Positions 1 to 41,714 of a stretch of DNA of 41,714 nucleotides are shown piece after piece. A program made the position numbers and the translations under genes. Source of the DNA: a plasmid. The stretch lies in NCBI RefSeq assembly GCF_055900595.2, contig NZ_JBVWEU010000004.1. One strand, 5' to 3'. The notes beneath the pieces were generated by a model. That model had not been told where the DNA came from. It saw only the letters and a list, made by a program, of their open reading frames with translations, and did no database searches. Numbering within the stretch: the stretch's first letter is position 1; the number at the start of each line of letters is the position of its first letter.

Positions 1-867
1 ATGGGAAAGAGGTCAAGTTCAGTTCTCAATTATCCACTTGTGGATAAAGTGCAGATTTTTCCGGTGGATAAGTATCGCGATAGCTTGCAATTTCTGTTTT
101 CACTGTCATTATGGGTGGGTAAAAATTTACCCATAGGCATTGAAATGGATACTCAAGCACTCTTGCCAGCTACTAAAACGTTTAAAAAACGCGCCAGTAT
201 AAAGCAATCTAACGAATTGACCGAAGCTGCATATTACCTGCCTCTTCAGGCAAAACGTGTGCTGTGGTTATGCCTCATGCAGGCCTATTTTAATGACAGC
301 CAGGAAGATGACTCTGACGTATTGCCGCTCTTCAAAATCAGCGTTTCCGATTACGTCAAATACTTCAATGTCGCTACGTCTGTCGCCAGTCGTGATGTGA
401 AGGCTGGGGTAAATGCTCTGGGCGAATCAACGGTTACCTTTTATCCAAAAGAAGGTGAGTTTGAAGAAGTTAAACGTCCGTGGCTGGCTGAAGCAGGAAT
501 GAAGCGAGGCCGGGGTTCCTGGCAGATTGAATTTAACTACAAGGTCATGCCATTCCTGGTCGGCTTAACCTCCCAGTTCACTACCTATTCTCTCTATGAC
601 TGTGGCCAGCTTAATAGTGTTCGTGTCATCCGGCTTTATGAAAGCCTGTGTCAGTTCCGGAGCACTGGTGTCTGGATCACCACACATGACTGGTTATGTG
701 AAAGGTTTATGCTCCCTGCCTCGCAGAAAAACAATATTGCTGAAATGAAGCGTACCTTCCTGGAACCTGCTCTGAAGAAAATTAATGAGAAGACGCCATT
801 AAAGGTAACATATACCACTGAAGAAGATGGTCGCTTGCTGTTTAATTTTCTTGATAAAAAACAATAG
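1..867 (+). CDS. repA: RepE/RepA-family iteron-binding replication initiator (F RepFIA RepE-like)
   Basis: 288-aa ORF; KKRASIKQSNELTEAAYYL and RLYESLCQFR segments match my recollection of F RepE; followed by an iteron array. The true start may be the internal Met at 145 (240 aa, closer to RepE length), since 1-144 carries DnaA-box-like and iteron-like sequence. Confidence 0.8.
   Translation: MGKRSSSVLNYPLVDKVQIFPVDKYRDSLQFLFSLSLWVGKNLPIGIEMDTQALLPATKTFKKRASIKQSNELTEAAYYLPLQAKRVLWLCLMQAYFNDSQEDDSDVLPLFKISVSDYVKYFNVATSVASRDVKAGVNALGESTVTFYPKEGEFEEVKRPWLAEAGMKRGRGSWQIEFNYKVMPFLVGLTSQFTTYSLYDCGQLNSVRVIRLYESLCQFRSTGVWITTHDWLCERFMLPASQKNNIAEMKRTFLEPALKKINEKTPLKVTYTTEEDGRLLFNFLDKKQ
30..72. promoter_or_regulatory. 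DnaA-box-like palindrome TTATCCAC-TT-GTGGATAA (30-47) plus GTGGATAAG (64-72) in the rep leader; candidate rep operator
   Basis: Seen directly in sequence; an operator overlapping the rep promoter is typical of RepE-type replicons. Confidence 0.4.
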
Positions 868-929
868 TCTGTAATTTTTATTTCCTCCCCCCTTAGTTTG
901 TTGCTGACATATGGGGGGATACTGAACTT

Positions 930-1337
930 GCTGTGTTTCCCATAGTGCTTGCCTAACTTGACCTGTTTCCCACACTCCCGACCGTCCGAGAAGTTGACCT
1001 GTTTCCCATAGTCCGGGCCGTCCGAGAAGCTGACCTGTTTCCCTTAGTCCGGGCCGTCCGCGAAGTTGACCTGTTCCCCACACTCCCGGCCGCCCGCGAA
1101 GTTGACCTGTTTCCCACAGTCCGGGCCGTCTGCAAAGTTGACCTGTTTCCCACAGTCCCGGCCGCCCGCGAAGTTGACCTGTTTCCCATAATCCGGGCCG
1201 TCCGCGAAGTTGACCTGTTCCCCACACTCCCGGCCGCCCGTGAAGTTGACCTGTTTCCCATAGTCCGGGCCGTCCGCGAAGTTGACCTGTTTCCCATAGT
1301 CCGGAGCGTCCATTAAAGTTGACCTGTTTCCCACAGA
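930..1337. repeat. Eleven direct 36-bp iterons (AAGTTGACCTGTTTCCCA core) downstream of rep; incC-like copy-control/incompatibility array
   Basis: Exact 36-bp periodicity (core at 955, 991, 1027 ... 1315), with two alternating unit variants. Confidence 0.85.
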
Positions 1338-1681
1338 GGATGGAAAACTCTTCTTGTGCTGAGCGTAAGAGCTATCTGCCGGAACGGTTCCTCTTCGCTT
1401 CCTCGCCAGTTCGCTCGCTACGCTCGGTTACATGGCTGCGGCGAGCGCTGATACATAAGGCTCAGCATTGCACTGGTCGTAACTAAAATCAGAATCCTTC
1501 TGAATGACTCTCCTGTCTTGCAAGTTGAATACCTTTCTCAAAGCCCTTTTGTATGAGTTGCTGTTGATGGTCAAAAGTGCGTCTGCGTGTTGCTGCAGTG
1601 TGATTTAGTAGCACGCCCGTCGAGCTTCATCCCCCTTCTGTTGAGAGCGAAATCAAAACAATATGATTTTTTTTCTTGCAA

Positions 1682-1719
1682 CATGACACTTTTTGTTCAA
1701 AATGACAAAAAACGTCATG
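1682..1719. promoter_or_regulatory. 38-bp imperfect palindrome just upstream of parA; candidate autoregulatory operator
   Basis: CATGACACTTTTTGTTCAAAATGACAAAAAACGTCATG is close to its own reverse complement and ends 10 bp before the parA ATG. Confidence 0.4.
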
Positions 1720-1728
1720 AGGTGATAA

Positions 1729-2934
1729 ATGGACAATATTGAGCAGTTACGGAAAGTCGCTACACGTGCAGGTAAGCTTCTGACATCTTTGAGCGAAAGT
1801 ATCCGACAGCAAAAAGAGGAATTGAAGCTTACCGAGTTCTATCAGGAATACAGCAAAGCCGCTCTGTATAAGCTGCCTAAGCTCAGTAAAGGCAGTGTTG
1901 AGTATGCTGTGTCCGAAATGGAAGCCGGTGGCTACATTTTTAAAAAGAAACCTTCTGGTAATACGATGAAATACGCGATGACGATTCAGAATGTCATCGA
2001 TCTGTATAACCATCGTAAAGTACCGAAGTACAGGGATCGCTTCGATAAAGCCTTTACGATTTTTGTATGTAATCTTAAAGGTGGTGGTTCCAAGACAGTT
2101 TCTACCGCTTCATTATCACATGCTTTTCGAGCTCATCCTCAGCTTCTGTTCGAAGACCTGCGTATTCTGGCCATCGATTTCGATCCGCAGGCATCTCTGA
2201 CAATGTTCCTGAGCCATGAGAATTCAGTGGGCTTGGTTGAAAATACGGCTGCTCAGGCCATGCTCCAGAACGTGTCTCGTGAAGAATTACTTTCCGATTT
2301 TATAGTACCGTCTATTATCCCTGGTGTTGATGTAATCCCCGCTTCCATTGACGATGCATTCCTTGCTGAAGGCTGGAAGGGATTGTGTGAAGAACATCTG
2401 CCAGGGAAAAATATTCATGCGGTGCTTAAAGAGAACATTATCGACAAGCTCCAGCATGACTACGACTTTATTTTCCTTGATAGTGGTCCTCACCTTGATG
2501 CGTTCCTGAAAAACTGCATTGGGGCGGCAGACCTGATGTTGACCCCTCTTCCACCGGCGACGGTTGATTTTCATTCTTCCCTGAAGTTTGTGGCCAGCCT
2601 CCCTGCCCTCATAGATTCCATCGAAATGGATGGGCACACCTGCAATCTCATCGGTAATGTCGGCTTCATGTCCAAGATCCTGAACAAGTCTGATCACAAA
2701 ATTTGCCATAGTCAGGCCAAAGAGGTTTTCGGTGCCGATATGCTAGACATGGTTCTGCCAAGACTGGATGGTTTCGAACGTTGTGGGGAGACTTTTGACA
2801 CAGTTATTTCAGCAAATCCAGCAACCTATGATGGAAGTACAGAGGCACTAAAAAGCGCAAAATCAGCAGCGGAAGACTTTGCGAAGGCAGTCTTTGATCG
2901 CATCGAGTTCATTCGTACTAACGGAGGTATGTGA
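1729..2934 (+). CDS. parA: Type Ia partition ATPase ParA (P1 ParA / F SopA family)
   Basis: 401 aa; deviant Walker A KGGGSKT; long N-terminal extension typical of type Ia ParA; overlaps parB by 4 bp. Confidence 0.9.
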   Translation: MDNIEQLRKVATRAGKLLTSLSESIRQQKEELKLTEFYQEYSKAALYKLPKLSKGSVEYAVSEMEAGGYIFKKKPSGNTMKYAMTIQNVIDLYNHRKVPKYRDRFDKAFTIFVCNLKGGGSKTVSTASLSHAFRAHPQLLFEDLRILAIDFDPQASLTMFLSHENSVGLVENTAAQAMLQNVSREELLSDFIVPSIIPGVDVIPASIDDAFLAEGWKGLCEEHLPGKNIHAVLKENIIDKLQHDYDFIFLDSGPHLDAFLKNCIGAADLMLTPLPPATVDFHSSLKFVASLPALIDSIEMDGHTCNLIGNVGFMSKILNKSDHKICHSQAKEVFGADMLDMVLPRLDGFERCGETFDTVISANPATYDGSTEALKSAKSAAEDFAKAVFDRIEFIRTNGGM

Positions 2935-3908
2935 TGTCGAATGAGAAAAGAAAAACCATCGGCAGACAGTTAAATACCCAGGCGTCAATTGCGGAAATGA
3001 CGGACACCGGTAGAAGCCAGGTATTTACCTTAAAAACCGGCAGGAAGGTAACGTTCAGGTTTGTTCGGGTGCCTGCATCTGAAGTTGAAAGTAAGACCTT
3101 CGTAAACCAGGAAAACAACGGAAGAGATCAACTTGCACTGACCAGGGAATCCCTGAAATCCATTATCCAGACGATTAAGTTTCAGCAGTTCTTTCCCTGT
3201 ATTGGTATTAAGCAAAGTGAAAGGATTGAGATACTGGATGGTTCAAGACGGCGAGCCTCAGCAATTTTTGTCCGTACAGGCCTTGATGTAATGGTTACCG
3301 AAGAGCATTTATCAGCTGATGAAGCTCGCCAACTGGCTAAAGATATCCAGACAGCTAAAGAACATAATCTTCGGGAGATTGGCCTGAGATTGATCGCTCT
3401 TAAAGAGTCCGGATTTAATCAAAAGGAAATTGCTGAACTGGAGGGGTTATCTCAAGCTAAAGTTACCAGGGCGCTGCAGGCGGCGGCCGTACCGCAAGAC
3501 TTGATTTCTCTGTTCCCGGTTCAGTCGGAGCTATCGTTTAGTGACTATAAACTTCTTTTAGAAGTTAATGAAAAACTCAGTGAAAAGGGATTAACGCCTG
3601 AAGAACTCATTCAGTCTGTATCAGCTCAGCTCGATGCAATTTTGAGTGAAGGCGAGCGACCAGAAGACGAACAGAAAGCCAGTATACTGAAGCTGATTTC
3701 TCAGGCATCTCAGGCATTGATAGATCCATCTCCCAAGGAAAAGTCAGTGGTTTCCCCACTCTGGTCTTTTGAAGAAAAGGACAAGTTCGCGCGTAAGCGT
3801 GTGAAAGGGCGTACGCTGACTTATGAGTTTAGCCGTATGTCAAAAGTGATTCAGGATGAACTGGACAAGGCTATCAACGAGGTCCTTGACAGAAATTTGA
3901 GTCAATAA
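2931..3908 (+). CDS. parB: Partition centromere-binding protein ParB
   Basis: 325 aa; GSRR motif (ILDGSRRRAS) characteristic of ParB/SopB; translationally coupled to parA. Confidence 0.85.
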   Translation: MMSNEKRKTIGRQLNTQASIAEMTDTGRSQVFTLKTGRKVTFRFVRVPASEVESKTFVNQENNGRDQLALTRESLKSIIQTIKFQQFFPCIGIKQSERIEILDGSRRRASAIFVRTGLDVMVTEEHLSADEARQLAKDIQTAKEHNLREIGLRLIALKESGFNQKEIAELEGLSQAKVTRALQAAAVPQDLISLFPVQSELSFSDYKLLLEVNEKLSEKGLTPEELIQSVSAQLDAILSEGERPEDEQKASILKLISQASQALIDPSPKEKSVVSPLWSFEEKDKFARKRVKGRTLTYEFSRMSKVIQDELDKAINEVLDRNLSQ

Positions 3909-3985
3909 TTTCGCCATGGCGATTTCACATCTAACTTATTGTAATTAGGCAGTTTAGGCTGAGAATTTCAAGGTGAAATCGCCAA
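3909..3985. promoter_or_regulatory. parS: P1-type parS centromere (heptamer box A ATTTCAC and hexamer box B TCGCCA in inverted arrangement)
   Basis: TCGCCA at 3912-3917 and ATTTCAC at 3922-3928; GTGAAATCGCCA at 3973-3984; the 11-bp arms GGCGATTTCAC / GTGAAATCGCC flank an AT-rich 44-bp spacer. Matches my recollection of P1 parS. Confidence 0.6.
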
Positions 3986-3989
3986 AGTT

Positions 3990-5261
3990 TTACGCCAGTT
4001 TCGCTGAAGGAATATCTGACCATCGTGTCGTATAAGCAGGAGAAAGCATCTCCCGTTTCATCTGCCATTCCGGGGCAATACCCCGCCCCGCAAACCATAC
4101 TTTACCCAGCCCTGAGTTGTTGATCCCGTCCAGAACCTTCATCAGCTCAGCACTGTAAGGGCGTGGCGGGCGTTCGTCGAACAGCTGCAGCTGCGAAACG
4201 CCGGAGCCGGTGAAGTCATTCAGCATAACTCCGGCTTTGGCATACCGGTGCCCATCCCTCCAGATACGCTCCAGAGCCGTTGTAGCGGCTGCAATGATGT
4301 CCCTGGTGTCCTGAGTGGGTGTAAGAAGTTTTTCCGTAGCCACGTTGCCGTAGTAAGGCTCTTTAATGGCGAACGGAGACGTTTTGATGAAAACGGAAAT
4401 ATGCCGGCAATACTGGTGCTCTTTACGCAGTTTTTCAGAGGCCCGCTCTGCGTGCTGACAGATAGCCTGACGGAGTGACTCGTACTCCGTGATCTTCACG
4501 CCAAAACTGCGGCTGCAGACAATTTGCTGTTTCGTCGGAGGGGCTTCCTCAAGCGAAAGGCAGCTTTCCCCGTTCAGTTCCCGTACCGTTCGCTCAAGGA
4601 CCACAGAAAAATTTTTGCGGATGAAGGCCGGGTTCGTCAGGGCGAGATCGAGCGCGGTCTTAATGCCCAGTACATTCAGCTTGCGTGCAATACGGTTACC
4701 CACCCCCCAGATTTCTTCAACCGGCTGCAGTGAAAGCAGTTTCCGCGTTCTCTGCGGATTTCCCCTGGTCAGAGCAAGTACGCCACGAAACTGTTTCCAC
4801 TCTTTTGAGGCCCACTGGGCTGATTTTGCGAGGGTCTTCGTTGGTCCGGCGCCCACGCCAATGGTCAGGTGGGTACAGTCATACACGTGCTGACGCAGCT
4901 GCCGGCCGAAGTCCTCAAGCTCCATACAGTGCTCCACGCCGGTCAAATCGAGGAACATCTCATCAATTGAATACTGTTCCACTCTGGGGGCCAGTTCCTC
5001 CAGGCTGTTCATCACGCGCGCCAACATCGAGGCATAAAGTTCATAGTTACTTGAAAACGCATATATTTTTTCCGGGTATCTTTCGTTTTTTATCTGAAAC
5101 CACGGAGTTTCCATTTTGATCCAGGGCTTCGCCTCGGCACTGCGAGCGATTACATTCCCGTCGTTGTTGCTCAGGACGACTATCGGCTTTCCTTTCAAAT
5201 CCGGGCGGAAAACACGTTCACAGCTGGCATAGAAGCTGTTCACATCGGCCAGGGCAAACAT
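3990..5261 (-). CDS. umuC: Error-prone translesion polymerase subunit UmuC (Pol V catalytic subunit, Y-family)
   Basis: 423 aa; N-terminus [22 protein letters not shown] is typical of UmuC/MucB; start overlaps the umuD stop. Confidence 0.9.
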
Positions 5262-5692
5262 CAGTACATCTCCCTCGGGCGGTGGATGATATGCGTGACG
5301 ACGCCAAAGATATCCAGCTCGTCGGGATCAGGATAAATCGGCGACCAGGAGGCATTCATGGGCTGCAGCGTCAGTCGCGGCGTCAGCAGAAGCCGTTTCA
5401 CCGTAAACTCCCCCTGCATGCTGGCGACAACGATATCGCCGTGCCGCGGCTTTTCAGCACTGTCCACAACCAGCAGATCGCCATTGTACAGACTGCCGTC
5501 GGCCATGCTGTCTCCGCTGGCACGCAGGTAGTACGTCGCGCTCGGATGCCGTATGCAGTAATCATGGAGATCCAGATCGGACTCGACATAGTCAGCAGCA
5601 GGGCTGGGAAAACCGCAGCTGGCCAGATCGGCAAACAATGGATGGGCCTGTGGCGGGAGTTCTTTCCCGGTGCTGAAAAGTTGTAGTTTCAT
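5261..5692 (-). CDS. umuD: UmuD (S24 LexA-like self-cleaving protein, Pol V accessory subunit)
   Basis: 143 aa from MKLQLF; [12 protein letters not shown] and the GDSM Ser/Lys dyad region; Shine-Dalgarno AGGAGG upstream. The ORF track over-extends it to 270 aa. Confidence 0.85.
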
Positions 5693-5716
5693 CTTTCCTC
5701 CTGACACTCTAATTTT

Positions 5717-5734
5717 ACTGGTTATACATACAGT
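5717..5734. promoter_or_regulatory. LexA (SOS) box upstream of umuD
   Basis: ACTGGTTATACATACAGT contains CTG-N10-CAG matching the CTGT-N8-ACAG consensus, 25 bp upstream of the umuD start. Confidence 0.6.
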
Positions 5735-5739
5735 GCTCA

Positions 5740-7680
5740 CCGGGAGACCGGTAGAGATCAAGGGGTGAAAGTCCCCGACCATTGAAGGACCAGCAATCCA
5801 CAAGGTCCCCGAGTCATGCGTTGCATACCGCGAGGTATGGGGCGAAGCGTTGACAGGGGTGTTGACAGGCCAGCCATTGAGCCACGAAATGTATATTAAA
5901 TTACCGGGTGCCGACGTTGTACTGTTAACGGAAGGCAACATCATAGGGTGCGATACTGCGAGTGCCACATGGACCCGGCGGGGTCTGAGACCCTGGCATG
6001 TCAATACGATCTCTACGCGGGAACCGGGAGATCTCCCCTCTGACCATCTGCCAGTGTCGGAGACGGCCCGCACCGGGAAGACGAGGAGTCATAGCCGGTG
6101 ATGTACGGAGAGGAGAAGTCGGACTCGCTCATAGTAGCGGCGAAGCAGGCGAACAACCCGAAAGGAGCGGAGTCAGTGGAGCGAAGGAGCGGGGCCAAGG
6201 GGAACGCGGAACAGCCACACATGCGCCGGACACAGAGCCGGGAAAGCATGTCACAGAGGCTGTCACGCGTGCGGGAAGCTGCGAAGCAGCGGAAGAAAGA
6301 ACGGTTTACAGCATTGTTCCACCTGCTGACAGTCGAAGCACTGGAAGCCGCATTCCTCTCCCTGAGCAGGAAAGCGGCCGCCGGAGTGGATGGCATCAGG
6401 TGGATGGACTACGCCGGAAACATGAAGAACAACATAACAGATCTGCACCGGAGGCTACATTAGGGCAGCTACAGGGCGCAGCCCGGCAGGCGTCACTACA
6501 TCCCAAAAGCGGATGGAAAACAACGCCCGCTCGGCATCGCCTCGCTGGAGGACAAGATCGTCCAGTATGCGCTGGTGAAAATCCTGAACGCAGTCTATGA
6601 AAACGACTTTATGGGGTTCTCATACGGGTTCAGACCCGGGCGAAGCCAGCACGATGCACTGGACGCACTGGCCACAGGGCTGGTACGCACTAACGTAAAC
6701 TGGGTACTGGATGCCGACATCAGTCAGTTCTTCGACAGGGTGAGCCACGAATGGCTGATCAGGTTCACAGAGCATCGGATCGGCGACCGGAGCGTAATCA
6801 GGCTCATACGTAAGTGGCTCACAGCCGGGACGTTGGAGGAGGGTCAATGGCGAGCAACGGAGGAAGGCACCCCACAGGGTGCGGTCATCTCACCGCTGCT
6901 GGCAAACATATACCTCCACTACGTCTTCGATCTGTGGGCGCATCAGTGGCGACGTCGCTATGCCACAGGCAATGTGGTAATGGTCAGATACGCCGATGAC
7001 ATCGTCATCGGGTTCGACAAACGATACGATGCCCGGCGCTTCCGTATAGCCATGCAGCGCAGACTGAGGGAGTTCGGACTCACGGTTCACCCGGAGAAAA
7101 CCCGTCTGATGGAGTTCGGCCGCTTCGCTGCCGAAAACCGTGCCATCAGGGGAAAAGGCAAACCAGAAACGTTCAACTTCCTCGGGTTCACGCACATCAG
7201 CGGGAAAGATCGCAACGGCAGGTTCATGCTGATACGAAAGACCCGCCGGGATCGGATGACGGCAACTCTGAAAGCCATCAAAGACGGTCTGCGAAGGCGC
7301 TGGCATTACTCAATCCCCGAACAGGGAAAATGGCTCAGGAGAGTGGTTCAGGGATACCTGAACTATCACTCGGTACCGGGCAACTTCCCCACCATGCAGA
7401 AGTTCAGGACACACGTAACAAACCTCTGGCGCCGGGCGCTCAGGCGCAGGAGCCAGAAGGATGATACGACCTGGACGAAAGCAAACAAACTGGCAGCCGC
7501 ATGGCTACCAAGGGTTCGGGTTCTTCATCCATGGCCTGTGGAGCGGTTCACCGCCAGACACCCGAGGCAGGAGCCCGGTGCGTAAATCGCGCACGCCGGG
7601 ATCTGTGCGGGGGGTATCCGGTAACGGGTATCCCTACCGCGACATATTTAACAGCGTGACGATAATCCAGATCGCCTGCC
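5740..7680 (+). mobile_element. Group II intron remnant (maturase-encoding; 5' RNA domains probably truncated, 3' end abuts IS1)
   Basis: Reverse transcriptase/maturase ORF with structured GC-rich RNA-like sequence on both sides; only about 360 nt lie between the LexA box and the ORF start, less than a typical domain I-III. Confidence 0.6.
6098..7588 (+). pseudogene. Group II intron reverse transcriptase/maturase interrupted by an in-frame TAG at 6464-6466
   Basis: ORFs 6098-6463 and 6575-7585 are in the same frame; translation across the gap reads ...[38 protein letters not shown]..., i.e. one stop codon inside a contiguous RT domain; YADD motif present downstream. Confidence 0.75.
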
Positions 7681-7736
7681 GGATAATGGTGCCAACTTAC
7701 TGATTTAGTGTACGATGGTGTCTTTGAGGTGCTCCA

Positions 7737-8012
7737 GTGGCTTCCATCTCCATCAGTTGTCCCTCCTGCTCAGCTACTGAAGGCGTGGTGCGTAACGGTA
7801 AAAGTACTGCCGGACATCAGCGCTATCTCTGCTCTCACTGCCGTAAAACATGGCAGCTACAGTTCACTTACACCGCCTCTCAGCCCGGTACGCACCAGAA
7901 AATCATTGATATGGCCATGAATGGCGTTGGATGCCGGGCAACCGCCCGCATTATGGGCGTTGGCCTCAACACGATTTTACGTCACTTAAAAAACTCAGAC
8001 CGCAGTCGGTAA
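7737..8012 (+). CDS. insA: IS1 InsA
   Basis: 91 aa, [40 protein letters not shown] zinc-finger N-terminus. Confidence 0.9.
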
Positions 8013-8434
8013 CCTCACGCATACAACCGGGCAGTGACGTCATTGTCTGCGCGGAAATGGACGAACAGTGGGGCTACGTCGGGGCTAAATCACGTCAGCG
8101 CTGGTTATTTTACGCCTATGGCAGGATGTGCAGGACGGTGGTGGCACGCGTCTTTGGTGAGCGTACTCTGGCCACGCTGGAGCGTCTTCCGGGCCTGCTG
8201 TCGGCCTTTGAGGTCGTGGTATGGATGACGGATGGCTGGCCGCTTTATGAATCCCGCCTGAAGGGAGAACTGCACGTTATCAGCAAGCGATATACGCAGC
8301 GAATTGAGCGGCATAACCAGAATCTGAGGCAGCATCTGGCAAGGCTGGGCAGGAAGTCACTGTCGTTCTCAAAATCGGTGGCGCTGCATGACAAAGTCAT
8401 CGGGCATTATCTGAACATAAAACACTATCAGTAA
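7931..8434 (+). CDS. insB: IS1 InsB' frame (expressed as an InsAB' transposase fusion by -1 frameshift)
   Basis: 167-aa ORF overlapping the insA 3' end in the -1 frame, standard IS1 organisation. Confidence 0.8.
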
Positions 8435-8448
8435 GTTGGAGTCATTAC

Positions 8449-8752
8449 CAACCAGTTCACCACCTACTCGCTCCGCGATTGTGGCAGTCTTCGAAATCCC
8501 CGGACGATCCGCCTTTATGAAAGTCTTGCTCAATTCAAATCTTCAGGCTTATGGGTTACTACTCATGCTTGGTTAAATGACCGTTTCGTCTTACCGGAAT
8601 CCCAGCAGAAGAACTTGGCAGAGTTGAAACGATCTTTCCTTGATCCTGCACTCAAGCAGATAAATGAGAAAACACCTTTACTTGCTAAGTATAGTATTGA
8701 TGATTCAGGAAAATTTCTGTTCTCAATAATTGATAAGCAAAATCCCGTCTGA
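8449..8752 (+). pseudogene. 3' fragment (about 97 codons) of a second RepE-family rep gene, truncated by IS1
   Basis: Frame starting at 8462 translates ...TYSLRDCGSLRNPRTIRLYESLAQFKSSGLWVTTHAWLNDRFVLPESQQKNLAELKRSFLDPALKQINEKTPL..., paralogous to the C-terminus of the rep at 1-867; no start codon, begins at the IS1 end. Confidence 0.7.
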
Positions 8753-8799
8753 CATAAATCAGCACACATGAGCCTGTCATTTGACAAATTTTTGTCATG

Positions 8800-9160
8800 A
8801 AGATGGGCGGATTTCCACACAGCACCGGCGCCCGGTAAGGTGGGCGGATTCCCACACGGCACCGGCGCCCGGCAAGATGGGCGGATTTCCACACAGCACC
8901 GGCGCCCGGTAAGGTGGGCGGATTTCCACACAGCACCGGCGCCCGGCAAGGTGGGCGGATTCCCACACGGCACCGGCGCCCGGCAAGATGGGCGGATTTC
9001 CACACAGCACCGGCGCCCGGTAAGGTGGGCGGATTTCCACACAGCACCGGCGCCCGGCAAGGTGGGCGGATTCCCACACGGCACCGGCGCGCGGCAAGGT
9101 GGGCGGATTTCCACACGGCACCGGCGCCCGGCAAGGTGGGCCGATTCCCATATCGACATG
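8800..9160. repeat. About ten direct 37-bp iterons (GGGCGGATTTCCACACAGCACCGGCGCCCGG) of the disrupted second replicon
   Basis: Exact 37-bp periodicity from about 8801 to 9134, immediately downstream of the rep fragment. Confidence 0.8.
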
Positions 9161-9641
9161 TATGTAGCTTGTGTTATCTGTGGATTGTGCAGCTCAGCGG
9201 GTCGCTGGTCGTATGGCGGAGTGTCCCCCGTAACCGGCCGCGTGCGGCCGCTAACGCGCAGTACGGCGCCGCGTCCCGCAGACGGGCCGCCGTTCCCGCG
9301 CGCAGCACTGCGCACCCCCGTGGGGGACGTACGGCAGCTGCGTGGCGGTGAGCGGGATTAGGGCTTTGCAGCTACCGTGTTAAGTTCCCTGGTGTCGCTG
9401 AAATAGTTGATGAACATCCCCCTAAGCGTCAGCAGCAAGCTGCCGCCGCTTAGGCCCCGGAAATCACGCCCTTTACGTCGTAAACGCCGTAAAGCCCGCT
9501 CACCGGGGTTAAAAGGGATTACTTTGACTTCTTCATTGCTGTTCGCGAGTTAAGGCTAATCAGGGCAGGGGGTAGGGTGGCAGAATTTATAGCCCGGCAA
9601 CCGGCTACGCCGGGCTTTCGGCGCCATTTTACAACACAGAC

Positions 9642-19743: not shown

Positions 19744-22700
19744 ATGCCCGTTGACTTTCTGACCACTGAGCAGACTGAAAGCTATGGCAGATTCACCGGT
19801 GAACCGGATGAGCTTCAGCTGGCACGATATTTTCACCTTGATGAAGCAGACAAGGAATTTATCGGAAAAAGCAGAGGTGATCACAACCGTCTGGGCATTG
19901 CCCTGCAAATTGGATGTGTCCGTTTTCTGGGCACCTTCCTCACCGATATGAATCATATTCCTTCCGGCGTCCGGCATTTTACCGCCAGACAGCTCGGGAT
20001 TCGTGATATCACCGTTCTTGCAGAATACGGTCAGAGGGAAAATACCCGCCGTGAGCATGCAGCGCTGATACGTCAGCACTATCAGTATCGTGAATTTGCC
20101 TGGCCCTGGACATTTCGCCTTACCCGTCTTTTATATACCCGGAGCTGGATAAGCAACGAACGTCCTGGCCTGCTTTTCGATCTGGCGACAGGGTGGCTTA
20201 TGCAACATCGTATTATTCTCCCCGGAGCCACTACGCTGACCCGGTTGATTTCAGAGGTAAGGGAAAAGGCGACGTTGCGCCTGTGGAACAAACTGGCACT
20301 GATACCGTCAGCCGAACAGCGTTCACAGCTGGAGATGCTGCTGGGGCCAACTGATTGCAGCCGCCTGTCTTTACTGGAATCACTGAAAAAGGGCCCTGTG
20401 ACCATCAGTGGTCCGGCGTTTAATGAAGCAATTGAACGCTGGAAAACTCTGAACGATTTTGGCCTGCATGCTGAAAACCTGAGTACACTCCCGGCTGTGC
20501 GCCTGAAAAATCTCGCACGTTATGCTGGTATGACTTCGGTGTTCAATATTGCCAGGATGTCACCGCAGAAAAGGATGGCGGTTCTGGTTGCCTTTGTCCT
20601 TGCATGGGAAACGCTGGCGCTGGATGATGCATTGGACGTTCTGGACGCCATGCTGGCCGTTATCATCCGTGACGCCAGAAAGATTGGGCAGAAAAAACGG
20701 CTCCGCTCGCTGAAGGATCTGGATAAATCTGCATTGGCGCTCGCCAGCGCATGTTCGTACCTGCTGAAAGAAGAAACACCGGACGAATCGATTCGTGCTG
20801 AGGTGTTCAGCTACATCCCAAGGCAAAAGCTGGCTGAAATCATCACGCTTGTCCGTGAAATTGCCCGGCCCTCAGACGATAATTTTCATGAAGAAATGGT
20901 GGAGCAGTACGGGCGCGTTCGTCGTTTCCTGCCCCATCTGCTGAATACCGTTAAATTTTCATCCGCACCTGCCGGGGTTACCACTCTGAATGCCTGTGAC
21001 TACCTCAGCCGGGAGTTCAGCTCACGGCGGCAGTTTTTTGACGACGCACCAACGGAAATTATCAGTCGGTCATGGAAACGGCTGGTGATTAACAAGGAAA
21101 AACATATCACCCGCAGGGGATACACGCTCTGCTTTCTCAGTAAACTGCAGGATAGTCTGAGGCGGAGGGATGTCTACGTTACCGGCAGTAACCGGTGGGG
21201 AGATCCTCGTGCAAGATTACTACAGGGTGCTGACTGGCAGGCAAACCGGATTAAGGTTTATCGTTCTTTGGGGCACCCGACAGACCCGCAGGAAGCAATA
21301 AAATCTCTGGGTCATCAGCTTGATAGTCGTTACAGACAGGTTGCTGCACGTCTTTGCGAAAATGAGGCTGTCGAACTCGATGTTTCTGGCCCGAAGCCCC
21401 GGTTGACAATTTCTCCCCTCGCCAGTCTTGATGAGCCGGACAGTCTGAAACGACTGAGCAAAATGATCAGTGATCTACTCCCTCCGGTGGATTTAACGGA
21501 GTTGCTGCTCGAAATTAACGCCCATACCGGATTTGCTGATGAGTTTTTCCATGCTAGTGAAGCCAGTGCCAGAGTTGATGATCTGCCCGTCAGCATCAGC
21601 GCCGTGCTGATGGCTGAAGCCTGCAATATCGGTCTGGAACCACTGATCAGATCAAATGTTCCTGCACTGACCCGACACCGGCTGAACTGGACAAAAGCGA
21701 ACTATCTGCGGGCTGAAACTATCACCAGCGCTAATGCCAGACTGGTTGATTTTCAGGCAACGCTGCCACTGGCACAGATATGGGGTGGAGGAGAAGTGGC
21801 ATCTGCAGATGGAATGCGCTTTGTTACGCCAGTCAGAACAATCAATGCCGGACCGAACCGCAAATACTTTGGTAATAACAGAGGGATCACCTGGTACAAC
21901 TTTGTGTCCGATCAGTATTCCGGCTTTCATGGCATCGTTATACCGGGGACGCTGAGGGACTCTATCTTTGTGCTGGAAGGTCTTCTGGAACAGGAGACCG
22001 GGCTGAATCCAACCGAAATTATGACCGATACAGCAGGTGCCAGCGAACTTGTCTTTGGCCTTTTCTGGCTGCTGGGATACCAGTTTTCTCCACGCCTGGC
22101 TGATGCCGGTGCTTCGGTTTTCTGGCGAATGGACCATGATGCCGACTATGGCGTGCTGAATGATATTGCCAGAGGGCAATCAGATCCCCGAAAAATAGTC
22201 CTTCAGTGGGACGAAATGATCCGGACCGCTGGCTCCCTGAAGCTGGGCAAAGTACAGGTTTCAGTGCTGGTCCGTTCATTGCTGAAAAGTGAACGTCCTT
22301 CCGGACTGACTCAGGCAATCATTGAAGTGGGGCGCATCAACAAAACGCTGTATCTGCTTAATTATATTGATGATGAAGATTACCGCCGGCGCATTCTGAC
22401 CCAGCTTAATCGGGGAGAAAGTCGCCATGCCGTTGCCAGAGCCATCTGTCACGGTCAAAAAGGTGAGATAAGAAAACGATATACCGACGGTCAGGAAGAT
22501 CAACTGGGCACACTGGGGCTGGTCACTAACGCCGTCGTGTTATGGAACACTATTTATATGCAGGCAGCCCTGGATCATCTCCGGGCGCAGGGTGAAACAC
22601 TGAATGATGAAGATATCGCACGCCTCTCCCCGCTTTGCCACGGACATATCAATATGCTCGGCCATTATTCCTTCACGCTGGCAGAACTGGTGACCAAAGG

Positions 22701-22749
22701 ACATCTGAGACCATTAAAAGAGGCGTCAGAGGCAGAAAACGTTGCTTAA
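19744..22749 (+). CDS. tnpA: Tn3 transposase TnpA
   Basis: 1001 aa from [17 protein letters not shown]; the stop abuts the Tn3 inverted repeat. Confidence 0.95.
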
Positions 22750-22782
22750 CGTGAGTTTTCGTTCCACTGAGCGTCAGACCCC

Positions 22783-25424
22783 TTGTTCAGGCCGGCATGC
22801 ACGCGGCGGCGCAGTTCAACACTTTGCAGCCAGTCCAGGATGAACAGCGTGCGCTCGATCCGGCCCAGCTCGCGCAGGGCCACGGCCAGTCCGTTCTGGC
22901 GCGGGTAGCTGCCGAGCTTGCGCAGCATCAGCGAGGCGGTGACGGTGCCCTGCTTGATCGAGCTGGCCAGGCGCAGGATGTCGTCCCAGTGGGCACGCAC
23001 GTGCTTGATGTTCAGGGTGCCGCCGATCAGCGGGCGCAACGTCGGGTAGGCTTGCACGCCCTGCGGCACGTACAGTTTGGTTTCGCCGAGGTCGCGGATG
23101 CGCGGCGCGAAGCGGAAGCCTAGCAGGTGCATCAGGGCAAAGACGTGATCGGTGAAGCCGGCCGTGTCGGTGTAGTGCTCCTCGATCCGCAGGTCGGACT
23201 CGTGGTACAGCAGGCCGTCGAGCACATAGGTGGAATCGCGGACGCCGACATTCACCACGCGGGTGCTGAACGGCGCGTACTGGTCGGAGATATGGGTATA
23301 GAACAGCCGTCCCGGCTCGCTACCGTACTTCGGGTTGACGTGCCCGGTGCTCTCGCCCCGGCCACCCGCGCGGAAGCGCTGGCCATCGGAGGATGAGGTC
23401 GTGCCGTCGCCCCAGTGGGCGGCAAAGGCGTGGCGATACTGGTGGTTGACCAGCTCGGCCAAGGCCGCCGAATAGGTTTCGTCGCGGATGTGCCAGGCTT
23501 GCAGCCAGGACAGCTTGGCGTAGGTCAGGCCGGGGCTCGACTCGGCCATCTTGGTCAGCCCGAGGTTGATCGCATCACCGAGGATTGCGGACAGCAGCAA
23601 CGTCCTGTCTTTGGCCTCGGCCCCGTCCTTCAAGTGGGTGAAGTGGCGGCTGAAGCCCGTCCAGTCGTCCACGTCCATCAGCAGTTCGGTGATCTTGATG
23701 CGCGGCAGTAACTGGCTGGTTTGGTCGATCAGCGCCTGCGCCCGATCCGGCACCGCCGCATCCAGCGGGGTGATTTTCAGCCCTGACTCGGTGAGGATGG
23801 CATCGGGCAGCTCGTTGTCCTTGGCCAGGCGGGTGACGGTGGCCAACTGCTCGTCCAGCAGCTGCAAACGCTCTTCCAGGTACTGGTCGCTGTTCGGGTT
23901 GATCGCCAGGGGCAGGGCCTGCTCGCGCTTGAGTGCGGCGAACTTCTCGGCCGGCAGCAGGTAGTCGTCGAAGTCGCGGAACTGCCGCGAGCCCTTGACC
24001 CAGATGTCGCCGGAGCGCAGGGCGTTCTTCAGCTCGGACAGGGCGCAGATTTCGTAGAATTTCCGGTCGAGGCCTTCCGGGGTGATCACCAGCGGCTTCC
24101 AGCGCGGCTTGATGAAGGCCGTGGGTGCATCGGCCGGCACCTTGCGCAGGTTGTCGGCGTTCATCTCACGCAGGGTCTGCACGGCTGCCAGCACGCCTTG
24201 CGCGGCCGGCGCGGCGCGCAGTTCCAGCACCTCCAGCAAGGCCGGCGTGTAACGGCGCAGGGTGGCGAAGTTCTCGCCGACCAGGTGCAGGTGGTCGAAG
24301 CCTTCCGGCCGGGCCAGCAGCTCGGCCTCGCTGACGCTCTCGGTGAACTCGTCCCAGGGAATCACCGCCTCGATGGCGGCATAGGGGTCGCTGCCGCTTT
24401 CCTTCGCTTCCAGCAGCGCCTGGCCGATCCTGGAGTACAGGCGCACCTTGTCGTTGATCGCCTTGCCCTGCTTCTGGAACTGCTGCTGATGCTTGTGCTT
24501 CGCGCCGCTGAACAGCTTGACCAGGATGCGGTCATGCAGATCGACCAGCTCATCGATCACGGTCGCGGTGCTCTCCAGCACCACGGCGGCCAGGGTCGCG
24601 TAGCGGCGCTGCGGCTCGAACTTACCGAGGTCTTTGGGCGTCATCTGCCCACCCTCGCGGGCCAGCTTGAGCAGGCGGTTCTGGTGGATGTGCCGGCCCA
24701 GGCCTTCGGGCAAGTCCACCAACTGAAATGTCTTCAGCCGCTCGATGTGTTCCAGCATGTGCCGAGAGTTGGGTTTCAGCGGTGCCTGGCGCAGCCAGGT
24801 CAACCAGGTGATGCTGCTGCCGGCCTTGAGCTTCAACAGCTCGTCCAGCTTGGCCCGATGCGAGTCCGTGAGTGGTTCGACCAGGGCGCGGTAGACCCGC
24901 CGATTGGCTCGCGCAATGGCTTCCGAGCAGGCCCGGTCAATCACGCTCAGCGCCGGCAGGATGCGTCGTTTCTGCCGTAGGCTCTCCAGGGCCTGACCGG
25001 CCAGCAGCAAGCCTTTGTCGGTCTGCTGGGCCAGCTCGGTTAGCTCGCGCACCAGGGCGCGGAAGTCGGACAGGCCGAACGGGGCCAGTTGCAGGTAGGT
25101 GCGCAGTTCCTGGGCATGCTCGCGACGGGTCACGTCGCGCTCGCCGTACTTTGCCCAGCTCGCCGGCTCGGCCTGGACTTGCTTCGCCACCCACAGGATG
25201 ACCGGCTCGGGCAGCTCGCTGTCGGTTCCCAGCGCGTAACCGGGGTAGCGCAGCAGGCAGAGCTGCACGGCGAAGCCGAGGCGGTTGGCGTCGCCGCGTC
25301 GCTGGCGGATCAGCGACAGGTCGGAGTCGTTGAAGGTGTAGTAGCGGATCAGGTCATCCTGGCTTTCCGGCAGCGCAAGCAGGGTGTCCCGCTCCGTGGC
25401 CGAGAGGATCAAGCGACGCGGCAT
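22783..25424 (-). pseudogene. tnpA: Tn1721-type tnpA, 5' 2.6 kb, gene disrupted by the Tn3 insertion
   Basis: N-terminus [31 protein letters not shown] (Tn21-subgroup transposase); the frame runs into the Tn3 IR. Confidence 0.85.
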
Positions 25425-25427
25425 GTG

Positions 25428-25988
25428 TCAGTCGTCCGTGCGGAGGTACTGGTAGAGGGTTTCCCGGCTGATGTTGAACTCGCGGGCAAGCTGCGCCTTG
25501 GGCTCGCCGGCCGTCGCTCGCTGCCGCAGGGTAGCAGCCTGCTCATCGGACAGGGCTTTCTTGCGGCCCCGGTACGCGCCACGCTGCTTGGCCAAGGCGA
25601 TGCCCTCACGCTGCCGCTCGCGGATCAGGGCGCGCTCGAACTCAGCGAAGGCCCCCATCACCGACAGCATCAGGTTGGCCATCGGCGAGTCCTCGCCAGT
25701 GAACACCAGGCCCTCCTTCAGGAACTCGATGCGCACGCCGCGCTGAGTCAGCTTCTGTACCAAGCGACGCAGGTCATCGAGGTTGCGGGCCAGCCGATCC
25801 ATGCTGTGCACCACCACTGTATCGCCTTCGCGGACGAAGCTCAGCAGCGCTTCGAGCTGGGGGCGCTGGGTGTCCTTGCCCGATGCCTTGTCGGTGAACA
25901 CCTTGCTCACCTGGGTTTGTTCCAGCTGGCGTTCCGGGTTCTGGTCAAAGCTGCTGACCCGGACGTAGCCGATGCGGTGCCCCTGCAC
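25428..25988 (-). CDS. tnpR: Tn21/Tn1721-type resolvase TnpR
   Basis: 186 aa, MQGHRIGYVRVSSFDQNPERQ serine recombinase. Confidence 0.9.
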   Translation of the reverse strand: MQGHRIGYVRVSSFDQNPERQLEQTQVSKVFTDKASGKDTQRPQLEALLSFVREGDTVVVHSMDRLARNLDDLRRLVQKLTQRGVRIEFLKEGLVFTGEDSPMANLMLSVMGAFAEFERALIRERQREGIALAKQRGAYRGRKKALSDEQAATLRQRATAGEPKAQLAREFNISRETLYQYLRTDD

Positions 25989-26160
25989 GATGTCTCCTTG
26001 GTTGAAGGCGGCTTAAGTGCACTTTCTGTTCCGTTGTGCCTCAAAGCCCATTTCTGTCAGGCTGAAATCTATAACCTTCGCGGGCATGTGTCAAAAAATG
26101 GGAAAGCAGACTCTATTCTGACGAAGCGGCGCGGCCCTGCCTGACATCAAGTTAGGGTAT
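25989..26160. promoter_or_regulatory. Tn21-subgroup res site region
   Basis: Intergenic segment upstream of tnpR with TGTCAGG-type repeats; likely the junction between the Tn1721-like and Tn21-like segments. Confidence 0.5.
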
Positions 26161-26163
26161 GCC

Positions 26164-26514
26164 TCAACCTGACGGCGGCGAATCACAAGCGTCCGGTTTG
26201 ACGCTGGTTTCGGTCGCAGTGCTGGCCCGCGCCTGGAAGCGCTGATAGCACTCCAGCCCGCAGAAATGCTCCACGTACTCGGCCCCTTCCGGCGTGAAGG
26301 CGGCATCGAGCGGGATTTCCTTGCAGCACACGCAGCAACTGGTGCTCGGTTCATTGGCGTTCATGGTGGTGTTCCTCCATTGGTTGACGAAGCCGACGAA
26401 GGCCGCCGCCGGCATCGGCCTGGCGAACAGGAAACCCTGCACCGTGTCGCAACCCGCCTGCCGCAACCACGCAAGGCAGTCGGGTGTTTCCACACCCTCG
26501 GCTACCACCTCCAT
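26164..26514 (-). pseudogene. urf2/tnpM remnant (EAL-domain C-terminal fragment) truncated by the integron IRi
   Basis: Translation ...[30 protein letters not shown]... begins at the integron boundary. Confidence 0.5.
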
Positions 26515-26539
26515 TGTCGTTTTCAGAAGACGGCTGCAC
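26515..26539. repeat. Class 1 integron IRi (25 bp)
   Basis: TGTCGTTTTCAGAAGACGGCTGCAC. Confidence 0.8.
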
Positions 26540-26716
26540 TGAACGTCAGAAGCCGACTGCACTATAGCAGCGGAGGGGTTGGATCCATCAGGCAACGACG
26601 GGCTGCTGCCGGCCATCAGCGGACGCAGGGAGGACTTTCCGCAACCGGCCGTTCGATGCGGCACCGATGGCCTTCGCGCAGGGGTAGTGAATCCGCCAGG
26701 ATTGACTTGCGCTGCC

Positions 26717-27730
26717 CTACCTCTCACTAGTGAGGGGCGGCAGCGCATCAAGCGGTGAGCGCACTCCGGCACCGCCAACTTTCAGCACATGCGTGTAAAT
26801 CATCGTCGTAGAGACGTCGGAATGGCCGAGCAGATCCTGCACGGTTCGAATGTCGTAACCGCTGCGGAGCAAGGCCGTCGCGAACGAGTGGCGGAGGGTG
26901 TGCGGTGTGGCGGGCTTCGTGATGCCTGCTTGTTCTACGGCACGTTTGAAGGCGCGCTGAAAGGTCTGGTCATACATGTGATGGCGACGCACGACACCGC
27001 TCCGTGGATCGGTCGAATGCGTGTGCTGCGCAAAAACCCAGAACCACGGCCAGGAATGCCCGGCGCGCGGATACTTCCGCTCAAGGGCGTCGGGAAGCGC
27101 AACGCCGCTGCGGCCCTCGGCCTGGTCCTTCAGCCACCATGCCCGTGCACGCGACAGCTGCTCGCGCAGGCTGGGTGCCAAGCTCTCGGGTAACATCAAG
27201 GCCCGATCCTTGGAGCCCTTGCCCTCCCGCACGATGATCGTGCCGTGATCGAAATCCAGATCCTTGACCCGCAGTTGCAAACCCTCACTGATCCGCATGC
27301 CCGTTCCATACAGAAGCTGGGCGAACAAACGATGCTCGCCTTCCAGAAAACCGAGGATGCGAACCACTTCATCCGGGGTCAGCACCACCGGCAAGCGCCG
27401 CGACGGCCGAGGTCTTCCGATCTCCTGAAGCCAGGGCAGATCCGTGCACAGCACCTTGCCGTAGAAGAACAGCAAGGCCGCCAATGCCTGACGATGCGTG
27501 GAGACCGAAACCTTGCGCTCGTTCGCCAGCCAGGACAGAAATGCCTCGACTTCGCTGCTGCCCAAGGTTGCCGGGTGACGCACACCGTGGAAACGGATGA
27601 AGGCACGAACCCAGTTGACATAAGCCTGTTCGGTTCGTAAACTGTAATGCAAGTAGCGTATGCGCTCACGCAACTGGTCCAGAACCTTGACCGAACGCAG
27701 CGGTGGTAACGGCGCAGTGGCGGTTTTCAT
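26717..27730 (-). CDS. intI1: Class 1 integron integrase IntI1
   Basis: 337 aa full length; tyrosine recombinase motifs; Arg32/Asn39 variant. Confidence 0.95.
27615..27643 (+). promoter_or_regulatory. Integron cassette promoter Pc, strong variant (TTGACA-N17-TAAACT)
   Basis: -35 at 27615-27620 and -10 at 27638-27643, inside intI1 on the cassette strand. Confidence 0.7.
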
Positions 27731-27874
27731 GGCTTGTTATGACTGTTTTTTTGTACAGTCTATGCCTCGGGCATCCAAGCAGCAAGCGCGTTACGCCGTG
27801 GGTCGATGTTTGATGTTATGGAGCAGCAACGATGTTACGCAGCAGGGCAGACGCCCTAAAACAAAGTTAGCCAT

Positions 27875-28372
27875 ATGAACTCGGAATCAGTACGCATTTA
27901 TCTCGTTGCTGCGATGGGAGCCAATCGGGTTATTGGCAATGGTCCTAATATCCCCTGGAAAATTCCGGGTGAGCAGAAGATTTTTCGCAGACTCACTGAG
28001 GGAAAAGTCGTTGTCATGGGGCGAAAGACCTTTGAGTCTATCGGCAAGCCTCTACCGAACCGTCACACATTGGTAATCTCACGCCAAGCTAACTACCGCG
28101 CCACTGGCTGCGTAGTTGTTTCAACGCTGTCGCACGCTATCGCTTTGGCATCCGAACTCGGCAATGAACTCTACGTCGCGGGCGGAGCTGAGATATACAC
28201 TCTGGCACTACCTCACGCCCACGGCGTGTTTCTATCTGAGGTACATCAAACCTTCGAGGGTGACGCCTTCTTCCCAATGCTCAACGAAACAGAATTCGAG
28301 CTTGTCTCAACCGAAACCATTCAAGCTGTAATTCCGTACACCCACTCCGTTTATGCGCGTCGAAACGGCTAA
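27875..28372 (+). CDS. dfrA12: Trimethoprim-resistant dihydrofolate reductase, dfrA12-like
   Basis: 165 aa, MNSESVRIYLVAAMGANRVIGNGPNIPWKIPGEQ; first cassette after attI1. Confidence 0.9.
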   Translation: MNSESVRIYLVAAMGANRVIGNGPNIPWKIPGEQKIFRRLTEGKVVVMGRKTFESIGKPLPNRHTLVISRQANYRATGCVVVSTLSHAIALASELGNELYVAGGAEIYTLALPHAHGVFLSEVHQTFEGDAFFPMLNETEFELVSTETIQAVIPYTHSVYARRNG

Positions 28373-28470
28373 CCATTCCGTCAACGGGACGCCAAAATGC
28401 TGCGCATTTTGGTTCCCTCCGCTGCGCTCCGGCTCTCGTTACGTCCAACGTTAGCACCACTGAAACCCAG
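28373..28470 (+). other. attC recombination site of the dfrA12 cassette
   Basis: Imperfect inverted-repeat structure ending in GTTAGC-type core after the dfrA12 stop. Confidence 0.5.
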
Positions 28471-28483
28471 CTTTATTTAGCTC

Positions 28484-28774
28484 ATGTTTATTCAAACGGC
28501 ATTTAGCTTTTCAGGCGTTATTCAGTGCCTGTTTTGCCTTTTTTCCGGGCTTCGCCTGCATGGGCTGCGCAGGTTTTCAGTCTTTTTGGCCTCTAGCCCT
28601 TGCGTAGCAAGCGCAAGCAGCTATCGTTTTTGCAGTGCTGTGCCGCCTCGGTGGCGCAGCGTTTTTTCACGGTTAGCGCCCGTCGCCAAATTCAAGTTAT
28701 CCGTTTTGGCTTCTGGTTCTAACATTTCGGTCAAGCCGACCCGCATTCTGCGGTCGGCTTACCTCGCCCGTTAG
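28484..28774 (+). CDS. Cassette ORF of unknown function (orfF/gcuF)
   Basis: 96-aa ORF between dfrA12 and aadA, in the position of the known dfrA12-orfF-aadA2 array. Confidence 0.6.
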   Translation: MFIQTAFSFSGVIQCLFCLFSGLRLHGLRRFSVFLASSPCVASASSYRFCSAVPPRWRSVFSRLAPVAKFKLSVLASGSNISVKPTRILRSAYLAR

Positions 28775-28779
28775 ACATC

Positions 28780-29571
28780 ATGAGGGAAGCGGTGACCATC
28801 GAAATTTCGAACCAACTATCAGAGGTGCTAAGCGTCATTGAGCGCCATCTGGAATCAACGTTGCTGGCCGTGCATTTGTACGGCTCCGCAGTGGATGGCG
28901 GCCTGAAGCCATACAGCGATATTGATTTGTTGGTTACTGTGGCCGTAAAGCTTGATGAAACAACGCGGCGAGCTTTGATCAACGACCTTTTGGAAACTTC
29001 GGCTTCCCCTGGAGAGAGCGAGATTCTCCGCGCTGTAGAAGTCACCATTGTTGTGCACGACGACATCATTCCGTGGCGTTATCCAGCTAAGCGCGAACTG
29101 CAATTTGGAGAATGGCAGCGCAATGACATTCTTGCAGGTATCTTCGAGCCAGCCACGATCGACATTGATCTGGCTATCTTGCTGACAAAAGCAAGAGAAC
29201 ATAGCGTTGCCTTGGTAGGTCCAGCGGCGGAGGAACTCTTTGATCCGGTTCCTGAACAGGATCTATTTGAGGCGCTAAATGAAACCTTAACGCTATGGAA
29301 CTCGCCGCCCGACTGGGCTGGCGATGAGCGAAATGTAGTGCTTACGTTGTCCCGCATTTGGTACAGCGCAGTAACCGGCAAAATCGCGCCGAAGGATGTC
29401 GCTGCCGACTGGGCAATGGAGCGCCTGCCGGCCCAGTATCAGCCCGTCATACTTGAAGCTAGACAGGCTTATCTTGGACAAGAAGAAGATCGCTTGGCCT
29501 CCCGCGCAGATCAGTTGGAAGAATTTGTTCACTACGTGAAAGGCGAGATCACCAAGGTAGTCGGCAAATAA
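28780..29571 (+). CDS. aadA: Aminoglycoside (3'')(9) adenylyltransferase AadA, apparently mosaic (aadA2-like 5' end, aadA1-like remainder)
   Basis: 263 aa; residues about 1-65 (TIEISNQLSEVLSV...VAVKLDETTRR) resemble aadA2, the remaining about 200 aa match my recollection of aadA1 (RLASRADQLEEFVHYVKGEITKVVGK). Confidence 0.9.
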   Translation: MREAVTIEISNQLSEVLSVIERHLESTLLAVHLYGSAVDGGLKPYSDIDLLVTVAVKLDETTRRALINDLLETSASPGESEILRAVEVTIVVHDDIIPWRYPAKRELQFGEWQRNDILAGIFEPATIDIDLAILLTKAREHSVALVGPAAEELFDPVPEQDLFEALNETLTLWNSPPDWAGDERNVVLTLSRIWYSAVTGKIAPKDVAADWAMERLPAQYQPVILEARQAYLGQEEDRLASRADQLEEFVHYVKGEITKVVGK

Positions 29572-29632
29572 TGTCTAACAATTCGTTCAAGCCGACGCCG
29601 CTTCGCGGCGCGGCTTAACTCAAGCGTTAGAT
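29572..29632 (+). other. attC site, aadA1-type (60 bp)
   Basis: TCTAACAATTCGTTCAAGCCGACGCCGCTTCGCGGCGCGGCTTAACTCAAGCGTTAGAT. Confidence 0.6.
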
Positions 29633-29740
29633 GCCAGATTTGGCGTTGCGTATGCTCACAGAAAATCGACAGCCGCAAGACTGTTTTTGGCAACTCATAG
29701 CCACCACTATTTATCCTTCATACCGTAGAGGAGATTGCAC

Positions 29741-30073
29741 GTGAAGAACTGGCTCTTTCTGGCTATTGCAATATTTGGTGAGGTCGTCGCAACTTCCGCA
29801 CTGAAGTCCAGCCATGGATTCACCAAGTTAGTTCCTTCTGTTGTAGTTGTGGCTGGCTACGGGCTTGCGTTCTATTTCCTCTCTCTCGCACTCAAGTCCA
29901 TCCCGGTCGGCATTGCTTATGCTGTTTGGGCTGGCCTCGGCATCGTACTTGTGGCAGCTATCGCTTGGATCTTCCATGGCCAGAAACTAGACTTGTGGGC
30001 GTTCGTTGGCATGGGACTTATCGTTAGTGGCGTCGCCGTTCTAAATCTGCTATCCAAGGTCAGCGCACATTGA
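29741..30073 (+). CDS. qacH: SMR-family quaternary ammonium compound efflux protein (qacH/qacF-like cassette)
   Basis: 110 aa from a GTG start, four-TM SMR fold ([23 protein letters not shown]); not qacEdelta1. Confidence 0.8.
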
Positions 30074-30140
30074 TCGGGCTGGCATCTAACAGTTCATTCA
30101 AGCCGACGCCGCTTCGCGGCGCGGCTTAATTCAGGTGTTA
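30074..30140 (+). other. attC-like site after the qac cassette
   Basis: Sequence similar to the aadA attC (CAAGCCGACGCCGCTTCGCGGCGCGGCTTAA). Confidence 0.4.
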
Positions 30141-30319
30141 GTCGGACGCCTACGGCGCCGAGGAAAAAAGAAACCAAACCATTCTTGCTGCCAAAGAGAA
30201 AAACCCCTTACGGTGGCGTACTGGGAAAGTGCGTATCTACGACGCCTTGCCGGTCTCAATGTCATGCCGTCCTCTTTCGAAGGCTGCTTGATGCAAACCT
30301 CTCAAAAATCTGGCATAAA

Positions 30320-31006
30320 CTATCTTGACATATTCCGATTGAACACCTTCCGAATATCAGCGGCTATCAGCGGGATCTCATCTTTTTTCGTGACGTAGGA
30401 GTGGGCATTCTGCTGCAGATGAAACTGGCAGCGTTGCCACAGAATTCCAGGGAAGACAGCATCGATTGCCGCGCGCAGTCCTGAGTGGTCATCACTGGTG
30501 ATCATTCGCAGGCCGTGCATCCCTCGTCGTACGAGACCCTCGAGAAAGGAACGCCAGTTTACCTCTGCCTCACTGTTCGCGACTTCGGCGTCAAGAATAT
30601 GCCGATTCCCGCTGTAATCAACGCCAATAGCCACTAGAAGCGCCTGCTTGACCACATGGGAACCGACGCGAACCGATTCATAGGTCGCATCAAGTACCAA
30701 GTATTGAATCTGTCCGACAGGCTGCGCCTTCCAAGACGTAATCTCTTCATCGAGCTCCTTTGCCAGCCTGCTGACCTGGGACGAGCTGACTTCGGTGCCA
30801 CAAAGAATTTCGACGATATCCGAGACCCTGCGGGTACTTACTCCTTTGACATACATTTCGGCGATGGCGAGCTTGAGAGCACGCTCACTGCGCATGCCTT
30901 TCTCGATGCAGCTGGGATAAAACTCCATCCCGCGAACTTGTGGTACTTTCAAGAGGACTTTCCCGGTCGCAAGATTGAATATTGGATTATTTGGATTTAC
31001 CAACAA
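30320..31006 (-). pseudogene. Internal fragment of an IS256-family transposase (IS440-like element reported next to sul3)
   Basis: 228 aa aligning to the middle of IS256-family transposases (YPSCIEKGMRSERALKLAIAEMY...WQRCQFHLQQNA); both the N- and C-terminal parts are absent. Confidence 0.7.
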
Positions 31007-31250
31007 ACACTACTATTTAGCTACGAAAACTCAAGAGAAGTACACAAAACCTTTTGGAAGTGATGGAAGTTTAAGTCCTCTTGATTATAGTGTAGGTATT
31101 GGAACAGGTTTAGAATTAGGACATTTCCAGTTTATGTTTGGCTATGATTACCCTCTTAGTAACAGTTCGAAAGATCCAGACCTAAGTCAAGTACGCCAAC
31201 ACAACTTCAGAGCAAGTATAGCATATTCATTTAGAAAGCTAAAAAAATAA
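30975..31250 (+). pseudogene. Possible C-terminal fragment of an outer-membrane beta-barrel protein
   Basis: 91-aa ORF with alternating hydrophobic pattern in low-GC DNA; weak. Confidence 0.3.
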
Positions 31251-31252
31251 AA

Positions 31253-32044
31253 CTAACCAAGGGCTTTGGATATTTTCAAGGCATCTGATAAAGACTTAAC
31301 ATCATGGGTGCGGAGATAATCTGCACCTTTTTTGTATGCATACATTTCTGCTGCAAGAGTTGGTGCTAAACGAGATTTCACATCGGTTCCAGTTATTTTA
31401 CCTAAGAATGATTTCCGTGACACTGCAATCATTACTTGCAAATTAAAAGCTTCTTGAATTTCAGGGAAACGCTTCAAAACAAGAATAGATGTTTCTGGAT
31501 TAGAGCCTAAAAAGAAGCCCATACCCGGATCAAGAATAATTCGTTCACGCTTTACACCAGCCTCAACTAAAGCAGCAATTCTTTCTTTAAAAAATTCCAT
31601 CATGGAAGTAAAAACCTCTTCCGGATTCGTTTCAACTTTAGTAGCTGCACCAATTCGCTGAACGGAGTGCATCAACACAAGTTTGCAATCTGACTTTGCC
31701 AAGCCTGAATAAATCTCAGGATAAGGAAAACCTTGAATATCATTAATAAAATCAACCTTTTGTTCTATGCAAAAACTCTGAACCTCAGGTTTAAATGTAT
31801 CAACAGAAATAGAAATGCCTTTTTCTTTTAAAGCCTTAATGACAGGTTTGAGTCTTTTGATTTCTTCCACAACGCCCACTTCAGTTGTATCAGGATTACT
31901 GGAAGCGGCTCCCAAATCAATCACATCTGCTCCATCTTCAACCAAATGCAGAGCATGCTCAATTGCCTTATCTGTATCTAAATAAAGTCCTCCATCGGAA
32001 AAACTATCGGTGGTTATATTTACGATTCCAAAAATCTTGCTCAT
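31253..32044 (-). CDS. sul3: Sulfonamide-resistant dihydropteroate synthase Sul3
   Basis: 263 aa, MSKIFGIVNITTDSFSDGG; low-GC context. Confidence 0.9.
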   Translation of the reverse strand: MSKIFGIVNITTDSFSDGGLYLDTDKAIEHALHLVEDGADVIDLGAASSNPDTTEVGVVEEIKRLKPVIKALKEKGISISVDTFKPEVQSFCIEQKVDFINDIQGFPYPEIYSGLAKSDCKLVLMHSVQRIGAATKVETNPEEVFTSMMEFFKERIAALVEAGVKRERIILDPGMGFFLGSNPETSILVLKRFPEIQEAFNLQVMIAVSRKSFLGKITGTDVKSRLAPTLAAEMYAYKKGADYLRTHDVKSLSDALKISKALG

Positions 32045-32795
32045 ATCATTTTGCTTTGATTACAAAAGTAGCATTTATCTTAATTGACTAATTATCACTT
32101 ACGCAAATTGACACATTTTCCCTATCTTTGCAGCCTAATTTTTTTGTTTTAATTCATTATGAAAACTGATAGGAACTGTCATTTCGAGTTTTTCGCGGTT
32201 TTGGGTCAAAATTCGGTTTTTTCCCCGAACTACGACTGTTTTCGCACCCCGAACAACTAATCCAATCAGAATTTTCCGGCAACGCCGACTCCAAGAAGTG
32301 TAATTCCAGTCTATTTCTGCCGTCAACCCCTGATTCGCGTTAATGCGACAAAGCTCAAACACATAACTCCCCCACGAAGCCATATAAACTCCGATTTCGA
32401 GGTGTTATCCTGTTCCGCATAAACTTCGTTTTTGGGTATTATACCTACACCAAAGCAAGAAGATTATGGGTCCAAACTTCATTTGTATATTTTGCAAACA
32501 AATATCTGCCTGTCATATCTGTCGGAGTGTGGTGATACTCCTTTGCATTAAAAATGCGCTGATAAAAGGTAGTTCAGCAAAAGGCGAAACGCCAATAAAT
32601 ATATCTATAACCGGTTTCGCCCGTTGATTGGGTATCGCCGTGCTTCCGATATGTTCAATGGCTACGGCATGAGAACCGAAAAAATGGAGCAATTTTATTT
32701 TCTCTTCTTCAAAATTCTTTGTCTAATCCGGGTTATATTCCATAATTTCAATTTTCATGATAGTTTCGTCCTTGCCTCAAAAACCATGTTTGGTA

Positions 32796-33659
32796 TTATA
32801 CTCCATATCTCTCCGGTGCAGGAATAGCCTTTTCTGATGCACGGCTAACAGCTTCCCATTCTTCCCAGGTAGCCATCCGTGCTTTTAAGGTATCCATCGC
32901 CAAATCGTATACCATGCTGCCAAGGATAAGCCTCAAAGGCGGATTATTGCTGGCTACTAATTTCATAAGGGCTTCCGCTGCCAAGGAAGGATCACTATCG
33001 ACCGAATCTTCGGAATACTGTTTCGCCAGCTCATCGCGCAGTGTACCGTATGAATCTAATGGATTGCTGTAACTCATCGAAGTGTATAAATCTGTCCAAT
33101 ATCCTCCTGGTTCCACCATAGTGAGTTTCACTCCGAAATGTTCCGCTTCTTTTGCTAAGGCTTCACTCATTCCTTCCAGCGCAAATTTACTTGCACTGTA
33201 AATACCAGACATCGGACCCGAGATAATAGCGCCAATGCTTGTAATCTGTATGATATGTCCAGAACGCTGCGACCTCAAATAGGGCATCACTGCCTGACAA
33301 ACCCAAAGAGCTCCAAAAAAGTTTGTGTCCATTAGTTTCCGAGCATCGGATTCGTTTAGTTCTTCAATCATACCCATAGTCATGATACCCGCATTATTAA
33401 CAACAATATCAAGCCTACCGAAATGTTTAACTGCTGTTTCAACCGTAGAAAAAACAGCCTCCCTATCTGTAACATCGAGGTTTAATGGCAGTAAGCTCTC
33501 TTGATATGTTTCTTCTAGCTTCGCCAAATTATCGATAGTCCTTGCAACTGCAACAACTTTATCCCCGGCTTTCAAGGCGGCGCATGTAAAAGCATAGCCA
33601 AGCCCCTTGCTTGCTCCGGTAATAAACCATACTCTTTTATTTTCGCTATTAGGTATCAT
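32796..33659 (-). CDS. Short-chain dehydrogenase/reductase (SDR) family oxidoreductase
   Basis: 287 aa; TGASKGLG Rossmann motif and YSASK catalytic motif. Confidence 0.8.
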   Translation of the reverse strand: MIPNSENKRVWFITGASKGLGYAFTCAALKAGDKVVAVARTIDNLAKLEETYQESLLPLNLDVTDREAVFSTVETAVKHFGRLDIVVNNAGIMTMGMIEELNESDARKLMDTNFFGALWVCQAVMPYLRSQRSGHIIQITSIGAIISGPMSGIYSASKFALEGMSEALAKEAEHFGVKLTMVEPGGYWTDLYTSMSYSNPLDSYGTLRDELAKQYSEDSVDSDPSLAAEALMKLVASNNPPLRLILGSMVYDLAMDTLKARMATWEEWEAVSRASEKAIPAPERYGV

Positions 33660-33804
33660 AGATATTCTCCTTTAGGCTATTATAGAAAGATTATTATAAG
33701 CGAAATTAATACCGTTAAACGCCATGAGCCCGACAATTTTGAGCACTTTGTTTTGTACTCCCAGAAGCTCACCACTACAAATTATCATCAACCCGGTCCT
33801 TTTT

Positions 33805-34064
33805 TCAGTCCACTTGCGGTTTCATTGTTACTTTGTCATAGCGTCGTGTCAGAATGCGGCAGAGAACAGCGTTTACTATCAACGCAACACCAGACCAGAA
33901 AAACCATGTATTAACACCTATAACCTCAACAACCGGACCTGCAACAAGTAAGCCTATCGGCATAGAAAGAGTCATGGCGGTCATCAAAAGGGAAAACACC
34001 TTGCCCATCATTTCAGGGGCAATGCTTTCTTGAACATAAGCCATAACAGGAACATTCATAAATG
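33805..34064 (-). pseudogene. mef(B): C-terminal fragment of an MFS efflux transporter, probably truncated mef(B), cut by IS26
   Basis: About 85 codons of transmembrane C-terminus ending at the IS26 inverted repeat. Confidence 0.6.
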
Positions 34065-34884
34065 GGCACTGTTGCAAAGTTAGCGATGAGGCAGCCTTTT
34101 GTCTTATTCAAAGGCCTTACATTTCAAAAACTCTGCTTACCAGGCGCATTTCGCCCAGGGGATCACCATAATAAAATGCTGAGGCCTGGCCTTTGCGTAG
34201 TGCACGCATCACCTCAATACCTTTGATGGTGGCGTAAGCCGTCTTCATGGATTTAAATCCCAGCGTGGCGCCGATTATCCGTTTCAGTTTGCCATGATCG
34301 CATTCAATCACGTTGTTCCGGTACTTAATCTGTCGGTGTTCAACGTCAGACGGGCACCGGCCTTCGCGTTTGAGCAGAGCAAGCGCGCGACCATAGGCGG
34401 GCGCTTTATCCGTGTTGATGAATCGCGGGATCTGCCACTTCTTCACGTTGTTGAGGATTTTACCCAGAAACCGGTATGCAGCTTTGCTGTTACGACGGGA
34501 GGAGAGATAAAAATCGACAGTGCGGCCCCGGCTGTCGACGGCCCGGTACAGATACGCCCAGCGGCCATTGACCTTCACGTAGGTTTCATCCATGTGCCAC
34601 GGGCAAAGATCGGAAGGGTTACGCCAGTACCAGCGCAGCCGTTTTTCCATTTCAGGCGCATAACGCTGAACCCAGCGGTAAATCGTGGAGTGATCGACAT
34701 TCACTCCGCGTTCAGCCAGCATCTCCTGCAGCTCACGGTAACTGATGCCGTATTTGCAGTACCAGCGTACGGCCCACAGAATGATGTCACGCTGAAAATG
34801 CCGGCCTTTGAATGGGTTCATGTGCAGCTCCATCAGCAAAAGGGGATGATAAGTTTATCACCACCGACTATTTGCAACAGTGCC
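34065..34884 (-). mobile_element. IS26 (820 bp)
   Basis: 14-bp terminal inverted repeats GGCACTGTTGCAAA; no 8-bp target duplication. Confidence 0.95.
34117..34821 (-). CDS. tnpA: IS26 transposase Tnp26
   Basis: 234 aa from MNPFKGRHFQRDIILWAVRWYCKYGISYRE. Confidence 0.95.
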   Translation of the reverse strand: MNPFKGRHFQRDIILWAVRWYCKYGISYRELQEMLAERGVNVDHSTIYRWVQRYAPEMEKRLRWYWRNPSDLCPWHMDETYVKVNGRWAYLYRAVDSRGRTVDFYLSSRRNSKAAYRFLGKILNNVKKWQIPRFINTDKAPAYGRALALLKREGRCPSDVEHRQIKYRNNVIECDHGKLKRIIGATLGFKSMKTAYATIKGIEVMRALRKGQASAFYYGDPLGEMRLVSRVFEM

Positions 34885-35916
34885 ATAACGACTGCGTTTG
34901 CGAATGATCCTGTGCCCCAGAAAGATAAAGCCGTCATTAACATGGGTGATTTTAGTCTTATCCATGTTCAGCCTGAGTTTCAGACTGCCTTCGAGCACAC
35001 CCCGACACTCCTCCCTGATGGCTTCCGCCTGTGCTTTGGTGCCTTTGACGATGGGGACAAAATCATCGGCATAGCGGCAGTACGCCACCGCGGGTTTCCA
35101 CTGCCAGTTTTCTCTGACCGCCGTACTTCGGCCCCGTTGGATACTGTTATTCCAGTACCACCGATCTTTTCTGGCTTTCCCGCTCAGGTAGCGCTCATGC
35201 AGGTATTGATCGAACTCATTCAGCATGATGTTCGATAATAGCGGCGATATAACACCGCCCTGTGGCACACCTTCACTGGCCGCCCGAAAGAGACCGACAT
35301 CGATATGTCCCGCCTTGATGGTTTTCCACAGCAGAGTCATGAAACGTGCGTCACTGATCCTGCGGCGTACAGCCTTCATCAGCAGTCGATGATGTACGGT
35401 GTCGAAGTAACTGGACAGGTCGCCTTCAATCACCCAGCGTCCCCGGGTTTCACCGCAGTCTGTGAGCTGTAATTTCACCGTGCGGATCGCGTGGTGGACA
35501 CTGCGCTCAGGCCGGAAGCCATATGAGAGCGTATGAAAATCACTCTCCCATATCGGCTCCATCGCCATCAGCATGGCCCGCTGAACAATACGATCCCGCA
35601 ACGCGGGGATACCCAGTGGTCGCAGTTTGCCGTTGCTTTTAGGGATGTAAACCCGTCTGGCGGGCAAGGGCTGGTAGTGGCCTGAGAGTAATTCATCCCT
35701 GAGGATTTGCAGCTCAACAGCCAGTCTGGCCTGTAGCATTGTTTTGTTCACGCCATCAACGCCGGGGGTATGCGCCCCCTTTGATGAAAGCGTGATCCGC
35801 GCCGCTTCAGCCAGCCATTCTGGTTGTGTTATCAGACGCAGCAGCCGTTGAATCCGTAGGGACGGATCGGTGGCTGCCCATGTGGCAAGCTTGCGTTGCA
35901 TTTCGCTGATTATCAA
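34885..35916 (-). pseudogene. Group II intron reverse transcriptase/maturase, C-terminally truncated by IS26
   Basis: RT domains 0-7 with YADD motif (CRYADDFV); the frame runs into the IS26 end. Confidence 0.8.
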
Positions 35917-36572
35917 AGGTCTTCACCTCGTTAGGTCAGTTAATTCACGTCGCAAACACATTCAAACTGCTTCCCTTCGCCATGTAATGGGCTTTCCCCA
36001 TCGCGGACTACTACGGAAGCTCCGCCAGCCAGCGCGTCATCGGAGCCATGCCCCCTTAACATCCGTCGCTGACCTTCCCCGGTTTACCTGCCTGGACTCA
36101 GGCATACTGAGGAGGCTGCCCGTCGCACTCTTTATCCTTGCTTGCCGCAAGTTGGCAGAAGTCAGCAACGCAAGCGTGATAGACGCTGCTGCCCCGGTGT
36201 TTCGCATACATGTCAAAACACCTTCGACCGGCAGTGCTTACGTATCACTGCCAGTTCCTCCTGCACGGCCTGTCAGATCACGTAGGCCGTGGTGACGTTT
36301 TCAACCCACAGAGGCGGATTAACGGGTTCATGTTCTTCAGCCTTTCAGTACTTAACCTTGAGGATCATCTCGGCTTAGTGATCTCGCCTCAATCCCCGTT
36401 GTCAGCGGGTTACATCACCCTGCGGGCATGCCGCAGGTCACTGCCGCTCAGGTTCTCCACCGTCACACCCGGTGGGATTGTTGGGTTTCTCATCGTGAGT
36501 TACCGGTTCAATATTCCAGACAGACTCGCGGTTCATTTAAGCATCCATGCCCGCCCTGAACTCCGGGCACAC
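34885..36572 (-). mobile_element. Group II intron, 5' end intact (GUGUG), 3' part removed by IS26
   Basis: Minus-strand sequence begins GTGTGCCCGGAG exactly where IS3-family orfB homology stops; about 656 nt of structured RNA, then the maturase ORF; ends abruptly at the IS26 IR. Confidence 0.7.
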
Positions 36573-36927
36573 TGTAGGTGATGTCGGTGACCCACACCTG
36601 ATTGGGCTTCACTACAGTAAATTCACGCCGCACGTGATTAGGCGCTATCAGTGACGGTCGTCCCCGGCTCCCGCGTGGCACTTTATAACCATGTATAGCC
36701 TGAATCCTGTTTTTCCTCATGATTTTGGCAACCCGGTTTCTGCTGCACACTTCGCCAATTTCGCGAAGATCGCCATGAACCCTGCGATAACCGTAAACTC
36801 CACCACTCAGCGTATAGGAGTCGCGGATGAGTTCCAGCAGTCGCTGGTTATCCTTTTCTCCGGCAGATACAGGGTTATGGAGCCAGACATAAAATCCGGC
36901 ACGGGCAACCTTAAGGACCCGACACAT
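36573..36927 (-). pseudogene. IS3-family transposase OrfB N-terminal fragment interrupted by group II intron insertion
   Basis: Frame matches IS3-family OrfB up to ...VWVTDITY, then reads into intron sequence. Confidence 0.75.
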
Positions 36928-36974
36928 TGTAACGATCGACCAGATTTCACGGTGATCGTTGATAAAGCGATACT

Positions 36975-37259
36975 TCAGTCGGGCTCCCTTGCAAAGTACC
37001 GCGCTGCCTTTTTCAGAATATCCCGCTCTTCCTCAGTGCGTTTAAGCTGTGCTTTCAGCCTGAGAATTTCTGTTCTGGCATCCAGTAAATCCTGTGCCTG
37101 CTGTCCACTGTTGTCAGGCTTAACAGCCCGGAGCCATTTATATAGGCTGTGCGCCGACACGCCGAGCCGTTCAGATACTTCAGCAATAGAATAGCCCCGC
37201 TCGGTGATCTGGCGGACGGCCTCTTCCTTAAATTCAGGGGTAAAACGTGATGTGCCCAT
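36975..37259 (-). CDS. IS3-family transposase OrfA (HTH)
   Basis: 94 aa, MGTSRFTPEFKEEAVRQITERGYSIAEVSERLGVS. Confidence 0.85.
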   Translation of the reverse strand: MGTSRFTPEFKEEAVRQITERGYSIAEVSERLGVSAHSLYKWLRAVKPDNSGQQAQDLLDARTEILRLKAQLKRTEEERDILKKAARYFAREPD

Positions 37260-37278
37260 AGACTCCTCCTATGCTCAA

Positions 37279-37358
37279 ACTATAGGGCAGATTTGTCTAC
37301 GGGCTCGGGGTCACTCCAACTATAGGGCAGATTTGTCTACGGGCTCGGGGTCACTCCA
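37279..37358. repeat. Perfect 40-bp tandem duplication between the IS3-family IR and orfA
   Basis: ACTATAGGGCAGATTTGTCTACGGGCTCGGGGTCACTCCA occurs twice back-to-back (37279-37318, 37319-37358). Confidence 0.9.
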
Positions 37359-37399
37359 TTAAGTGATAACAGGTGTCTGGAAATATAGGGGCAAATCCA

Positions 37400-37461
37400 G
37401 TCGGGAGGATGCGTGATCTGATCCTTCAACTCAGCAAAAGTTCGATTTATTCAACAAAGCC
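37400..37461 (-). mobile_element. IS903-family left-end fragment (62 bp), inverted relative to 11717-11981
   Basis: Reverse complement matches the first 62 bp of the IS903 copy, with one mismatch. Confidence 0.75.
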
Positions 37462-37502
37462 CATTCATGTCTGTCGTCTCCGTCACGGAAATTATTACGG
37501 GA

Positions 37503-37919
37503 TTATTTCACCCAGTCTTCCAGCACCAGGCCCGGGACCCGCGCAAACTCTCTCACATTGTTCGTCACCAGGATGGCGCCCGCCGCGATGGCGTGCCCGG
37601 CAATGGCCGTGTCATTCGGGCCGATCGGCGTCCCGGCTAGGCGCAGCGCCACCCGGATGTCCGTCGTGGCGTCCACCGCGGCGCGGTCCCAGGGCAGGAC
37701 GGCATCGAGGCGCGCGCAGAACGCGTCGACCAGCTGAATATGGCGCGGCGAGGCCTTCGGGCCGGTGGCGCCGAAGCGCATCTCGGCATATGTCACGGCC
37801 GAGACCACGATGCGATCACCGCGCAGCACCGCCTGCTCCAGGCGCTTCAGCACCGCTGCCGGCTGCTCGCGCATGATGAACGAGCAGATGTTAGTATCGA
37901 GCATCCAGGTTTTCTTCAT
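37503..37919 (-). CDS. vapC: VapC PIN-domain toxin
   Basis: 138 aa; PIN acidic residues (MLDTNI...); overlaps vapB by 4 bp. Confidence 0.85.
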   Translation of the reverse strand: MKKTWMLDTNICSFIMREQPAAVLKRLEQAVLRGDRIVVSAVTYAEMRFGATGPKASPRHIQLVDAFCARLDAVLPWDRAAVDATTDIRVALRLAGTPIGPNDTAIAGHAIAAGAILVTNNVREFARVPGLVLEDWVK

Positions 37920-38146
37920 GGCTCAAAACGTCCTTCATCGCTGACCACATCCTCACGCTCCGCCATAAAGTCCGGATCGGCCCTGTCCAGCTGCGCGAAC
38001 GAGCCCCAGGTCGGCCGGACGGGACGCAGAATGATGCTGTCCCCTTCCCGGACGATCTCCAGCTCGCTGACGCCGTCAAAATCCAGGTCCCGGGGCAGAC
38101 GGATGGCGCGGTTATTGCCGTTTTTAAATATCGAAACTGTGCGCAT
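37916..38146 (-). CDS. vapB: VapB antitoxin (AbrB/SpoVT family)
   Basis: 76 aa, MRTVSIFKNGNNRAIRLPRDL; closely resembles plasmid VagC/MvpT antitoxins as I recall them. Confidence 0.85.
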   Translation of the reverse strand: MRTVSIFKNGNNRAIRLPRDLDFDGVSELEIVREGDSIILRPVRPTWGSFAQLDRADPDFMAEREDVVSDEGRFEP

Positions 38147-38719
38147 GGTTTTTCCTCATATGCTGAGTGTGCCAGGGAGTATTCCCGCATAGGTGAAGTA
38201 TATGCCTGCAAGCCCGGCTTGTATAGGTGTTACATATGCAGATGGTAGGTATATGCGTATGCTTTGCCTATGCAGATGCCCGGCATATGGATATGTTACA
38301 CCTATGTTGGTTTCTCACTTTTCCCGCTCAGATCCGAAAAAAGGCAGTTCCGGATCTGATTCAGCCCCGCCGGCGCGCAGCGGCCCGGAAACACAAGATG
38401 TAGCGGTGTTTCCAGCTGTCAGTGACCATATATGTTGTGTCCCTCCCCTGCCCCGTGACCGGCCGCTCACCACCCTGAAAGGGCGCTGTGGTTATTCCGT
38501 GTGCGTGGTACACTTCCGGAAACTGTGGAATAACATAAAAGTCGGATCCGGCCAGAGCGGCCGTCAGGTAATTTAATTACGTTGTTATATGGCTGCTTAT
38601 TATTTTAGTATGTGAAAATCACTCTAGTGAAAGTCACTGTCACGACAGAGTGGCACTCATCTGACGATGATTGAGGTGTGGTAAAATTGCACGGCTAACT
38701 ATTCAACTGAGGAAAGGAC

Positions 38720-39070
38720 ATGTTTACTGCATTCAATGAGAGAAATGATTTCAGTTATGCTTTTGAAAAAATCCGTAATGCGATTTCCGCGCCAGGAGAA
38801 AATAATCTTTATGCTGCAACAGAATTAGGTCTTGGCATTCTGCTCCGTAAATACGAGCAGTTTCGCCAGGAACTGGATGCGGCCGGTGAGCTGGGAAACT
38901 GGGAATATGATCTCGATACCTACAATCACTGTATTGCGGTGCTGCAACGTTACTTCACCGGCAATCCATCCGGACTGACAGAACGTGATGCCCGGATTTA
39001 CAGCCATTACCTGCAGACTGAGCACAAAAGGTTTGTGAAACTGGCTGAAGAGCTGGCTGCCGGCCGCTGA
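38720..39070 (+). CDS. Hypothetical protein (116 aa), first gene of an uncharacterised operon
   Basis: Clean ORF; no recognisable motif; acidic, predicted soluble. Confidence 0.5.
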   Translation: MFTAFNERNDFSYAFEKIRNAISAPGENNLYAATELGLGILLRKYEQFRQELDAAGELGNWEYDLDTYNHCIAVLQRYFTGNPSGLTERDARIYSHYLQTEHKRFVKLAEELAAGR

Positions 39071-39120
39071 CTACGGACAGAGGGCGGGATTTCTCAGGAA
39101 TATAAAGGGGTAAATGATCA

Positions 39121-39864
39121 ATGACTGATATACAGGCCGCAACTGAGAGTATAGTTGCTGCGACATCCCATCCGGTTTCCGTACAGCTGATTAATCAAGG
39201 GGCGGGGATCTGGGGAAACGTGGCAACCGGGCTTATCACTGGCCTGCTTACTGGGGGTATAACACTCACTGGCATCTGGCTGACACATTATTTCACGCTT
39301 AAGCGTGAGAGACAGGCGTCAGAAGATAAAATGAAAAAGGAACTGCATTACATTGCCACCGAGTTGGTATTCATGCTTGAACGGTATGCTGAGGGTTGTT
39401 TCCGGGTTGTGACGGATGACGGCCAGGATGATGATGCCCCCCAGCCTGAGAGAAAAGCTGTCACGAATTACCCTGAACTGAATCTGATCGATGTCTCCGG
39501 TGACTGGCGGACTTTAGAGCCACGTCTTATGTATCGCATCCGTGAACTGCCGGTGCTCCAGGATGAGGCCCACAGGGCAATTGCATATGCCGCCGAATAC
39601 TCCGACCCTCCTTGGCATAAGGACTATTTCAGGGAACGGCAGTATCAGTTCACGCGCTTGGGCATCAACGCTGTCATTCTTGCCGTCCGTCTGCGCAAGG
39701 CAACCGGGATGCCCGAAACACGTCTTACAGGTCATGATGAATGGTCTGCAGTTTCCGTGTTTCGTAAAGTCTGGAGGCGCGAAAGAGCCCTGCGCGCTGC
39801 TGAAGCTACCCGCAACAGGGAGTGGAATCAATTAGTGATACCTGATGGAATGTCAAACCAATGA
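39121..39864 (+). CDS. Hypothetical membrane-anchored protein (247 aa)
   Basis: One predicted transmembrane helix (GNVATGLITGLLTGGITLTGIWLTHYF) followed by a charged domain; stop overlaps the recombinase start (ATGA). Confidence 0.55.
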   Translation: MTDIQAATESIVAATSHPVSVQLINQGAGIWGNVATGLITGLLTGGITLTGIWLTHYFTLKRERQASEDKMKKELHYIATELVFMLERYAEGCFRVVTDDGQDDDAPQPERKAVTNYPELNLIDVSGDWRTLEPRLMYRIRELPVLQDEAHRAIAYAAEYSDPPWHKDYFRERQYQFTRLGINAVILAVRLRKATGMPETRLTGHDEWSAVSVFRKVWRRERALRAAEATRNREWNQLVIPDGMSNQ

Positions 39865-40637
39865 GCGGCCTCTTATCATATTCTCACCCGCAGCAGCCGG
39901 CGCAAATGCCGGTGGCCATTGACTATCCCGCCGCGCTGGCCCTGCGCCAGATGGCGCTCGTTCAAGATGAACTACCGAAATACCTGCTGGCACCGGAAGT
40001 CAGCGCCCTGCTCCATTATGTGCCCGATTTGCACCGCAAGATGCTGCTGGCAACCCTCTGGAACACCGGCGCACGTATCAACGAGGCGCTGGCGCTGACC
40101 CGGGGGGATTTTTCGCTGGTGCCACCGTATCCGTTCGTGCAGCTGGCCACGCTTAAGCAGCGCACCGAAAAAGCGGCCAGGACAGCCGGCCGAGCTCCCG
40201 CCGGTAGCCAGGCTCATCGTCTGGTTCCGCTTTCCGATCACCACTACGTCAGCCAGCTGCAGATGATGGTGGCCACCCTGAAAATTCCGCTGGAAAGACG
40301 CAACAAGCGTACCGGCAGAACAGAGAAAGCCCGCATCTGGGACATCACCGACCGGACAGTACGGACCTGGATTGGCGAAGCGGTTGAAGCGGCCGCCGTC
40401 GACGGGGTGACATTCTCGGTGCCGGTCACCCCGCATACGTTCCGCCACTCCTACGCGATGCATATGCTGTATGCCGGCATACCACTGAAGGTTTTGCAGA
40501 GCCTGATGGGCCACAAATCGATTAGCTCGACGGAAGTCTATACGAAGGTGTTCGCACTTGATGTTGCTGCGCGGCATCGAGTTCAGTTTCAGATGCCCGA
40601 AGCGGATGCGGTAGCCATGCTGAAAGGGAATATTTAA
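39861..40637 (+). CDS. Tyrosine site-specific recombinase (Xer/ResD-like; possible plasmid multimer resolvase)
   Basis: 258 aa; conserved C-terminal catalytic region HTFRHSYAMHML ... LMGHKSISSTEVYTKV (R-H-R-Y family). Confidence 0.8.
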   Translation: MSGLLSYSHPQQPAQMPVAIDYPAALALRQMALVQDELPKYLLAPEVSALLHYVPDLHRKMLLATLWNTGARINEALALTRGDFSLVPPYPFVQLATLKQRTEKAARTAGRAPAGSQAHRLVPLSDHHYVSQLQMMVATLKIPLERRNKRTGRTEKARIWDITDRTVRTWIGEAVEAAAVDGVTFSVPVTPHTFRHSYAMHMLYAGIPLKVLQSLMGHKSISSTEVYTKVFALDVAARHRVQFQMPEADAVAMLKGNI

Positions 40638-40694
40638 GTACTTAGGAGAATGATGCTGGCGAACGTCCTGCTCGCCGGGGAGGTCTGTCAGACG

Positions 40695-40952
40695 TTATCT
40701 GGACCAGCTGACGGGAATATCTGCTCTGTATTCTTCATACTGCTCATAGATCGCATGCTGAAGCATCGTAATACGTTCTGACAACCTGTTGGCGTCCGAC
40801 ATATGCCGCCATTCCCCCTCAATAGTGGTTTTCTGTCCATCCGGGAGATTGAGCGTGATCAATACCTTTGTATCACGAATAATCACCCCGTCAGTGAAAG
40901 AATTAAGACCACTCCTTACGGTATTATCTATCTGTATAGTTTCAAGTTTCAT
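40695..40952 (-). CDS. Hypothetical small protein (85 aa)
   Basis: Strong Shine-Dalgarno (AGGAGGTAACAAG) 7 bp upstream of ATG; no recognisable domain. Confidence 0.45.
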   Translation of the reverse strand: MKLETIQIDNTVRSGLNSFTDGVIIRDTKVLITLNLPDGQKTTIEGEWRHMSDANRLSERITMLQHAIYEQYEEYRADIPVSWSR

Positions 40953-41510
40953 CTTGTTACCTCCTGTTGACCGGATCCCAAGCATAGATATCTGAATTCA
41001 AATTGCCTAGTGAAATGTCTGGATATGCCGCATTTTTCCCCTTATACAGCGAAGCTGGCCAAAGGCCAGCCCGCTTGGATTTATCGCTTTTGCCAGTAAA
41101 TCAGCATGGCAAGGAACAGGATTGTTGCCCCCTGAGAAGCGGTCAGGAAAGTTTCCAGCAATGACATTATCGTAAAACTCCGCATTATTCAGGTGTGTGA
41201 TTCAGGGGCCTTAGTCCCCCTTTTACAGGACGTAGTGTTCTGTCACGACGGAAGCCAGGGTTAATAAAAACGATTCGAATATGTCTGCAGGGACGATAGA
41301 AATCTTCGTGCGGGTTGTCTCGCTGTAGCCGGCTCTGGAGAGCGACTCGGGGGAGGAGTAGTATCTTCCGGCCACGGATATGATCGAGCCAGCAGTGCTC
41401 GCCGCAGTCGAGCGACAGGGCGAAGCCCCGAGTGAGCGAGGAAGCACCAGGGAACAAAACTTATAAATTCTGCTTACGCTCAATGCCTGAAAAATCACCT
41501 CCCCTCGGGG

Positions 41511-41528
41511 TTATCCACTTATCCACGG
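41511..41528. promoter_or_regulatory. Two tandem DnaA boxes (TTATCCACT, TATCCACGG)
   Basis: Seen directly; followed by an AT-rich tract, as in RepE-type origins. Confidence 0.55.
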
Positions 41529-41590
41529 GCATATTTTTATAAAGTACTTTTTTATTCTTTTTCTTTATTTTACATCTTTTAGGGAGCCTG
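41529..41590. promoter_or_regulatory. AT-rich tract (candidate DNA-unwinding element of the origin)
   Basis: About 60 bp of more than 80 percent A+T immediately after the DnaA boxes. Confidence 0.4.
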
Positions 41591-41626
41591 AAAGCCGCGT
41601 ACAGTGCGGCCTGAGAGGGGGCCTGT

Positions 41627-41714
41627 ATGGGCAACTGGTAAACATAATATGGGAAATTAATCACGTATCAGTGGGTTTTGTGTCAACAAGCTATGGGATA
41701 TGCATCAACAAGCT
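41627..41714. repeat. Four 22-bp iteron-like units each starting (A/G)TGGG; a fifth unit would be 1-22 if the sequence is circular
   Basis: ATGGG/GTGGG at 41627, 41649, 41671, 41693, and the window starts ATGGG exactly 22 bp after the last; units 3 and 4 share TCAACAAGCT. Confidence 0.45.

What the first reader, a model, noticed from the sequence alone, without database searches (positions are those of the whole stretch)
1376..1450. Imperfect roughly 65-bp inverted repeats flank the basic replicon (1385-1450 versus 41399-41460)
The reverse complement of 1385-1450 (CAGCGCTCGCCGCAG...GGCGAGGAAGCGAAGAGGAACC) resembles 41399-41460 (CAGTGCTCGCCGCAG...GAGCGAGGAAGCACCAGGGAAC): conserved ends with a divergent centre. 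If circular, these bracket the ori-rep-iteron unit, which suggests the replicon was acquired as a cassette or carries paired single-strand initiation or terminus-like signals.
Basis: seen in the sequence. Interest (0 to 1): 0.4.

Follow-up and report, generated by a model that had tools for sequence, protein, structure and literature searches.

The report
Paired primosome-assembly hairpins flanking IncR replicon
The two "inverted repeats" are two diverged copies, on opposite strands, of a known single-stranded DNA hairpin signal for loading the host replication machinery (as in ColE1 and the F plasmid); they bracket the replication module of this IncR resistance plasmid, so this is an ordinary but so far unannotated feature.

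Summary
The window is a circular IncR plasmid. Two related elements lie 1.66 kb apart across the window junction, at 1395-1448 (consensus on the - strand) and 41395-41447 (+ strand). They bracket DnaA boxes, the AT-rich region, origin iterons, rep and the 36-bp iteron array.

They are not the ends of a mobile cassette. Each arm is a complete member of a widespread ~55-nt family, 5'-GCTCGCCGCAG-N29-30-CGAGGAAGC-3'. The family includes the site just downstream of ori in ColE1-type plasmids, where the PriA-dependent primosome assembly site (n'-pas, ssiA) is reported, and the F-plasmid site upstream of ori2 annotated as ssiA (53/54 identical to arm B).

Across 41 distinct sequences the element covaries as one long imperfect hairpin with a GC-GNA-GC tip and G·A oppositions.

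In ColE1-type plasmids the consensus strand is the one displaced by leading-strand synthesis. In 12 RepE/IncR-type replicons a copy lies 270-470 bp upstream of rep on the rep-sense strand. In IncR both copies therefore point inward.

Function as single-strand initiation or helicase-loading signals is inferred by homology, not shown. This is a new member of a known kind and of modest interest.

The parts
1395..1448 (-). Arm A: hairpin of the ColE1-ssiA/F-ssiA (n'-pas) family, consensus on the - strand, between the iteron array and parA
   Evidence: Exact core pattern at 1397-1446(-). Profile hit 1449-1395(-), E = 5e-14. About 51/54 identical to the F site between incC and sopA. Fits the covarying hairpin.
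1360..1394 (-). Arm A 3' tail (GAAGAGGAACCG) and downstream conserved motif CTTACGCTCA (reverse complement of 1360-1369)
   Evidence: Extended family alignment. Alignment of the two arms. Function unknown.
41395..41447 (+). Arm B: hairpin of the same family, consensus on the + strand, 64 bp upstream of the DnaA boxes; homologue of the F site upstream of ori2 (ssiA position)
   Evidence: Exact core pattern at 41397-41445(+). Profile hit 41394-41447(+), E = 1.2e-10. 53/54 identical to F, against 63-72% in the flanks. F ssiA is described upstream of oriV-2 in PMC4398462.
41448..41482 (+). Arm B 3' tail (CAGGGAAC) and downstream conserved motif CTTACGCTCA (41473-41482)
   Evidence: The same spacing of 29 nt from the hairpin to ACGC as in arm A.
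41511..41527 (+). Two tandem DnaA boxes (TTATCCACT, TTATCCACG) of the vegetative origin
   Evidence: Conserved with F ori2.
41528..41580 (.). AT-rich region of the origin
   Evidence: Read directly from the sequence. Partly alignable with the F ori2 AT-rich region.
41628..41714 (+). Origin-proximal iteron-like repeats (TGGG...TCAA cores), continuing across the junction into window 1-23
   Evidence: Iteron core matches at 41628-41642(+) and 2-16(+). Window 1-23 is 83-90% complementary to the downstream iterons. The intermediate copies were seen by eye only.
1..867 (+). rep (IncR RepB, RepE-like initiator) as annotated in public records; the true start is probably at 111 or 145
   Evidence: About 31% amino-acid identity to F RepE. 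An iteron at 1-23 and a DnaA-box palindrome at 30-47 lie inside the annotated 5' end.
928..1336 (-). Array of about 11-12 36-bp iterons downstream of rep
   Evidence: Tandem repeat of period 36, 10.5 copies. Twelve iteron cores on the - strand.
1729..3908 (+). parA-parB partition genes; parA starts 281 bp outside arm A
39861..40637 (+). resD-type tyrosine recombinase, outside arm B
   Evidence: 80% DNA identity to F resD.

Best explanation
Each arm is a PhiX174-type primosome assembly site (n'-pas, a PriA-dependent single-strand initiation signal), the same element as ColE1/pBR322 ssiA and F ssiA.

Proposed mechanism. When the duplex is unwound, the purine-rich strand folds into a ~55-nt imperfect hairpin. 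The hairpin has a basal stem made from the two conserved cores, internal G·A oppositions and a GC-GNA-GC tip. On SSB-coated DNA this fork-like structure is bound by PriA. PriA then recruits PriB and DnaT, which load DnaB from the DnaB-DnaC complex; DnaG then makes primers.

Geometry in this plasmid. The folding strand is the + strand at arm B (41395-41447) and the - strand at arm A (1395-1448). DnaB loaded at either site would therefore travel 5'->3' inward, across the origin, rep and the iterons, while primers made there would be extended outward.

Likeliest role. Arm B is the origin-associated site, matching the conserved position upstream of RepE/IncR-type rep genes. It would load the lagging-strand helicase for the fork that moves from the origin through rep. 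Arm A lies 1.66 kb downstream on the leading-strand template of that fork. It could prime that fork's leading strand or start a leftward primosome, analogous to the ssiA/ssiB pair of ColE1.

Shown versus inferred. Shown here: family membership, the covarying hairpin, strand polarity and positional conservation. Inferred: PriA dependence in IncR and the division of labour between the arms.
For: Identity of the plasmid and geometry. The window is a circular IncR plasmid and the arms flank ori-rep-iterons.

Family membership. A six-way alignment shows both arms, both F sites, ColE1 and a Rop-carrying small plasmid share GCTCGCCGCAG...CGAGGAAGC with homology throughout. In the window the profile hits only these two places (E = 5e-14 and 1.2e-10), and the exact pattern is absent from all shuffles.

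ColE1 polarity. RNAI lies at L005:645-749(-), so RNAII and the displaced strand are +. The element lies at 1307-1364(+), between the origin and rop. The same polarity and distance (about 560-740 nt from the RNAII start) hold in every further ColE1-like locus where the distance could be read. PMC3167613 states that ColE1 ssiA/n'-pas is exposed by Pol I extension and recruits PriA.

F plasmid. Arm B is 53/54 identical to the F site between resD and ori2. PMC4398462 places ssiA there. The XhoI site lies inside this F hairpin and a BglII site lies 133 bp toward repE. That matches the direction PMC4627060 attributes to Imber et al. 1983.

Structure. Across 41 distinct sequences, 82% of cells are paired against 74% in shuffles (0 of 500 reach it). 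The covariation score is 0.257 against 0.124, and 0.012-0.065 when the partners are slid. Ten pairs carry double changes, for example 38-45 GC35/AU6, 30-52 CG24/UA16 and 11-67 CG25/GC11. The non-Watson-Crick cells are almost all G·A, which are replaced by G-C in a minority, and the loop is GNA in 30 of 41 sequences. This pattern is strand-specific.

Position. A copy lies upstream of rep on the rep-sense strand in IncR, F, L033, L121, L078, L103, L063, L107, L046/L093, L123, L127 and L128.

Mechanism. The PriA-PriB-DnaT-DnaB loading steps at a pas hairpin are described in PMC5778457.
Against: No experiment on IncR exists, and the IncR papers I read do not mention ssi or pas.

Thermodynamic folding of the arms is no better than shuffled sequence (z = -0.6 to -1.6).

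I could not read the original mapping papers (Imber 1983; Nomura 1991), so the exact limits and the active strand of F ssiA rest on secondary sources and on geometry. The XhoI site used as a map landmark cuts inside the hairpin. If the active F fragment began at XhoI, the hairpin would not be the whole signal.

Most related replicons carry only one copy, so the second copy (arm A) may be dispensable.

From my own recollection of the literature, the minimal F ori2 works without these sites and only ColE1-type plasmids strictly need PriA. Any role in IncR is therefore probably accessory.

The PhiX174 n' site itself does not match the profile and shares only short motifs.
Confidence: 0.75

Rival explanations
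1. Only arm B is a working origin-associated initiation signal. Arm A is a passenger that arrived with the par module. It would be a relic of recombination between plasmids organised as <-rep-ori-pas | parA->, and is kept by recency or by linkage rather than by function in this replicon.
For: In L063, L107 and L127 a single pas sits between divergently oriented rep and parA. It lies 155-230 bp upstream of parA and is antisense to it in L063 and L127, but about 2.5 kb away in L107. This is the same geometry arm A has relative to IncR parA (281 bp) and the F copy has relative to sopA (170 bp). L079 has a copy upstream of a sopA homologue without an adjacent rep. Close IncR-Rep relatives L121 and L078 lack a second copy. 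The interior sequence type of the hairpin does not track its position.
Against: Arm A scores higher against the family profile than arm B (52.3 versus 41.4 bits). It keeps the whole hairpin and the downstream CTTACGC motif at the same spacing. It is about 94% identical between IncR and F while the outer flank is 54% identical, which argues for selection. A passenger origin and a present function are not mutually exclusive.
Confidence: 0.2
2. The hairpins serve forks entering the replicon rather than leaving it. Each arm lies on the lagging-strand template of a fork approaching the Rep-iteron nucleoprotein complex from outside. PriA-dependent reloading of DnaB at the arm would restart forks stalled at that barrier, including the single returning fork of a unidirectional replicon.
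For: Both consensus strands point inward, which is the correct strand for lagging-strand loading on inward-moving forks. PriA's cellular role is restart at fork-like structures (PMC5778457). pEC958/F replication from oriV-2 is described as unidirectional.
Against: There is no evidence here that Rep-bound iterons stall forks. Most relatives have one copy, on one side only. The ColE1 homologue works on forks leaving the origin.
Confidence: 0.12
3. The arms are terminal inverted repeats, that is the recombination ends of a mobile or exchangeable replicon cassette.
For: The arms bracket the rep-iteron module. IncR and F share the arms at 92-98% identity while Rep is about 31% identical and the iterons differ. 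L033 (RepE-like) and L121 (IncR-Rep) share 3.5 kb at 91.7% identity, ending about 105 bp beyond the pas. The homology of L121 to IncR begins at the 5' edge of the pas.
Against: Each arm is an independent hairpin element that is found singly in most plasmids and in ColE1-type plasmids with no cassette. No transposase or recombinase acts on them, and no direct repeats are visible outside the arms. The mapped junction lies inside the origin, not at the arm ends, and is what ordinary homologous recombination in a conserved segment would give.
Confidence: 0.04
4. The arms are double-stranded protein-binding sites (Tus/Ter-like terminus, ResD/ParB/Rep operator) or transcription terminators insulating the replicon.
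For: They are GC-rich palindrome-like sequences lying between convergent or neighbouring transcription units.
Against: There is no Ter-like match even with 3 mismatches. No terminator-like stem with a T-run is found at either arm. The G·A-to-G-C substitution pattern and the GNA loops indicate a folded single strand of one polarity, not a duplex site. The same element lies in ColE1 plasmids, which lack ResD, ParB and Rep.
Confidence: 0.03

Closest known systems
ColE1/pBR322 ssiA (n'-pas, factor Y/PriA effector site on the lagging-strand template)
   Same: Same sequence family: both cores, spacing, hairpin and downstream ...CTTACGC motif. Both lie next to a vegetative origin and have a purine-rich folding strand.
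   Different: In ColE1-type plasmids the site lies about 110-170 nt downstream of the origin with its 5'->3' direction pointing away from the origin. In IncR both copies point toward the origin. ColE1 has only one family member, and its second site (ssiB) is not a homologue by profile search. ColE1 replication depends on Pol I and PriA, whereas IncR is an iteron/Rep/DnaA replicon.
F plasmid RepFIA ssiA (primosome assembly site near ori2; Imber, Low & Ray 1983) and the second F copy between incC and sopA
   Same: Orthologous arrangement: resD - pas(+) - DnaA boxes - AT-rich - iterons - rep - iterons - pas(-) - par. Arm B is 53/54 identical and arm A about 51/54 identical to the F copies.
   Different: Rep proteins are only about 31% identical, and the iterons and partition genes are unrelated at the DNA level. 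The IncR sites are not annotated or discussed in the IncR literature I read. I could not establish whether the second F copy has been described.
PhiX174 n' (PriA) recognition site in the F-G intergenic region
   Same: A hairpin-forming single-stranded signal. It shares short motifs with the arms: GAAGCGG, GCGAAGC and TTCTGCTTA.
   Different: It is not a member of the sequence family (no profile hit at E <= 10). It serves complementary-strand synthesis of a single-stranded phage rather than a theta plasmid.
G4-type / R1 G-site ssi (primase-only priming of the leading strand downstream of oriR)
   Same: An accessory single-strand initiation signal a few hundred bp from an initiator-dependent plasmid origin, on the template strand whose 5'->3' direction points toward the origin. 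This comparison rests on my knowledge of Masai and Arai's work, not on a test here.
   Different: Different sequence and structure class. G-sites are recognised directly by DnaG without PriA. This was not tested here.
RSF1010 ssiA/ssiB
   Same: A pair of related initiation signals on opposite strands associated with an iteron origin (PMC8567376 abstract).
   Different: Those are adjacent 40-nt repeats inside oriV, read by the plasmid's own RepB' primase. The IncR arms are 1.66 kb apart and belong to the host PriA-type family.

Membership tests
PhiX174-type primosome assembly site (n'-pas; ColE1/pBR322 ssiA, F ssiA) | Sequence homology to an experimentally defined plasmid pas | tested here: met
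   Profile hits at E = 5e-14 and 1.2e-10. Alignment with the ColE1 site at the reported ssiA position. 53/54 identity to the F site at the ssiA position.
PhiX174-type primosome assembly site (n'-pas; ColE1/pBR322 ssiA, F ssiA) | The single strand folds into a hairpin (fork-like) structure | tested here: met
   Covariation in 41 sequences: 10 pairs with double changes, score 0.257 against 0.124 shuffled and at most 0.065 slid. G·A oppositions are replaced by G-C in a minority, and the loops are GNA. Energy alone is not significant.
PhiX174-type primosome assembly site (n'-pas; ColE1/pBR322 ssiA, F ssiA) | Fixed strand polarity relative to a replication origin | tested here: met
   The element lies on the RNAII-sense strand in every ColE1-like locus examined. 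It lies on the rep-sense strand upstream of rep in 12 RepE/IncR-type replicons. Which strand is biochemically active is inferred.
PhiX174-type primosome assembly site (n'-pas; ColE1/pBR322 ssiA, F ssiA) | Stimulates PriA (n') ATPase and directs rifampicin-resistant, PriA/PriB/DnaT/DnaB/DnaC/DnaG-dependent complementary-strand synthesis | not testable with these tools
   Needs the M13 (origin-deleted) ssi assay or purified proteins.
RSF1010-type ssiA/ssiB | Two adjacent ~40-nt inverted signals inside oriV read by a plasmid-encoded primase | tested here: not met
   The arms are 1.66 kb apart and belong to the ColE1/F family. The presence of a plasmid primase was not examined.
Tus/Ter replication terminus | Match to the Ter consensus AGNATGTTGTAACTAA | tested here: not met
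   No match in the window with up to 3 mismatches.
Terminal inverted repeats of a transposable cassette | Repeats occur only as pairs at element ends, with flanking target duplication and a cognate transposase | tested here: not met
   Single copies occur in most related plasmids and in ColE1-type plasmids. No direct repeat is visible outside the arms.
Intrinsic transcription terminator | GC-rich stem-loop followed by a T-run | tested here: not met
   No terminator-like site at either arm.

The most novel reading that the evidence does not exclude
The inward-facing pair marks the borders of an exchangeable 'specificity module' (origin iterons, rep, control iterons). On this reading the host-factor sites (pas hairpin plus DnaA boxes on one side, pas on the other) are kept nearly identical across IncR, IncFIA and related replicons. 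They act as homologous-recombination linkers, possibly stimulated by PriA loading or hairpin extrusion, through which RepE-family plasmids swap initiator and iteron cassettes and so change incompatibility group.
Probability: 0.15. Interest if true: 0.55.

Novelty: new member of a known kind. Interest (0 to 1): 0.3.

Why it matters
IncR plasmids are common carriers of resistance genes in Klebsiella and E. coli, yet their origin anatomy is annotated only as repB plus iterons.

Recognising two PriA-type initiation hairpins, and correcting the likely rep start, gives a more complete map of the minimal replicon. It predicts a host dependency on the PriA-PriB-DnaT pathway that could affect host range, copy number or plasmid-curing strategies.

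The comparative alignment also provides a structure for the plasmid pas family: basal stem, G·A oppositions and a GNA tip. It yields a simple rule for where such sites sit in RepE-family replicons, which could be used to annotate thousands of plasmids.

None of this overturns current understanding.

Tried and rejected
It is clearly above shuffles of the two segments. It is only borderline against the best chance match in a window-sized random sequence, so it is not decisive alone.

Thermodynamic folding of each arm and of the ColE1 and F homologues, on both strands, with DNA parameters. No z-score is beyond -1.6 and the two strands do not differ. The parameters probably undervalue G·A pairs and GNA loops, so I relied on covariation instead.

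Ter-site search and promoter/terminator scans. Nothing was found at the arms.

Rfam. No family covers the arms, as expected for a DNA signal, but the search was useful for orienting ColE1-type replicons through RNAI.

PhiX174 n' site. It shares only short motifs and does not match the profile, so I do not claim sequence-family membership with the phage site.

Literature. Imber et al. 1983 (PMC390007) and Nomura et al. 1991 are not held. Ten full-text searches found no description of pas or ssi in IncR plasmids and only secondary statements on F ssiA.

Wrap-around distances for a few small contigs (L070, L071, L086) were ambiguous, because the contigs may not be closed circles. I excluded them from the polarity count.

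About half of the genome contigs pattern hits (53) were chance matches in GC-rich genomes with unrelated interiors. I discarded them.

Full report
**What the window is.** The first 1750 and last 1115 bases are 100% identical to several plasmid records. One is E. coli pCFSAN061769_02 (NZ_CP042971.1), which is typed IncR and in which window 41714 runs directly into window 1. The window is therefore a circular IncR plasmid.

The layout around the junction, in order:
- resD-type recombinase, 39861-40637 (+)
- arm B
- two DnaA boxes, 41511-41527
- an AT-rich stretch
- iteron-like repeats, 41628 through window 23
- rep, annotated 1-867
- about 11-12 36-bp iterons, 928-1336
- arm A
- parA and parB, from 1729

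.

**Checking the observation.** The only discrepancy is that the second arm starts at 41393 rather than 41399.

The local alignment of the two segments scores 30, against 14.8 +/- 2.4 for shuffles. That score is only about two standard deviations above the best chance match expected somewhere in a random 41.7-kb sequence (25.9 +/- 1.9, maximum 30). Pairwise similarity alone would therefore have left the matter open.

The similarity also extends further than reported, to about 88-90 nt. It includes a shared CTTACGCTCA motif 29 nt beyond each core (1360-1369 on the opposite strand; 41473-41482).

**What the arms are.** Database searches with each arm returned thousands of plasmids.
- Arm A matches F-type plasmids just upstream of sopA (92%). 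Its central 60 nt also match small Rop-encoding ColE1-like plasmids (83-87%).
- Arm B matches F-type plasmids at 94.6%.

In the F plasmid itself the homologues lie between resD and ori2/repE (+ strand) and between incC and sopA (- strand). In ColE1 a single site at 1307-1364 matches both arms.

A six-way alignment shows one element, 5'-(C/G)(C/T)GCTCGCCGCAG - 29-30 nt - CGAGGAAGC(G/A)(G/C)-3'. This pattern occurs twice in the window and never in 100 shuffles.

A scan of one genome per bacterial species retrieved 120 loci. Of these, 54 carried distinct sequences that clearly belong to the family. They are almost all from Enterobacterales plasmids, plus cloning-vector contamination in unrelated assemblies. 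A profile built from 41 of them hits only the two arms in the window, at E = 5e-14 and 1.2e-10.

**Structure.** The family alignment (A1) covaries as one long imperfect hairpin.
- With the full 18-pair structure, 82% of cells form standard pairs, against 74% in column shuffles (0 of 500 reach the observed value).
- The covariation score is 0.257, against 0.124 shuffled and 0.012-0.065 when the partners are slid by 1-3 columns.
- Ten pairs show compensatory double changes.

Examples of double changes are 38-45 (GC 35, AU 6), 29-53 (AU 23, GC 11, GU 7) and 30-52 (CG 24, UA 16). Two basal pairs lie outside the fixed search pattern and also covary: 11-67 (CG 25, GC 11) and 12-66 (CG 28, UA 6, UG 5).

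The cells that are not standard pairs are almost all G·A or A·G. In a minority of sequences they are replaced by G-C (36-47: GA 34, GC 7; 37-46: AG 34, GC 6). The loop is GNA in 30 of 41 sequences, giving a GC-GNA-GC tip (GCGTAGC in arm A, GCGAAGC in arm B). G·A oppositions become C·T on the complementary strand, so this pattern indicates that one specific strand is the folding strand.

Nearest-neighbour energies do not distinguish the arms from shuffles or one strand from the other. I therefore rest the structure on covariation.

**Link to a known function.** In ColE1, RNAI lies at 645-749 on the - strand. RNAII and leading-strand synthesis therefore run rightward, and the displaced strand is +. 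The element lies on that strand, just beyond the expected origin and before rop.

The same polarity and distance (about 560-740 nt from the RNAII start) hold in every further ColE1-like locus where they could be read. This is where ColE1/pBR322 ssiA, the PriA-dependent primosome assembly site for lagging-strand synthesis, is described (PMC3167613).

My recollection of pBR322 coordinates (about 2355-2411) agrees with this, but it is memory and not a test.

For F, PMC4398462 places ssiA upstream of oriV-2. PMC4627060, citing Imber et al. 1983, gives the direction of fork movement as from the XhoI site in oriS toward a BglII site 130 bp downstream. In F, the XhoI site lies inside the arm-B-type hairpin and the BglII site lies 133 bp toward repE. 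This fits both the location and the polarity I infer.

Arm B is 53/54 identical to that F site while its flanks are 63-72% identical. Arm A is about 51/54 identical to the other F copy, with an outer flank at 54%. Meanwhile the two Rep proteins share about 31% identity, and the iterons and partition genes are unrelated at the DNA level.

The mechanism by which a pas hairpin recruits PriA, PriB and DnaT to load DnaB on SSB-coated DNA is established knowledge (PMC5778457).

**Position and polarity in iteron replicons.** In twelve replicons with RepE/IncR-type initiators, one family member lies roughly 270-470 bp upstream of rep on the rep-sense strand. The replicons are IncR, F, L033, L121, L078, L103, L063, L107, L046/L093, L123, L127 and the IncFIB replicon L128. 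Their Rep proteins are 25-95% identical to IncR Rep.

Arm B obeys this rule. Relative to the origin, this polarity is the opposite of ColE1: the 5'->3' direction of the folding strand points toward the origin.

A second copy on the opposite strand next to the partition operon was seen only in IncR, in F (and F-derived vectors) and, without an adjacent rep, in L079. In L063, L107 and L127 a single copy sits between divergent rep and parA. In L063 and L127 it lies 155-230 bp from parA and has the same geometry relative to parA that arm A has in IncR; in L107 parA is about 2.5 kb away. The pairing is therefore not a general feature of the family.

**How it most likely works.** After Rep/DnaA opening and limited unwinding, the + strand at arm B folds and PriA assembles a primosome. 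DnaB then moves 5'->3' through the origin toward rep, as the lagging-strand helicase of the rightward fork. This is the direction reported for mini-F.

Arm A lies on the leading-strand template of that fork. It could supply a leading-strand primer or launch a leftward primosome. The logic parallels the ssiA/ssiB pair of ColE1, although in IncR both sites are ssiA-type.

These roles are inferred. The shown steps are family membership, the hairpin, the polarity and the positional conservation. Alternative roles cannot be excluded: restart of forks entering the Rep-iteron complex, or arm A as a passenger of the par module.

**The cassette idea.** The arms are not terminal repeats of a mobile unit. 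However, the pas/DnaA-box segment is a conserved island shared by replicons with different specificity modules.
- L033 (RepE-like) and L121 (IncR-Rep) share 3.5 kb at 91.7% identity, ending about 105 bp beyond the pas.
- The homology of L121 to the IncR reference begins at the 5' edge of the pas.

This looks like ordinary homologous recombination within a conserved host-factor site. Whether such sites are preferred junctions is the most novel reading left open.

**Verdict.** The 'single-strand initiation signals' reading is supported by homology, structure and polarity. The terminus reading is rejected, and the cassette reading is rejected in its literal form.

The element is a new, unannotated member of a well-known kind. 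The IncR papers I read describe only repB, iterons, parAB, resD and similar genes. Interest is modest.

Noticed in passing
window 1-150: The annotated rep start (window 1) lies inside an origin iteron (1-23, inverted relative to the downstream array) and is followed by a DnaA-box palindrome, TTATCCACTTGTGGATAA (30-47). RepE aligns only from about residue 59. The true start codon is probably the ATG at 111 or 145.
   Followed up: partly
window 1360-1369 and 41473-41482; family alignment: A second conserved motif, (C)TTACGC, lies 29 nt 3' of the hairpin in both arms and in most family members (ColE1: TCTCCTTACGC). The PhiX174 F-G intergenic region has TTTTCTGCTTAGG after its GCGAAGC/GAAGCGG motifs. 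Its function is unknown; it may be a primer-start or protein-contact site.
   Followed up: partly
L033:1793-5273 versus L121:1-3473: A Pantoea plasmid with a RepE-like initiator and an Enterobacter plasmid with an IncR-type initiator share 3.5 kb at 91.7% identity. The shared block runs through the pas and DnaA boxes and ends about 105 bp beyond the pas, just before the rep-specific part. This is a recombination junction inside the origin.
   Followed up: partly
L063:3855-3908, L107:5736-5793, L127:2498-2555, L128:2497-2555: In several plasmids, including an IncFIB replicon, a single pas lies upstream of rep on the rep-sense strand. In L063, L107 and L127 it sits between divergently oriented rep and parA (parA is 155-230 bp away in L063 and L127, but about 2.5 kb away in L107); L128 has no parA in the stretch examined. 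This could be the arrangement from which the paired F/IncR layout derives.
   Followed up: partly
Genome-contig loci, e.g. L010, L012, L013, L037, L038, L075, L080, L087: pUC/pBR322-type and mini-F-type pas sequences, in the mini-F cases with 100% identical RepE and SopA, occur on small contigs of Streptomyces, Mycolicibacter, Cutibacterium and Alicyclobacillus assemblies. This looks like cloning-vector (pUC or BAC/fosmid) contamination of public genomes.
   Followed up: no
window 5768-5993 (+) and 27820-27898 (+): Rfam matches to a group II intron (RF02005, 186.6 bits) and to the attI/aminoglycoside-leader element of class 1 integrons (RF02912, 68.5 bits). These are ordinary IncR cargo.
   Followed up: no
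L018/L040 (Rosenbergiella), L063 (Cedecea), L086 (Pantoea): Divergent family members keep both cores, but the interior is replaced by a different, shorter perfect hairpin (for example CTTTGAC...GTCAAAG, TACTCATTC...GAATGAGTA). This suggests that the cores plus any stable hairpin are what matter.
   Followed up: no

What the first reader, a model, noticed from the sequence alone, without database searches (positions are those of the whole stretch)
3909..3985. Centromere looks P1-type (parS) rather than F sopC-type
The ParB heptamer (ATTTCAC) and hexamer (TCGCCA) boxes occur in inverted pairs around an AT-rich spacer just downstream of parB, between convergent parB and umuC. There is no array of 43-bp sopC-like repeats. 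The partition system of this F-like plasmid therefore appears to be of the P1 ParAB-parS class.
Basis: partly seen in the sequence, partly recalled or inferred. Interest (0 to 1): 0.45.

Follow-up and report, generated by a model that had tools for sequence, protein, structure and literature searches.

The report
P1-type plasmid centromere (parS)
The 80-bp gap after parB holds a textbook P1-family plasmid centromere, so this IncR resistance plasmid segregates with a P1-like ParA/ParB/parS system rather than an F-like one. This is a correct but ordinary annotation.

Summary
Window 3911-3984 carries BoxB TCGCCA (3911-3916), BoxA ATTTCAC (3922-3928), an IHF-type core (3932-3944), BoxA ATTTCAA (3965-3971), inverted BoxA (3973-3979) and BoxB (3979-3984). 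The spacings are exactly those annotated for phage P1 parS. A run of 21 consecutive bases is identical to P1's A2-A3-B2 core. The site starts 3 nt after parB.

ParA is 69% and ParB 54% identical to the P1 proteins, against 25% and 31% to F SopA and SopB. No 43-bp sopC-like array or SopB-binding motif exists in the window. The two 36/37-bp arrays are replication iterons.

Across 29 species, the left-arm boxes and the IHF core are conserved at fixed spacing while the spacer drifts.

One correction: the plasmid is IncR (near-identical to K. pneumoniae pKPS30), not F-like, and its initiator is RepE-family.

The same module (ParB 90% identical, same boxes, convergent samB/umuC) sits on Salmonella pSLT, where P1 GFP-ParB forms pSLT-dependent foci. 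BoxB2 and the ParB Asp equivalent to P1 D288 predict P1 species specificity.

The only unusual feature is an extra inverted BoxB abutting A1. This is a known kind of system and of low interest.

The parts
1682..1719 (.). Candidate par operator: an imperfect inverted repeat (CATGACACTTTTTGT / ACAAAAAACGTCATG) just upstream of the parA start
   Evidence: One search reports arms 1682-1696 and 1705-1719, 87% complementary. One search shows partial alignment with the annotated P1 Ppar/ParA operator and near-identity with pSLT. Function is inferred, not shown.
1729..2934 (+). parA: a type Ia partition ATPase with an N-terminal HTH domain
   Evidence: 69% identical to P1 ParA over 398 aa. Pfam HTH_54 (ParA HTH) plus AAA_31. 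Only 25% identical to F SopA. The NCBIfam SopA equivalog scores 64 bits against a cut-off of 725.
2934..3908 (+). parB: a P1-family centromere-binding protein
   Evidence: 54% identical to P1 ParB over the full length. Pfam PF08775, E 1e-50. The best PDB relatives are P1 ParB 1ZX4 and 2NTZ. Asp283 aligns with P1 Asp288. Only 31% identical over 190 aa to F SopB.
3911..3993 (+). Whole parS centromere: left arm, IHF region and right arm, including the degenerate A4
   Evidence: Gap-free alignment with annotated P1 parS shows all boxes in register. blastn hits P1 incB/parS.
3911..3916 (+). BoxB1 (TCGCCA)
   Evidence: It starts 11 nt before A1 and 68 nt before B2, exactly as in P1. This column block carries 1.34 bits per column across 29 species.
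3917..3922 (-). Extra inverted BoxB (B1', TCGCCA on the minus strand). It abuts A1 and forms the palindrome TCGCCATGGCGA
   Evidence: Absent from P1. It matches 5 of 6 in pSLT and Enterobacter. It is perfect in 6 of 29 species-level sites.
3922..3928 (+). BoxA1 (ATTTCAC)
   Evidence: It starts 43 nt before A2, as in P1. 1.26 bits per column across 29 species.
3932..3944 (.). IHF-site equivalent (TAACTTATTGTAA)
   Evidence: It aligns column for column with the IHF site annotated in P1 (L002 4024-4036). The TAACT..TGT core is invariant in the 5-sequence alignment. 1.07 bits per column across 29 species, against 0.51 in the spacer. IHF binding itself was not tested.
3965..3971 (+). BoxA2 (ATTTCAA)
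   Evidence: Identical to P1 A2.
3973..3979 (-). BoxA3 (ATTTCAC on the minus strand)
   Evidence: Identical to P1 A3.
3979..3984 (+). BoxB2 (TCGCCA), the species-specificity box
   Evidence: Identical to P1 B2. Its role in specificity is taken from PMC10999674.
3987..3993 (+). Degenerate BoxA4 (GTTTTAC, 5 of 7) overlapping the umuC stop codon
   Evidence: It sits at the position of P1 A4. pSLT and Enterobacter have ATTTCAA here. The column block is weakly conserved, 0.48 bits.

Best explanation
Window 3911-3984(-3993) is the cis-acting centromere (parS) of a P1-family type Ia partition system. That system is encoded by parA (1729-2934) and parB (2934-3908) immediately upstream.

**Shown here**
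- The site has the P1 box set (B1-A1, IHF core, A2-A3-B2) at identical spacing.
- Its A2-A3-B2 core is 100% identical to P1 over 21 bases.
- The Par proteins are full-length P1 orthologues.
- The left-arm boxes and IHF core are conserved across species while the spacer drifts.

**Inferred from the P1 paradigm**
- ParB dimers read the BoxA heptamers with their HTH domains and the BoxB hexamers with their C-terminal dimer domain.
- IHF bends the AT-rich centre so that one ParB assembly bridges both arms into a high-affinity wrapped complex.
- ParB then loads or spreads and stimulates nucleoid-bound ParA-ATP, which positions sister plasmids apart.
- ParA also autoregulates the operon, probably through the inverted repeat at 1682-1719.

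**Prediction**
BoxB2 (TCGCCA) and the ParB Asp aligned with P1 D288 are the same as in P1. The site is therefore predicted to belong to the P1 specificity species, meaning it would be bound by P1 ParB and would exert incB-type partition incompatibility.
For: **Architecture and register**
- The start-to-start spacings B1->A1 11 nt, A1->A2 43 nt and B1->B2 68 nt equal those of the annotated P1 parS.
- A run of 21 consecutive bases, AATTTCAAGGTGAAATCGCCA, is identical to P1.
- According to PMC10999674, A2-A3-B2 (parS-small) suffices for ParB binding.
- The site starts 3 nt after the parB stop.

**Non-randomness**
- Composite motifs have expectations of 0.01-0.02.

**Proteins**
- ParA is 69% and ParB 54% identical to P1.
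- ParB matches PF08775 and ParA matches HTH_54.
- The best solved relatives are P1 ParB 1ZX4 and 2NTZ.

**Conservation within the clade**
- In plasmids whose ParB is 90-100% identical (pSLT, Kp IncFIA, Enterobacter), most substitutions fall in the spacer between the IHF core and A2.

**Conservation across the family**
- 29 sites from different species were selected only by the right arm plus an upstream ParB homologue.
- In these, the unselected left arm carries B1 at 1.34 bits per column, A1 at 1.26 and the IHF core at 1.07. The spacer carries 0.51 and the flank 0.38.

**Specificity**
- Asp at the P1-288 position co-occurs with TCGCCA-type B2 in 8 lineages.
- pMT1 has Asn with TCACCA. The IncY/P7-like plasmid has Arg with TTCCCA. 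Kp IncFIB(K) has Lys with TTCCCT.

**In vivo support from the literature**
- P1 GFP-delta30ParB (pALA2705) forms foci in S. Typhimurium LT2 without an engineered parS. The foci disappear when pSLT is cured (PMC4697819; identity of pALA2705 from PMC3098194).
- pSLT parS has the same B1, A1, IHF core, A2, A3 and B2 as the window.

**Prevalence**
- The module occurs in more than 4,300 PLSDB plasmids.
Against: - No binding, stability or incompatibility experiment exists for this plasmid, so everything functional is by homology.
- A4 is degenerate (5 of 7) and overlaps the umuC stop.
- ParB is only 54% identical to P1 ParB. According to the literature summarised, other ParB regions also contribute to specificity, so cross-reaction with P1 is a prediction.
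- The Enterobacter relative has B2 = TCTCCA with the same Asp, so the residue/box rule is not strict.
- The pSLT foci were attributed to parS by the authors but were not mapped.
- The window also carries a StbA-type stability locus, so parS need not be the only stability determinant.
Confidence: 0.9

Rival explanations
1. The site has the P1 architecture but defines its own specificity species. It is read only by its own ParB, and there is no cross-binding or incompatibility with P1.
For: - ParB is only 54% identical to P1 ParB.
- Specificity in the family can switch with single changes, and several ParB regions are involved (literature summarised in PMC10999674).
- The extra B1' box and the degenerate A4 differ from P1.
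Against: - BoxB2, stated to be the only B box needed for P1-specific incompatibility, is identical to P1, as are A2 and A3.
- The Asp equivalent to P1 D288 is conserved.
- P1 GFP-ParB forms pSLT-dependent foci, and pSLT has the same boxes.
Confidence: 0.3
2. The inverted repeat acts mainly as an RNA or DNA hairpin between the convergent parB and umuC genes, serving as a bidirectional terminator or transcript stabiliser, rather than as a protein-binding centromere.
For: - It lies between convergent genes with no other terminator-like site in the 81-nt gap.
- Both transcripts can form a 12-bp stem, with MFE -22.4 and -22.3 kcal/mol and z-scores -2.6 and -3.6.
Against: - The stem encloses a 44-nt loop and is not followed by a T-run. 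The terminator scan finds nothing in the gap.
- P1 and most family members lack the B1' half that makes the stem, yet keep B1 and A1 at fixed spacing.
- Changes in pSLT (TGGCGA to CGGCGA) and in Enterobacter (A1 C to T; B2 G to T) are not compensated in the partner arm.
Confidence: 0.04
3. The real centromere is one of the repeat arrays elsewhere in the window (a sopC-like array), and 3911-3984 is a relic.
For: - Arrays of 36 bp x 10.5 copies (958-1336) and 37 bp x 9.5 copies (8800-9150) exist.
- An 11-bp repeat cluster lies upstream of stbA.
Against: - The 36-bp array directly follows repB. The 37-bp array follows a rep gene in other plasmids and is cut off by IS1 here.
- The unit cores of the two arrays are related to each other, as expected of iterons.
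- There is no SopB-type inverted repeat even at 3 mismatches, and no 43-bp period. No SopA or SopB equivalog is present.
- The 11-bp repeats belong to a separate StbA system.
- parA and parB are intact, and parS is under purifying selection.
Confidence: 0.03

Closest known systems
Phage/plasmid P1 parS (incB) with ParA-ParB, the P1par family prototype
   Same: - The operon order is parA-parB-parS.
- Boxes B1, A1, IHF site, A2, A3 and B2 have identical spacing.
- A run of 21 consecutive bases covering A2-A3-B2 is identical.
- BoxB is TCGCCA, and the ParB Asp at the 288 position is conserved.
- ParA has the N-terminal HTH domain.
   Different: - There is an extra inverted BoxB (B1') abutting A1.
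- A4 is degenerate.
- The spacer sequence is unrelated.
- ParB is only 54% identical.
- The linked replicon is RepE/Rep_3-type with 36-bp iterons, not P1 RepA (no similarity).
- The downstream neighbour is a convergent umuC rather than a phage gene.
Salmonella Typhimurium virulence plasmid pSLT par region (parVP; Cerin & Hackett 1993, cited)
   Same: - ParB is 90% identical.
- B1, A1, IHF core, A2, A3 and B2 are identical.
- The convergent umuC homologue samB is at the same distance.
- pSLT-dependent foci of P1 GFP-ParB have been reported.
   Different: - pSLT is IncFIB/IncFII and conjugative, whereas the window is IncR.
- pSLT has CGGCGA instead of TGGCGA at B1'.
- pSLT has a good A4 (ATTTCAA).
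- There are 8 substitutions in the spacer.
Other P1par family members: P7-like IncY plasmids, Yersinia pestis pMT1, Shigella pINV/pWR100
   Same: The parA-parB-parS layout and the BoxA/BoxB logic are shared. pMT1 and the IncY plasmid share the same 68-nt B1-B2 frame.
   Different: - Their BoxB2 sequences and residues at the 288 position differ. The IncY/P7-like plasmid has TTCCCA with Arg, and pMT1 has TCACCA with Asn.
- The pINV site has a different left arm and B2 TCGCCT in the record examined.
- ParB identity to the window is only 43-53%.
F plasmid SopA-SopB-sopC
   Same: Both are type Ia partition systems. They share a large ParA with autoregulation, a ParB-fold protein, and a centromere placed directly downstream of the B gene. 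The neighbouring initiator is RepE-family in both (32% identity).
   Different: - sopC is 43 bp x 10.7 tandem units, each carrying TGGGACCNNGGTCCCA, and none is present in the window.
- SopA and SopB are only 25% and 31% identical to the window proteins.

Membership tests
P1par family centromere (parS) | Site lies immediately downstream of parB in a parA-parB-parS operon | tested here: met
   B1 starts 3 nt after the parB stop codon. The order matches annotated P1.
P1par family centromere (parS) | BoxA heptamers (ATTTCAC/A): A1 on the left, and A2 plus inverted A3 on the right, at P1 spacing | tested here: met
   A1 is at 3922-3928, A2 at 3965-3971 and A3 at 3973-3979. The A1->A2 distance is 43 nt, as in P1. 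A4 matches only 5 of 7.
P1par family centromere (parS) | Two BoxB hexamers (B1 left, B2 right, with B2 overlapping A3 by 1 nt) | tested here: met
   TCGCCA is at 3911-3916 and 3979-3984. The B1->B2 distance is 68 nt, as in P1.
P1par family centromere (parS) | Central IHF-binding site between the arms | tested here: inconclusive
   3932-3944 aligns with the annotated P1 IHF site. Its TAACT..TG core is conserved across the family. IHF binding itself cannot be tested with these tools.
P1par family centromere (parS) | Cognate type Ia ParA (N-terminal HTH) and ParB with the P1-type HTH plus dimer/BoxB-binding C-terminal domain | tested here: met
   Pfam HTH_54 and AAA_31 in ParA, and PF08775 in ParB. 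Identity to P1 is 69% and 54%. The best PDB hits are 1ZX4 and 2NTZ.
P1par family centromere (parS) | ParB binds the site, and the site confers par-dependent stability and incompatibility | not testable with these tools
   Only indirect evidence exists: P1 GFP-ParB foci depend on pSLT, which carries the same boxes.
P1 specificity species within the P1par family | BoxB2 = TCGCCA, and ParB has Asp at the position of P1 residue 288 | tested here: met
   B2 is identical to P1. Asp283 aligns with P1 Asp288. The rule is taken from PMC10999674.
F SopABC / sopC centromere | Tandem array of about 43-bp units, each with the SopB-binding inverted repeat TGGGACCNNGGTCCCA | tested here: not met
   The positive control in F gives 43 bp x 10.7 copies. 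The window has no 43-bp array and no motif match at up to 3 mismatches.
F SopABC / sopC centromere | SopA and SopB orthologues | tested here: not met
   The NCBIfam SopA equivalog scores 64 bits against a cut-off of 725. PRK13698 scores 68 bits against 274. BLASTP identity is 25% and 31%.
F-like (IncF) plasmid | IncF replicon typing and an F-type transfer region | tested here: not met
   The near-identical record pKPS30 is typed IncR and mobilizable. No tra genes are annotated in the 41.7 kb. The initiator is only 32% identical to F RepE. The same par module does occur on IncF plasmids such as pSLT.
Iteron arrays (for the 36/37-bp repeats) | Direct repeats adjacent to a Rep_3 initiator gene | tested here: met
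   The 958-1336 array follows repB. The flank of the 8800-9150 array matches the 3' end of rep genes in other plasmids.

The most novel reading that the evidence does not exclude
The IncR/pSLT-type parS belongs to the same specificity species as P1. If so, the thousands of Klebsiella, Salmonella and Enterobacter plasmids carrying this module would be partition-incompatible with P1-like phage-plasmids, and probably with Shigella pINV.

In addition, the left arm of this sub-family carries a second, inverted copy of the A3-B2 module (the B1' box). That would make a quasi-symmetric centromere able to bind ParB on each arm independently, and it may be less dependent on IHF than P1 parS.
Probability: 0.4. 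Interest if true: 0.35.

Novelty: new member of a known kind. Interest (0 to 1): 0.15.

Why it matters
Practically, this fixes the annotation. IncR resistance plasmids, and the many Klebsiella and Salmonella plasmids that share the module, use a P1-family centromere. This contradicts the statement in a recent IncR review that most IncR plasmids lack par modules.

It also gives a concrete, cheap prediction: cross-binding by P1 ParB and incB-type incompatibility with P1-like phage-plasmids and pSLT.

Finally, it warns that P1 ParB/parS fluorescent tagging will give background foci in strains carrying such plasmids, as was already seen with pSLT.

It does not open a new mechanism.

Tried and rejected
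- **Primary P1par papers.** I tried to read PMC2632008, PMC1196149 and PMC1112009, but none is held. The specificity rules therefore rest on the summary in PMC10999674 and on my own recollection.
- **sopC-like centromere elsewhere.** Rejected. There is no 43-bp period and no SopB motif. The 36/37-bp arrays are iterons.
- **Hairpin or terminator reading of the inverted repeat.** Rejected. There is no terminator-like site in the gap. The stem has a 44-nt loop. Substitutions are not compensatory.
- **P1-like replicon alongside the P1-like par.** Rejected. RepB has no similarity to P1 RepA and is RepE-family.
- **Pattern-only genome scan.** This also returned about a dozen hits in a conserved coding context in unrelated bacteria, plus scattered chance hits. 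Only sites with an upstream ParB homologue were used for the conservation statistics.
- **Anchor failures.** The TGAAAT anchor mis-registered the Cronobacter site, and gave no usable site for Providencia or Vibrio.

Full report
**What is in the sequence**

The 81-nt gap between parB (2934-3908, +) and the convergent umuC (3990-5261, -) reads:

TTTCGCCATGGCGATTTCACATCTAACTTATTGTAATTAGGCAGTTTAGGCTGAGAATTTCAAGGTGAAATCGCCAAAGTTTTAC

It contains the following elements:

| Element | Coordinates | Strand | Sequence |
|---|---|---|---|
| BoxB | 3911-3916 | + | TCGCCA |
| BoxB (inverted) | 3917-3922 | - | TCGCCA |
| BoxA | 3922-3928 | + | ATTTCAC |
| BoxA | 3965-3971 | + | ATTTCAA |
| BoxA (inverted) | 3973-3979 | - | ATTTCAC |
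| BoxB | 3979-3984 | + | TCGCCA |

The single motifs are frequent in the window. ATTTCAC has 11 hits against 5.6 expected, and TCGCCA has 46 against 30. The composites are effectively unique:
- TCGCCA-N4-6-ATTTCAC has 1 hit against 0.02 expected.
- The 20-mer right arm matches exactly, against 0.01 expected.
- The 12-mer GTGAAATCGCCA occurs twice in inverted orientation, with 0 of 100 shuffles reaching two hits.

The centre is 35% GC, against 45-60% in the flanks.

**Comparison with P1**

A blastn search of the 121-nt fragment against 50,697 phage records returned P1, exactly over its annotated 'incB / centromere-like' parS. P1's record annotates B1, A1, an IHF site, A2, A3, B2 and A4. A gap-free alignment puts every window box in the same column as the corresponding P1 box.

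| Interval (start to start) | Window | P1 |
|---|---|---|
| B1 -> A1 | 11 nt | 11 nt |
| A1 -> A2 | 43 nt | 43 nt |
| B1 -> B2 | 68 nt | 68 nt |

A run of 21 consecutive bases, AATTTCAAGGTGAAATCGCCA (A2-A3-B2), is identical to P1. The core of the IHF site (TAACT.A.TGT) is also conserved.

According to PMC10999674, A2-A3-B2 ('parS-small') is all that ParB binding requires, and B2 is the only B box needed for P1-specific incompatibility.

There are two differences from P1. A4 is degenerate (GTTTTAC) and overlaps the umuC stop. An extra inverted BoxB (B1') abuts A1, giving the palindrome TCGCCATGGCGA.

**The proteins**

| Window protein | vs P1 | vs F |
|---|---|---|
| ParA | 69% identical, 600 bits | 25% identical to SopA, 72 bits |
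| ParB | 54% identical over the full length, 342 bits | 31% identical to SopB over 190 aa, 60 bits |

- ParA has the Pfam 'ParA HTH' domain typical of type Ia autoregulatory ParAs. ParB matches PF08775 at E 1e-50.
- The closest solved structures are the P1 ParB entries 1ZX4 and 2NTZ.
- The NCBIfam SopA and SopB-type equivalogs score far below their cut-offs.
- An inverted repeat at 1682-1719, just upstream of parA, is a plausible ParA operator. It is nearly identical in pSLT and partly alignable with P1's annotated operator.

**Not sopC**

As a positive control, Tandem Repeats Finder recovers sopC in F as 43 bp x 10.7 copies. The window has no 43-bp array. It also has no match to the SopB-binding repeat TGGGACCNNGGTCCCA, even with 3 mismatches.

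Both are iterons:
- The 36 bp x 10.5 array at 958-1336 starts about 90 nt after the repB stop codon.
- The 37 bp x 9.5 array at 8800-9150 has an upstream flank that corresponds to the 3' end of a 'replication initiation protein' gene in other plasmids. In the window that gene is cut by IS1.

The unit cores of the two arrays are related to each other.

**What the plasmid is**

The window is near-identical to K. pneumoniae pKPS30 (NC_023314.1), which is typed IncR and mobilizable, with no transfer genes annotated in this stretch. The initiator is Rep_3/RepE-family. It is 32% identical to F RepE and has no similarity to P1 RepA. 'F-like plasmid' is therefore wrong. The replicon is a mosaic of a RepE-family iteron replicon and a P1-family par module.

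**Evolutionary evidence for function**

ParB homologues occur in 4,545 PLSDB plasmids. The parA-umuC stretch occurs in 4,320, mostly from Klebsiella, Salmonella and Enterobacter.

Within the close clade (ParB 90-100% identical: Kp IncFIA, Enterobacter, pSLT), the boxes and IHF core are kept. Most substitutions fall in the spacer between the IHF core and A2.

A scan of one genome per species for the right-arm pattern gave 84 matches. Of these, 30 have a ParB homologue ending less than 400 nt upstream.

I then examined the 29 such sites that had full 90-nt context. The left arm played no part in selecting them. Information content per column was:

| Region | Bits per column |
|---|---|
| B1 | 1.34 |
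| A1 | 1.26 |
| IHF core | 1.07 |
| Spacer | 0.51 |
| Flank | 0.38 |

This is the signature of a protein-binding site with fixed geometry.

**Specificity**

In a ParB alignment, the residue aligned with P1 Asp288 tracks the BoxB2 sequence:

| Lineage(s) | Residue at P1-288 position | BoxB2 |
|---|---|---|
| Window and the other 7 lineages of this group | Asp | TCGCCA-type |
| pMT1 | Asn | TCACCA |
| IncY / P7-like plasmid | Arg | TTCCCA |
| Klebsiella IncFIB(K) plasmid | Lys | TTCCCT |

This fits the published rule that this residue reads BoxB2. One Enterobacter relative has Asp with TCTCCA, so the rule is not absolute.

Salmonella pSLT carries the same module. Its ParB is 90% identical, its B1, A1, IHF core, A2, A3 and B2 are identical, and samB converges at the same distance. 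Cenens et al. reported that P1 GFP-ParB from pALA2705 forms discrete foci in LT2 without an engineered P1 parS, and that curing pSLT abolishes them (PMC4697819). pALA2705 encodes the GFP-delta30ParB used with the P1 parS site (PMC3098194).

I therefore predict, but cannot show, that the window's parS is bound by P1 ParB and is incB-incompatible with P1.

That would be the direct precedent.

**Rivals**

- *Hairpin or terminator role.* This is unlikely. No terminator-like site lies in the gap. The possible 12-bp stem encloses a 44-nt loop. The changes seen in pSLT and Enterobacter are not compensated in the other arm. Most family members lack the B1' half altogether.
- *Relic site with stability supplied elsewhere.* This is contradicted by the intact parAB genes and by the conservation pattern. 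The window does, however, carry a separate StbA-type locus.

**Verdict**

It is an ordinary member of a well-studied family. A 90%-identical module (pSLT parVP) was characterised decades ago (reference).

The only mildly new points are the B1' box and the specificity prediction. B1' is perfect in 6 of 29 species-level sites, including a Vibrionaceae genome. The recent IncR review states both that IncR plasmids commonly carry parAB and that most lack par modules, and the data here support the former statement.

Noticed in passing
window 3911-3928: The left arm carries an extra inverted BoxB (B1', 3917-3922) directly abutting A1. As a result, the A3-B2 12-mer GTGAAATCGCCA is present twice in inverted orientation. 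P1 lacks this box. It is perfect in Cedecea, two Buttiauxella, Kluyvera, Raoultella and Veronia sites, and matches 5 of 6 in pSLT.
   Followed up: partly
window 958-1336: A 36-bp x 10.5 direct-repeat array starts about 90 nt after the repB stop codon. It is an iteron or copy-control array in the position of P1 incA or F incC. The hypothetical ORF annotated inside it on the minus strand (1044-1313 in pKPS30) is probably spurious.
   Followed up: partly
window 8800-9150: A 37-bp x 9.5 array (with a higher-order ~111-bp periodicity) lies between IS1 and IS5. In other plasmids its upstream flank is the 3' end of a replication initiator gene, so this is a remnant of a second, IncN-like iteron replicon. 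Its unit core resembles the IncR iterons.
   Followed up: partly
window 10782-11377: stbA (10782-11168, minus strand; NCBIfam StbA_2 equivalog at 204 bits) is preceded by two clusters of 11-bp-period repeats (TTGTAGTTTAT; 11228-11320 and 11348-11377). They resemble the R388 stbDR sites bound by StbA. This is a second, ParA-less stability or positioning locus.
   Followed up: partly
window 1682-1719: An inverted repeat lies just upstream of parA and is a likely ParA operator. It is nearly identical in pSLT and partly alignable with P1's annotated Ppar operator.
   Followed up: partly
window 6098-7585: A group II intron reverse transcriptase/maturase (ltrA/retA) lies next to umuDC, as is typical of the IncR backbone.
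   Followed up: no
L037/L038 (Photobacterium rosenbergii), L044 (Ca. Pantoea deserta), L050 and L071 (Xenorhabdus), L047 (Cedecea): Several genomes carry multiple P1-type parS copies. One Photobacterium contig has four. Ca. Pantoea deserta has three tandem sites about 165 bp apart. Xenorhabdus has two sites in opposite orientation about 2.4 kb apart, apparently flanking parAB. Such multi-site P1-type centromeres differ from the single-site P1 paradigm.
   Followed up: no
L019, L021, L023, L027, L039, L043, L045, L046, L062, L063, L074: The 18-nt right-arm pattern also occurs inside a conserved, apparently protein-coding context (...GGCATTAAAAAAATA.GGGCT...GATTTCAG.GTGAAATCGCCAAA) in unrelated bacteria. 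These are false positives for pattern-only parS detection.
   Followed up: no
window vs NC_023314.1: The window is not byte-identical to pKPS30. There is a 1-nt offset between repB and parA, and a 112-nt offset by stbA. Several other IncR plasmids match the par region at 100%.
   Followed up: no

Follow-up and report, generated by a model that had tools for sequence, protein, structure and literature searches.

The predicted umuDC promoter of an IncR multiresistance plasmid is split at its LexA operator by an antisense group II intron and is probably replaced by a hybrid, LexA-repressible promoter

Introduction

Can a plasmid-borne umuDC operon remain under SOS control after a retroelement has split its promoter at the LexA operator? 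This question is raised by a locus in a 41,714-nt (41.7-kb) stretch of plasmid DNA, referred to here as the window. Resistance plasmids have long been known to carry umuDC-type operons with SOS boxes, from mucAB and impCAB onwards; mucAB serves as the standard example of plasmid-enhanced SOS mutagenesis, and impCAB, samAB and rumAB are related to it. An earlier note on this DNA had described an overlapping umuD-umuC pair with a LexA box 25 bp upstream of umuD, placed at 3990-5734 of a resistance plasmid. We aimed to follow up these claims by computational analysis of the operon, of its upstream region and of related loci in public data.

Results

The operon belongs to the IncR backbone

The window is an IncR multiresistance plasmid. 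It carries blaTEM, tet(A), dfrA12, aadA, sul3 and intI1, as expected from the earlier description of a resistance plasmid, and identical records are typed as IncR. The open reading frames at 1-867, 1729-2934, 2931-3908, 3990-5261, 5261-5692 and 6098-7585 are collinear with, and 100% identical to, those of pKPS30 and pTRE-1611 (both IncR-typed); the synteny repB-parA-parB-umuC-umuD-retA was found together with the IncR replicon. Identical DNA (100% identity) is annotated as umuD/umuC in IncR plasmids, and the published list of IncR backbone genes includes umuCD and retA (PMC7707992). Compared with the IncR/IncFII(K) module repB-parAB-umuCD-retA, the sequence and synteny of the window are identical, with no material difference. 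More than 5000 plasmid records matched, at least 1960 of them over at least 80% of the 2.2-kb region. Since umuCD is a recognised IncR backbone module that is present in thousands of plasmid records, a plasmid umuDC operon with an SOS box, as the earlier note had it, is already known.

The coordinates given earlier, 3990-5734, were correct. The operon lies on the minus strand, which had not been mentioned. Its features are:

3990-5261, minus strand: umuC-like gene for a Y-family DNA polymerase, 423 aa (Pfam, NCBIfam, alignments)
5261-5692, minus strand: umuD-like gene for an S24 autoproteolytic subunit, 143 aa (Pfam, NCBIfam, alignments)
5697-5702, minus strand: Shine-Dalgarno sequence AGGAGG, with 4 nt between it and the ATG of umuD (read directly from the letters)
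5716-5735: LexA (SOS) box, CACTGTATGTATAACCAGTA on the minus strand, with the core CTG-N10-CAG at 5718-5733 (matrix score); it doubles as the 5'-exon homing site for the intron described below

The two genes overlap as had been reported: the umuD stop and the umuC start share a single nucleotide in TGATG at 5259-5263 (the A at 5261), and by this arrangement umuD and umuC are translationally coupled. Both frames are intact and score above the cut-offs of UmuDC families. The umuC product contains IMS, IMS_C and DUF4113 domains (Pfam) and reaches 794.8 bits with the NCBIfam UmuC subfamily model NF002955 (cut-off 431), while all NCBIfam DinB/Pol IV models stayed under their cut-offs for this protein. 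The umuD product has a Peptidase_S24 domain (Pfam), reaches 144 bits with NF007621 (NCBIfam cut-off 110) and aligns with the UmuD structures PDB 8gmt/1umu. Alignment revealed that every catalytic and cleavage residue is kept in both proteins. In the umuC product D6, D100-E101 (SIDE) and QLQLF at 357-361 align to E. coli UmuC residues, where we take D6, D101 and E102 to be the catalytic carboxylates and QLNLF to be the beta-clamp motif; in the umuD product C26-G27, S62 and K99 align with C24-G25, S60 and K97 of E. coli. In our reading, the IncR backbone carries this operon as its umuDC module, in which umuD encodes an S24 self-cleaving subunit and umuC the Y-family catalytic subunit of a Pol V-type translesion polymerase. 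Against homologues from IncFII(K) plasmids with 90% identity, dN/dS was 0.05 for umuD and 0.07 for umuC; these ratios indicate that both genes evolve under purifying selection, and they mainly reflect divergence older than the intron insertion.

E. coli umuDC and mucAB are among the nearest known systems. In the E. coli K-12 operon umuD likewise precedes umuC with a 1-nt TGATG overlap, its proteins share the S24 Ser-Lys dyad, the Cys-Gly site, the catalytic Asp/Glu residues and the QLxLF clamp motif, and it likewise has a LexA box in its promoter region. However, the IncR operon is plasmid-borne, and its proteins are only 59% (UmuD) and 64% (UmuC) identical to those of K-12. The mucAB operon of IncN R46/pKM101 is also a plasmid-borne umuDC homologue preceded by a LexA box on a resistance plasmid; its upstream region in R46 reads TTGCCA-18-TACTGTATAAATAAACAGT. 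MucA and MucB of R46 are 51% and 54% identical to the IncR pair, which thus is nearer to chromosomal UmuDC than to MucAB, and the cleavage site is Ala-Gly in MucA while it is Cys-Gly in the IncR UmuD.

A LexA-controlled operon of this kind need not serve mutagenesis. In E. coli uncleaved UmuD2C has a checkpoint role (see PMC4045847), and a UmuD2C-type checkpoint or damage tolerance that protects replication of the plasmid or the host could be the function here as well. The literature on IncR plasmids indeed labels umuCD as 'stability' genes, although the source gives no data behind this label (PMC7707992). On the contrary, every residue that UmuD cleavage and polymerase catalysis require is conserved, which argues for an active Pol V, and we regard a checkpoint role as improbable.

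A high-affinity-type LexA operator precedes umuD

For the LexA box we used a matrix made from 19 E. coli boxes known from the literature. The box scores 24.06 bits and is the top site of the 41.7-kb window; it exceeds all 200 shuffles (maximum 18.3) and falls in the upper part of the 13-28 bits that real boxes span. A looser search for CTGT-N8-ACAG, one mismatch being allowed, was uninformative, with 14 matches where 12.6 were expected, and was dropped in favor of the matrix. The distance from the LexA core to the umuD ATG (5692) is exactly 25 nt, so the spacing reported earlier holds to the nucleotide. The box is also kept in intron-less relatives (loci L003 and L004).

Since a high-affinity-type LexA operator precedes umuDC, LexA repression and RecA-dependent induction are expected: host LexA would repress the operon, and RecA-stimulated LexA cleavage would induce it. 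The predicted native promoter, however, is split by an intron, and the LexA box alone is therefore no proof of SOS-inducible umuDC expression in this plasmid. SOS control of the intron-bearing operon is plausible on sequence grounds. A literature search for functional studies of IncR umuDC returned none.

A group II intron abuts the LexA box

Position 5734, where the earlier note ended, is an exon/intron junction. Both this junction and the 1.9-kb group II intron that abuts the LexA box at 5735-7643 had been overlooked. The following features were assigned to this region:

5735-7643, plus strand, antisense to umuDC: group II intron Kl.pn.I5 (= Se.ma.I1), full length, 1909 nt (Rfam, alignments)
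5768-5993, plus strand: ribozyme domains D1-D4 of the intron (Rfam group-II-D1D4-6, E = 7e-55, full model length)
5921-5925, plus strand: candidate EBS1 (ACUGU), predicted to lie in the loop of a D1 hairpin when a copy of the same sequence is aligned to the Rfam structure
6098-7585, plus strand: ltrA reverse transcriptase/maturase gene (RVT_1, Pfam), in-frame stop at 6461-6463
7644-7680, minus strand: 3' exon, the displaced upstream part of the predicted ancestral umuD promoter region, an exact continuation of the intron-less locus L003
from 7681: IS1-like element, directly after the 37-nt 3' exon

The boundaries were fixed by alignment with other copies and with the empty site in L003, and the insertion lies precisely after ...ACAGT of the LexA box. 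The D1-D4 match reaches 186.6 bits (RF02005, gathering score 49); the Rfam D5-D6 model gave no match on an intact copy of the intron, even at E<=1. Compared with the intron of CP023932, named Se.ma.I1/Kl.pn.I5 (PMC6764390), the window copy differs at 8 of 1910 positions (99.6% identity). A truncation of the 3' end by IS1 was considered and ruled out, as the alignment shows a complete intron and IS1 starts 37 nt beyond it. The Kl.pn.I5 family has an entry in the Zimmerly database, with its reference copy in the IncR plasmid pK245, and in comparison with the family the 5' splice site of the window copy is mutated and its intron-encoded protein (IEP) is truncated. Its 5' end reads GCTCA (GCUCA in RNA) and deviates from the conserved GUGYG, whereas 44 of the 47 full-length copies analysed begin with GTGCG. 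In ltrA, a CAG to TAG change (C730T against the family consensus) places a stop at codon 122 of 495, while the frame is intact (495 aa) in pKPS30. The final 60 nt of the intron are identical to other copies. Given the mutated splice site and the nonsense codon, the window copy is probably dead, a fossil of the family. Only two features set the window apart: T2C near the start of the intron, found in three records, and the ltrA nonsense codon, which it has in common with pTRE-1611.

A candidate hybrid promoter can be read across the junction

In the intron-less loci L003 and L004 the best candidate for the ancestral promoter is TGGATT-17-TATACT (score 9.88 with a frequency-weighted matrix, the frequencies being those known from the literature). 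The insertion point splits it as TGGATT-17-TAT|ACT, and the -35 hexamer TGGATT and the first three nucleotides of the -10 hexamer TATACT are now displaced by 1.9 kb (TAT at 7644-7646, TGGATT at 7664-7669). At the junction itself, the same matrix pointed to two candidate elements:

5712-5717, minus strand: candidate -10 hexamer TAAAAT, directly downstream of the LexA core (matrix scan)
5735-5740, minus strand: candidate -35 hexamer GTGAGC, formed by intron nt 1-6 in their mutated state

The hybrid GTGAGC-17-TAAAAT scores 10.38, and E. coli umuDC (TTGATC-17-TACTGT) scores 10.39; by chance such a level arises 0.24 times per kb. An alternative assignment of the E. coli -10 as TATAAC downstream of the box was ruled out by the K-12 sequence, which gives TTGATC-17-TACTGT. 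The -35 hexamer of the hybrid matches TTGACA at only three of six positions, which speaks against it. In the E. coli operon the LexA box overlaps the -10, while in the IncR operon it is predicted to sit in the spacer, with a -35 made of intron DNA.

The hybrid promoter coincides with the changes in the intron. Three of the seven substitutions in the 1909-nt intron fall at nt 2, 3 and 5. We propose that in the IncR lineage the 5' end changed stepwise from GTGCG over GTTCG and GTTCA to GCTCA, and the nested alleles of this series occur in 1870 (GTGCGCC, any context), 155, 401 and 3 matching plasmid records, or in 371, 143, 380 and 3 if at least 99% identity to a query with the IncR exon is demanded. 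These changes destroy the 5' splice site and at the same time create GTGAAC/GTGAGC on the umuD strand, exactly 17 nt upstream of TAAAAT and with the LexA box filling the spacer. Along the series the predicted promoter score rises from 4.2 over 6.4 to 10.38; the third substitution, T2C (the window allele, three records), brings no further gain. The 5'-end substitutions may instead have been selected for, or tolerated through, inactivation of the intron and not the creation of a promoter. Taken as a promoter, the hybrid would now drive umuDC and be repressible by LexA. We conclude that the predicted umuDC promoter has been split by the antisense intron and that the operon is now probably transcribed from this exapted, LexA-repressible hybrid promoter.

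The operon might instead be real but silent, or nearly so, having lost its promoter to the intron and being carried as passive IncR cargo with a leftover LexA box. The intron does split the best ancestral promoter candidate, and more than 1000 other plasmids have the intron in the same antisense position, its 5' end being unmutated, and lack a good -10 downstream. A simple consensus scan likewise found no promoter at the window junction; it found none in the intron-less relative either, and since even the E. coli umuDC promoter (TTGATC/TACTGT, 7/12 matches) would fall below its thresholds, this negative is uninformative. Against silence, neither reading frame is broken and both are the same in hundreds of plasmids of several genera that carry the intron, a candidate as strong as the promoter of E. 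coli umuDC brackets the LexA box, and the intron substitutions cluster exactly at the -35 position. We therefore consider a silent operon unlikely.

A further possibility is that umuDC is transcribed from an outward promoter within the intron, where antisense TTGATC (nt 23-28) lies 18 nt upstream of a hexamer that spans the junction. Unmutated copies read TTGATC-18-CACACT in antisense (score 7.52), and TTGATC is the -35 of E. coli umuDC and of 35 of 61 target promoters of the sense type. There is published precedent in the Pout promoter of IIC-attC introns (PMC3001079). A score of 7.5, however, arises 2.5 times per kb by chance, and in the window T2C removes the key A at position 2 of the -10 (AGCACT). 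Furthermore, TTGATC lay within the search pattern used, so that its conservation among the copies carries no weight. We give this origin of umuDC transcription little credence compared with the hybrid promoter.

Kl.pn.I5 is inserted in LexA boxes

In public data we collected 158 copies of Kl.pn.I5 with 111 distinct insertion flanks. Of the 111 distinct sites, 108 are canonical LexA boxes, all of them hit in one register and on either strand (in-register score of at least 13 bits, background 4e-4). The 5'-exon positions -5 to -1 read ACAGT in 103-111 of the 111 sites, and positions -13 to -9 are strongly conserved too, compatible with an IBS2. At least 61 of the 111 sites, and thus most of them, hold the intron in sense orientation, where it closely follows the -10 of an SOS promoter. 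The neighbouring genes comprise umuD of several families, dinI-like genes, cloacin and small prophage genes, and both orientations occur within the same gene families (L006 vs L020, L044 vs L091). A scan with one genome per species yielded only four intron loci, while metagenome and viral collections were far richer.

Part of this targeting has been described. Leclercq and Cordaux (2012) inferred a conserved homing site from -25 to +10 for Kl.pn.I5 and reported its 'saturation' in K. pneumoniae MGH, and new Kl.pn.I5 insertions were observed during a hospital outbreak. In the openly accessible literature that could be searched we found no report of LexA-box specificity for a group II intron, and PMC3522654 contains no mention of LexA or SOS.

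These sites suggest how the intron might find its targets. The intron EBS1 (ACUGU) would pair with an IBS1 ACAGU formed by the last five nucleotides of the LexA box, and the palindromic form of the SOS box would let it insert into either strand. Sense copies come to lie a few nucleotides past the -10 of an SOS promoter, which is why transcription of the intron, and hence splicing and mobility, would be switched on by DNA damage, with splicing restoring the host gene. Antisense copies, the type found in the window, would decapitate the promoter. We tentatively propose, at somewhat less than even confidence, that Kl.pn.I5 is a retroelement homing to LexA operators, guided by EBS1, damage-induced in sense orientation, and with its 5' end exapted as the umuDC -35 in IncR plasmids.

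Discussion

The insertion pattern of Kl.pn.I5 resembles that of group IIC introns, which also recognise a palindromic regulatory target (terminator hairpin or attC) and not a gene-specific sequence. Likewise, only RVT_1 and no endonuclease domain was detected by Pfam in the Kl.pn.I5 IEP. Antisense insertion of group IIC-attC introns can be offset by promoter elements that the intron brings along (PMC3001079). With its palindromic target and an IEP devoid of an En domain, Kl.pn.I5 made assignment to the hairpin-targeting class C attractive. However, Kl.pn.I5 matches the Rfam D1D4-6 model and targets the operator of a transcription factor. We did not adopt the class C label because the conservation of positions -13 to -9 suggests an IBS2 and because Leclercq and Cordaux list class C introns apart from Kl.pn.I5.

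The umuDC module is part of the catalogued IncR/IncFII(K) backbone in thousands of sequenced plasmids of Klebsiella, E. coli and Enterobacter, and given this prevalence in clinical plasmids, a possible role of umuDC in mutation supply under antibiotic stress deserves attention. The IncR junction would be a small and experimentally accessible case of a promoter repaired with exapted intron sequence. If Kl.pn.I5 does home to LexA operators, it would be a retroelement tied to the SOS regulon, which predicts damage-inducible expression and mobility of the intron, and a natural system in which the site of a transcription factor is the target of a mobile element. Its insertions would then have repeatedly rewired SOS genes on plasmids and in prophages (umuDC, dinI, cloacin and prophage genes).

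An umuDC operon with a strong LexA box on an IncR plasmid

The window is an IncR multiresistance plasmid with repB at 1-867 and parAB. That it is a resistance plasmid, as stated in the earlier note, is borne out by blaTEM, tet(A), sul3 and a class 1 integron with dfrA12-aadA:

12015-33659, cargo region, including a truncated Tn3-family transposase
15216-16490, tet(A)
17980-18840, blaTEM
26717-29571, intI1-dfrA12-aadA (intI1 at 26717-27730, minus strand)
31253-32044, sul3

An overlapping umuD-umuC pair had been proposed at 3990-5734, with a LexA box 25 bp upstream of umuD. Indeed, two minus-strand genes that pass their family models are found there, and 25 nt separate the core of the box from the umuD ATG:

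3990-5261, minus strand, umuC-like ORF, 423 aa, with IMS, IMS_C and DUF4113 domains
5261-5692, minus strand, umuD-like ORF, 143 aa, S24 peptidase
5716-5735, minus strand, LexA box CACTGTATGTATAACCAGTA, matrix score 24.06 bits

The umuC ORF scored 794.8 bits with the NCBIfam UmuC subfamily model (cut-off 431) and stayed below the cut-offs of all NCBIfam Pol IV models, and the umuD ORF reached 144 bits with the UmuD model (cut-off 110). Stop and start codons share one base (TGATG), exactly the overlap of E. coli K-12 umuD/umuC, and AGGAGG lies 4 nt 5' of the umuD ATG. Identity of UmuD is 59% to E. coli UmuD and 51% to MucA of R46; for UmuC the values are 64% (E. coli UmuC) and 54% (MucB of R46). 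UmuD retains the Cys-Gly cleavage site (C26-G27) and the Ser-Lys dyad (S62, K99), and UmuC the catalytic residues D6 and D100-E101 and the QLQLF clamp motif. Against homologues of IncFII(K) plasmids (about 90% identical), dN/dS was 0.05 for umuD and 0.07 for umuC. Judged from their sequences, both proteins look functional.

LexA sites were scored with a matrix from 19 published E. coli boxes. The umuD box is the top site of the window, falls among the higher-scoring real boxes and exceeds the maximum of 200 shuffles (18.3 bits). SOS inducibility and mutagenesis from this operon are plausible. The runner-up, GACTGTTTTTTTGTACAGTC (27741-27760, 16.25 bits), sits between intI1 and the attI / AAC_AAD_leader Rfam match (27820-27898) and is the SOS box that one expects for a class 1 integron integrase, of the type known in front of intI1. 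It ends in ACAGT, yet no intron is inserted there.

Many plasmids of Klebsiella, E. coli and Salmonella are 100% identical to the 2.2-kb umuDC region. The matching records number over 5000; RefSeq names the genes umuD and Y-family polymerase. umuCD and retA have been counted among the IncR backbone genes (PMC7707992); we found no functional study of the IncR umuDC module in the literature. The operon with its box is thus real, but already known and ordinary.

A probably inactive group II intron adjoins the LexA box

The earlier interpretation holds only in part: operon, box and resistance plasmid are real, but the promoter lies in a less simple setting than was supposed. Position 5734, where the proposed operon ended, is an exon/intron junction:

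5735-7643, plus strand, Kl.pn.I5 intron, 1909 nt, delimited by alignment with other copies and intron-less relatives
5768-5993, plus strand, group II intron domains D1-D4 (Rfam, 186.6 bits)
6098-7585, plus strand, intron RT gene (ltrA), 3' of D1-D4

The junction reads ...CATACAGT|ATATTTAACAGCG... in intron-less IncFII(K) plasmids and ...CATACAGT[intron]ATATTTAACAGCG... in the window. The insertion is clean, without target duplication; the intron lies antisense to umuDC, directly 3' of the LexA-box ACAGT. It shares 99.6% identity with the intron of plasmid CP023932, which was named Se.ma.I1, "also called Kl.pn.I5" (PMC6764390); the Kl.pn.I5 reference copy is on the IncR plasmid pK245 (PMC3522654). 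The 5' end of the window copy (5735-5739) reads GCTCA, versus GTGCG in the family, and these substitutions destroy the GUGYG 5' splice site. Furthermore, ltrA carries an in-frame nonsense codon (CAG to TAG, 6461-6463, codon 122 of 495), which cuts the encoded reverse transcriptase short and is also present in pTRE-1611 but absent from pKPS30. The window copy thus appears to be a fossil. An IS1-like element (7681 to about 8450; IS1X3 family according to the pKPS30 annotation) starts 37 nt past the intron 3' end, whereas in intron-less IncFII(K) relatives this position is taken by sequence that leads into a divergent partition operon (parM).

Kl.pn.I5 inserts at SOS boxes

Among the plasmid matches, Kl.pn.I5 also lay beside other umuD genes, in either orientation. 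Public collections were scanned with a 28-nt motif that begins 18-19 nt into the intron; with the window and the plasmid loci added, the set comprised 158 copies with 111 distinct 30-nt 5' flanks, from plasmids, prophages and metagenomes and in both orientations. In 108 of the 111 flanks the LexA matrix gave 13 bits or more, always at one identical register (box ...CAGT | GTGCG intron), against a background of 4e-4. CTGT at -17 to -14 and ACAGT at -5 to -1 are conserved in 100-111 of the 111 sites; of the 29 sites with an available 3' exon, 25 have A at +1. In domain D1 of the intron, a hairpin loop (GUACUGUU) contains ACUGU (window 5921-5925), complementary to ACAGU and plausibly EBS1. As read from these sites, the homing site of Kl.pn.I5 is the SOS box.

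The neighboring genes are of kinds long known as SOS genes on mobile elements: umuD genes from four or more families, dinI-like genes, and genes for a cloacin/colicin-E3-type bacteriocin and for small prophage proteins (phrog_3893). Single gene families are invaded on either side of their box (locus L006 versus L020; L044 versus L091), as expected for a palindromic target. At 61 of the 111 sites a TTGnnn hexamer precedes the TACTGT half-box by 16-18 nt, reading into the intron; hexamer and half-box are arranged as in E. coli umuDC (TTGATC-17-TACTGT). Most copies are therefore sense-oriented, just 3' of the -10 of an SOS promoter; 22 others are antisense like that of the window, and 28 are not classifiable. 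In small ColE1-type cloacin plasmids (locus L161 of CP023932, 300-2330; L010) the sense-oriented intron separates the cloacin SOS box (TTGACA-17-TAAGGT ... TACTGTGTATATGTACAGT) from the cloacin gene, and bacteriocin expression should depend on intron splicing.

Three loci, L054, L055 and L076, have poor LexA boxes (-3.9, 7.1 and 8.2). The flanks of the latter two end in CAGT, that of L054 in TTGT. They are possibly ectopic retrotranspositions and could help to define the minimal target of the intron. In the IMG/VR contig L112, an apparent intron unit measures just 236 nt from 5' motif to 3'-end motif and is followed directly by the next intron 5' end (GTGCGCCGGGAGACCGGTAAAGATC...), which may reflect a tandem or nested arrangement.

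A conserved homing site for Kl.pn.I5 was inferred previously (PMC3522654), and new insertions were reported during an outbreak (PMC8269217). The LexA/SOS connection is made neither there nor in PMC6764390, and we found no description of the SOS-box specificity in the freely accessible full-text literature.

Predicted loss and possible reconstruction of the umuDC promoter

Promoters were scored with a frequency-weighted sigma-70 matrix (consensus frequencies from the literature). The top candidate of the intron-less relatives, TGGATT-17-TATACT (9.88), is comparable to those of E. coli umuDC (10.39) and R46 mucAB (TTGCCA-18-TACTGT, 9.57). The intron insertion point falls within its candidate -10 (TAT|ACT), and in the window the -35 (7664-7669) and TAT (7644-7646) lie displaced, at a distance of 1.9 kb from umuD. 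When the intron end is unmutated, the top candidate flanking the LexA box scores only 4.2. The operon might accordingly be silent on this plasmid. Alternatively, it could be transcribed from an outward promoter inside the intron. TTGATC, the -35 of E. coli umuDC and also of 35 among the 61 target promoters of the sense type, occurs on the antisense strand of the intron 5' end (intron nt 23-28; minus strand of the window, 5757-5762), and 18 nt separate it from the junction hexamer; it lay within the motif used to find the copies, so its conservation is not readable from that set. However, the resulting candidate, TTGATC-18-CACACT, scores 7.52, not above chance.

The reading that we prefer involves the substitutions at the intron 5' end, which form a nested series in the IncR lineage.

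Variants of the first five intron nucleotides, in series order (intron 5' end; umuD-strand hexamer; plasmid-collection records; matches at least 99% identical to the IncR-exon query; predicted promoter score)
GTGCG; GCGCAC; 1870 (GTGCGCC, any exon context); 371; 4.2
GTTCG; GCGAAC; 155; 143; 6.4
GTTCA; GTGAAC; 401; 380; 10.38
GCTCA (window); GTGAGC; 3; 3; 10.38

The intermediates GTTCG and GTTCA are common in IncR plasmids. The hexamer lies 17 nt upstream of TAAAAT (5712-5717), and the LexA core fills the spacer. Scores of at least 10.38 occur at 0.24 per kb per strand in the window plasmid, a chance of about 1.4% within 60 nt. Only 7 of the 1909 intron positions differ from the family consensus, three of them nt 2, 3 and 5; we estimate the chance of such clustering at about 6e-7 for a given 5-nt window and about 2e-4 allowing for window choice. 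The substitutions might only reflect intron inactivation. Taken with the rising score, they suggest that the intron 5' end may now serve as the -35 in a reconstructed umuDC promoter, which would still be LexA-repressible. What was unexpected here is the SOS-box specificity of Kl.pn.I5, together with this possible exaptation at the umuDC junction.

Follow-up and report, generated by a model that had tools for sequence, protein, structure and literature searches.

A full-length Kl.pn.I5 group II intron, decayed in its window copy, occupies the LexA operator of a plasmid umuDC locus, the probable homing site of its family

Introduction

Ll.LtrB-type group II introns, which form the basis of targetrons, acquire new targets when their EBS loops are altered, and their target is chosen mainly by intron RNA loops that pair across the insertion site. 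Class C (IIC) introns home to positions just behind intrinsic terminators and the IIC-attC type to integron attC sites, in both cases a generic, repeated, palindromic DNA signal (PMC3522654; see also PMC3001079); such sites are harmless, intergenic, and available in large numbers on many replicons (PMC3522654). Kl.pn.I5, an intron of approximately 1,910 nt, has its reference copy in the IncR plasmid pK245, and further copies were described in a plasmid and in the chromosome of Klebsiella pneumoniae MGH78578 (PMC3522654). That study gives an IBS consensus for Kl.pn.I5, and LexA is absent from its main text. In descriptions of IncR plasmids, the same element appears as the backbone gene "retA," located beside umuCD (PMC7707992, PMC12310702), and one review places its reverse transcriptase (RT) in the "IIB class" (PMC12310702). 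Two new Kl.pn.I5 insertions were recorded during a hospital outbreak (10.1101/2021.03.02.433680). We found no paper in the open-access literature tying group II introns to LexA boxes, and an earlier description is possible. Here, we describe a copy of Kl.pn.I5 located at the umuD operator of a plasmid and compare its insertion site with those of its relatives.

Results

The window (i.e., the whole stretch of DNA that was analyzed; 41,714 nucleotides of the plasmid contig NZ_JBVWEU010000004.1) carries a group II intron that begins at the umuD LexA box and lies between umuDC and IS1, as the sequence-only reading of this DNA had proposed (Table 1). The plus strand matches the Rfam model RF02005 over its full length (186.6 bits; E value, 7.4e-55; gathering score, 49), and TIGR04416 ("group II intron RT/maturase"; cutoff, 300) matches the open reading frame (ORF) in its intact form at 376 bits. 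The only Pfam domain matched by the intact RT ORF was RVT_1, and an endonuclease domain was not detected in this search. The intron is Kl.pn.I5, catalogued under this name in the Zimmerly group II intron database. In RefSeq, this stretch is annotated as ltrA, a pseudogene with an "internal stop," and the 5' junction of Kl.pn.I5 occurs in 4,238 of the 72,556 plasmid records of PLSDB.

Table 1. Positions of the intron, its parts, and the neighboring features in the window
Feature	Coordinates	Strand	Remarks
umuC-like Y-family DNA polymerase gene	3990-5261	-	423 aa, intact; NZ_CP010149, an identical record, annotates it as "Y-family DNA polymerase"
umuD	5261-5692	-	143 aa, intact; annotated umuD, WP_000776034.1
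umuD LexA operator	5716-5735		TACTGGTTATACATACAGT + G
Kl.pn.I5 group II intron (IncR "retA")	5735-7643	+	1,909 nt; antisense to umuD
Mutated 5' splice site	5735-5739	+	GCTCA versus GTGCG; substitutions at 5736, 5737, and 5739
Ribozyme domains, Rfam RF02005 (group-II-D1D4-6)	5768-5993	+	Model positions 1-225, in full
Candidate EBS2, AUGUAUAU	5889-5896	+	Internal loop, unpaired in the Rfam consensus structure
Predicted EBS1 and adjacent delta-like position, GUACUGUU	5919-5926	+	Hairpin loop in the Rfam structure
Intron-encoded RT/maturase ORF	6098-7585	+	495 codons in intact copies; TAG at 6461-6463
Domain V	7570-7604	+	RNAalifold, 13 relatives; compensatory changes in 5/13 pairs
Domain VI	7606-7641	+	RNAalifold; compensatory changes in 7/15 pairs; bulged UA
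Native 3' exon remnant	7644-7681	+	38 nt; precedes the operator when read along umuD
IS1X3	7682-8449	+	768 bp; annotated IS1-like element IS1X3; terminal repeats read

Comparison with other copies defined the ends of the element. Intact copies (L003 to L008 and those of prophages) share their ends and length with the window intron, and intact 495-aa versions with the same ends were found in a chromosome, in plasmids, and in prophages. A precise empty site (...CATACAGT|ATATTTAACAGCG) is preserved in L002, an intron-free IncR-type plasmid; the flanks of the window intron, once joined, are identical to this site, indicating a precise insertion without target duplication. The operator of the empty site reads TACTGGTTATGCATACAGTA. 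In the window, 19 native operator positions are left; position 20, an A before insertion, is now occupied by the first base of the intron, and the pattern CTG-N10-CAG is matched at 5718 to 5733. The natural alleles of this locus are represented by NZ_CP018117 (empty), NZ_CP018448 (intact intron), NZ_OW970415 (GTTCG 5' end), and the window (GCTCA). Beyond the intron, the native 3' flank is identical in L002 and runs on into the plasmid backbone in L006 and L007. IS1X3, present at the same place in L002, is a separate and unrelated insertion 38 bp past the intron, which does not abut it as had been read. A 270-aa ORF at 5261 to 6073 is a longer, GTG-start version in the umuD frame.

The intron has a compact layout. 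A distance of 363 nt separates the 5' end from the annotated ORF, and the corresponding distance is approximately 359 to 367 nt in relatives with only 47 to 68% RT identity. The RT profile match begins at residue 81 of the annotated ORF, so that translation probably starts further downstream and the 5' RNA probably exceeds 363 nt. At the other end, 58 nt of intron sequence follow the ORF stop codon (7583 to 7585), and little RNA is apparent there because this codon sits in the loop of domain V. The RNAalifold consensus fold of domains V and VI from 13 relatives contains 28 predicted pairs, 12 of which show compensatory changes. In this fold, domain V has two helices, an AGC triad, and a 2-nt AC bulge, and its pentaloop holds the stop codon; domain VI includes a putative branch-point A at 7636, 7 nt ahead of the 3' splice site (7643). 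The 3' end of the intron (...CGAC) is intact and fits the 3' AY boundary. The Rfam domain V/VI model RF00029 gave no match at its gathering score or at an E value of ≤10. Typically for the clade to which the window intron belongs, the triad helix of domain V sets a G opposite an A in place of the G-U pair of most introns.

The window allele differs from an intact copy at the same site by eight substitutions, three of which fall within the first 5 nt. All intact copies begin with GUGCG, whereas the window allele begins with GCUCA and fails to match the GUGYG boundary; this mutation of the 5' splice site is absent from the sequence-only reading. The internal TAG codon arose by a single C-to-T substitution in the CAG codon for Gln122 (annotated ORF numbering), and two more missense differences are located at 6793 and 6834. 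The earlier description of a frame open except for one TAG is correct, with the codon itself at 6461 to 6463 and not at 6464 to 6466. Among other IncR plasmids, L171 carries an intact intron, and L173 carries an intermediate with a GTTCG 5' end, three shared substitutions, and no stop codon. This intermediate shows that the intron decayed stepwise in the IncR lineage, with a change from GUGCG to GUUCG together with three other substitutions, followed by the appearance of GCUCA and the CAG-to-TAG nonsense codon. With these lesions, the window allele should be able neither to splice nor to move.

To place the umuD insertion among those of the family, we collected 56 distinct 30-nt 5' flanks of Kl.pn.I5 family introns. 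An exact CTG-N10-CAG motif lies at the end of 53 flanks, and the other three are near-matches. The position logo of the flanks (TACTGTATAT..A.ACAGT|AT) agrees with TACTG(TA)5CAGTA, the consensus of the Escherichia coli LexA box, and a TTGAnn -35 hexamer is located 16 to 20 nt upstream of the box in 36 of the 56. Genes downstream of the insertions encode UmuD-like, DinI, SbmC, and colicin E3-like proteins and members of a P2-type prophage gene family. Homologous promoters make up many of the prophage flanks, and the viral_contigs sample is biased toward prophages; truly independent insertions must number far fewer than 56, and we estimate roughly 15 to 20 unrelated gene contexts. Across unrelated contexts, the copies are separated by just 0 to 3 of 1,909 nt, which indicates recent spread rather than one old insertion; these nearly identical copies at many sites and the two outbreak insertions are indirect evidence of mobility. 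Judging from these flanks, the Kl.pn.I5 family inserts specifically at LexA boxes, which would account for the position of the window intron beside the umuD operator; both insertion orientations occur because the box is a palindrome, and the sense insertions include those at prophage dinI/tum-type genes and at sbmC of Klebsiella michiganensis. Other distant relatives, including L076 to L079, L083, L096, and L100, are not flanked by a recognizable LexA box; the 5' boundaries of several are uncertain. Metagenomic 18-mer matches were mostly not introns and were discarded.

A complementarity scan pointed to a possible basis for this preference in the intron RNA. The loop GUACUGUU is complementary to AACAGU|AU (positions -6 to +2), the eight contiguous pairs being the best match found, and AUGUAUAU complements the (TA)n center of the box, such as the TATACAT of the window target, with seven EBS2-like pairs. 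The left half-site was rejected as an EBS2 partner: its sole match in domain I, the 4-nt ACAG, is too weak, and the TA-rich center pairs better. The proposed RNA pairings do not account for the leftmost positions of the box (C-17 and T-16), whose conservation may owe something to recognition by protein or to postinsertion selection. For the two targets of the enterobacterial lineage with C at -1 (L036 and L043), no compensating change was found in EBS1.

A similar association was observed in an actinobacterial relative with an RT approximately 54% identical to that of Kl.pn.I5. Among its 15 distinct flanks, 14 carry GAAC-N4-GTTC immediately 5' of the intron, in agreement with the LexA motif of actinobacteria, tCGAAC-N4-GNNCGa (PMC9380542); the SOS box of the hosts reads CGAAC-N4-GTTCG. 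These boxes adjoin genes for DNA polymerase IV (dinB) and Rv2578c-family radical-SAM proteins, and one locus (L094) has an uninformative context, upstream of leuS. The homologous EBS1 loop in this lineage reads UGCGAA, UGUGAA, or UGGGAA, opposite TTCGCA or TTCCCA, and one copy (L119) shows no compensating change in EBS1.

Discussion

These results make it highly probable that the window element is a full-length, inactivated Kl.pn.I5 that retrohomed into the umuDC LexA operator, the homing site of its family. The window allele and the published Kl.pn.I5 are the same element, the former decayed by the TAG codon and the GCUCA 5' end. Like IIC and IIC-attC introns, Kl.pn.I5 appears to home to a generic, repeated palindrome that offers many harmless intergenic sites; unlike theirs, its signal is a repressor operator, and insertion occurs inside the palindrome. 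IIC introns use a DNA hairpin and, behind it, a short IBS1, whereas Kl.pn.I5 apparently uses an extended EBS1/delta and an EBS2-like pairing within the palindrome. The combination that marks class IIC (insertion just past a terminator or attC hairpin and a short EBS1 plus EBS3 without EBS2) does not fit the targets and the EBS2-like complementarity seen for Kl.pn.I5, and its domain V carries an AGC triad. Kl.pn.I5 resembles Ll.LtrB-type introns in that its target seems to be chosen mainly by RNA loops pairing across the insertion site and differs from them in that Pfam detected no endonuclease domain and in that its natural target is a multicopy regulatory motif.

Two other accounts of the element itself are very improbable. 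In the first, which follows from the sequence-only reading, it is a truncated remnant that rearrangements left between umuD and IS1, with incomplete domains I to III and little or no room for domains V and VI. The short distances on either side of the annotated ORF, the silent domain V/VI model, and the nearby IS1 agree with such a history, which is scarcely credible beside intact, mobile copies of identical length and ends, the full-length RF02005 match, a known exact empty site, and a compact layout common to distant relatives. In addition, the RT profile match suggests a 5' RNA of >363 nt, domains V and VI are both present and backed by covariation, with the stop codon inside the domain V loop, and IS1 lies beyond a 38-nt stretch of native flank. 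Kl.pn.I5 is therefore a compact intron and not a truncated remnant, and the window copy is a precise insertion into the normal target of the family. Of the complete domains I to VI and intact exon junctions that the same reading had considered incompatible with truncation, the domains and the 3' junction were found, while the 5' junction carries three substitutions. It is equally hard to believe that retA is a domesticated maintenance gene of IncR plasmids rather than a selfish intron. Although PMC7707992 counts it among the backbone "maintenance" genes and reports it from most IncR plasmids, the window allele combines a nonsense mutation at codon 122 with a broken splice site, some IncR-type plasmids precisely lack the gene (e.g., L002), and the same element occupies dozens of other loci; retA is better read as a decaying selfish element.

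The link to LexA boxes might also arise without target recognition, if a short IBS1 (e.g., ACAGT) were sufficient and selection removed insertions elsewhere or if an ancestral insertion were copied together with its promoter. The plainly homologous promoters among the prophage flanks, the leaning of the viral_contigs sample to prophages, and a left half-site not fully accounted for by RNA pairing are in line with this explanation. We nevertheless regard it as improbable, because bare ACAGT is far more common than the full box, yet 53 of the 56 flanks contain the complete CTG-N10-CAG; because the insertions, which have either orientation and occur on plasmids as well as in chromosomes and prophages, hit unrelated genes (umuD, dinI, sbmC, and genes for a colicin E3-like protein, an S24 peptidase, and phrog_3893); because nearly identical introns (0 to 3 nt apart) have unalignable flanks; and because an independent lineage does likewise at a different, host-specific box. 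A further question concerns the 5' substitutions of the window allele, which, read in the direction of umuD, lie 1 to 4 nt ahead of the operator. The DNA upstream of the operator in this direction has been replaced by intron sequence, as the sequence-only reading noted, which may alter the SOS-regulated expression of umuDC. The substitutions could have been selected because they restore a -35-like element to umuDC once the intron had displaced the native DNA. Three of eight substitutions in the first 5 of 1,909 nt correspond to a P value of ~1e-6 for a prespecified window and ~2e-3 if any 5-nt window is allowed, and the stepwise intermediate L173 exists. On the umuD strand, the hexamer located 17 nt before TAAAAT changes from GCGCAC to GCGAAC to GTGAGC, by which its match to TTGACA, as read from the sequences, climbs from 1/6 to 2/6 to 3/6. 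However, consensus promoter scans upstream of umuD detected no clear umuD promoter in the empty, intact-intron, or window state, the empty site has no better -35 hexamer in the same register, and the same pattern could result from selection to silence the splice site or from local templated mutation. Selection for a rebuilt promoter is thus a possibility that we consider unlikely.

Returning to homing at the LexA operator, the umuD operator would serve as the 5' exon target (IBS2/IBS1) of the intron. The intron RNA and its reverse transcriptase would have reverse-spliced into the DNA between operator positions 19 and 20, entering at umuDC the strand antisense to umuD, with the domain I loop EBS1/delta recognizing the right half-site and the second loop pairing with the TA-rich center; priming likely depends on replication forks. 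In the more common sense orientation, the intron would be located at the extreme 5' end of an SOS-induced transcript, so that it would be made only upon LexA cleavage and would splice out without harm to the host gene. Expression at the time of damage would coincide with stalled forks, prophage induction, and conjugation, favoring spread. Taken with the actinobacterial boxes, the data somewhat favor a broader proposal, in which a compact, endonuclease-less intron clade homes to LexA operators, its EBS loops being retargeted to the SOS box of each phylum (CTGT-N8-ACAG in enterobacteria and CGAAC-N4-GTTCG in actinobacteria) and damage-only expression aiding its spread.

The window copy is an ordinary one and of small import by itself, being a known, annotated, and dead intron, whereas the SOS-operator homing of the family looks new. 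If true, LexA-operator homing would account for the presence of Kl.pn.I5 beside umuDC, dinI, sbmC, colicin, and prophage SOS genes, and a transcription factor operator would join the short list of generic homing sites (i.e., terminators and attC). The family would then represent a mobile element that borrows a stress regulon of its host as both address and switch, as well as a natural example of damage-inducible intron expression. Insertions of this kind could rewire SOS genes, including that of the mutagenic polymerase V on resistance plasmids, and the host-matched boxes in two phyla would constitute a natural experiment in intron retargeting.

Structure and integrity of the window intron

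The region belongs to an IncR-type plasmid backbone with the gene order repB, parAB, umuC, umuD, intron, and IS1X3. The sequence-only reading correctly recognized a group II intron near the umuD operator: the Rfam model group-II-D1D4-6 (RF02005) matched over its full length (186.6 bits; E = 7e-55), the RT frame is present, and RefSeq labels the identical DNA [quoted passage not shown]. The element is Kl.pn.I5 of the Zimmerly database, already known from its reference copy on pK245, the prototype IncR plasmid (PMC3522654), and named "retA", an IncR backbone gene, in plasmid papers (PMC7707992, PMC12310702). A 100-nt 5'-junction probe was positive in 4,238 of 72,556 PLSDB records, mostly Klebsiella, and complete E. 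coli genomes carried the intron at 342 places (79 chromosomal) in 306 records. RTs 100% identical at the protein level to that of enterobacterial Kl.pn.I5 also occurred in contigs labelled Arthrobacter mobilis (L071; intron 2 nt different from the intact chromosomal copy L003 and followed by a colicin E3-like gene) and Myxococcus (L103; 381 nt), most likely through enterobacterial plasmid contamination of those assemblies.

Features of the intron locus (window coordinates)
Feature	Position	Strand	Remarks
umuC	3990-5261	-	Gene on IncR-type backbone
umuD	5261-5692	-	Gene on IncR-type backbone
Kl.pn.I5 intron	5735-7643	+	1,909 nt, ends as in intact copies
D1-D4 match, RF02005	5768-5993	+	Rfam, full-length
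Internal-loop EBS2-like candidate AUGUAUAU	5889-5896		Complementarity with target
EBS1 hairpin loop GUACUGUU	5919-5926		Complementarity with target
RT/maturase ORF	6098-7585	+	Single internal TAG
Domain V	7570-7604		Comparative fold, 13 relatives
Domain VI	7606-7641		Bulged A at 7636; comparative fold, 13 relatives
Native 3' flank	7644-7681		38 nt between intron and IS1X3
IS1X3	7682-8449		38 nt beyond intron

The proposal that this copy is truncated, with its 3' end abutting IS1, was not borne out; native flank lies in between, and the copy is complete. Intact copies with a 495-codon ORF (E. coli chromosome L003, plasmids L004 and L006 to L008, and dozens of prophages) have identical ends (GTGCGCCGGGAG...CCCTACCGCGAC) and the same length, and the IncR-type plasmid L002 (NZ_CP018117) has an empty site in which both window flanks are joined without duplication (...TTATGCATACAGT/ATATTTAACAGCG). 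Since IS1 occupies the same position in L002 (2940-3100) without the intron, the intron either came after IS1 or left precisely. Relatives from several phyla (RT 47 to 68% identical) have 359 to 367 nt from the 5' end to the annotated ORF start; the shortness of the 5' segment thus characterizes the clade. The 3' segment folds as domains V and VI, with compensatory changes in 12 of 28 pairs, and little sequence follows the ORF because its stop codon (7583-7585) lies within the domain V loop. Covariance-model searches, named in the sequence-only reading as a check, succeeded for domains I to IV, and the generic Rfam domain V/VI model did not match the window intron, likely because the triad helix in this clade sets a G against an A and the clade has a pentaloop.

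The ORF has one interruption, a TAG at 6461-6463; the nonsense codon reported earlier is thus real and sits 3 bases upstream of its original placement. The uninterrupted protein reached 376 bits against NCBIfam TIGR04416 (cut-off, 300), and Pfam found RVT_1 only, with no endonuclease domain. The TIGR04416 match starts only from residue 81, so the true start codon is probably further downstream than annotated.

Downstream of IS1, a truncated replication-initiator gene is followed at 8800-9150 by a series of direct repeats of about 37 bp (GGGCGGATTTCCACACAGCACCGGCGCCCGGTAAGGT-like), which resemble the iterons of a second replicon that has been disrupted.

Stepwise decay

Eight positions distinguish the window copy from the intact introns L006/L007, which occupy the same umuD site. 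Three substitutions (5736, 5737, and 5739) change the 5' splice site from GTGCG to GCTCA, a mutation overlooked previously; the other listed differences are at 6064, 6461 (CAG>TAG), 6793, and 6834. Two other IncR plasmids represent earlier stages of this stepwise decay: L171 is intact, and L173 has GTTCG plus the 6064, 6793, and 6834 changes without the stop codon. The conserved 5' GUGYG is required for group II intron splicing; with both GUGYG and the maturase lost, the window allele should neither splice nor move.

The concentration of three of eight substitutions in the first 5 bases (P of about 1e-6 for a pre-specified 5-nt window; about 2e-3 for any window) may reflect selection from the umuD side, as the changed bases, read in the umuD direction, precede the operator by 1 to 4 nt and improve a -35-like match from 1/6 to 3/6. 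However, promoter scans did not support such an element, and selection is therefore kept as a minor hypothesis. In itself, the copy in the window is unremarkable, a known element in decay. The intron also contains a sigma-70-like site directed at umuD (GTGGCA-17-TATGAT, 5968-5940, minus strand) and, antisense to its 5' end and 20 nt away from the operator, the hexamer TTGATC (5761-5756, minus strand), which is the -35 in many SOS promoters invaded by Kl.pn.I5. Either could drive umuDC.

Insertion into LexA boxes

In every intact copy, ...CTGT-N8-ACAGT directly precedes the intron. IMG/VR (62 contigs), GTDB genomes, and E. coli records yielded 56 distinct 30-nt upstream flanks, 53 of which terminate in an exact CTG-N10-CAG and the remaining 3 in near-matches. 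The flank logo (T-A-C-T-G-T-A-T-A-T-n-n-A-n-A-C-A-G-T/A-T) reproduces the LexA consensus of E. coli, TACTG(TA)5CAGTA, with insertion between box positions 19 and 20. Neighboring genes are classic SOS genes, encoding UmuD-like (phrog_811), DinI (phrog_189), and SbmC (NF007451; 269 bits) proteins, as well as a colicin E3-like protein (E = 9e-144 to PDB 2b5u) and the P2-type prophage family phrog_3893. Copies in unrelated contexts, of which we estimate 15 to 20 to be independent, are 0 to 3 nt apart out of 1,909, indicating recent insertions and not a single old diverged one.

A TTGAnn hexamer lies 16 to 20 nt before the box in 36 of the 56 flanks, and these copies have an SD-ATG within about 20 nt after the intron; they are in the sense orientation, with the intron at the extreme 5' end of an SOS transcript. 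The opposite orientation is seen in L003, in L010, and in the window copy; because the LexA box is palindromic, both can occur. The top intron-target complementarity is between the EBS1 hairpin loop and AACAGU/AU (8 contiguous pairs over the insertion site), and the internal loop is complementary to the TA-rich box center (7 pairs with TATACAT in the window). The target is probably read through these pairings, yet the conserved outer CT of the left half-site lies outside both.

The window holds a single exact CTGT-N8-ACAG (CTGTTTTTTTGTACAGT/CT; 27743-27758), a candidate LexA box without an intron, about 60 nt upstream of a class 1 integron attI/AAC_AAD_leader match (RF02912; 68.5 bits; 27820-27898); its center is T-rich, not TA-rich, and its +1 base is C. 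Contig L029 (IMGVR_UViG_2880021599_000003; 6088-11865) contains at least four head-to-tail introns with no exon between them (...CCGCGAC/GTGCGCC...; period, 1,909); the first copy matches L003 exactly, and copies 2 and 3 each differ from it by 6 nt. The occupied junction, ACAGT/GT, resembles natural targets with G and T at +1 and +2 (L004 and L005), so homing may have been repeated at a site already occupied, or the array may be an assembly artefact. The metagenome viral contig L068 (7,999 nt) joins a 5' flank from a P2-type prophage SOS promoter to a plasmid umuD-side 3' flank (ATATTTAACAGCGTGACG...); either two intron copies have recombined, or the assembly is a chimera formed across the repeat.

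Actinobacterial relatives

L090 and L094, actinobacterial relatives with RTs about 54% identical, are inserted after ...ATATGTTCGCA. Scanning metagenomes for the 18-mer at their 5' end recovered additional copies, and GAAC-N4-GTTC immediately precedes the intron in 14 of 15 distinct flanks with this target (L090 is degenerate); one more intron-like match (L121/L153) has an unrelated flank. The motif corresponds to the LexA box of actinobacteria, tCGAAC-N4-GNNCGa (PMC9380542). The divergent genes, whose starts lie only a few bases from the boxes, include those for DNA polymerase IV (218 bits over a 115-aa fragment) and a radical-SAM protein of the Rv2578c family (290 bits over 200 aa). In four separate contexts (actinobacterial metagenome contigs L126, L111, L148, and L132), the divergent gene encodes a conserved protein of about 107 aa (MTSxGxPYxRFRRAL...) with no family match, which may be an uncharacterized actinobacterial SOS gene.

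The EBS1-homologous loop is UGCGAA or UGUGAA opposite TTCGCA and UGGGAA opposite TTCCCA in L132; L119 has the TTCCCA target and a loop without the matching change. Other relatives have no recognizable LexA box adjoining them. Homing to operators thus characterizes at least two lineages of the clade but not the clade as a whole.

Implications

LexA is not mentioned in connection with the IBS consensus that Leclercq and Cordaux derived for Kl.pn.I5 (PMC3522654), and an outbreak study recorded two new insertions (10.1101/2021.03.02.433680), indicating that Kl.pn.I5 is currently active. The open-access literature searched contained nothing linking group II introns to LexA or SOS boxes; a group II intron lineage that homes to the SOS operator, and that in another phylum is retargeted to match the host, is apparently undescribed. 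The interest thus lies in the family's SOS-operator homing, to which the window copy points.

Follow-up and report, generated by a model that had tools for sequence, protein, structure and literature searches.

Between positions 7682 and 10698 of the window, by which we mean the whole 41,714-nucleotide stretch of plasmid DNA analysed here, an intact copy of IS1, the 3' remnant of an IncN1 repA gene, a tandem array of 37-bp iterons, a short further segment of IncN1 sequence and a copy of IS903B follow one another in that order. The molecule that carries them is a complete circular IncR multiresistance plasmid opened at repB: in pCUVET19-1426.1 the match to positions 41049-41714 runs straight into the match to positions 1-1334, and the window is therefore the full circle; its close relatives are typed as IncR in PLSDB. 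The resident, functional IncR replicon (1..1336, +) comprises repB (1-867, +), with both Rep3_N and Rep3_C domains, and RepB's own downstream array of 10.5 copies of a 36-bp repeat (958-1336), while the IncR origin region, with DnaA boxes GTTATCCACTTATCCAC, an AT-rich stretch and upstream repeats, occupies about 41500-41714 and, once the circle is closed, immediately precedes repB. The plasmid's other cargo includes parAB, umuCD, a group II intron with ltrA/retA, tet(A), blaTEM, intI1-dfrA12-aadA and sul3.

The IS1 element (7682..8449, +, 768 bp) is the sole copy in the window and an IS1X3-like isoform, annotated in relatives as 'IS1-like element IS1X3 family transposase'. It has the features that define the IS1 family, namely a length of ~768 bp, terminal inverted repeats of ~23 bp, which are imperfect (GATAATGGTGCCAACTTACTGAT / GGTAATGACTCCAACTTACTGAT) and lie in outer ends that read GATAATGGTGCCAACTTACTGAT... 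and ...ATCAGTAAGTTGGAGTCATTACC, the genes insA (7737-8012, +) and insB (7931-8434, +), and an A-run frameshift site near 7988. Its left end lies at 7682, or at 7681 when set against an IS1-free relative, an IncFIA/IncR plasmid (L010) that matches the window up to 7680 and then runs into a ParM-like partition locus of which the window holds no trace. What remains of the IncR-associated backbone on this side is a stub (7646..7680, +) between the 3' end of the group II intron and IS1, which forms the left breakpoint. Because an Rfam scan of 5000-12500 matched group II intron domains D1-D4 and nothing else, the intron's 3' end was inferred from BLAST coverage classes, in which intron copies elsewhere stop at query position 166-172, and falls at about 7645-7651. 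The right flank of IS1 begins inside repA. We looked for an 8-9 bp target-site duplication around the element and found none, since its 9-bp flanks (CGCCTGCCG vs AACCAGTTC) are unequal.

Flush with the right end of IS1, at nucleotide 415-418 of repA, begins the homology to the initiator gene of IncN1 plasmids. The remnant (8450..8752, +) is a pseudogene that comprises codons 140-239 and the stop codon, with the WH2 domain and the end of WH1 preserved; its translation, NQFTTYSLRDCGSLRNP...IIDKQNPV*, represents the last 100 codons of a 239-codon protein. The first-pass annotation had already described an IS1 without target duplication adjoining the tail of a second rep gene, and that description stands, although its count of 97 codons has to be raised to 100. 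Intact counterparts in pLK75 and R46, of the kind with which it had proposed comparison, identify the gene as IncN1 repA at 98% protein and 97% DNA identity. The Pfam profile Rep3_C (WH2) matches with E=6e-10 (39.7 bits against a cut-off of 21.1) and Rep3_N (WH1) matches over the last 25 residues only, at 20.0 bits and below its cut-off of 22.4; judged by this homology, the remnant derives from a member of the Rep_3 / RepE family (PF01051 + PF21205) and is not itself a complete member. The earlier assignment to a second RepE-family gene is thus right in the broad Rep_3 sense, and can be narrowed to IncN1 repA.

The initiator encoded by the relic is dead, as had been supposed from the outset. 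Start codon, promoter and codons 1-139 are all missing from the remnant, its first in-frame start leaves 45 amino acids, and a search for sigma-70-like promoters across 8300-9700 returned none; PGAP labels the same feature in relatives as 'replication initiation protein, incomplete, missing N-terminus'. The tail shares the frame of insB, but a TAA and five codons intervene, and we rejected a truncated Rep product as unlikely given that TAA, the lack of any start before the 45-amino-acid reading frame and the lack of a promoter-like site. A complete copy of the gene elsewhere in the molecule, which the first-pass annotation had named as a finding that would speak against its reading, was also considered and rejected: tblastn with full-length IncN RepA over the window, and hence over the whole circle, matched the tail and the IncR RepB paralogue at 1-867 and nothing else.

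Downstream of the repA stop codon and ahead of the first iteron lies a 16-bp near-palindrome, TGACAAATTTTTGTCA (8782..8797), which is conserved in R46. The IncN1 downstream iteron array (8800..9150, +) was resolved by Tandem Repeats Finder as 9.5 copies of a period of 37 (92% matches, score 590), a repetition far beyond chance, and a consensus scan divides it into nine full units at 8800-9132, with 0-3 mismatches each, and a degenerate partial tenth at 9133-9150, in keeping with the ten or so iterons first reported. Several units have exact counterparts in R46 and pLK75, and the positions that vary among the units of the relic coincide with those that vary in intact arrays. The array core AAGGTGGGCGGATTYCCA recurs, as its reverse complement, in the origin iterons that precede repA in R46, the core AAGGTGGGCGGATTCCCA corresponding in this way to the upstream repeat TGGGAATCCGCCCACCTT. 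The array thereby shares its predicted initiator-binding core with the origin iterons yet sits outside the origin, downstream of rep. As credited in two reports (PMC9412624; PMC6052338), the pCU1 studies of Krishnan & Iyer (1990) and Papp & Iyer (1995) established that RepA binds the iterons and that these take part in replication and in the control of copy number.

Beyond the array, about 220 bp of IncN1-derived sequence (9151..9371, +) contain a weak DnaA-box-like TGTGGATTG after the last iteron and a CUP-type repeat at 9169-9371, for which the name 'CUP6' is in use (PMC6052338); homology to IncN stops at 9371. The right boundary of the relic is an IS903B element of the IS5 family (9642..10698, +), around which a target duplication is likewise absent (flanks AACACAGAC vs GCGCGGGGC). 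Past IS903B we noticed more IncN-like scraps, among them stbA, an 11-bp repeat array and an oriT-like segment.

The relic resembles the IncN1 basic replicon of R46/pCU1 in its repA 3' end, its 37-bp array and its downstream CUP, which are 88-97% identical in DNA, and differs from it in everything that precedes them, as the intact replicon has a DnaA box, an AT-rich stretch, five 22-bp iterons, a promoter and codons 1-139. In R46 the sequence upstream of repA (origin module at L004 31440-31660) consists, in order, of the DnaA box ATATCCACA, the AT-rich stretch and five 22-bp repeats of the form TGGGAATnnGCCCACCTT; in the window we found no segment homologous to this module and no origin-type repeat cluster anywhere. 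With the origin module, the promoter and codons 1-139 missing, the relic is therefore unable to replicate alone. The first-pass annotation had spoken of intact iterons, which is true of the downstream auxiliary array and untrue of the origin-proximal iterons, deleted together with the DnaA box and the AT-rich region as part of the upstream module. We also rejected the surviving array as the IncN origin, the canonical origin module lying upstream of repA in R46 and being deleted here.

Because the upstream repeats are the reverse complement of the 37-bp core, the IncN1 layout is that of P1 and F, in which origin iterons are followed by rep and by a second, downstream array. Like P1 incA and F incC, the array of the relic lies 3' of rep and outside the origin and has a core in common with the origin iterons; it is distinguished from them by a unit of 37 bp with a GC-rich spacer in place of 19 bp, and the Rep proteins differ. 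The resident IncR replicon is arranged as an intact IncN1 replicon is, with origin repeats, rep and a downstream array, and its RepB is 57% identical to IncN RepA.

The absence of a target duplication and the discontinuity of both flanks relative to relatives indicate that this IS1 is the endpoint of a rearrangement and not a simple insertion. A junction of this kind is what IS1 leaves behind when it mediates an adjacent deletion, or when two of its copies recombine after cointegration, and an IS1-mediated event that joined IncR and IncN DNA fits as well; the proposal that such an event had fused two replicons is accordingly borne out to the extent that both flanks are true breakpoints without a duplicated target. 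The reciprocal junction, or the ancestral simple insertion, in which the 5' half of repA would meet the left end of IS1, occurs in none of the 72,556 plasmids in PLSDB, and the rearrangement intermediate is unsampled among them. One identical breakpoint is seen throughout, which points to a probably single ancestral event.

The relic as such was already known: this scar of rearrangement is widespread, has been published and is annotated as a matter of routine. At least 680 plasmids in PLSDB match a 121-bp probe spanning the IS1/repA junction over its full length; Klebsiella and Escherichia supply most of them, and some come from Enterobacter, Citrobacter, Shigella and Salmonella. Among 5,426 complete E. 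coli genomes, 157 match the probe in the same way, through 162 records that include F-type plasmids and a few chromosomes. A 'region N' of IncR plasmids, consisting of IS903B, IS1X3, an IncN repA remnant and iterons, has been described as 'linked to many IncR plasmids' (PMC9412624). Region N of pST1023 (Microorganisms 2022, PMC9412624) is the same element, beside retA on an IncR backbone, and differs from the present one in having 24.3 iteron copies against 9.5 and in the accessory modules that surround it. A second relic, the ΔrepA-iteron I-CUP6-resP segment of IncN1-F33:A-:B- plasmids (mSphere 2018, PMC6052338; mSystems 2023, PMC10654068), is comparable in that an insertion sequence cuts the 5' end of IncN1 repA and the 37-bp array and CUP are kept in a plasmid of another type. 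In that segment, however, the cut is made by IS26 at about nucleotide 36-39 of repA and not by IS1 at nucleotide 415-418, the backbone is IncFII and the repeats number 31, and it represents an independent event. One plasmid, pBY63-1, carries both relics, with IS1 at codon 140 and 10 iterons in one and IS26 at codon 14 and 12 iterons in the other. For typing tools and readers alike, a repA tail followed by an array can prompt spurious IncN replicon calls on IncR, IncF and IncHI2 plasmids, and the constancy of its breakpoint makes the IS1 junction useful for tracing the lineage of the umuCD-retA-IS1X3 module.

The relic is most probably an inert, hitch-hiking scar of evolution. On this account, an IncN1 replicon would have come to lie beside an IncR backbone, and everything upstream of repA codon 140 would then have been lost at the IS1 boundary, that is, the origin with its DnaA box, AT-rich region and five 22-bp iterons, the promoter of repA and its first 139 codons. 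Left behind would be the repA pseudogene tail and the downstream 37-bp array, by its place and its core the IncN counterpart of P1 incA and F incC. The occurrence of the identical junction across F-type plasmids and chromosomes too would be consistent with one event spread by descent. In an IncR host without IncN RepA the array should have no binding partner and should do nothing, and it would persist through physical linkage to the very successful umuCD-retA-IS1X3 module rather than through need. Unequal recombination would let its copy number drift, over a range that spans 1 to 24 in the relics. The sizes that we compiled suit such drift, as relic arrays have 1, 7, 9, 9, 10, 17 and 24.3 copies and the arrays of intact replicons 6, 6, 30 and 31, so that array size is unconstrained in relics and intact replicons alike; the single-iteron array is that of the ABWA45 relic, and in the LAU-OXA plasmid the BLAST match stops before the array, leaving its iterons uncounted.

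Three features of the data could be held against an inert scar. The absence of decay relative to functional arrays could mean a recent origin or homogenisation, and would also be expected under selection. The second is a bias in how repA has been cut. Among the matches listed from E. coli, the remaining sequence starts at nucleotide 16, 36, 39, 120, 205, 305 or 333 of repA, in addition to the IS1 class at 415 and to classes with an array only, which amounts to about nine 5'-truncated classes against a single 3'-truncated one (a copy of 1-288). Such a bias could hint at selection for the array or against the origin. A neutral account is at least as good: the IncN resistance region lies just downstream of the iterons, and captured resistance fragments would therefore extend leftwards through the array and be cut arbitrarily in or before repA. 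The third feature is that, in the one strain seen to harbour a relic together with an IncN plasmid in trans, the relic is down to a single iteron.

The foremost alternative to the inert scar holds that the array is a working incompatibility determinant, which sequesters or handcuffs IncN RepA so that incoming IncN plasmids are under-replicated and lost and the IncR plasmid gains an edge, and which would thereby explain why arrays have been retained repeatedly. When cloned, the iterons of P1, F, R6K and RK2 act as incompatibility determinants. The iterons of the relic are identical or near-identical to functional ones, their core is common to the array and the origin iterons, and the array is confirmed to have been kept in at least two truncations that arose independently, one made by IS1 at codon 140 and the other by IS26 at codon 14, both of them in one plasmid; further 5'-truncation classes retain the repA 3' end, which is the feature that was scored there in place of the array itself. 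With units indistinguishable from functional ones, titration of an IncN RepA supplied in trans, as first proposed for this array, is plausible by analogy with P1 incA and F incC; even on the view of an inert scar, the RepA of an arriving IncN1 plasmid should be bound by the repeats, and the copy number or stability of that plasmid could fall. If titration does occur, the relic would be a natural incompatibility determinant carried by one plasmid family against another and would bear on which resistance plasmids coexist in Enterobacterales, although the idea itself belongs to classical iteron biology.

If long arrays did exclude IncN plasmids, the two should seldom meet. Matches to the 5' half of repA at a coverage of at least 80% occur in 289 of the 5,426 E. 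coli genomes, a number that is an upper bound for intact IncN replicons because it includes copies truncated at nucleotides 16-39, which make up roughly a third of a spread sample of 60 matches. With 157 genomes carrying the junction and 289 the repA match, chance alone predicts about 8 co-occurrences in the 5,426 genomes; the matches listed could not reveal a depletion. The only trans case among the matches listed is ABWA45, in which an IncN plasmid with 31 iterons resides with a relic on another plasmid that is down to 1 iteron, a situation compatible with incompatibility caused by long arrays and not decisive. In cis, an intact IncN repA with 30 iterons, an IS1 relic with 17 iterons and an IncR replicon are found together on pCUVET19-1426.1; the coexistence of an intact IncN replicon with a 17-iteron relic does not favour interference, yet this molecule is uninformative on incompatibility, since its IncR replicon can carry the plasmid. 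With two informative cases among the matches listed, the data on natural co-residence are too thin to decide on titration. Against this reading stand the single trans case, the hitch-hiking explanation for the bias in truncation and the fact that the array is sometimes lost, and we consider a working incompatibility determinant unlikely.

A broader form of the same idea would treat IncN arrays at large as repeatedly kept 'RepA sponges', possibly with a RepA-dependent secondary origin, by which IncR, IncF33 and IncHI2 plasmids interfere with or exploit incoming IncN plasmids. Were it true, it would account for why repA remnants that have lost their 5' end and kept the array are so markedly in excess in many plasmid lineages, and we regard it as improbable.

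The secondary origin can also be considered in its own right. In pCU1, three origins are reported within about 2 kb, and the relic might keep a RepA-dependent secondary origin of the pCU1 type in or just after the array, which would serve as a conditional second origin whenever IncN RepA was supplied in trans. The title of Zoueva et al. (2003) gives the oriS of pCU1 as RepA-dependent. The DnaA-box-like sequence after the last iteron would be in place for such a role, and R46 adds a short AT-rich stretch there; that stretch 3' of the array is not conserved in the window, however, and the canonical module of DnaA box, AT-rich stretch and five iterons belongs upstream of repA and is deleted here, which makes a surviving origin very improbable.

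Least credible of all is cross-binding of the IncN array by the resident IncR RepB, which would turn the array into an additional site of copy control, by handcuffing, of the IncR replicon itself: the identity of 57% between RepB and RepA extends to the WH2 region, the two replicons share one architecture with repeat periods of 36 and 37 bp, and the iteron cores agree at 13 of 18 positions, but five central positions of the core differ, as they typically do between distinct specificities, IncR and IncN replicons are found together in cis, and viable IncR-type plasmids carry relic arrays of anything from 1 to 24 copies, without a sign of constraint on size.

The IncN repA matches listed in E. 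coli complete genomes comprise many independent 5'-truncation classes, starting at nt 16, 36, 39, 120, 205, 305, 333, 415 and about 700 of the gene. The 3' end of repA is kept in every such class seen, and a single copy among the matches listed is truncated at the 3' end instead; the iteron counts cover two of these classes, nt 36 and nt 415. Of the 60 matches listed for the 5' half of repA, roughly half represent truncated copies and not intact replicons, and one plasmid that shares the IS1/repA relic, pBY63-1, carries two different IncN repA relics (32523-33742 of its sequence, L008). In strain ABWA45, the only one among the matches listed in which relic and IncN plasmid occupy different molecules, the relic retains 1 iteron, with an IS110-family element after it, and the IncN plasmid carries 31 iterons (8637-8673 of L005 and 4768-5914 of L006, two sequences from this strain).

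The IncR replicon of the window (41500-41714 and 1-1336) matches the layout of IncN1, with DnaA boxes, an AT-rich stretch, upstream repeats, repB and a downstream array of 10.5 copies of a 36-bp unit, in that order. IncN RepA is 57% identical to IncR RepB, and 13 of 18 positions are common to the two iteron cores.

At the left edge of the relic (8432-8452), IS1 insB and the repA remnant share one reading frame and are separated by just the TAA that ends insB and a further five codons (VGVIT). A read-through fusion of the two is conceivable but unlikely. Left of IS1 lies a group II intron, with domains D1-D4 placed by Rfam at 5768-5993 and its 3' end at approximately 7645-7651. Its reverse transcriptase/maturase gene, ltrA/retA (6098-7585), is split by a single internal stop codon into open reading frames at 6098-6463 and 6575-7585, and the same "internal stop" is annotated in pBY63-1 and in pCUVET19-1426.1, a second plasmid with the relic.

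To the right, IncN homology stops 270 bp short of IS903B, and the intervening stretch (9372-9641) has no match in R46, the intact IncN1 reference. IS903B itself (9642-10698) lacks a target duplication, and lone IS903-type terminal repeats occur at 11717 (plus strand) and 37461 (minus strand), which together suggest further IS903-mediated rearrangements or truncated copies. Beyond IS903B, 10700-11716 holds further IncN-like fragments: stbA (10782-11168, minus strand), 8.7 copies of an 11-bp repeat (11228-11320) and a segment (11394-11716) 80% identical to the oriT-side region of R46 (19991-20312). This last segment may represent an IncN-type oriT that renders a "non-mobilisable" IncR plasmid mobilisable; relatives are typed as mobilizable in PLSDB.

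Elsewhere, a multiresistance region (14300-33700) contains tet(A)/tetR, blaTEM, two Tn3-family transposases, intI1-dfrA12-aadA and sul3, and a tandem repeat of 2.1 copies of a 40-bp unit (97% matches) occupies 37274-37358.

Follow-up and report, generated by a model that had tools for sequence, protein, structure and literature searches.

A Tn1721/Tn21 hybrid junction at res subsite I in an IncR resistance plasmid

Introduction

Junctions that join a Tn1721 arm to a Tn21 arm at the resolution site (res) have already been described and are very common in resistance plasmids. The term 'Tn21/Tn1721 hybrid resolution site' was used for such a junction in a report that cites several earlier accounts of hybrids and that places, in the hybrid of pTZ41_1P_HI2, a sul3 class 1 integron at the In2 position (PMC7355605); pCERC3 is cited in the same report only for its Tn21-associated sul3 integron (PMC7355605). 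An intact hybrid of 22,570 bp, Tn7714, has been shown to transpose (Munoz-Gutierrez et al., 2024, PMC11332342), and another example has been reported (PMC12955435). In the res sites of Tn3-family transposons, strands are exchanged at the centre of site I (PMC13367494).

The hybrid described here lies in a stretch of 41,714 nucleotides of plasmid DNA (contig NZ_JBVWEU010000004.1 of assembly GCF_055900595.2), which as a whole is referred to below as the window. Diver et al. are said to have found in 1983 that the tnpR genes of Tn21, Tn501 and Tn1721 cross-complement, and that work, together with that of Rogowsky et al. from 1985, is the basis for the view that the parental resolvases may act on each other's res. 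Rogowsky and Schmitt reportedly saw, in 1984, a Tn501/Tn1721 hybrid cointegrate resolved at res. That laboratory hybrid is alike in principle, a resolvase of this subgroup joining the res sites of two related transposons, with the recombination site defined by the crossover, but it came from an experimental pair, whereas the hybrid in the window is a natural product of Tn21 and Tn1721.

Results

The junction region occupies positions 25989–26539, that is, the gap between a minus-strand tnpR (25428–25988) and the integron inverted repeat IRi (26515–26539). Its first base, 25989, lies immediately upstream of the start codon of tnpR, and the region is flanked by a minus-strand Tn3-family transposase gene on the left and by intI1 on the right. 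These limits, already given in the initial annotation, are accurate, being set by the start codon of tnpR and by an exact IRi. The same annotation had taken the transposase and its inverted repeats (IRs) to be of Tn1721 type and the sequence past res to be the urf2/tnpM remnant and IRi of Tn21 in place of the left end of Tn1721; it advised aligning the region to both transposons, and a fit of the whole segment to one of them would have spoken against a hybrid. We therefore scored parentage position by position in a three-way MAFFT alignment of the window, Tn1721 and Tn21, with BLAST alongside. The Tn21 reference was that of plasmid R100 (R100/NR1; NC_002134), and the Tn1721 reference was the copy in pFBAOT6 (NC_006143), which has orfI (a methyl-accepting chemotaxis gene), tnpR and tnpA in the canonical order. 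The features of the hybrid are collected in Table 1.

Table 1. Features of the Tn1721/Tn21 hybrid, with positions in the window.
Feature	Position	Strand	Evidence
Tn1721 IRR-II, 38-bp terminal IR, outer end of the hybrid	11982–12019	+	exact match
tnpA', truncated duplicate, Tn1721 tet arm	12020–13770	-	12087–13770 99.9% identical to pFBAOT6 tnpA
Tn1721 tetracycline module	14300–17171		ORFs; matching records annotated tet(A), EamA
pecM/EamA	14300–15184	+	
tetA(A)	15216–16490	-	
tetR(A)	16494–17171	+	
Tn1721 IRR-I, 38-bp IR at the tnpA end	17470–17507	+	exact match
3' part of Tn1721-type tnpA	17508–17832	-	17575–17832 100% identical to pFBAOT6 Tn1721
Tn2/Tn3-type blaTEM transposon, complete, 4950 bp	17833–22782	+	perfect 38-bp Tn3-type IRs at both ends
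5' part of Tn1721-type tnpA	22783–25424	-	DUF4158 and DDE_Tnp_Tn3 (Pfam); one mismatch to pFBAOT6
tnpR, serine resolvase	25428–25988	-	Resolvase and HTH_7 (Pfam)
tnpR leader and tnpR-proximal res (subsites III, II, spacer)	25989–26145		100% identical to Tn1721
Hybrid res subsite I	26146–26173		three-way alignment, informative-site table, dyad scan
tnpM, 116 codons, 3' remnant of Tn21 urf2	26164–26514	-	100% identical to R100 Tn21
IRi, 25-bp integron inverted repeat at the intI1 end	26515–26539	+	exact match; 0 matches in 100 shuffles
intI1, class 1 integron integrase	26717–27730	-	ORF; annotated intI1 in identical records

On the left, from 22783 to 26160 (tnpA, tnpR and res as far as the centre of subsite I), a single mismatch, T23076, separates the window from the Tn1721 of pFBAOT6 over 3378 bp (99.9% identity across 22780–26164 by BLAST). 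The same side is only distantly related to Tn21, with 75.5% nucleotide identity over 3.2 kb (BLAST) and values of 57–89% in 200-bp bins. The translated TnpR is identical to the TnpR of pFBAOT6 Tn1721 and shares 82.5% of its amino acids with that of Tn21, and TnpA, read from the repaired gene, has 73.6% amino acid identity to Tn21 TnpA. Both exact copies of the 38-bp Tn1721 IR are in the orientation expected of IRR-II and IRR-I; a search of the window found neither a Tn21 IR nor a Tn1721 IR in inverse orientation.

On the right, positions 26151–27615, comprising the other half of subsite I, the tnpM/urf2 remnant, IRi and most of intI1, are 100% identical to the Tn21 of R100 over 1465 bp (99.4% across 26141–27878 by BLAST), whereas identity to Tn1721 in 200-bp bins is 23–52%, so that this side is effectively unaligned. 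By Pfam, the tnpM product is made up of the final 33 residues of an EAL domain and, after them, DUF3330, and urf2 is cut by the integron at the same place as by In2: IRi is at the In2 position, and the alignment to R100 runs unbroken across the boundary. The element is not Tn1721 proper, as beyond 26160 its sequence is that of Tn21 instead of the orfI/IRL arm, nor is it Tn21 proper, as its tnpA, tnpR and complete res are not of Tn21 type. The hybrid junction is thus confirmed, far beyond chance, and the initial annotation was right about the parent of each side and about the missing left end of Tn1721; no single reference transposon accounts for the whole segment, in which identity changes abruptly and only once.

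This change is clean. All informative sites up to and including 26150 are of Tn1721 type, among them 26 of the 26 listed in 26100–26140, and all those from 26161 onwards are of Tn21 type, the last Tn1721-specific base being A26150 (G in Tn21) and the first Tn21-specific base G26161 (A in Tn1721). The switch is therefore bracketed to the 10 bp GTTAGGGTAT, at 26151–26160, which end on the central AT (26159–26160) of subsite I; it is to this bracket, not to the AT itself, that the crossover is resolved. Around the junction the parents have 9 + 10 bp in common, CTGACATCA[A/G]GTTAGGGTAT, and uninterrupted identity across the switch amounts to 10 bp, or to 20 bp if one mismatch is allowed.

The interval coincides with a centre of symmetry. 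A dyad-symmetry scan of 25985–26200 gave its strongest centre at 26159/26160, where 9 of 14 arm positions are complementary and the half-sites read ATCAAGTTAGGGTA and, as reverse complement, GTCAGGTTGAGGCA; a search of res for inverted repeats from exact seeds came up empty, as the two half-sites do not match perfectly. Subsite I is the res subsite farthest from tnpR, and the subsite boundaries used here come from dyad symmetry and alignment, not from footprints. Its left half-site, ATCAAGTTAGGGTA, with the diagnostic A26150, is of Tn1721 type, and its right half-site, TGCCTCAACCTGAC, with the diagnostic G26161, is of Tn21 type, while the central GGGTAT, including the AT, is present in both parents, so that 2-nt overhangs would be compatible. 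The stop codon of tnpM also falls inside subsite I. The crossover point in subsite I, which the initial annotation had suggested looking for, could accordingly be placed within 10 bp, at the dyad centre.

The junction is widespread. A query of 201 bp (26060–26260) was covered to at least 80% in 852 of the 3813 matching PLSDB plasmids, which come from many genera and mostly match at 100% identity, and about one in five of the plasmid records with either half has the hybrid junction; it is also present in 313 of 5426 complete E. coli genomes. NC_006671, which we take to be pAPEC-O2-R (2005), is among the plasmid matches. The reciprocal junction was assembled computationally as a synthetic query, with 100 bp from the tnpR side of Tn21 and 100 bp from the orfI side of Tn1721. 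At least 281 plasmids cover 80% or more of this query, and it is matched at 100% identity over the full length in every record among the matches listed. In pC59-153 (NC_025179.1, 5418–7815) the order is catA1, Tn21 tnpA, Tn21 tnpR, res and Tn1721 orfI, and the proteins at the junction bear the same accessions as those of R100 and pFBAOT6. Both of the products expected from an exchange at precisely this point of subsite I are therefore in circulation.

The hybrid in the window is no longer intact. IRR-II abuts the IncR backbone at 11981/11982, and backbone matches in other IncR plasmids end at 11981. Within the tet arm, 15930–17470 and the corresponding tet(A)/tetR(A) segment of pCFSAN061769_03 share 99.8% identity. 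The blaTEM transposon, which matching records annotate as Tn2 and blaTEM and which is framed by a 5-bp target duplication, TTGTT (17828–17832 and 22783–22787), cuts tnpA in two; when the 3' part of the gene is joined to 22788–25424, an open frame of 987 codons is restored. Only three plasmid records among the matches cross the boundary of this insertion, most relatives having an IS26/blaTEM rearrangement there. At the far end, an IS26 (34065–34884) cuts the sul3–mef(B) end and joins the integron region directly to the IncR backbone (vapBC, integrase), and as a result the mer module and the Tn21 IR are gone; a search of the window for homology to the mer of R100 found none, and a tni remnant is likewise absent. 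With tnpA split by the Tn2-type element, and with the mer end and its IR removed by IS26, the hybrid would no longer be mobile as a unit, and from its sequence we regard it as a decayed, immobile relic.

The integron carries a sul3-type array, dfrA12-orfF-aadA2/1-qacL-IS-sul3. Its intI1 departs from that of R100 by two substitutions near the 5' end (27616 and 27641), and a GGG triplet that R100 has upstream of intI1, at the position matching 27752, is missing from the window; these three differences presumably reflect another Pc promoter variant and the lack of the P2-creating insertion. The aadA cassette (28780–29571) is itself an aadA2/aadA1 hybrid with a switch at 28949–28962, its first 22 informative sites being of aadA2 type and the other 117 of aadA1 type. 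Compared with the array dfrA12-orfF-aadA2-cmlA1-aadA1-qacL of pCFSAN061769_03, the array here lacks the 3' part of aadA2, the whole of cmlA1 and the 5' part of aadA1, a sequence pattern consistent with a deletion by homologous recombination.

The window seems to contain an entire circular IncR plasmid (backbone 1–11981 and 34885–41714) opened at the ATG of the rep gene, and its last 1500 bp, when joined to its first 1500 bp, are with them colinear with the IncR plasmid CP099300.1 (3000 bp, 99.9%). Short tandem or iterated repeats lie at 950–1340, beside rep, and at 8800–9150, downstream of umuCD, with self-similar BLAST matches of 85–97% at offsets of about 36–72 bp; presumably these are iterons or partition-site repeats. 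NZ_CP010149.1 and pCFSAN061769_03 are 99–100% identical to parts of the window but differ in the cassette array or in the flanks, and no record was found that covers 80% of window positions 10000–34000.

Set against its two parents, the locus matches the Tn21 of R100 in the distal half of subsite I, in tnpM, IRi and intI1, which are identical over 1465 bp, and in the insertion site of the integron, but it differs in tnpR, tnpA and subsites II and III (about 75% nucleotide identity) and has neither the Tn21 IR nor mer. With the Tn1721 of pFBAOT6 it shares tnpA, tnpR, res up to the centre of subsite I, IRR-I, the tet module, tnpA' and IRR-II, all at 99.9–100%, whereas from 26161 on Tn21 sequence stands in place of the orfI arm and IRL.

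Among published hybrids, Tn7714, compared here by its description (PMC11332342), likewise has tnpR, tnpA, tet(A) and two IRRs from Tn1721, a res that is about 99% Tn1721, and tnpM, intI1 and an In2-position integron from Tn21. Unlike the window, Tn7714 still has a functional tnpA together with mer and the Tn21 IR, and its cargo includes dfrA5 and an IS26 strAB–sul2 unit, where the window has the sul3-type integron; in the window, in turn, the Tn2-type element interrupts tnpA, and IS26 has removed mer and the Tn21 IR. The window thus contains the Tn1721 tnpR–tnpA and tet arm with its two IRRs, and the Tn21 tnpM and In2-position integron joined to it by the hybrid res, but not the mer module, the terminal IR of Tn21 or an intact transposase gene. 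As the mer module and the Tn21 IR are missing, we class it as a truncated derivative and not as a complete member of the Tn7714 type. The hybrid of pTZ41_1P_HI2 has the same junction and an integron of the same sul3 family, but it and the examples cited with it are on IncHI2 or ColV backbones instead of IncR, and the window, in contrast to pTZ41_1P_HI2, is without mer and cmlA1 and has the aadA2/aadA1 hybrid cassette. Several other published Tn21/Tn1721 hybrids differ from this one and were rejected as precedents, among them the AbaR0/R1215 tnpA hybrid (PMC4899885), the homologous-recombination hybrid of O104:H4 (PMC4326458) and pO26-CRL, in which oriV lies between the modules.

Discussion

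In light of the sequence comparisons above, we consider it very probable that the segment is a recombinant res site made by a resolvase crossover at the centre of subsite I. A Tn21-subgroup serine resolvase (TnpR) would have paired the res of a Tn1721 with the res of a Tn21, cut both at the central AT of subsite I (26159–26160) and rejoined the half-sites crosswise, to give a junction with ...TCAAGTTAGGGTA on one side of the point of exchange and TGCCTCAACC... on the other. The product would have kept, from Tn1721, the inner half of subsite I, subsites II and III, tnpR, tnpA, IRR-I, tetR, tetA, pecM, tnpA' and IRR-II, and, from Tn21, the distal half of subsite I, tnpM, the class 1 integron at the In2 position and, originally, mer; the orfI/IRL arm of Tn1721 and the tnpR–tnpA arm of Tn21 would have been lost from it. 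Both the enzyme and its cleavage at the AT are what we infer from this arrangement. Most simply, one replicon would have carried both a Tn1721 and a Tn21, directly oriented; this geometry we offer as a conjecture, because the sites on which resolvases act must normally be direct repeats within a single supercoiled molecule.

It is very unlikely that RecA-dependent homologous recombination in the short res stretch common to the parents produced the junction without a resolvase, even though they do share the 9 + 10 bp around it and other published Tn21/Tn1721 hybrids, in tnpA or between In2 derivatives, have been ascribed to homologous recombination (PMC4899885; PMC4326458). Longer and better-matched tracts in tnpA and tnpR, in bins of up to 89% identity, were left unused, the switch lies instead at the dyad centre of subsite I, and the exact reciprocal product exists. 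Efficient RecA recombination in E. coli usually needs roughly 25 bp, and the mere 10 bp of unbroken identity at the switch fall short of this, which argues against such a route.

Less probable again is an ancestral arrangement, in which a natural, Tn501-like mercury transposon of the Tn21 subgroup had a Tn1721-like res and tnpR beside urf2 from the outset. A Citrobacter freundii plasmid, NZ_MF344582.1 (165286–165486), matches the full 201-bp query at 86.6% and hints that a Tn1721-like res next to a urf2-like gene does occur naturally; this record may hold another Tn21-subgroup element of that kind or a different res hybrid. An ancestral relative would, however, diverge on both sides of the junction, and the near-identity of both flanks to the named references, together with the abrupt switch between them, speaks against it. 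Moreover, the integron insertion in the right flank is the In2-specific one of Tn21, and the left flank runs on into the Tn1721-specific tet arm with its duplicated IRRs. An assembly chimera, in which two copies of a transposon were collapsed into one or wrongly joined at a repeat common to both, can practically be dismissed: the repeated Tn1721 tnpA segments and IRs of the window can mislead assemblers, but the identical 201-bp junction recurs across many genera, in about 850 independent plasmid records, as well as in the E. coli genomes counted above, and the 10–20 bp shared at the join are too short for repeat collapse.

We thus favour a resolvase-mediated exchange at res, as the initial annotation had proposed; the change of identity is confined to 10 bp, the last two of them being the central AT of subsite I, and so supports it. 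That the mixed subsite I might differ from the parental sites in resolution efficiency or resolvase binding, and so have aided the success of the hybrid, seems to us very doubtful; the abundance of the hybrid is more simply put down to hitch-hiking with its tet(A), integron and mer cargo.

The hybrid, its res site and its mobility have all been published, and no new biology is claimed here. As we read it, the junction illustrates how resolvase exchange at res would swap whole arms between related Tn3-family transposons, an exchange that would have coupled the transposition and tetracycline module of Tn1721 to the integron module of Tn21, and originally to its mercury module as well. Its recognition is useful for the correct annotation of resistance regions and for tracing plasmid lineages.

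Follow-up and report, generated by a model that had tools for sequence, protein, structure and literature searches.

A sul3-associated class 1 integron with the strong PcS promoter and a cassette array shortened within aadA

The sul3-type class 1 integron is a known, named and ordinary structure, and its hosts are farm-animal and human gut bacteria. The array dfrA12-orfF-aadA2-cmlA1-aadA1-qacH-IS440-sul3 is credited to Antunes (2007), Saenz (2010), Curiao (2011) and Moran (2016), as cited in PMC9319951 and PMC4129628, and the same two papers describe the integron in which qacH-IS440-sul3 is combined with a mef(B) remnant and IS26 (mefB-delta260-IS26). Here I discuss a plasmid region of this kind within a stretch of 41,714 nucleotides (contig NZ_JBVWEU010000004.1), called the window below, that is almost certainly (probability about 0.95) a sul3-associated, or "atypical", class 1 integron inserted at a Tn21-type urf2/tnpM site, carrying the sul3-CS and representing a shortened recombinant with the PcS promoter. 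Its parts run in the order IRi (26515), intI1, PcS, four cassettes, an IS440 fragment, sul3, an SDR gene, a mef(B) remnant and IS26 (34065), with gene identities that pass curated model cut-offs. No fewer than 175 PLSDB plasmids contain 80% of the region or more, the top match is 99.8% identical, and annotated homologous plasmids have the same gene order. A preliminary description made from the letters alone had already recognized a class 1 integron, and rightly so, given a full-length intI1, attI1, PcS and attC-bounded cassettes; each element that it listed is in place when checked base by base. It did not name the qacH-IS440-sul3/mefB-delta260-IS26 structure, which the region matches when aligned to described sul3 integrons, and it passed over an OMP gene tail (30975-31250), an ISCR-type remnant (32165-32459), a GrpB pseudogene fragment and the hybrid nature of aadA.

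The 5' end and the PcS lineage

The integron interrupts the 3' end of an EAL-domain urf2/tnpM gene (26164-26514, minus strand; an EAL-type phosphodiesterase C-terminus), and the 374 bp from 26141 to 26514 differ from two Tn21-type sul3 plasmids (L002 and L003) by one mismatch, at 26150. To the left of a break at 26141, tnpR and tnpA reach no more than 77-79% identity with those plasmids, and the carrier transposon therefore appears to be a hybrid and not Tn21 itself. The outer end of the 5'-CS, IRi (TGTCGTTTTCAGAAGACGGCTGCAC; 26515-26539, plus strand), is an exact 25-bp match present in one copy. No IRt was found in the window, and the tni remnant of pSC138 (tniB) had no match there; having neither IRt nor a tni module, the integron is not of the Tn402 transposable type and should be unable to transpose by itself. 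Since intI1 (26717-27730, minus strand; 337 aa, intact; NF011946, 798 bits, residues 1-337 of 337), attI1 (27802-27866, plus strand, ending G|TTAGCC at 27866/27867) and IRi are all intact, cassette capture and excision should remain within its reach.

Within intI1 lies Pc (27615-27643, plus strand), for which the preliminary description claimed the strong form TTGACA-N17-TAAACT together with IntI1 Arg32/Asn39. Read directly, the -35 box is TTGACA (27615-27620), the spacer 17 nt and the -10 box TAAACT (27638-27643) with no TGN, while IntI1 has Arg (CGA) at codon 32 and Asn (AAC) at codon 39, exactly the definition of PcS and its pairing with IntI1 R32/N39 (Jove et al., 2010, Tables 1 and 3). 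PcS, reported to have roughly 25 times the strength of PcW (Jove et al., 2010), is the best sigma-70 match between 27400 and 34200 (10 of 12 positions), and the four cassettes would be transcribed rightward from it. P2 is present in an inactive form (TTGTTA-N14-TACAGT; 27734-27759, plus strand), the active form requiring a 17-nt spacer according to the literature on Pc/P2 variants, and overlaps an intact LexA box (CTGT-N8-ACAG, 27743-27758), whose role is assigned from the literature.

A strong Pc is not remarkable by itself. The sul3 integrons compared here carry PcW-TGN-10 or PcH1, and PcS marks a minority lineage, as does the A at 27851 in attI1, common only to L004 and L005 among the sequences compared. 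That PcS arose in place by three point mutations from the PcW-TGN-10 of the compared dfrA12-type sul3 integrons, with no swap of the 5' part against that of a PcS integron, could be argued from the fact that 26141-28900 differs from L002 and L003 only at the Pc-defining positions 27616, 27636 and 27641 and at 27851 and 26150; however, one homologous exchange is a more economical account than three coordinated changes that yield exactly the PcS haplotype, the PcS-dfrA12-gcuF-aadA2 integron, which is very common (for example pSC138), is identical to 26515-27900 save for 27851, and the upstream tnpR and tnpA differ from those of the Tn21-type plasmids, all of which makes mutation in place unlikely. 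The divergence of tnpR and tnpA suggests instead that the whole left part was swapped.

A four-cassette array with a chimeric aadA

On the plus strand attI1 is followed by four cassettes, 584, 320, 856 and 511 bp long, whose GTTRRRY cores were read from the sequence at 28450, 28770, 29626 and 30137: dfrA12 (27867-28450; gene 27875-28372; NF000053, 385 bits against a cut-off of 360), gcuF/orfF (28451-28770; ORF 28484-28774, annotated as DUF1010 in homologous plasmids), an aadA2/aadA1 hybrid with the aadA1 attC, recognized by mismatch mapping (28771-29626; gene 28780-29571), and qacH (29627-30137; gene 29741-30073; NF000067, 227 bits against a cut-off of 205), named qacL/QacL by NCBI, with G|TTAGTC as the last attC core. 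Beyond it lie 182 bp (30138-30319; GC 0.51) without a family match. The absence of qacEdelta1-sul1, which the preliminary description had reported, extends to the whole 41.7-kb window: blastn with qacEdelta1-sul1-orf5-tni of pSC138 returned only a 66% qacE/qacH match, and the sole match to a Sul1 protein query was sul3, at 43%. The region is thus not a typical ("clinical") class 1 integron, which carries a 3'-CS of qacEdelta1-sul1(-orf5).

The hybrid aadA is a perfect chimera, with zero mismatches to aadA2 before 28962 and zero to aadA1 after 28949, which places the crossover within 28950-28961; its protein scores under the AadA1 and AadA3 allele cut-offs. Window positions 21144-34884 equal pCFSAN061769_03 minus 2405 bp, 21144-28961 matching L005 without a difference in the aadA2 register, as does 28950-34884 in the aadA1 register. 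The ancestor was probably a dfrA12-gcuF-aadA2-cmlA1-aadA1-qacH array of the same PcS lineage, as in pCFSAN061769_03 and E. coli D6 plasmid A, and given this relationship I infer that one deletion, driven by the homology of aadA2 with aadA1, took out the 2405 bp, cmlA1 included. The short array could also be imagined as the product of IntI1, excising cmlA1 and one aadA as whole cassettes, which is normal integron activity and for which intI1 and all attC sites look intact; yet the integrase cuts at attC cores and would leave aadA2 or aadA1 whole, and here the switch lies inside the coding region (28950-28961) with the 3' half and attC of aadA1 type, so that this route is barely credible. Deletion between the two aadA genes is moreover of a type that recurs, since independent aadA2/aadA1 crossovers are found in other plasmids (annotated as aadA25, aadA8/aadA8b and others). 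The perfect identity at the crossover is 12 bp only, short for a classical RecA exchange, and what actually happened may have been slippage during replication, or a longer exchange followed by mismatch correction. As neither PLSDB nor the E. coli RefSeq complete genomes contain this exact recombinant (best 99.6%), the chimera and its short array may also be an assembly artefact of the source record.

The mosaic sul3 segment and its probable donor

The preliminary description placed the IS256-family fragment, sul3, the SDR gene and the mef-like gene in one opposite-strand segment of lower GC; the strand is right for all four, but the lower GC does not extend to the IS256-family fragment, whose GC is 0.53. 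The low-GC stretch begins at 30972, near which GC drops from about 0.52 to 0.36, and GC recovers at IS26. The fragment, "IS440" (30320-30971, minus strand), is missing both ends, as had been noticed (NF033543 positions 31-244 of 338), and is a remnant and not a complete transposase; 885 PLSDB records have a match of at least 99%, nearly all others stay under 60%, and that database showed no full-length close relative.

The low-GC part is a mosaic. The gene sul3 itself (31253-32044, minus strand; NF000296, 613.6 bits against a cut-off of 475) encodes a protein identical to reference Sul3, whose Sul-type DPGMGFFLGS segment is essentially kept in 23 of 23 aligned family members, chromosomal ones included, with one F that is not strictly invariant. 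On one side is the 3' end of an outer-membrane protein gene (OMP_b-brl_2; 30972-31250, plus strand; weak PF13568 match), a relic of the donor's neighbour with 90% amino-acid identity over 93 residues to the complete gene (217 aa) that converges on folP in L006. On the other side (32045-32164, minus strand) is the donor's spacer between folP and metG together with 6 nt from the start of metG, colinear with L006, L007, L010, L092 and L093 and with a conserved TAnnTTTG motif (TACTTTTG), the sul3-unit junction falling directly after ATGAAA of metG. Altogether 30972-32164 (OMP tail, sul3, promoter region and 6 nt of metG) is colinear with chromosomal metG-folP-OMP loci from uncultured Bacteroidales at 83-84% nucleotide identity over 1.19 kb, and the FolP proteins of these loci are up to 92% identical to Sul3; the gene fragments left beside sul3 thus indicate that it came from a Bacteroidales bacterium of the gut or of a digester.

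Phylogeny and GC content have placed sul3 beside Leptospiraceae folP (Sanchez-Osuna et al., 2019), and sul3-like genes (81% identity) circulate in unrelated gut anaerobes, which would fit mobilization from Leptospiraceae with the Bacteroidales loci as secondary recipients of a mobile sul3-like gene. However, Leptospiraceae folP shows only about 50% nucleotide identity, against 83-84% over 1.19 kb including non-coding DNA in Bacteroidales, where folP is flanked by whole metG and OMP genes. The order metG-folP-OMP-FKBP-LUD-pssA-psd is common to L006, L007 and a Paludibacteraceae MAG, L011; on the L011 contig, which alone has the length for it, the order goes on through cdsA and reaches into ftsH. 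L092 and L093 have the ThiF/MaoC...metG-folP-OMP side in common, no mobile-element genes are called around folP in L006 and L007, and the sul3 unit, at 0.355, has the same GC as the host contigs (0.35-0.36). Of the metG and OMP neighbours nothing but truncated stubs survives in the plasmid copy, which sets the direction as from chromosome to plasmid. A Leptospiraceae origin is therefore unlikely.

Beside this Bacteroidales-like unit lies a 295-bp remnant of the oriIS-side end of an ISCR20-like (IS91-family) element (32165-32459, minus strand; recognized by comparison), its terminus ...GAAATGACAGTTCCTATCAGT facing sul3. It is 97.6% identical to pYDC637 (L095, 5279-5574, running from the final 15 nt of its transposase gene, with the stop at 5293, to the terminus) and 98.6% to L010, and the terminus abuts three different sequences while being identical in each context, its position being that of a putatively functional oriIS. 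The HUH/Y2 transposase gene is absent but for its last 15 nt (32445-32459), and with only 295 bp left the sul3 unit should no longer be mobile by the ISCR route. In the literature searched, no link between sul3 and an ISCR element, no adjoining ISCR20-like remnant and no Bacteroidales metG-folP-OMP colinearity was found. Because sul3 is inverse to the cassettes and not readable from Pc, its transcription would have to start in its own upstream region or from a promoter in the ISCR-type remnant.

Further on, all on the minus strand, are a GrpB-family pseudogene fragment (32513-32758) with W12stop (TGG to TAG, codon 12), probably shared with L004 and L005 to judge from their shorter annotated CDS; the SDR oxidoreductase gene (32796-33659; NF006114, 464 bits; yusZ in one matching plasmid record), whose nearest relatives elsewhere show 90% identity in protein and 87% in nucleotides (gene only) on contigs with one Spo0A_C-domain neighbour, the nearest named ones, at about 80%, being Bacilli; and the truncated mef-like gene, which is the 3'-terminal 260 bp of mef(B) (33805-34064; NF000051 positions 326-409 of 409), named mefB-delta260 (PMC9319951) and cut at 34065 by IS26. 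This single IS26 (34065-34884; 820 bp, both inverted repeats; tnp26 34117-34821) bounds the structure and has no target-site duplication, its flanks being CATAAATG and ATAACGAC. With qacH last, the IS440 fragment, an inverse sul3 and a mef(B) that IS26 has shortened to 260 bp, the region belongs to the sul3-CS mefB-delta260 type.

Comparison with described systems

In ISCR-linked capture units (ISCR20-like-rmtE1 in pYDC637, ISCR20/ISCR28-sul4 and ISCR2-glmM'-sul2) the resistance gene likewise adjoins the oriIS-side terminus, and the stubs of donor neighbours seen here have counterparts in glmM' with sul2 and part of folK with sul4; unlike those units, the sul3 side retains only 295 bp without a transposase gene. 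The classical In27-type dfrA12-gcuF-aadA2-qacEdelta1-sul1 integron (for example in pSC138) differs by one base over the PcS 5'-CS, dfrA12, gcuF and 5' aadA2, but has the standard 3'-CS (qacEdelta1, sul1, orf5 and a tni remnant) that is absent from the window. With the sul3 integron dfrA12-orfF-aadA2-cmlA1-aadA1-qacH-IS440-sul3 the region shares the 5'-CS, the dfrA12-gcuF start, qacH as last cassette, the IS440 fragment, inverse sul3, SDR and mef(B) genes, the 260-bp mef(B) cut by IS26 and the Tn21-type urf2/tnpM site, and to pCFSAN061769_03 it is base-for-base identical outside the deletion. It departs from that structure in the loss of cmlA1 along with the halves by which aadA2 and aadA1 face each other, giving the hybrid aadA, in having PcS whereas the comparison plasmids and literature tables have PcW-TGN-10 or PcH1, and in the different Tn21-subgroup type of tnpR/tnpA to its left. 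The same four-cassette layout with an aadA2/aadA1 crossover, at 99.8% identity over the region, is found in the pLAO28/EH08-18-36 type (NZ_OP242252.1, NZ_CP063512.1; dfrA12-gcuF-'aadA25'-qacL-sul3), but there the crossover lies further 5' (between 28873 and 28911 in window coordinates), the promoter is PcW-TGN-10 (IntI1 P32/H39), mef(B) is full-length, and a second ISCR20-like terminus is kept upstream of it.

A known sul3 platform and its flanks

The integron opens with the only copy in the window of the 25-bp outer end IRi, which starts at 26515, and continues through a full-length intI1 on the minus strand (26717-27730; 798 bits against the IntI1 model), the cassettes dfrA12, gcuF/orfF (DUF1010), aadA and qacH (qacL in NCBI naming), and 182 unassigned bases between the last attC and an IS256-family transposase fragment that covers model positions 31-244 of 338. 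Beyond this fragment the minus strand carries sul3, which encodes a protein with exactly the reference sequence, then an SDR gene and the 3'-terminal 260 bp of mef(B); IS26 (34065-34884) bounds the structure. The 5'-CS has a GC content of 0.61, the cassettes 0.52 and the IS256 fragment 0.53, against 0.355 for the sul3 unit and 0.38-0.44 for the remainder up to IS26. The preliminary description, which had reported a transposase fragment without both ends followed by sul3, an SDR gene and a truncated mef gene of lower GC on the strand opposite to the cassettes, is borne out on each of these points, as is its claim that the qacEdelta1-sul1 segment (3'-CS) is missing: a 3-kb qacEdelta1-sul1-orf5-tni probe from pSC138, which carries a classical In27-type integron with a 3'-CS, found only 66% qacE/qacH similarity in the whole 41.7-kb window, the sole match of the Sul1 protein was sul3 (43%), and the window contains no outer end IRt.

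The published layout of such integrons is intI1-dfrA12-orfF-aadA2-cmlA1-aadA1-qacH-IS440-sul3, with deletion derivatives on record, and the mef(B) end cut by IS26 is "mefB-delta260", the globally dominant form, typically found within Tn21 (PMC9319951). Alignment to described sul3 integrons, proposed as a check, agrees: at least 175 PLSDB plasmids cover at least 80% of the integron region, the best at 99.8%, and the matching plasmids are annotated with the same gene order. A full-length relative of the IS256-family fragment was also sought in PLSDB, where nearly all matches were either at least 99% identical, that is, the same fragment, or below 60%. The structure is the published sul3-associated class 1 integron, already known and as a finding ordinary; the first observation is confirmed and its interpretation supported. 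Its interest is epidemiological only: it adds one derivative to a platform by which resistance to trimethoprim, streptomycin/spectinomycin, quaternary-ammonium compounds and sulfonamides is passed among Enterobacterales of livestock and humans. In this copy chloramphenicol resistance is gone with cmlA1, and the cassette promoter is of the strongest common type.

To the left of the integron, tnpA and tnpR (22746-26141) are 77-79% identical to those of Tn21-type sul3 plasmids and close identity begins at 26141, which suggests that a hybrid formed at the res site; this tnpA lacks its 3' end, cut by a Tn2/Tn3 copy (tnpA 19585-22749, tnpR 19023-19616, blaTEM 17980-18840). On the other side, the 8-bp flanks of IS26, CATAAATG and ATAACGAC (34057-34892), are unlike, and therefore IS26 joins two unrelated segments rather than marking a simple insertion; its right side cuts a group II intron reverse transcriptase/maturase gene (34858-35916). 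Positions 1-17200 hold plasmid backbone and other resistance modules, including parA/parB-like genes (1729-3908), umuC (3990-5261), an IS5-family element (9674-10642), a Tn3-family tnpA fragment (12015-13835) and tet(A)/tetR (15216-17171).

Possible origin and capture of sul3

The relics next to sul3 matter more than the integron and are the only part worth following up. I would give roughly even odds to the reading that the low-GC stretch is the scar of the capture of sul3, in which a piece of a Bacteroidales metG-folP-OMP locus became linked to an ISCR20-like element precisely at the element's terminus. The origin proposed for sul3 in 2019 was a FolP of Leptospiraceae, about 50% identical in nucleotides, and according to a 2023 paper neither the direct ancestor of the sul genes nor the mechanism of their capture had been identified.

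Contigs from 5.5 kb to 807 kb long encode relatives with 86-92% protein identity to Sul3, with Bacteroidales FolP reaching 92%, and window 30972-32164 (1.19 kb) is colinear at 83-84% nucleotide identity with four Bacteroidales contigs (L006 9880-11070, L007 789-1992, L092 2858-4052 and L093 260-1454). This stretch takes in folP with the complete folP-metG intergenic region and the first two codons (6 nt) of metG on one side and, on the other, the final 93 codons of a convergent OMP_b-brl_2 gene; the "hypothetical" ORF of the plasmid at 30975-31250 is the tail of the donor OMP gene (90% protein identity). Since these neighbours are truncated stubs on the plasmid and complete genes in the Bacteroidales contigs, the direction of transfer is from chromosome to plasmid. 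The order metG-folP-OMP-FKBP-LUD-pssA-psd is common to L006, L007 and a Paludibacteraceae MAG (FolP 71% identical), in which the locus runs on through cdsA into ftsH; L092 and L093 conserve the ThiF/MaoC...metG-folP-OMP side, and no mobile-element genes are called among the folP neighbours in L006 and L007. The MetRS beside folP is nearest to those of Paludibacteraceae MAGs (89%) and then Bacteroides (85-86%), and the GC of the sul3 unit is that of the host contigs. In the capture reading the donor lineage would be one of uncultured Bacteroidales of about 35% GC with Paludibacteraceae as the nearest named family; among the close contigs, a water-buffalo rumen MAG (81% FolP) is the only one whose host is stated. 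Across 23 aligned members of the family, some of them chromosomal, the Sul-type DPGMGFFLGS segment is essentially conserved. About 20 nt ahead of the start codon, all five aligned sequences have a TAnnTTTG motif, which matches the Bacteroidetes promoter consensus as part of a putative native promoter.

A metagenome scan for a chromosomal folP of more than 95% nucleotide identity, using a pattern across the metG start designed to leave out plasmid copies, gave two JGI contigs with the right synteny and a best match of 84.3% in nucleotides (92.4% in protein); an immediate donor (>95% identity) was not found. Between the closely related contigs L006 and L007, MetRS is 98.9% identical but FolP only 85.6% and the FKBP protein 68%, and the folP neighbourhood therefore evolves unevenly, possibly with allelic exchange at folP.

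Directly beyond the metG stub, 32165-32459 is 97.6% identical to a stretch of plasmid pYDC637 (L095 5279-5574) that runs from the last 15 nt of an IS91-family transposase gene to the terminus of an element called ISCR20-like in the literature, just upstream of rmtE1. The same segment is 98.6% identical to a MAG contig (L010 3342-3636), whose element matches that of pYDC637 at 100% in transposase protein and 99.7% in nucleotides. What comes after the terminus, ...GAAATGACAGTTCCTATCAGT, is unrelated in the three contexts (metG'-sul3 in the window, an OMP stub in L010 and rmtE1 in pYDC637), which shows that the element truly ends there. From where it lies with respect to the transposase gene, and from the comparison of contexts, the terminus is the predicted oriIS. 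L010 also holds another, mobile sul3-like unit, with 89% protein and 83% nucleotide identity and other cut points. This contig, CALGIJ010000019.1, is the end of a 569-kb MAG contig in which the metG and OMP stubs are cut differently from those of the window and the sul3-like gene has an integron-integrase-like gene on one side and an intact ISCR20-like element on the other. Plasmids with a full-length mef(B) have a second copy of the terminus upstream of that gene (L002 12823-12983, in a Tn21-type sul3 plasmid, is among the matching loci). On this evidence the ancestral sul3-CS, the IS440-sul3-SDR-mef(B) segment, appears to consist of two modules with an ISCR20-like end at the head of each. 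A related ISCR flanks another folP-like gene (L014), and sul4 has already been linked to ISCR20/28.

A 243-bp part of the ISCR20-like end (L096 4001-4243) also lies directly upstream of armA in pKP048. Inside the remnant, a sigma-70-like TTGACG-N18-TACACT (32326-32297, minus strand) points toward sul3 and may be an outward promoter such as experiments have established in ISCR1. An 82-aa ORF at 32135-32383 was rejected as a real gene, being within the remnant and having a sub-threshold Pfam match only.

That the SDR gene, the GrpB-family fragment and mef(B) came from the same donor as sul3 was considered and rejected, on evidence concerning SDR relatives: the closest, at 87% nucleotide identity, share the gene alone and no flanks, on Firmicutes-looking contigs, one of them with a Spo0A_C gene, and among named relatives Bacilli come nearest. 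The SDR source differs from the sul3 donor and probably lies in Firmicutes, and the low-GC region is, on these comparisons, a mosaic in which the sul3 part has an identifiable source. Further afield, 528 contigs, with a Victivallales genome and a Bariatricus MAG among them, encode a Sul3-like protein of 81% identity (P0121, in the cluster of P0004; loci L008 and L009), which one source labels Sul3. Relatives of Sul3 thus appear to be in circulation in gut anaerobes that are not Proteobacteria.

If the capture reading is true, the published Leptospiraceae origin is replaced by a much closer donor lineage and the capture vehicle is named. The full-text literature outside subscription journals gave no relevant report of sul3 with Bacteroidales or Paludibacter, with ISCR, IS91 or oriIS, or with ISCR20, and an earlier description of the relics is conceivable. 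The relics make the source and the capture agent of sul3 directly testable: the donor lineage can be searched for in Bacteroidales of gut, rumen and digester, the donor FolP assayed for intrinsic sulfonamide insensitivity, and ISCR20-like elements examined as recurrent collectors of folP/sul genes.

The shortened array and its promoter lineage

The aadA protein falls below the AadA1 and AadA3 allele cut-offs and, set against a full-length array, the gene has zero aadA2 mismatches up to 28961 and zero aadA1 mismatches from 28950. A longer array, that of pCFSAN061769_03 from an E. coli of raw-milk cheese in Egypt, is identical to window 21144-34884 on either side of this junction, which argues for a single event between aadA2 and aadA1. 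The 2405 bp that would have been lost comprise cmlA1, together with the 3' part of aadA2 on one side and the 5' part of aadA1 on the other. Cassette excision by IntI1 is excluded as the cause of the short array because the junction falls inside coding sequence. Perfect identity at this point extends over 12 bp only, and slippage or mismatch-corrected exchange would be as plausible a route as a simple RecA crossover. Crossover points differ in other plasmids (annotated aadA25, aadA8/aadA8b and others), and such deletions therefore recur. Neither PLSDB nor a set of 5,426 complete E. coli RefSeq genomes contains the exact stretch from the cassette promoter Pc to qacH, the best match being 99.6% (about 10 mismatches).

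Direct reading gives Pc as TTGACA (27615-27620), 17 nt and TAAACT (27638-27643), and it ranks first in a blind sigma-70 scan of 27400-34200 with 10/12 positions; intI1 codons 32 and 39 are Arg and Asn, so that the strong promoter with IntI1 Arg32/Asn39 that had been described at the outset holds in hexamers and codons alike. In in-silico swaps the -35 T gives N39 and the TGN-10 change would give P32, and the pairing of Pc with IntI1 residues agrees with Table 3 of Jove et al. 2010. The 14-nt spacer of the second promoter, P2, is of the inactive type, and an intact LexA box is present. This variant, PcS, is found in 24% of class 1 integrons and is about 25-fold as strong as PcW, with PcW-TGN-10 at about 15-fold (Jove et al. 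2010); on these published strengths the functional gain from PcS is predicted to be small.

PcS, the attI1 SNP 27851A and the GrpB nonsense mutation are common to the window, pCFSAN061769_03 and E. coli D6 plasmid A. In the GrpB-family fragment the mutation turns codon 12 from TGG into TAG (32724) and, with 27851A, marks the PcS sul3 lineage that the window shares with NZ_CP042972.1 and NZ_CP010149.1. The sul3 arrays of published surveys carry PcH1 or PcW. The comparison sul3 integron L001 has PcH1, and the dfrA12-type sul3 integrons L002 and L003 have PcW-TGN-10 with IntI1 P32/H39, whereas the window has PcS; by contrast, the common PcS-dfrA12-gcuF-aadA2 integron of pSC138 differs from window 26515-27900 by one SNP, at 27851, and the simplest reading is that the left part was exchanged earlier by homologous recombination with an In27-type integron.

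Follow-up and report, generated by a model that had tools for sequence, protein, structure and literature searches.

A hybrid aadA2/aadA1 cassette in a sul3-type class 1 integron probably formed by deletion between direct aadA repeats

Class 1 integrons linked to sul3 usually carry the cassettes dfrA12-orfF-aadA2-cmlA1-aadA1-qacH, as the first-pass annotation of the DNA studied here had stated. This is indeed the dominant form in PLSDB and is called sul3 integron type I in PMC11047700, PMC6834847, and PMC6206278, which cite Antunes et al. 2007 for it. Hybrids of aadA2 and aadA1 located after dfrA12-orfF have been put down to homologous recombination since the description of aadA8b by Gestal, Stokes, Partridge & Hall (Gestal et al. 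2005, AAC 49:4771), according to PMC7591504, where that study is cited. Arrays of the form dfrA12-orfF-aadA2/1 have also been described in swine E. coli (PMC7591504). The formation of hybrid aadA2/aadA1 genes by cassette recombination is therefore an already described, ordinary phenomenon.

We analyzed a stretch of 41,714 nucleotides from a plasmid (contig NZ_JBVWEU010000004.1 of RefSeq assembly GCF_055900595.2), hereafter the window. According to the list of its open reading frames (ORFs), a sul3-type class 1 integron spans positions 26717-32044 (Table 1). The ORF of the integrase is intact, and core sites delimit four cassettes (dfrA12, orfF, aadA, and qacL) with the expected attC inverted repeats. 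The canonical order of type I is broken, since cmlA1 and one copy of aadA are missing, and the array is a derivative of it by a deletion of 2405 bp. The remaining aadA gene lies in a regular gene cassette, with cores of the form G|TTRRRY (G|TTAGAC at 28770/28771 and G|TTAGAT at 29626/29627) and an imperfect inverted-repeat attC at the 3' end (inverted repeat 29574-29631, arms at 29574-29594 and 29611-29631). The cassette (28771-29626) is 856 bp long, the same length as both parental cassettes. It has the orfF attC upstream, as found for aadA2, and the aadA1 attC and then qacL downstream, as found for aadA1.

Table 1. Features of the integron, in positions of the window.
Feature	Position	Strand	Evidence
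intI1, class 1 integron integrase	26717-27730	-	ORF; annotation in NZ_CP024144.1 and pLAO28
Pc promoter, PcS variant	within intI1; TTGACA ~27615-27620, N17, TAAACT ~27638-27643	+	Pc sequence comparison
dfrA12 cassette	27867-28450 (gene 27875-28372)	+	NCBIfam trim_DfrA12 385.1, cut-off 360; core sites G|TTAGCC, G|TTAGCA
orfF/gcuF cassette	28451-28770 (ORF 28484-28774, DUF1010)	+	PF06231; core sites; attC inverted repeat 28733-28760
Hybrid cassette, aadA2-derived 5' part	28771-28949, gene start 28780, codons 1-57	+	22/22 informative sites; identical to aadA2 of NZ_CP024144.1 and NZ_CP010149.1
Crossover interval, 12 bp common to both parents (CTTGATGAAACA)	28950-28961	+	between last aadA2-type and first aadA1-type site
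Hybrid cassette, aadA1-derived 3' part	28962-29626, codons 61-263, stop 29569-29571, attC 29572-29626	+	informative sites all aadA1-type, 0 private
qacH/qacL cassette	29627-30137 (gene 29741-30073)	+	NCBIfam QacL 227, cut-off 205; core sites; attC
IS440 (IS256-family) transposase remnant, sul3-type 3' region	30320-31006	-	ORF; IS256 family annotation in NZ_CP024144.1, pLAO28, NZ_CP010149.1
sul3	31253-32044	-	ORF; collinear gene is Sul3 at 100.0% identity in NZ_CP024144.1, pLAO28, NZ_CP010149.1; window identical to NZ_CP010149.1 across the gene

The first-pass annotation had proposed that the adenylyltransferase has an aadA2-like N-terminal stretch of 65 residues followed by an aadA1-like remainder with an aadA1-type attC. 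We took as parents the aadA2 and aadA1 genes of the canonical sul3 type I array on the E. coli plasmid NZ_CP024144.1 and compared them with the window in an ungapped alignment. This resulted in 96 informative sites, which extend over the gene and its attC to a few bases past the latter. The first 22 sites (28796-28949) are aadA2-type, the other 74 (28962-29640) are aadA1-type, and none has a private base, i.e., one matching neither parent. Two unbroken blocks of 22 and 74 labels would arise by chance with a probability of 2/C(96,22), or about 7e-22. As the two types follow each other without exception, there is a single crossover, placed by this alignment inside 28950-28961 (codons 57-61). In the attC (29572-29626), all seven sites separating the aadA1 attC from that of aadA2 are aadA1-like. 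The product agrees exactly with AadA2 over residues 1-66 and with AadA1 over residues 58-263; the last of the ten AadA2-diagnostic residues is K57 and the first AadA1-diagnostic one is I67. Both halves were thus assigned correctly, and the proposed boundary was right to within one or two residues. Like aadA8b, the gene has one intragenic parental switch, with flanks matching the respective parents.

A full-length match to a single allele had been named as the result that would speak against a mosaic. Formally, unnamed NCBI proteins (OYG81298.1 and others) are such matches, but they are the same mosaic and so do not contradict it. We rejected identity with any one named allele, since the closest of these are 4-6 informative sites away and are mosaics themselves. 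The parental genes are 89.6% identical, with longest blocks of identity of 51, 46, and 39 bp, and no indels separate them, which explains why the fusion is in frame.

The ORF (28780-29571, + strand) encodes an intact adenylyltransferase of 263 residues. It matches the AadA-family ANT(3'')-Ia equivalog model NF012157 of NCBIfam over residues 8-261 (507.8 bits, cut-off 375), and the solved AadA structure 7UY4 is collinear with it end to end (residues 6-262, E=3e-161). It comprises the nucleotidyltransferase N-terminal domain and the AadA C-terminal domain, and an identical protein is recorded with PF01909 (weak) and PF13427. The AadA1 allele model NF033126 scores 576.1, below its cut-off of 587, the protein having ten AadA2-type residues at its N-terminus. 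Of the 264 positions aligned with AadA2 (the 263 residues and the stop codon), only 239 agree, with all differences from residue 67 on. The hybrid product is predicted to keep conferring resistance to streptomycin and spectinomycin. As a weaker addition, the chimeric enzyme might have an altered substrate or expression profile.

The closest relative of the locus is plasmid A of E. coli D6 (NZ_CP010149.1), which carries the full dfrA12-orfF-aadA2-cmlA1-aadA1-qacL-IS440-sul3 array. This array is preceded by the same Tn21 tnpA/tnpR remnant and followed by the same sul3-orf1-truncated mef(B)-IS26-IncR backbone. Positions 22505-28961 show one mismatch to this plasmid (at 23076) and positions 28950-34270 show none. 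Hence, over around 11.8 kb, the two differ by one SNP and by exactly 2405 bp, the sole structural difference. This length is the sum of the aadA2 cassette (856 bp) and the cmlA1 cassette (1549 bp), i.e., the offset between the starts of the aadA2 and aadA1 cassettes, exactly as recombination between two direct, 89.6%-identical genes predicts. The deletion extends from about nt 171-182 of aadA2 to the equivalent position in aadA1. The window and NZ_CP010149.1 also have in common the PcS promoter (27616T, 27636C, 27641A), 27851A in attI1, 31259A, and 32724T. These markers are absent, where the positions are covered, from NZ_CP024144.1, pLAO28, NZ_AP027905.1, AP027478.1, NZ_MT559989.1, and NQBB01000045.1.

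Among the compared arrays, 27851A, 31259A, and 32724T were found in NZ_CP010149.1 only, and the other compared integrons have T at attI1 position 27851. As for Pc, the variant is PcW-TGN10 in NZ_CP024144.1, pLAO28, NZ_AP027905.1, AP027478.1, and NQBB01000045.1, and PcH1 in NZ_MT559989.1. Among the examined arrays, PcS is common only to the window, NZ_CP010149.1, and the integron of the Providencia plasmid pPROV073-1.

We consider it likely, with a probability of around 0.8, that the in-frame aadA2/aadA1 hybrid arose by homology-directed deletion between direct aadA repeats, from an ancestor like the NZ_CP010149.1 array in the same Tn21-remnant and IncR setting. The starting point would have been a sul3 type I class 1 integron with the order dfrA12-orfF-aadA2-cmlA1-aadA1-qacH/L-IS440-sul3. 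An exchange between its direct aadA cassettes, resolved within 28950-28961, would have removed all of the cmlA1 cassette together with the 3' 80% of aadA2, the aadA2 attC, and the initial ~170-180 nt of aadA1. It would have left a single cassette with the 5' end of aadA2 and the 3' end and attC of aadA1. Loss of just these parts by recombination of aadA2 with aadA1 had been suggested beforehand and is supported by the near-isogenic NZ_CP010149.1 and the size of the deletion. As an account of the origin of the array, the suggestion gains from the single-step relation to that plasmid; formation in the plasmid's own lineage is not proven, and the hybrid also occurs in other cassette contexts.

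The enzymatic route may have been RecA-type recombination or replication template switching, which cannot be told apart from the sequence, and the deletion may have been intramolecular or between sister copies. The 12 bp of identity at the junction is less than the usual minimal processing segment. For this reason, the apparent junction probably reflects the repair of a heteroduplex after initiation in the nearby 39-bp block of identity (28873-28911). In aadA25 and aadA22 as well as in the window, the junction lies in this block or just right of it, and initiation there, followed by variable heteroduplex repair, would fit the three clustered junctions.

The exact hybrid is present in other bacteria. 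The identical 263-residue protein is found in NCBI without an allele name among the entries listed: OYG81298.1 (Shigella boydii), and EKV7177640.1 and EKV7178016.1 (Acinetobacter baumannii). In the S. boydii contig NQBB01000045.1, where dfrA12-orfF-hybrid is followed by aac(3)-VIa-groES-groEL-ISCR, no base differs from the window over 27852-29634, so that the hybrid gene is 100% identical. The contig differs from the window in its next cassette, aac(3)-VIa, and in its Pc, which is PcW-TGN10 with the GGG insertion. But for one base (28787 A>T, E3V), the same hybrid is present in two Providencia plasmids, pPROV073-1 and its twin. In contrast to the window, the hybrid of pPROV073-1 lies at attI1, upstream of dfrA37; its promoter is PcS, as in the window. 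The hybrid thus acts like any ordinary mobile cassette and is not restricted to sul3 integrons. A 201-bp probe across the junction had 100% matches in PLSDB only in the two Providencia plasmids and no full-length 100% match in 5,426 complete E. coli genomes, and a 64-mer across the junction had no match in GTDB representative genomes or JGI metagenomes. With the junction missing from these E. coli, GTDB, and JGI collections, the sul3-context version is rare in the collections searched. In the literature searched, we found no description of this deletion in a sul3 integron, and dfrA12-orfF-aadA2/1 hybrids only in PMC7591504.

These occurrences are the basis of the main rival explanation, in which the hybrid formed elsewhere and was then imported by double crossover or gene conversion. 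It could have formed, for example, between a dfrA12-orfF-aadA2 integron and an aadA1- or aadA22-aac(3)-VIa array like that of NQBB01000045.1. Such an import would replace aadA2-cmlA1-aadA1(5') through a left exchange in the common 5'-CS/dfrA12/orfF/aadA2 5' region and a right one in the 3' part of aadA1. The S. boydii identity and the same junction in pPROV073-1 are in keeping with this. So is the argument that, under a uniform distribution of junctions, the chance of one 12-bp interval being hit three times independently is very small, roughly (12/790)^2; this favors a single origin of the allele. However, import would require a donor as well as two exchanges that both fall between the markers 27851A and 31259A, whereas one deletion from an array of the NZ_CP010149.1 type explains everything. 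Moreover, the clustering of the aadA25, aadA22, and window junctions near the 39-bp block makes recurrence less improbable than under uniformity, and the data agree just as well with a spread the other way, from this lineage to others. No informative SNP within 27852-29634 separates the two histories. Given the single-step relation to NZ_CP010149.1, deletion in this lineage is the more parsimonious, and we regard import as unlikely. Since the same junction is seen in the NQBB01000045.1 and pPROV073-1 contexts, the allele could still predate this plasmid. Either the hybrid arose once and spread, in one direction or the other, or crossovers took place repeatedly in this short interval. An extension of the latter, which we find doubtful, is that the region right of the 39-bp block is a preferred site of aadA2 x aadA1 resolution; the 28950-28961 hybrid would then be independent in at least three contexts (sul3/qacL, aac(3)-VIa, and attI1/dfrA37). 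If so, new aadA alleles would repeatedly originate in the sul3 type I array and later travel as ordinary cassettes.

Two further explanations concern the loss of cmlA1 itself. Its removal by IntI1 site-specific cassette excision might have been expected, as an intact intI1 is present and true IntI1-type losses from the same array exist: cmlA1 is absent both from AP027478.1, where the orfF attC is joined to a complete aadA1 cassette at G|TTAAAC, and from NZ_MT559989.1, where a complete aadA2 cassette is joined to qacL at G|TTAGAT. But the junction of the window is intragenic, 180 nt from the nearest core site, its 12-mer contains no GTT and no attC-like structure is found there, and the product is a chimeric gene, impossible by attC x attC recombination. 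As the junction lies inside the coding sequence, we rejected excision by IntI1, to which we give practically no weight, in favor of homologous recombination. The other explanation is an assembly artefact in which the two aadA copies were collapsed and cmlA1 skipped; repeats classically cause such collapse, and the copies lie 2.4 kb from each other in direct orientation. Here, though, the identity at the junction is limited to 12 bp, below usual k-mer sizes, and no block shared by the copies exceeds 51 bp. Independent records of Shigella and Providencia also contain this hybrid DNA (the latter with one base different), Acinetobacter entries contain the same protein, and the window maps onto NZ_CP010149.1 as a closed circle, with 41714 joined to 1. 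An artefact is thus very improbable. The precise excisions in AP027478.1 and NZ_MT559989.1 are natural controls for the intragenic junction of the window.

The window as a whole (1-41714) behaves as a complete circular plasmid of the IncR type, with the replication initiator gene from base 1 and with 41714 contiguous with 1 in NZ_CP010149.1. Besides the integron, it carries tet(A)/tetR (15216-17171), blaTEM, an IS5-family element, and parAB/umuCD-like backbone genes. IS26 (34117-34839, - strand) has CC at 34271-34272, where NZ_CP010149.1 has TT, and codon 184 of Tnp26, counted from the ORF start, is Gly in the window and Asn in NZ_CP010149.1. We take the latter to be the G184N variant "IS26-v1" and the IS26 of the window to be the standard form. 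Directly next to IS26, an ORF of 352 aa (34858-35916, - strand) for the reverse transcriptase/maturase of a group II intron scores 295.9 with TIGR04416, just under the cut-off of 300, and for this reason may be truncated or damaged. Within IncR backbone that is otherwise near-identical to NZ_CP010149.1, a stretch of ~300 bp (38358-38664), located immediately downstream of what is annotated as vapBC in that plasmid, shows ~95 mismatches and has the look of a recombination patch. The match of the Tn21-type tnpA (22746-25424, - strand, 892 aa) to the Tn3-family transposase model stops at position 867 of 954. The last 4 bp of this ORF are shared with the end of a convergent ORF for another Tn3-family transposase (19585-22749), and blaTEM (17980-18840) is nearby, which suggests truncation by a Tn2/Tn3-like insertion.

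The window adds to known hybrids an unusually clean pair of ancestor and derivative, together with NZ_CP010149.1, for a natural deletion between diverged direct repeats in a cassette array. Its practical value is mainly in annotation and epidemiology, and the current understanding of integrons is unchanged. Allele callers label the gene inconsistently: AMRFinder and RGI give aadA22 or aadA23 for near-identical copies, and other junction variants are annotated as aadA25, aadA8/aadA8b, aadA1, or aadA2. Rather than being independent genes, many of the numbered aadA alleles are recombinants of aadA2 and aadA1, as shown here for aadA22, aadA25, and the aadA8-like gene. For a sul3 integron with the present array, chloramphenicol resistance based on cmlA1 is no longer predicted and was presumably lost with the deleted segment.

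Most PLSDB matches to the array of the window have the full form and align as two overlapping pieces. Single-piece deletion forms account for 9 of at least 148 near-full-length matches, showing that deletion derivatives are recurrent but a minority. The deletion route itself recurs, as pLAO28 and NZ_AP027905.1, from which cmlA1 is likewise gone, have other intragenic junctions. The former, whose gene is called aadA25, has the same dfrA12-orfF-[hybrid]-qacL-IS440-sul3 array as the window. Like the hybrid studied here, aadA22, aadA23, and aadA25 combine an aadA2-type 5' end with an aadA1-type rest and the aadA1 attC. The switch is elsewhere, at 28873-28911 in aadA25 and at 28918-28929 in the free aadA22 cassette, compared with 28950-28961 in the window, and aadA22 differs also by T at 28787 (E3V). 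In the aadA8-like gene of NZ_AP027905.1, the crossover lies much further downstream, at 29320-29370. The aadA8b gene is likewise an aadA2 5'/aadA1 3' chimera downstream of dfrA12-orfF, explained by homologous recombination, and PMC7591504 attributes it to a dfrA12-orfF-aadA2 array recombining with an aadA1 cassette, whereas in the window the aadA1 partner would have been in cis, so that cmlA1 was deleted as well. With sul3 integron type I, finally, the window shares the 5'-CS, dfrA12, orfF, qacH/L, IS440, sul3, orf1, the truncated mef(B)-IS26, and the Tn21 tnpA/tnpR remnant; it differs in lacking the 2405 bp and in having, as does NZ_CP010149.1, PcS instead of PcW-TGN10.

Follow-up and report, generated by a model that had tools for sequence, protein, structure and literature searches.

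Within the plasmid stretch of 41,714 nucleotides analysed here, which we call the window, a nest of mobile elements lies next to the vapBC module on a multiresistance plasmid of the IncR type. It consists of five layers (IS903B, IS2, ISEc15, E.c.I4 and IS26) and is read on the minus strand throughout, which holds for all coordinates of ISEc15, E.c.I4 and IS26 given below. The features that the text refers to, as assigned from sequence comparison, are the following.

37400-37461, minus strand: terminal fragment of IS903B (IRL end), 62 bp, the outermost layer, 95-100% identical to annotated IS903B ends
37359-37399, minus strand: terminal remnant of IS2 (orfB-proximal end, IRR), 41 bp, 97-100% identical to IS2 ends
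37319-37358, minus strand: additional tandem copy of the first 40 bp of the ISEc15-family IRL, equal to 37318-37279
36573-37318, minus strand: 5′ 746 nt of an ISEc15-family (IS3 family) element, comprising the IRL (TGGAGTGACCCC...), orfA and the N-terminal part of orfB
36975-37259, minus strand: orfA of the ISEc15-family IS, 94 aa, HTH_Tnp_1 (Pfam PF01527, E = 1.3e-18)
36573-36927, minus strand: N-terminal fragment of orfB, HTH_21 only (Pfam PF13276, E = 3.9e-16), broken at the DDE Asp motif
34885-36572, minus strand: E.c.I4 group II intron, the 5′ 1,688 nt out of 2,270 nt
34885-35901, minus strand: shortened ORF of the intron-encoded protein, with the RT domain whole (RVT_1, E = 9e-34)
34065-34884, minus strand: IS26, 820 bp, with tnp26 at 34117-34821, 14-bp inverted repeats and DDE_Tnp_IS240 (E = 2.4e-48)
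5733/5735-7643, plus strand: Kl.pn.I5, Rfam D1D4-6 match, 1,910 nt

From the vapBC side, the order is vapBC, the 62-bp IS903B end, the 41-bp IS2 end and then ISEc15. The IS903B end has its match in locus L014 at the terminus of the IS, immediately upstream of the transposase start, and the match of the IS2 remnant in L013 is the orfB-proximal terminus of an IS2-type element. An earlier note on this DNA, made from the letters alone, had described three nested elements; all three elements and their order hold, and it is the count of layers, five, that changes. The note had also set the boundary of the IS3-family element at 37399. This position is instead the tip of the 41-bp IS2 remnant, and the left end of the IS lies at 37358/37318. 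The additional 40-bp copy of the IRL is absent from L001, L017, L019 and L020 and occurs in 3 E. coli records (H93-H95) among the matches listed; it appears to be specific to the lineage of the window. Antisense open reading frames of 123-314 aa also run across the region. They gave zero Pfam matches, and we regard them as non-coding.

The host of the intron can be placed in the IS3 family as an ISEc15-family element, having an orfA with a helix-turn-helix domain and an orfB for a transposase with a DDE (rve) core. Its 746-nt part in the window shows 1 mismatch to the intact 1,230-bp element of p1658/97, the ends of which (TGGAGTGACC...GGTCACTCCA) display the TG...CA terminal inverted repeats and the length of which lies within the range of about 1.2-1.5 kb for the family; the window keeps the left end only. 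A relative of the ISEc24 family, in which PGAP annotates a programmed frameshift, begins at the same TGGAGTG. The orfB frame of the window reads ...KPNQVWVTDITY, with TAC at 36576-36574 and then one exon base, A36573, and the 746-nt part accordingly ends after ...VTDITY plus 1 nt, which is the 5′ exon of the intron. A Pfam search of the orfB fragment (36573-36927) for an rve/DDE core found none and returned HTH_21 alone, and PGAP labels the fragment 'IS3-like element ISEc15 family transposase, missing C-terminus'. The rve domain (E = 3e-28) appears only once the 2,270-nt intron is removed in silico. The spliced orfB is then a complete IS3 transposase in frame, scoring ~301 bits (301.5) against NF033516, for which the cut-off is 160. 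With native exons it reads ...VTDITY followed directly by IRTWQGWLYLAVVIDLF, the ligated ISEc15 exon junction being ...ATCACCTACA joined to TCCGCACC, and splicing in silico yields exactly the sequence of the empty-site alleles described below.

The intron is opened by G36572, GTGTGCCCGGAG, and its start sequence is GTGTGCCCGG. The GTGTG at 36572-36568 on the minus strand is the conserved GUGYG 5′ end, and the same junction was found at seven other loci; the division between exon and intron at 36573 and 36572 had been drawn exactly in the earlier note. Full-length copies of 2,270 nt are present in many plasmids and chromosomes. Compared with these, the window copy retains the 5′ GUGUG, ribozyme domains I to IVa and 339/502 codons, and it is without the last 582 nt, which hold the X/maturase domain and domains IVb to VI. 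The intact intron-encoded protein of 502 aa has RVT_1 at 86-332 and GIIM at 356-421 and reaches 341 bits with TIGR04416 (cut-off 300). Only residues 1-339 are found in the window protein, in which RVT_1 is kept and GIIM is lost, and the ORF extends 7 codons into the IS26 inverted repeat. The protein has one substitution, L283P, beside YADD, and PGAP labels the ORF 'reverse transcriptase domain-containing protein, missing C-terminus'.

The 1,688 intron nt differ from full-length copies at 3-5 positions and from the copies in IS911- and IS629-type elements at 4-5 positions, and over the shared ~2,430 nt the full-length alleles likewise show 3-5 differences to the window. Intron nt 1-1,764 are 99.2% identical to the E. 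coli K-12 ykfC locus over exactly 1,764 nt. In published data on E.c.I4, MG1655 has an entry 'E.c.I4-tr1' in prophage CP4-6, given as a 'fragment of 1764 bp' with a class A ORF (PMC3522654, Table S2), and full-length E.c.I4 is about 2,271 bp (PMC3522654); the class A ORF of E.c.I4 is without an endonuclease region (PMC3552965). Together with the 4-5 differences, the ykfC match and these two reports identify the intron as E.c.I4, a bacterial class A intron with no endonuclease domain.

In L001, an intact IncR allele, the intron closes with a canonical D5/D6 (Rfam RF00029, 64.9 bits; gathering score, 40). Through its full-length alleles, in which the 5′ end, D5/D6 and the RT and X domains are all found, the window copy can be assigned as a fragment of a group II intron. 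A contrary reading, in which orfB has diverged beyond ...DITY or gives way there to unrelated DNA, could draw on the Rfam group II models, which gave zero matches in 34700-36800 at the gathering threshold and even at E = 1. This is because D5/D6 are deleted and the D1-D4 models miss this class A intron; as these models miss the 5′ part of the intron, the retained ribozyme fold rests on identity to the full-length copies. Against that reading, the first 700 nt are identical to the intron in L001 and in L008, which has a different host IS, and these copies end in the canonical D5/D6 (shown for L001) and encode an RT/maturase. In addition, native orfB continues differently in the empty-site alleles, with TCCGCACCTGG..., so that we consider this reading virtually certain to be wrong. 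The earlier claim of a group II intron inside an IS3-family orfB is thereby upheld: the full-length copies end in D5/D6, splicing restores orfB, and the sequence after DITY, for which an alignment to orfB had been named as the refuting outcome, aligns to intron copies instead.

The loci compared for the insertion point were the window, L001 (ISEc15-family), L005 and L010 (IS911-type 5′ exon), L006 and L007 (IS629-type 5′ exon), L008, L009, L012 and IS1133. In every one of them the intron sits one base into the codon immediately downstream of the Tyr in W-x-x-D-(I/V/F)-T-Y. This codon is the one occupied in each of at least six distinct orfB genes of the IS3 family, with IS911-, IS629-, ISEc24-like, IS1133 and other orfBs among the hosts that share the insertion point, and the earlier suggestion that the insertion might correspond to a conserved transposase motif is thus confirmed. 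We take the motif Asp in W-x-x-D-x-T-Y to be the first residue of the DDE catalytic triad. A single, specific insertion position for E.c.I4 in the transposase genes of the IS3 family has been reported previously (PMC3522654).

The first 700 intron nt carry 0-2 differences in seven of eight copies, with 20 in L009, and a near-invariant intron across such hosts indicates that one recognition surface is used on many related targets. A candidate EBS1, UGUGGGU at intron positions 263-269, pairs at 34/35 positions with the five exon variants, compared to 26 for the next best site, and candidates for EBS2 were ambiguous in the same exon-pairing search. In the minimum-energy fold of domains I-IV, the EBS1 and EBS2 candidates are both buried in helices, and no covariation was found at the candidate EBS positions in the eight intron copies, where these positions are invariant. 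From the known behaviour of group II introns, we infer that base pairing between exon and intron is part of the homing mechanism. The polymorphism between empty and occupied sites may be taken as an indirect sign of past homing.

Empty, occupied and cut alleles all exist in the vapBC context. An intact, intron-less 1,230-bp ISEc15 is present in the identical vapBC-IS903B-IS2 context in p1658/97, and a probe for the empty site matched 425 PLSDB records. In plasmid NZ_CP024857.1 of E. coli AR_0011, ISEc15 in the same context carries E.c.I4 between its native exons, and a probe for the junction of the intron with the native 3′ exon matched 331 PLSDB records. The contiguous IS26-intron junction was found in one of 72,556 PLSDB plasmids, E. 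coli D6 plasmid A. Since this allele series lies in a shared vapBC context, the order of IS, then intron, then IS26 that the earlier note had put forward is directly supported.

The simplest reading of these alleles is that the intron would have invaded ISEc15 in situ. Alternatively, ISEc15 could have arrived at the site already carrying the intron, in which case 'IS first, then intron' would not be true of this locus. E.c.I4 is common in IS3-family copies, with a match in 2,869/5,426 E. coli genomes, and an intron-bearing IS could in principle move by splicing or with a transposase acting in trans. However, the intron-less ISEc15 of p1658/97 is intact in the identical context, with its 1 mismatch in 746 nt, and the site is empty in the 425 PLSDB records, which makes a pre-loaded IS very unlikely.

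Locus L001 (p607-1) is a rearranged allele in which the 3′ exon is IS1133 orfB and not the native exon. The window has 3 differences to L001 and 5 to L019, and its direct predecessor may have been rearranged as L001 is, with a 3′ exon from IS1133. No exact match to the chimeric spliced junction derived from L001 was found in genome contigs, because the 3′ exon of L001 is IS1133 orfB. A query made with this IS1133 3′ exon had given the reading that no intron-less ISEc15 exists, which is ruled out by L017 and by the 425 empty-site records.

The element at 34065-34884 shows the features of IS26 (IS6 family), namely a length of 820 bp, 14-bp inverted repeats and a Tnp26 transposase (275.6 bits with profile NF033587), and can be assigned to it. 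The 14-bp repeat GGCACTGTTGCAAA lies at 34884-34871 and again at 34065-34078, and this 820-bp copy is the only IS26 in the window (chance expectation of the 14-bp repeat, 0.04 matches). Identity to uncut introns reaches 34882, and GGC is common to the intron and the IS26 inverted repeat; the junction is therefore placed at 34884/34885 with 3 bp of ambiguity. The cut comes after intron nt 1,688 of 2,270. The earlier note had placed it at 34884/34885, inside the maturase; the junction is correct, and the X/maturase domain proper lies wholly beyond the cut, which comes after the RT domain.

On the side away from the intron, IS26 abuts a mef(B) remnant that belongs to a sul3-type class 1 integron, a junction that is old and widespread, with at least 606 records carrying it. 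An 8-bp target duplication was sought at the IS26 flanks and none was found (CATAAATG versus ATAACGAC). Intramolecular transposition of IS26 in cis is known to delete adjacent DNA without a target duplication (PMC4471558), and flanks that differ are what cointegrate or deletion products should show. Given that there is no duplication and that IS26 was already joined to mef(B), the 'cut by IS26' of the earlier note is to be understood as replicative transposition or deletion; the truncation of the intron by IS26 stands, and a simple insertion does not.

The most economical reading, and the most likely one, is that a single intramolecular replicative transposition in cis into the intron would have produced this arrangement. 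The alternative is that there was no such one-step event and that an ordinary IS26 insertion was followed by IS26-IS26 recombination or deletion, or that a cointegrate lost one IS26. The absent target duplication is compatible with both routes; related plasmids are rich in IS26, which matches at many places in each record, and in several records a copy lies a few hundred bp or less from intron fragments. On the other hand, the reciprocal junction expected from a plain insertion (IS26, then GTCGTTAT and the rest of the intron) is present in no PLSDB record, and the window has only one IS26. We therefore regard the two-step or cointegrate route as a tenable possibility that is less probable than not, and we retain the one-step event as the preferred reading.

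Overall, with a probability of about 0.92, the locus is a dead five-layer nest that arose in the order ISEc15, then E.c.I4, then an IS26 already joined to the mef(B) remnant. In the history that we propose, an ISEc15-family element adjoining the short IS903B and IS2 end remnants would have been entered in its orfB by E.c.I4. By analogy with known group II introns, the intron RNA-protein particle would have recognised the sense-strand DNA for W-x-x-D-x-T-Y via exon-binding-site pairing, reverse splicing would have split the codon downstream of Tyr after its first base, and the reverse transcriptase would have copied the intron into DNA. Priming was probably from replication-fork DNA, as the intron protein is without an endonuclease domain. 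While intact, the intron could have been spliced from the transposase mRNA, and in-silico exon ligation restores the full DDE transposase. IS26, attached to the mef(B) remnant, would then have attacked the intron ORF, most likely by intramolecular replicative transposition in cis, and this event would have deleted the last 582 nt of the intron, the rest of ISEc15 and whatever lay beyond.

The remnant is predicted to be without function now, unable to splice, home or transpose, because the intron is without its catalytic core and maturase domain and the IS is without its DDE core and right end. The ORF fragments are pseudogenes, and PGAP marks them likewise on the identical stretch. It could be argued that the two independent E.c.I4 remnants, both cut between the RT and maturase domains (at nt 1,688 here and at nt 1,764 in ykfC), are not accidents and that the RT-only protein was retained because it serves some separate function, as a domesticated reverse transcriptase. 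The two cuts do lie within 76 nt of each other in a 2,270-nt element, which has a chance of roughly 7%; we nevertheless consider such a function extremely improbable.

In comparison with known systems, the window copy is the same element as E.c.I4 of Escherichia and Shigella, a class A intron that is about 99% identical to S.f.I1, and it shares the length of 2,270 nt in its full form, the 502-aa protein, the lack of an endonuclease domain and the specific IS3-family site (PMC3522654, PMC3552965). It differs in that it is truncated at the 3′ end and in that its host is of the ISEc15 family; IS1133 is a host on related plasmids. The targets given for E.c.I4 are IS629, IS911, ISEc16 and ISEc31, with neither ISEc15 nor IS1133 among them (PMC3522654).

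The closest parallel to the truncation is ykfC of K-12 (E.c.I4-tr1 in prophage CP4-6), where E.c.I4 occupies this motif in IS911 orfB, the junction reading ...CGDVTY plus 1 nt and then GTGTG. There too the intron is truncated past the RT domain, at nt 1,764 as against 1,688 in the window, IS5 adjoins the end of the intron, and the host IS is broken by IS30. The ykfC copy differs in being chromosomal, in having IS911 as its host and in having IS5 instead of IS26 as its neighbour.

The plasmid has one more group II intron, Kl.pn.I5, which was first recorded on the IncR plasmid pK245 and is also inactivated here. In contrast to the E.c.I4 copy, it is intergenic, downstream of umuD, and not inside an IS, and it lost its activity through point mutations, whereas the E.c.I4 copy was truncated. 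RmInt1 in ISRm2011-2 of Sinorhizobium meliloti is another example of an endonuclease-less intron that homes into the transposase gene of an insertion sequence, although it belongs to a different intron class (D) and differs from E.c.I4 in host IS family and bacterial lineage. The intron described in the literature on FII-33 (F33:A-:B-) plasmids was considered as possibly the same intron and was rejected, being a different intron at a different site.

Nested structures of this kind are already known and documented, and E.c.I4 in an IS3-family transposase gene is ordinary; the value of the finding is mainly practical and lies in annotation, in a lineage marker and in chronology. The public annotation of the identical stretch in E. 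coli D6 plasmid A gives only three pseudogenes that seem unconnected, namely a fragment of an IS3 transposase, a 'reverse transcriptase domain protein' and IS26; an ISEc15::E.c.I4 cut by IS26 accounts for all three. The IS26-intron junction, present in one of the 72,556 PLSDB plasmids, is for that reason a marker of a specific lineage, and the empty, occupied and truncated alleles offer a relative chronology for IncR-type backbones. A retroelement gains many targets when the nucleotide sequence to which it homes encodes a catalytic motif common to a whole IS family, a principle that has already been published for E.c.I4.

The ends of the window (positions 1 and 41714) are contiguous in plasmid A of E. 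coli D6, at L002 13017/13018, and for this reason the window looks like a complete circular IncR-type plasmid of about 41.7 kb. The features outside the ISEc15 region are as follows.

1-867: repB
about 955-1336: repeats spaced 72 bp
5733-7643, plus strand: second group II intron of the window, downstream of umuD
about 7678: IS1, after this intron
27820-27898: AAC_AAD_leader/attI, Rfam match, part of the sul3-type integron
33805-34064, minus strand, and upstream to about 28750: sul3-type class 1 integron joined to IS26

The integron carries a truncated mef(B), sul3, qacL, aadA1, cmlA1, aadA and dfrA12, with intI1. The second intron shares 99.5% identity with Kl.pn.I5 of pKPN3, and scores 186.6 bits against Rfam D1D4-6. 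Its first 7 nt read GTGCTCA rather than GTGTGCG, there is a 1-nt deletion close to this altered 5' end, and the intron-encoded protein is interrupted by a premature stop (C6461T, changing Gln122 to a stop codon). Because of these three changes, the window copy of Kl.pn.I5 looks inactivated.

The left end of the ISEc15-family element, the host of the class A intron E.c.I4, directly abuts a stack of insertion sequence (IS) remnants.

37279-37358, minus strand: left inverted repeat of the ISEc15-family element, duplicated in tandem as two perfect 40-bp copies (TGGAGTGACCCCGAGCCCGTAGACAAATCTGCCCTATAGT twice)
37359-37461, minus strand: stacked remnants of two ISs, the terminal 62 bp of IS903B followed by the right end of IS2 (exactly 41 bp)

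A simple nesting of ISEc15 inside IS2 was ruled out, since the right flank of the intact copy in p1658/97 is not IS2. Transposition targeted to inverted repeats is a candidate explanation for the insertion of ISEc15 beside the inverted repeat of an IS3-family element. The duplication was not found in the compared copies (p1658/97 and the loci L001, L017 and L019), and only three E. coli records among the matches listed have it. Replication slippage seems its most likely origin, as the ISEc15 element was already dead.

ISEc15 is not the only host of E.c.I4. IS1133 is also occupied, with the junction between the IS1133 5' exon and the intron present in 75 PLSDB records, and the exons flanking the intron do not always match.

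L001 (p607-1, NZ_CP155773.1) 3030-3421, L017 6319-6709 and NZ_CP024857.1: related-plasmid loci compared for the ISEc15 and IS1133 exons of E.c.I4
L005 (NZ_CP026580.3, E. coli chromosome) 1477-3852: E.c.I4 copy with a chimeric exon pair
L016 (Paenochrobactrum gallinarii, NZ_JACIIU010000074.1) 1-317: IS1133 orfB segment

The last of these comes from an alphaproteobacterial assembly, where it lies on a contig of 1.9 kb; it is cut by an IS66-like element and is 100% identical to the enterobacterial plasmid copy over 222 nt. Either IS1133 has spread horizontally or the segment is a contaminant. In L005, the 5' exon is identical to K-12 and putatively IS911-type, and the 3' exon is putatively IS629-type, to judge by their protein sequences; the 5' junction is common to many genomes.

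On some related plasmids, E.c.I4 lies between the ISEc15 5' exon and the IS1133 (Tn5393) 3' exon and the strAB segment is inverted compared to the intron-less arrangement, and some single plasmids have both ISEc15 and IS1133 occupied by the intron. Taken together, the mixed exons, the strAB inversion and the doubly occupied plasmids suggest that recombination between two E.c.I4 copies is a cause of plasmid rearrangement.
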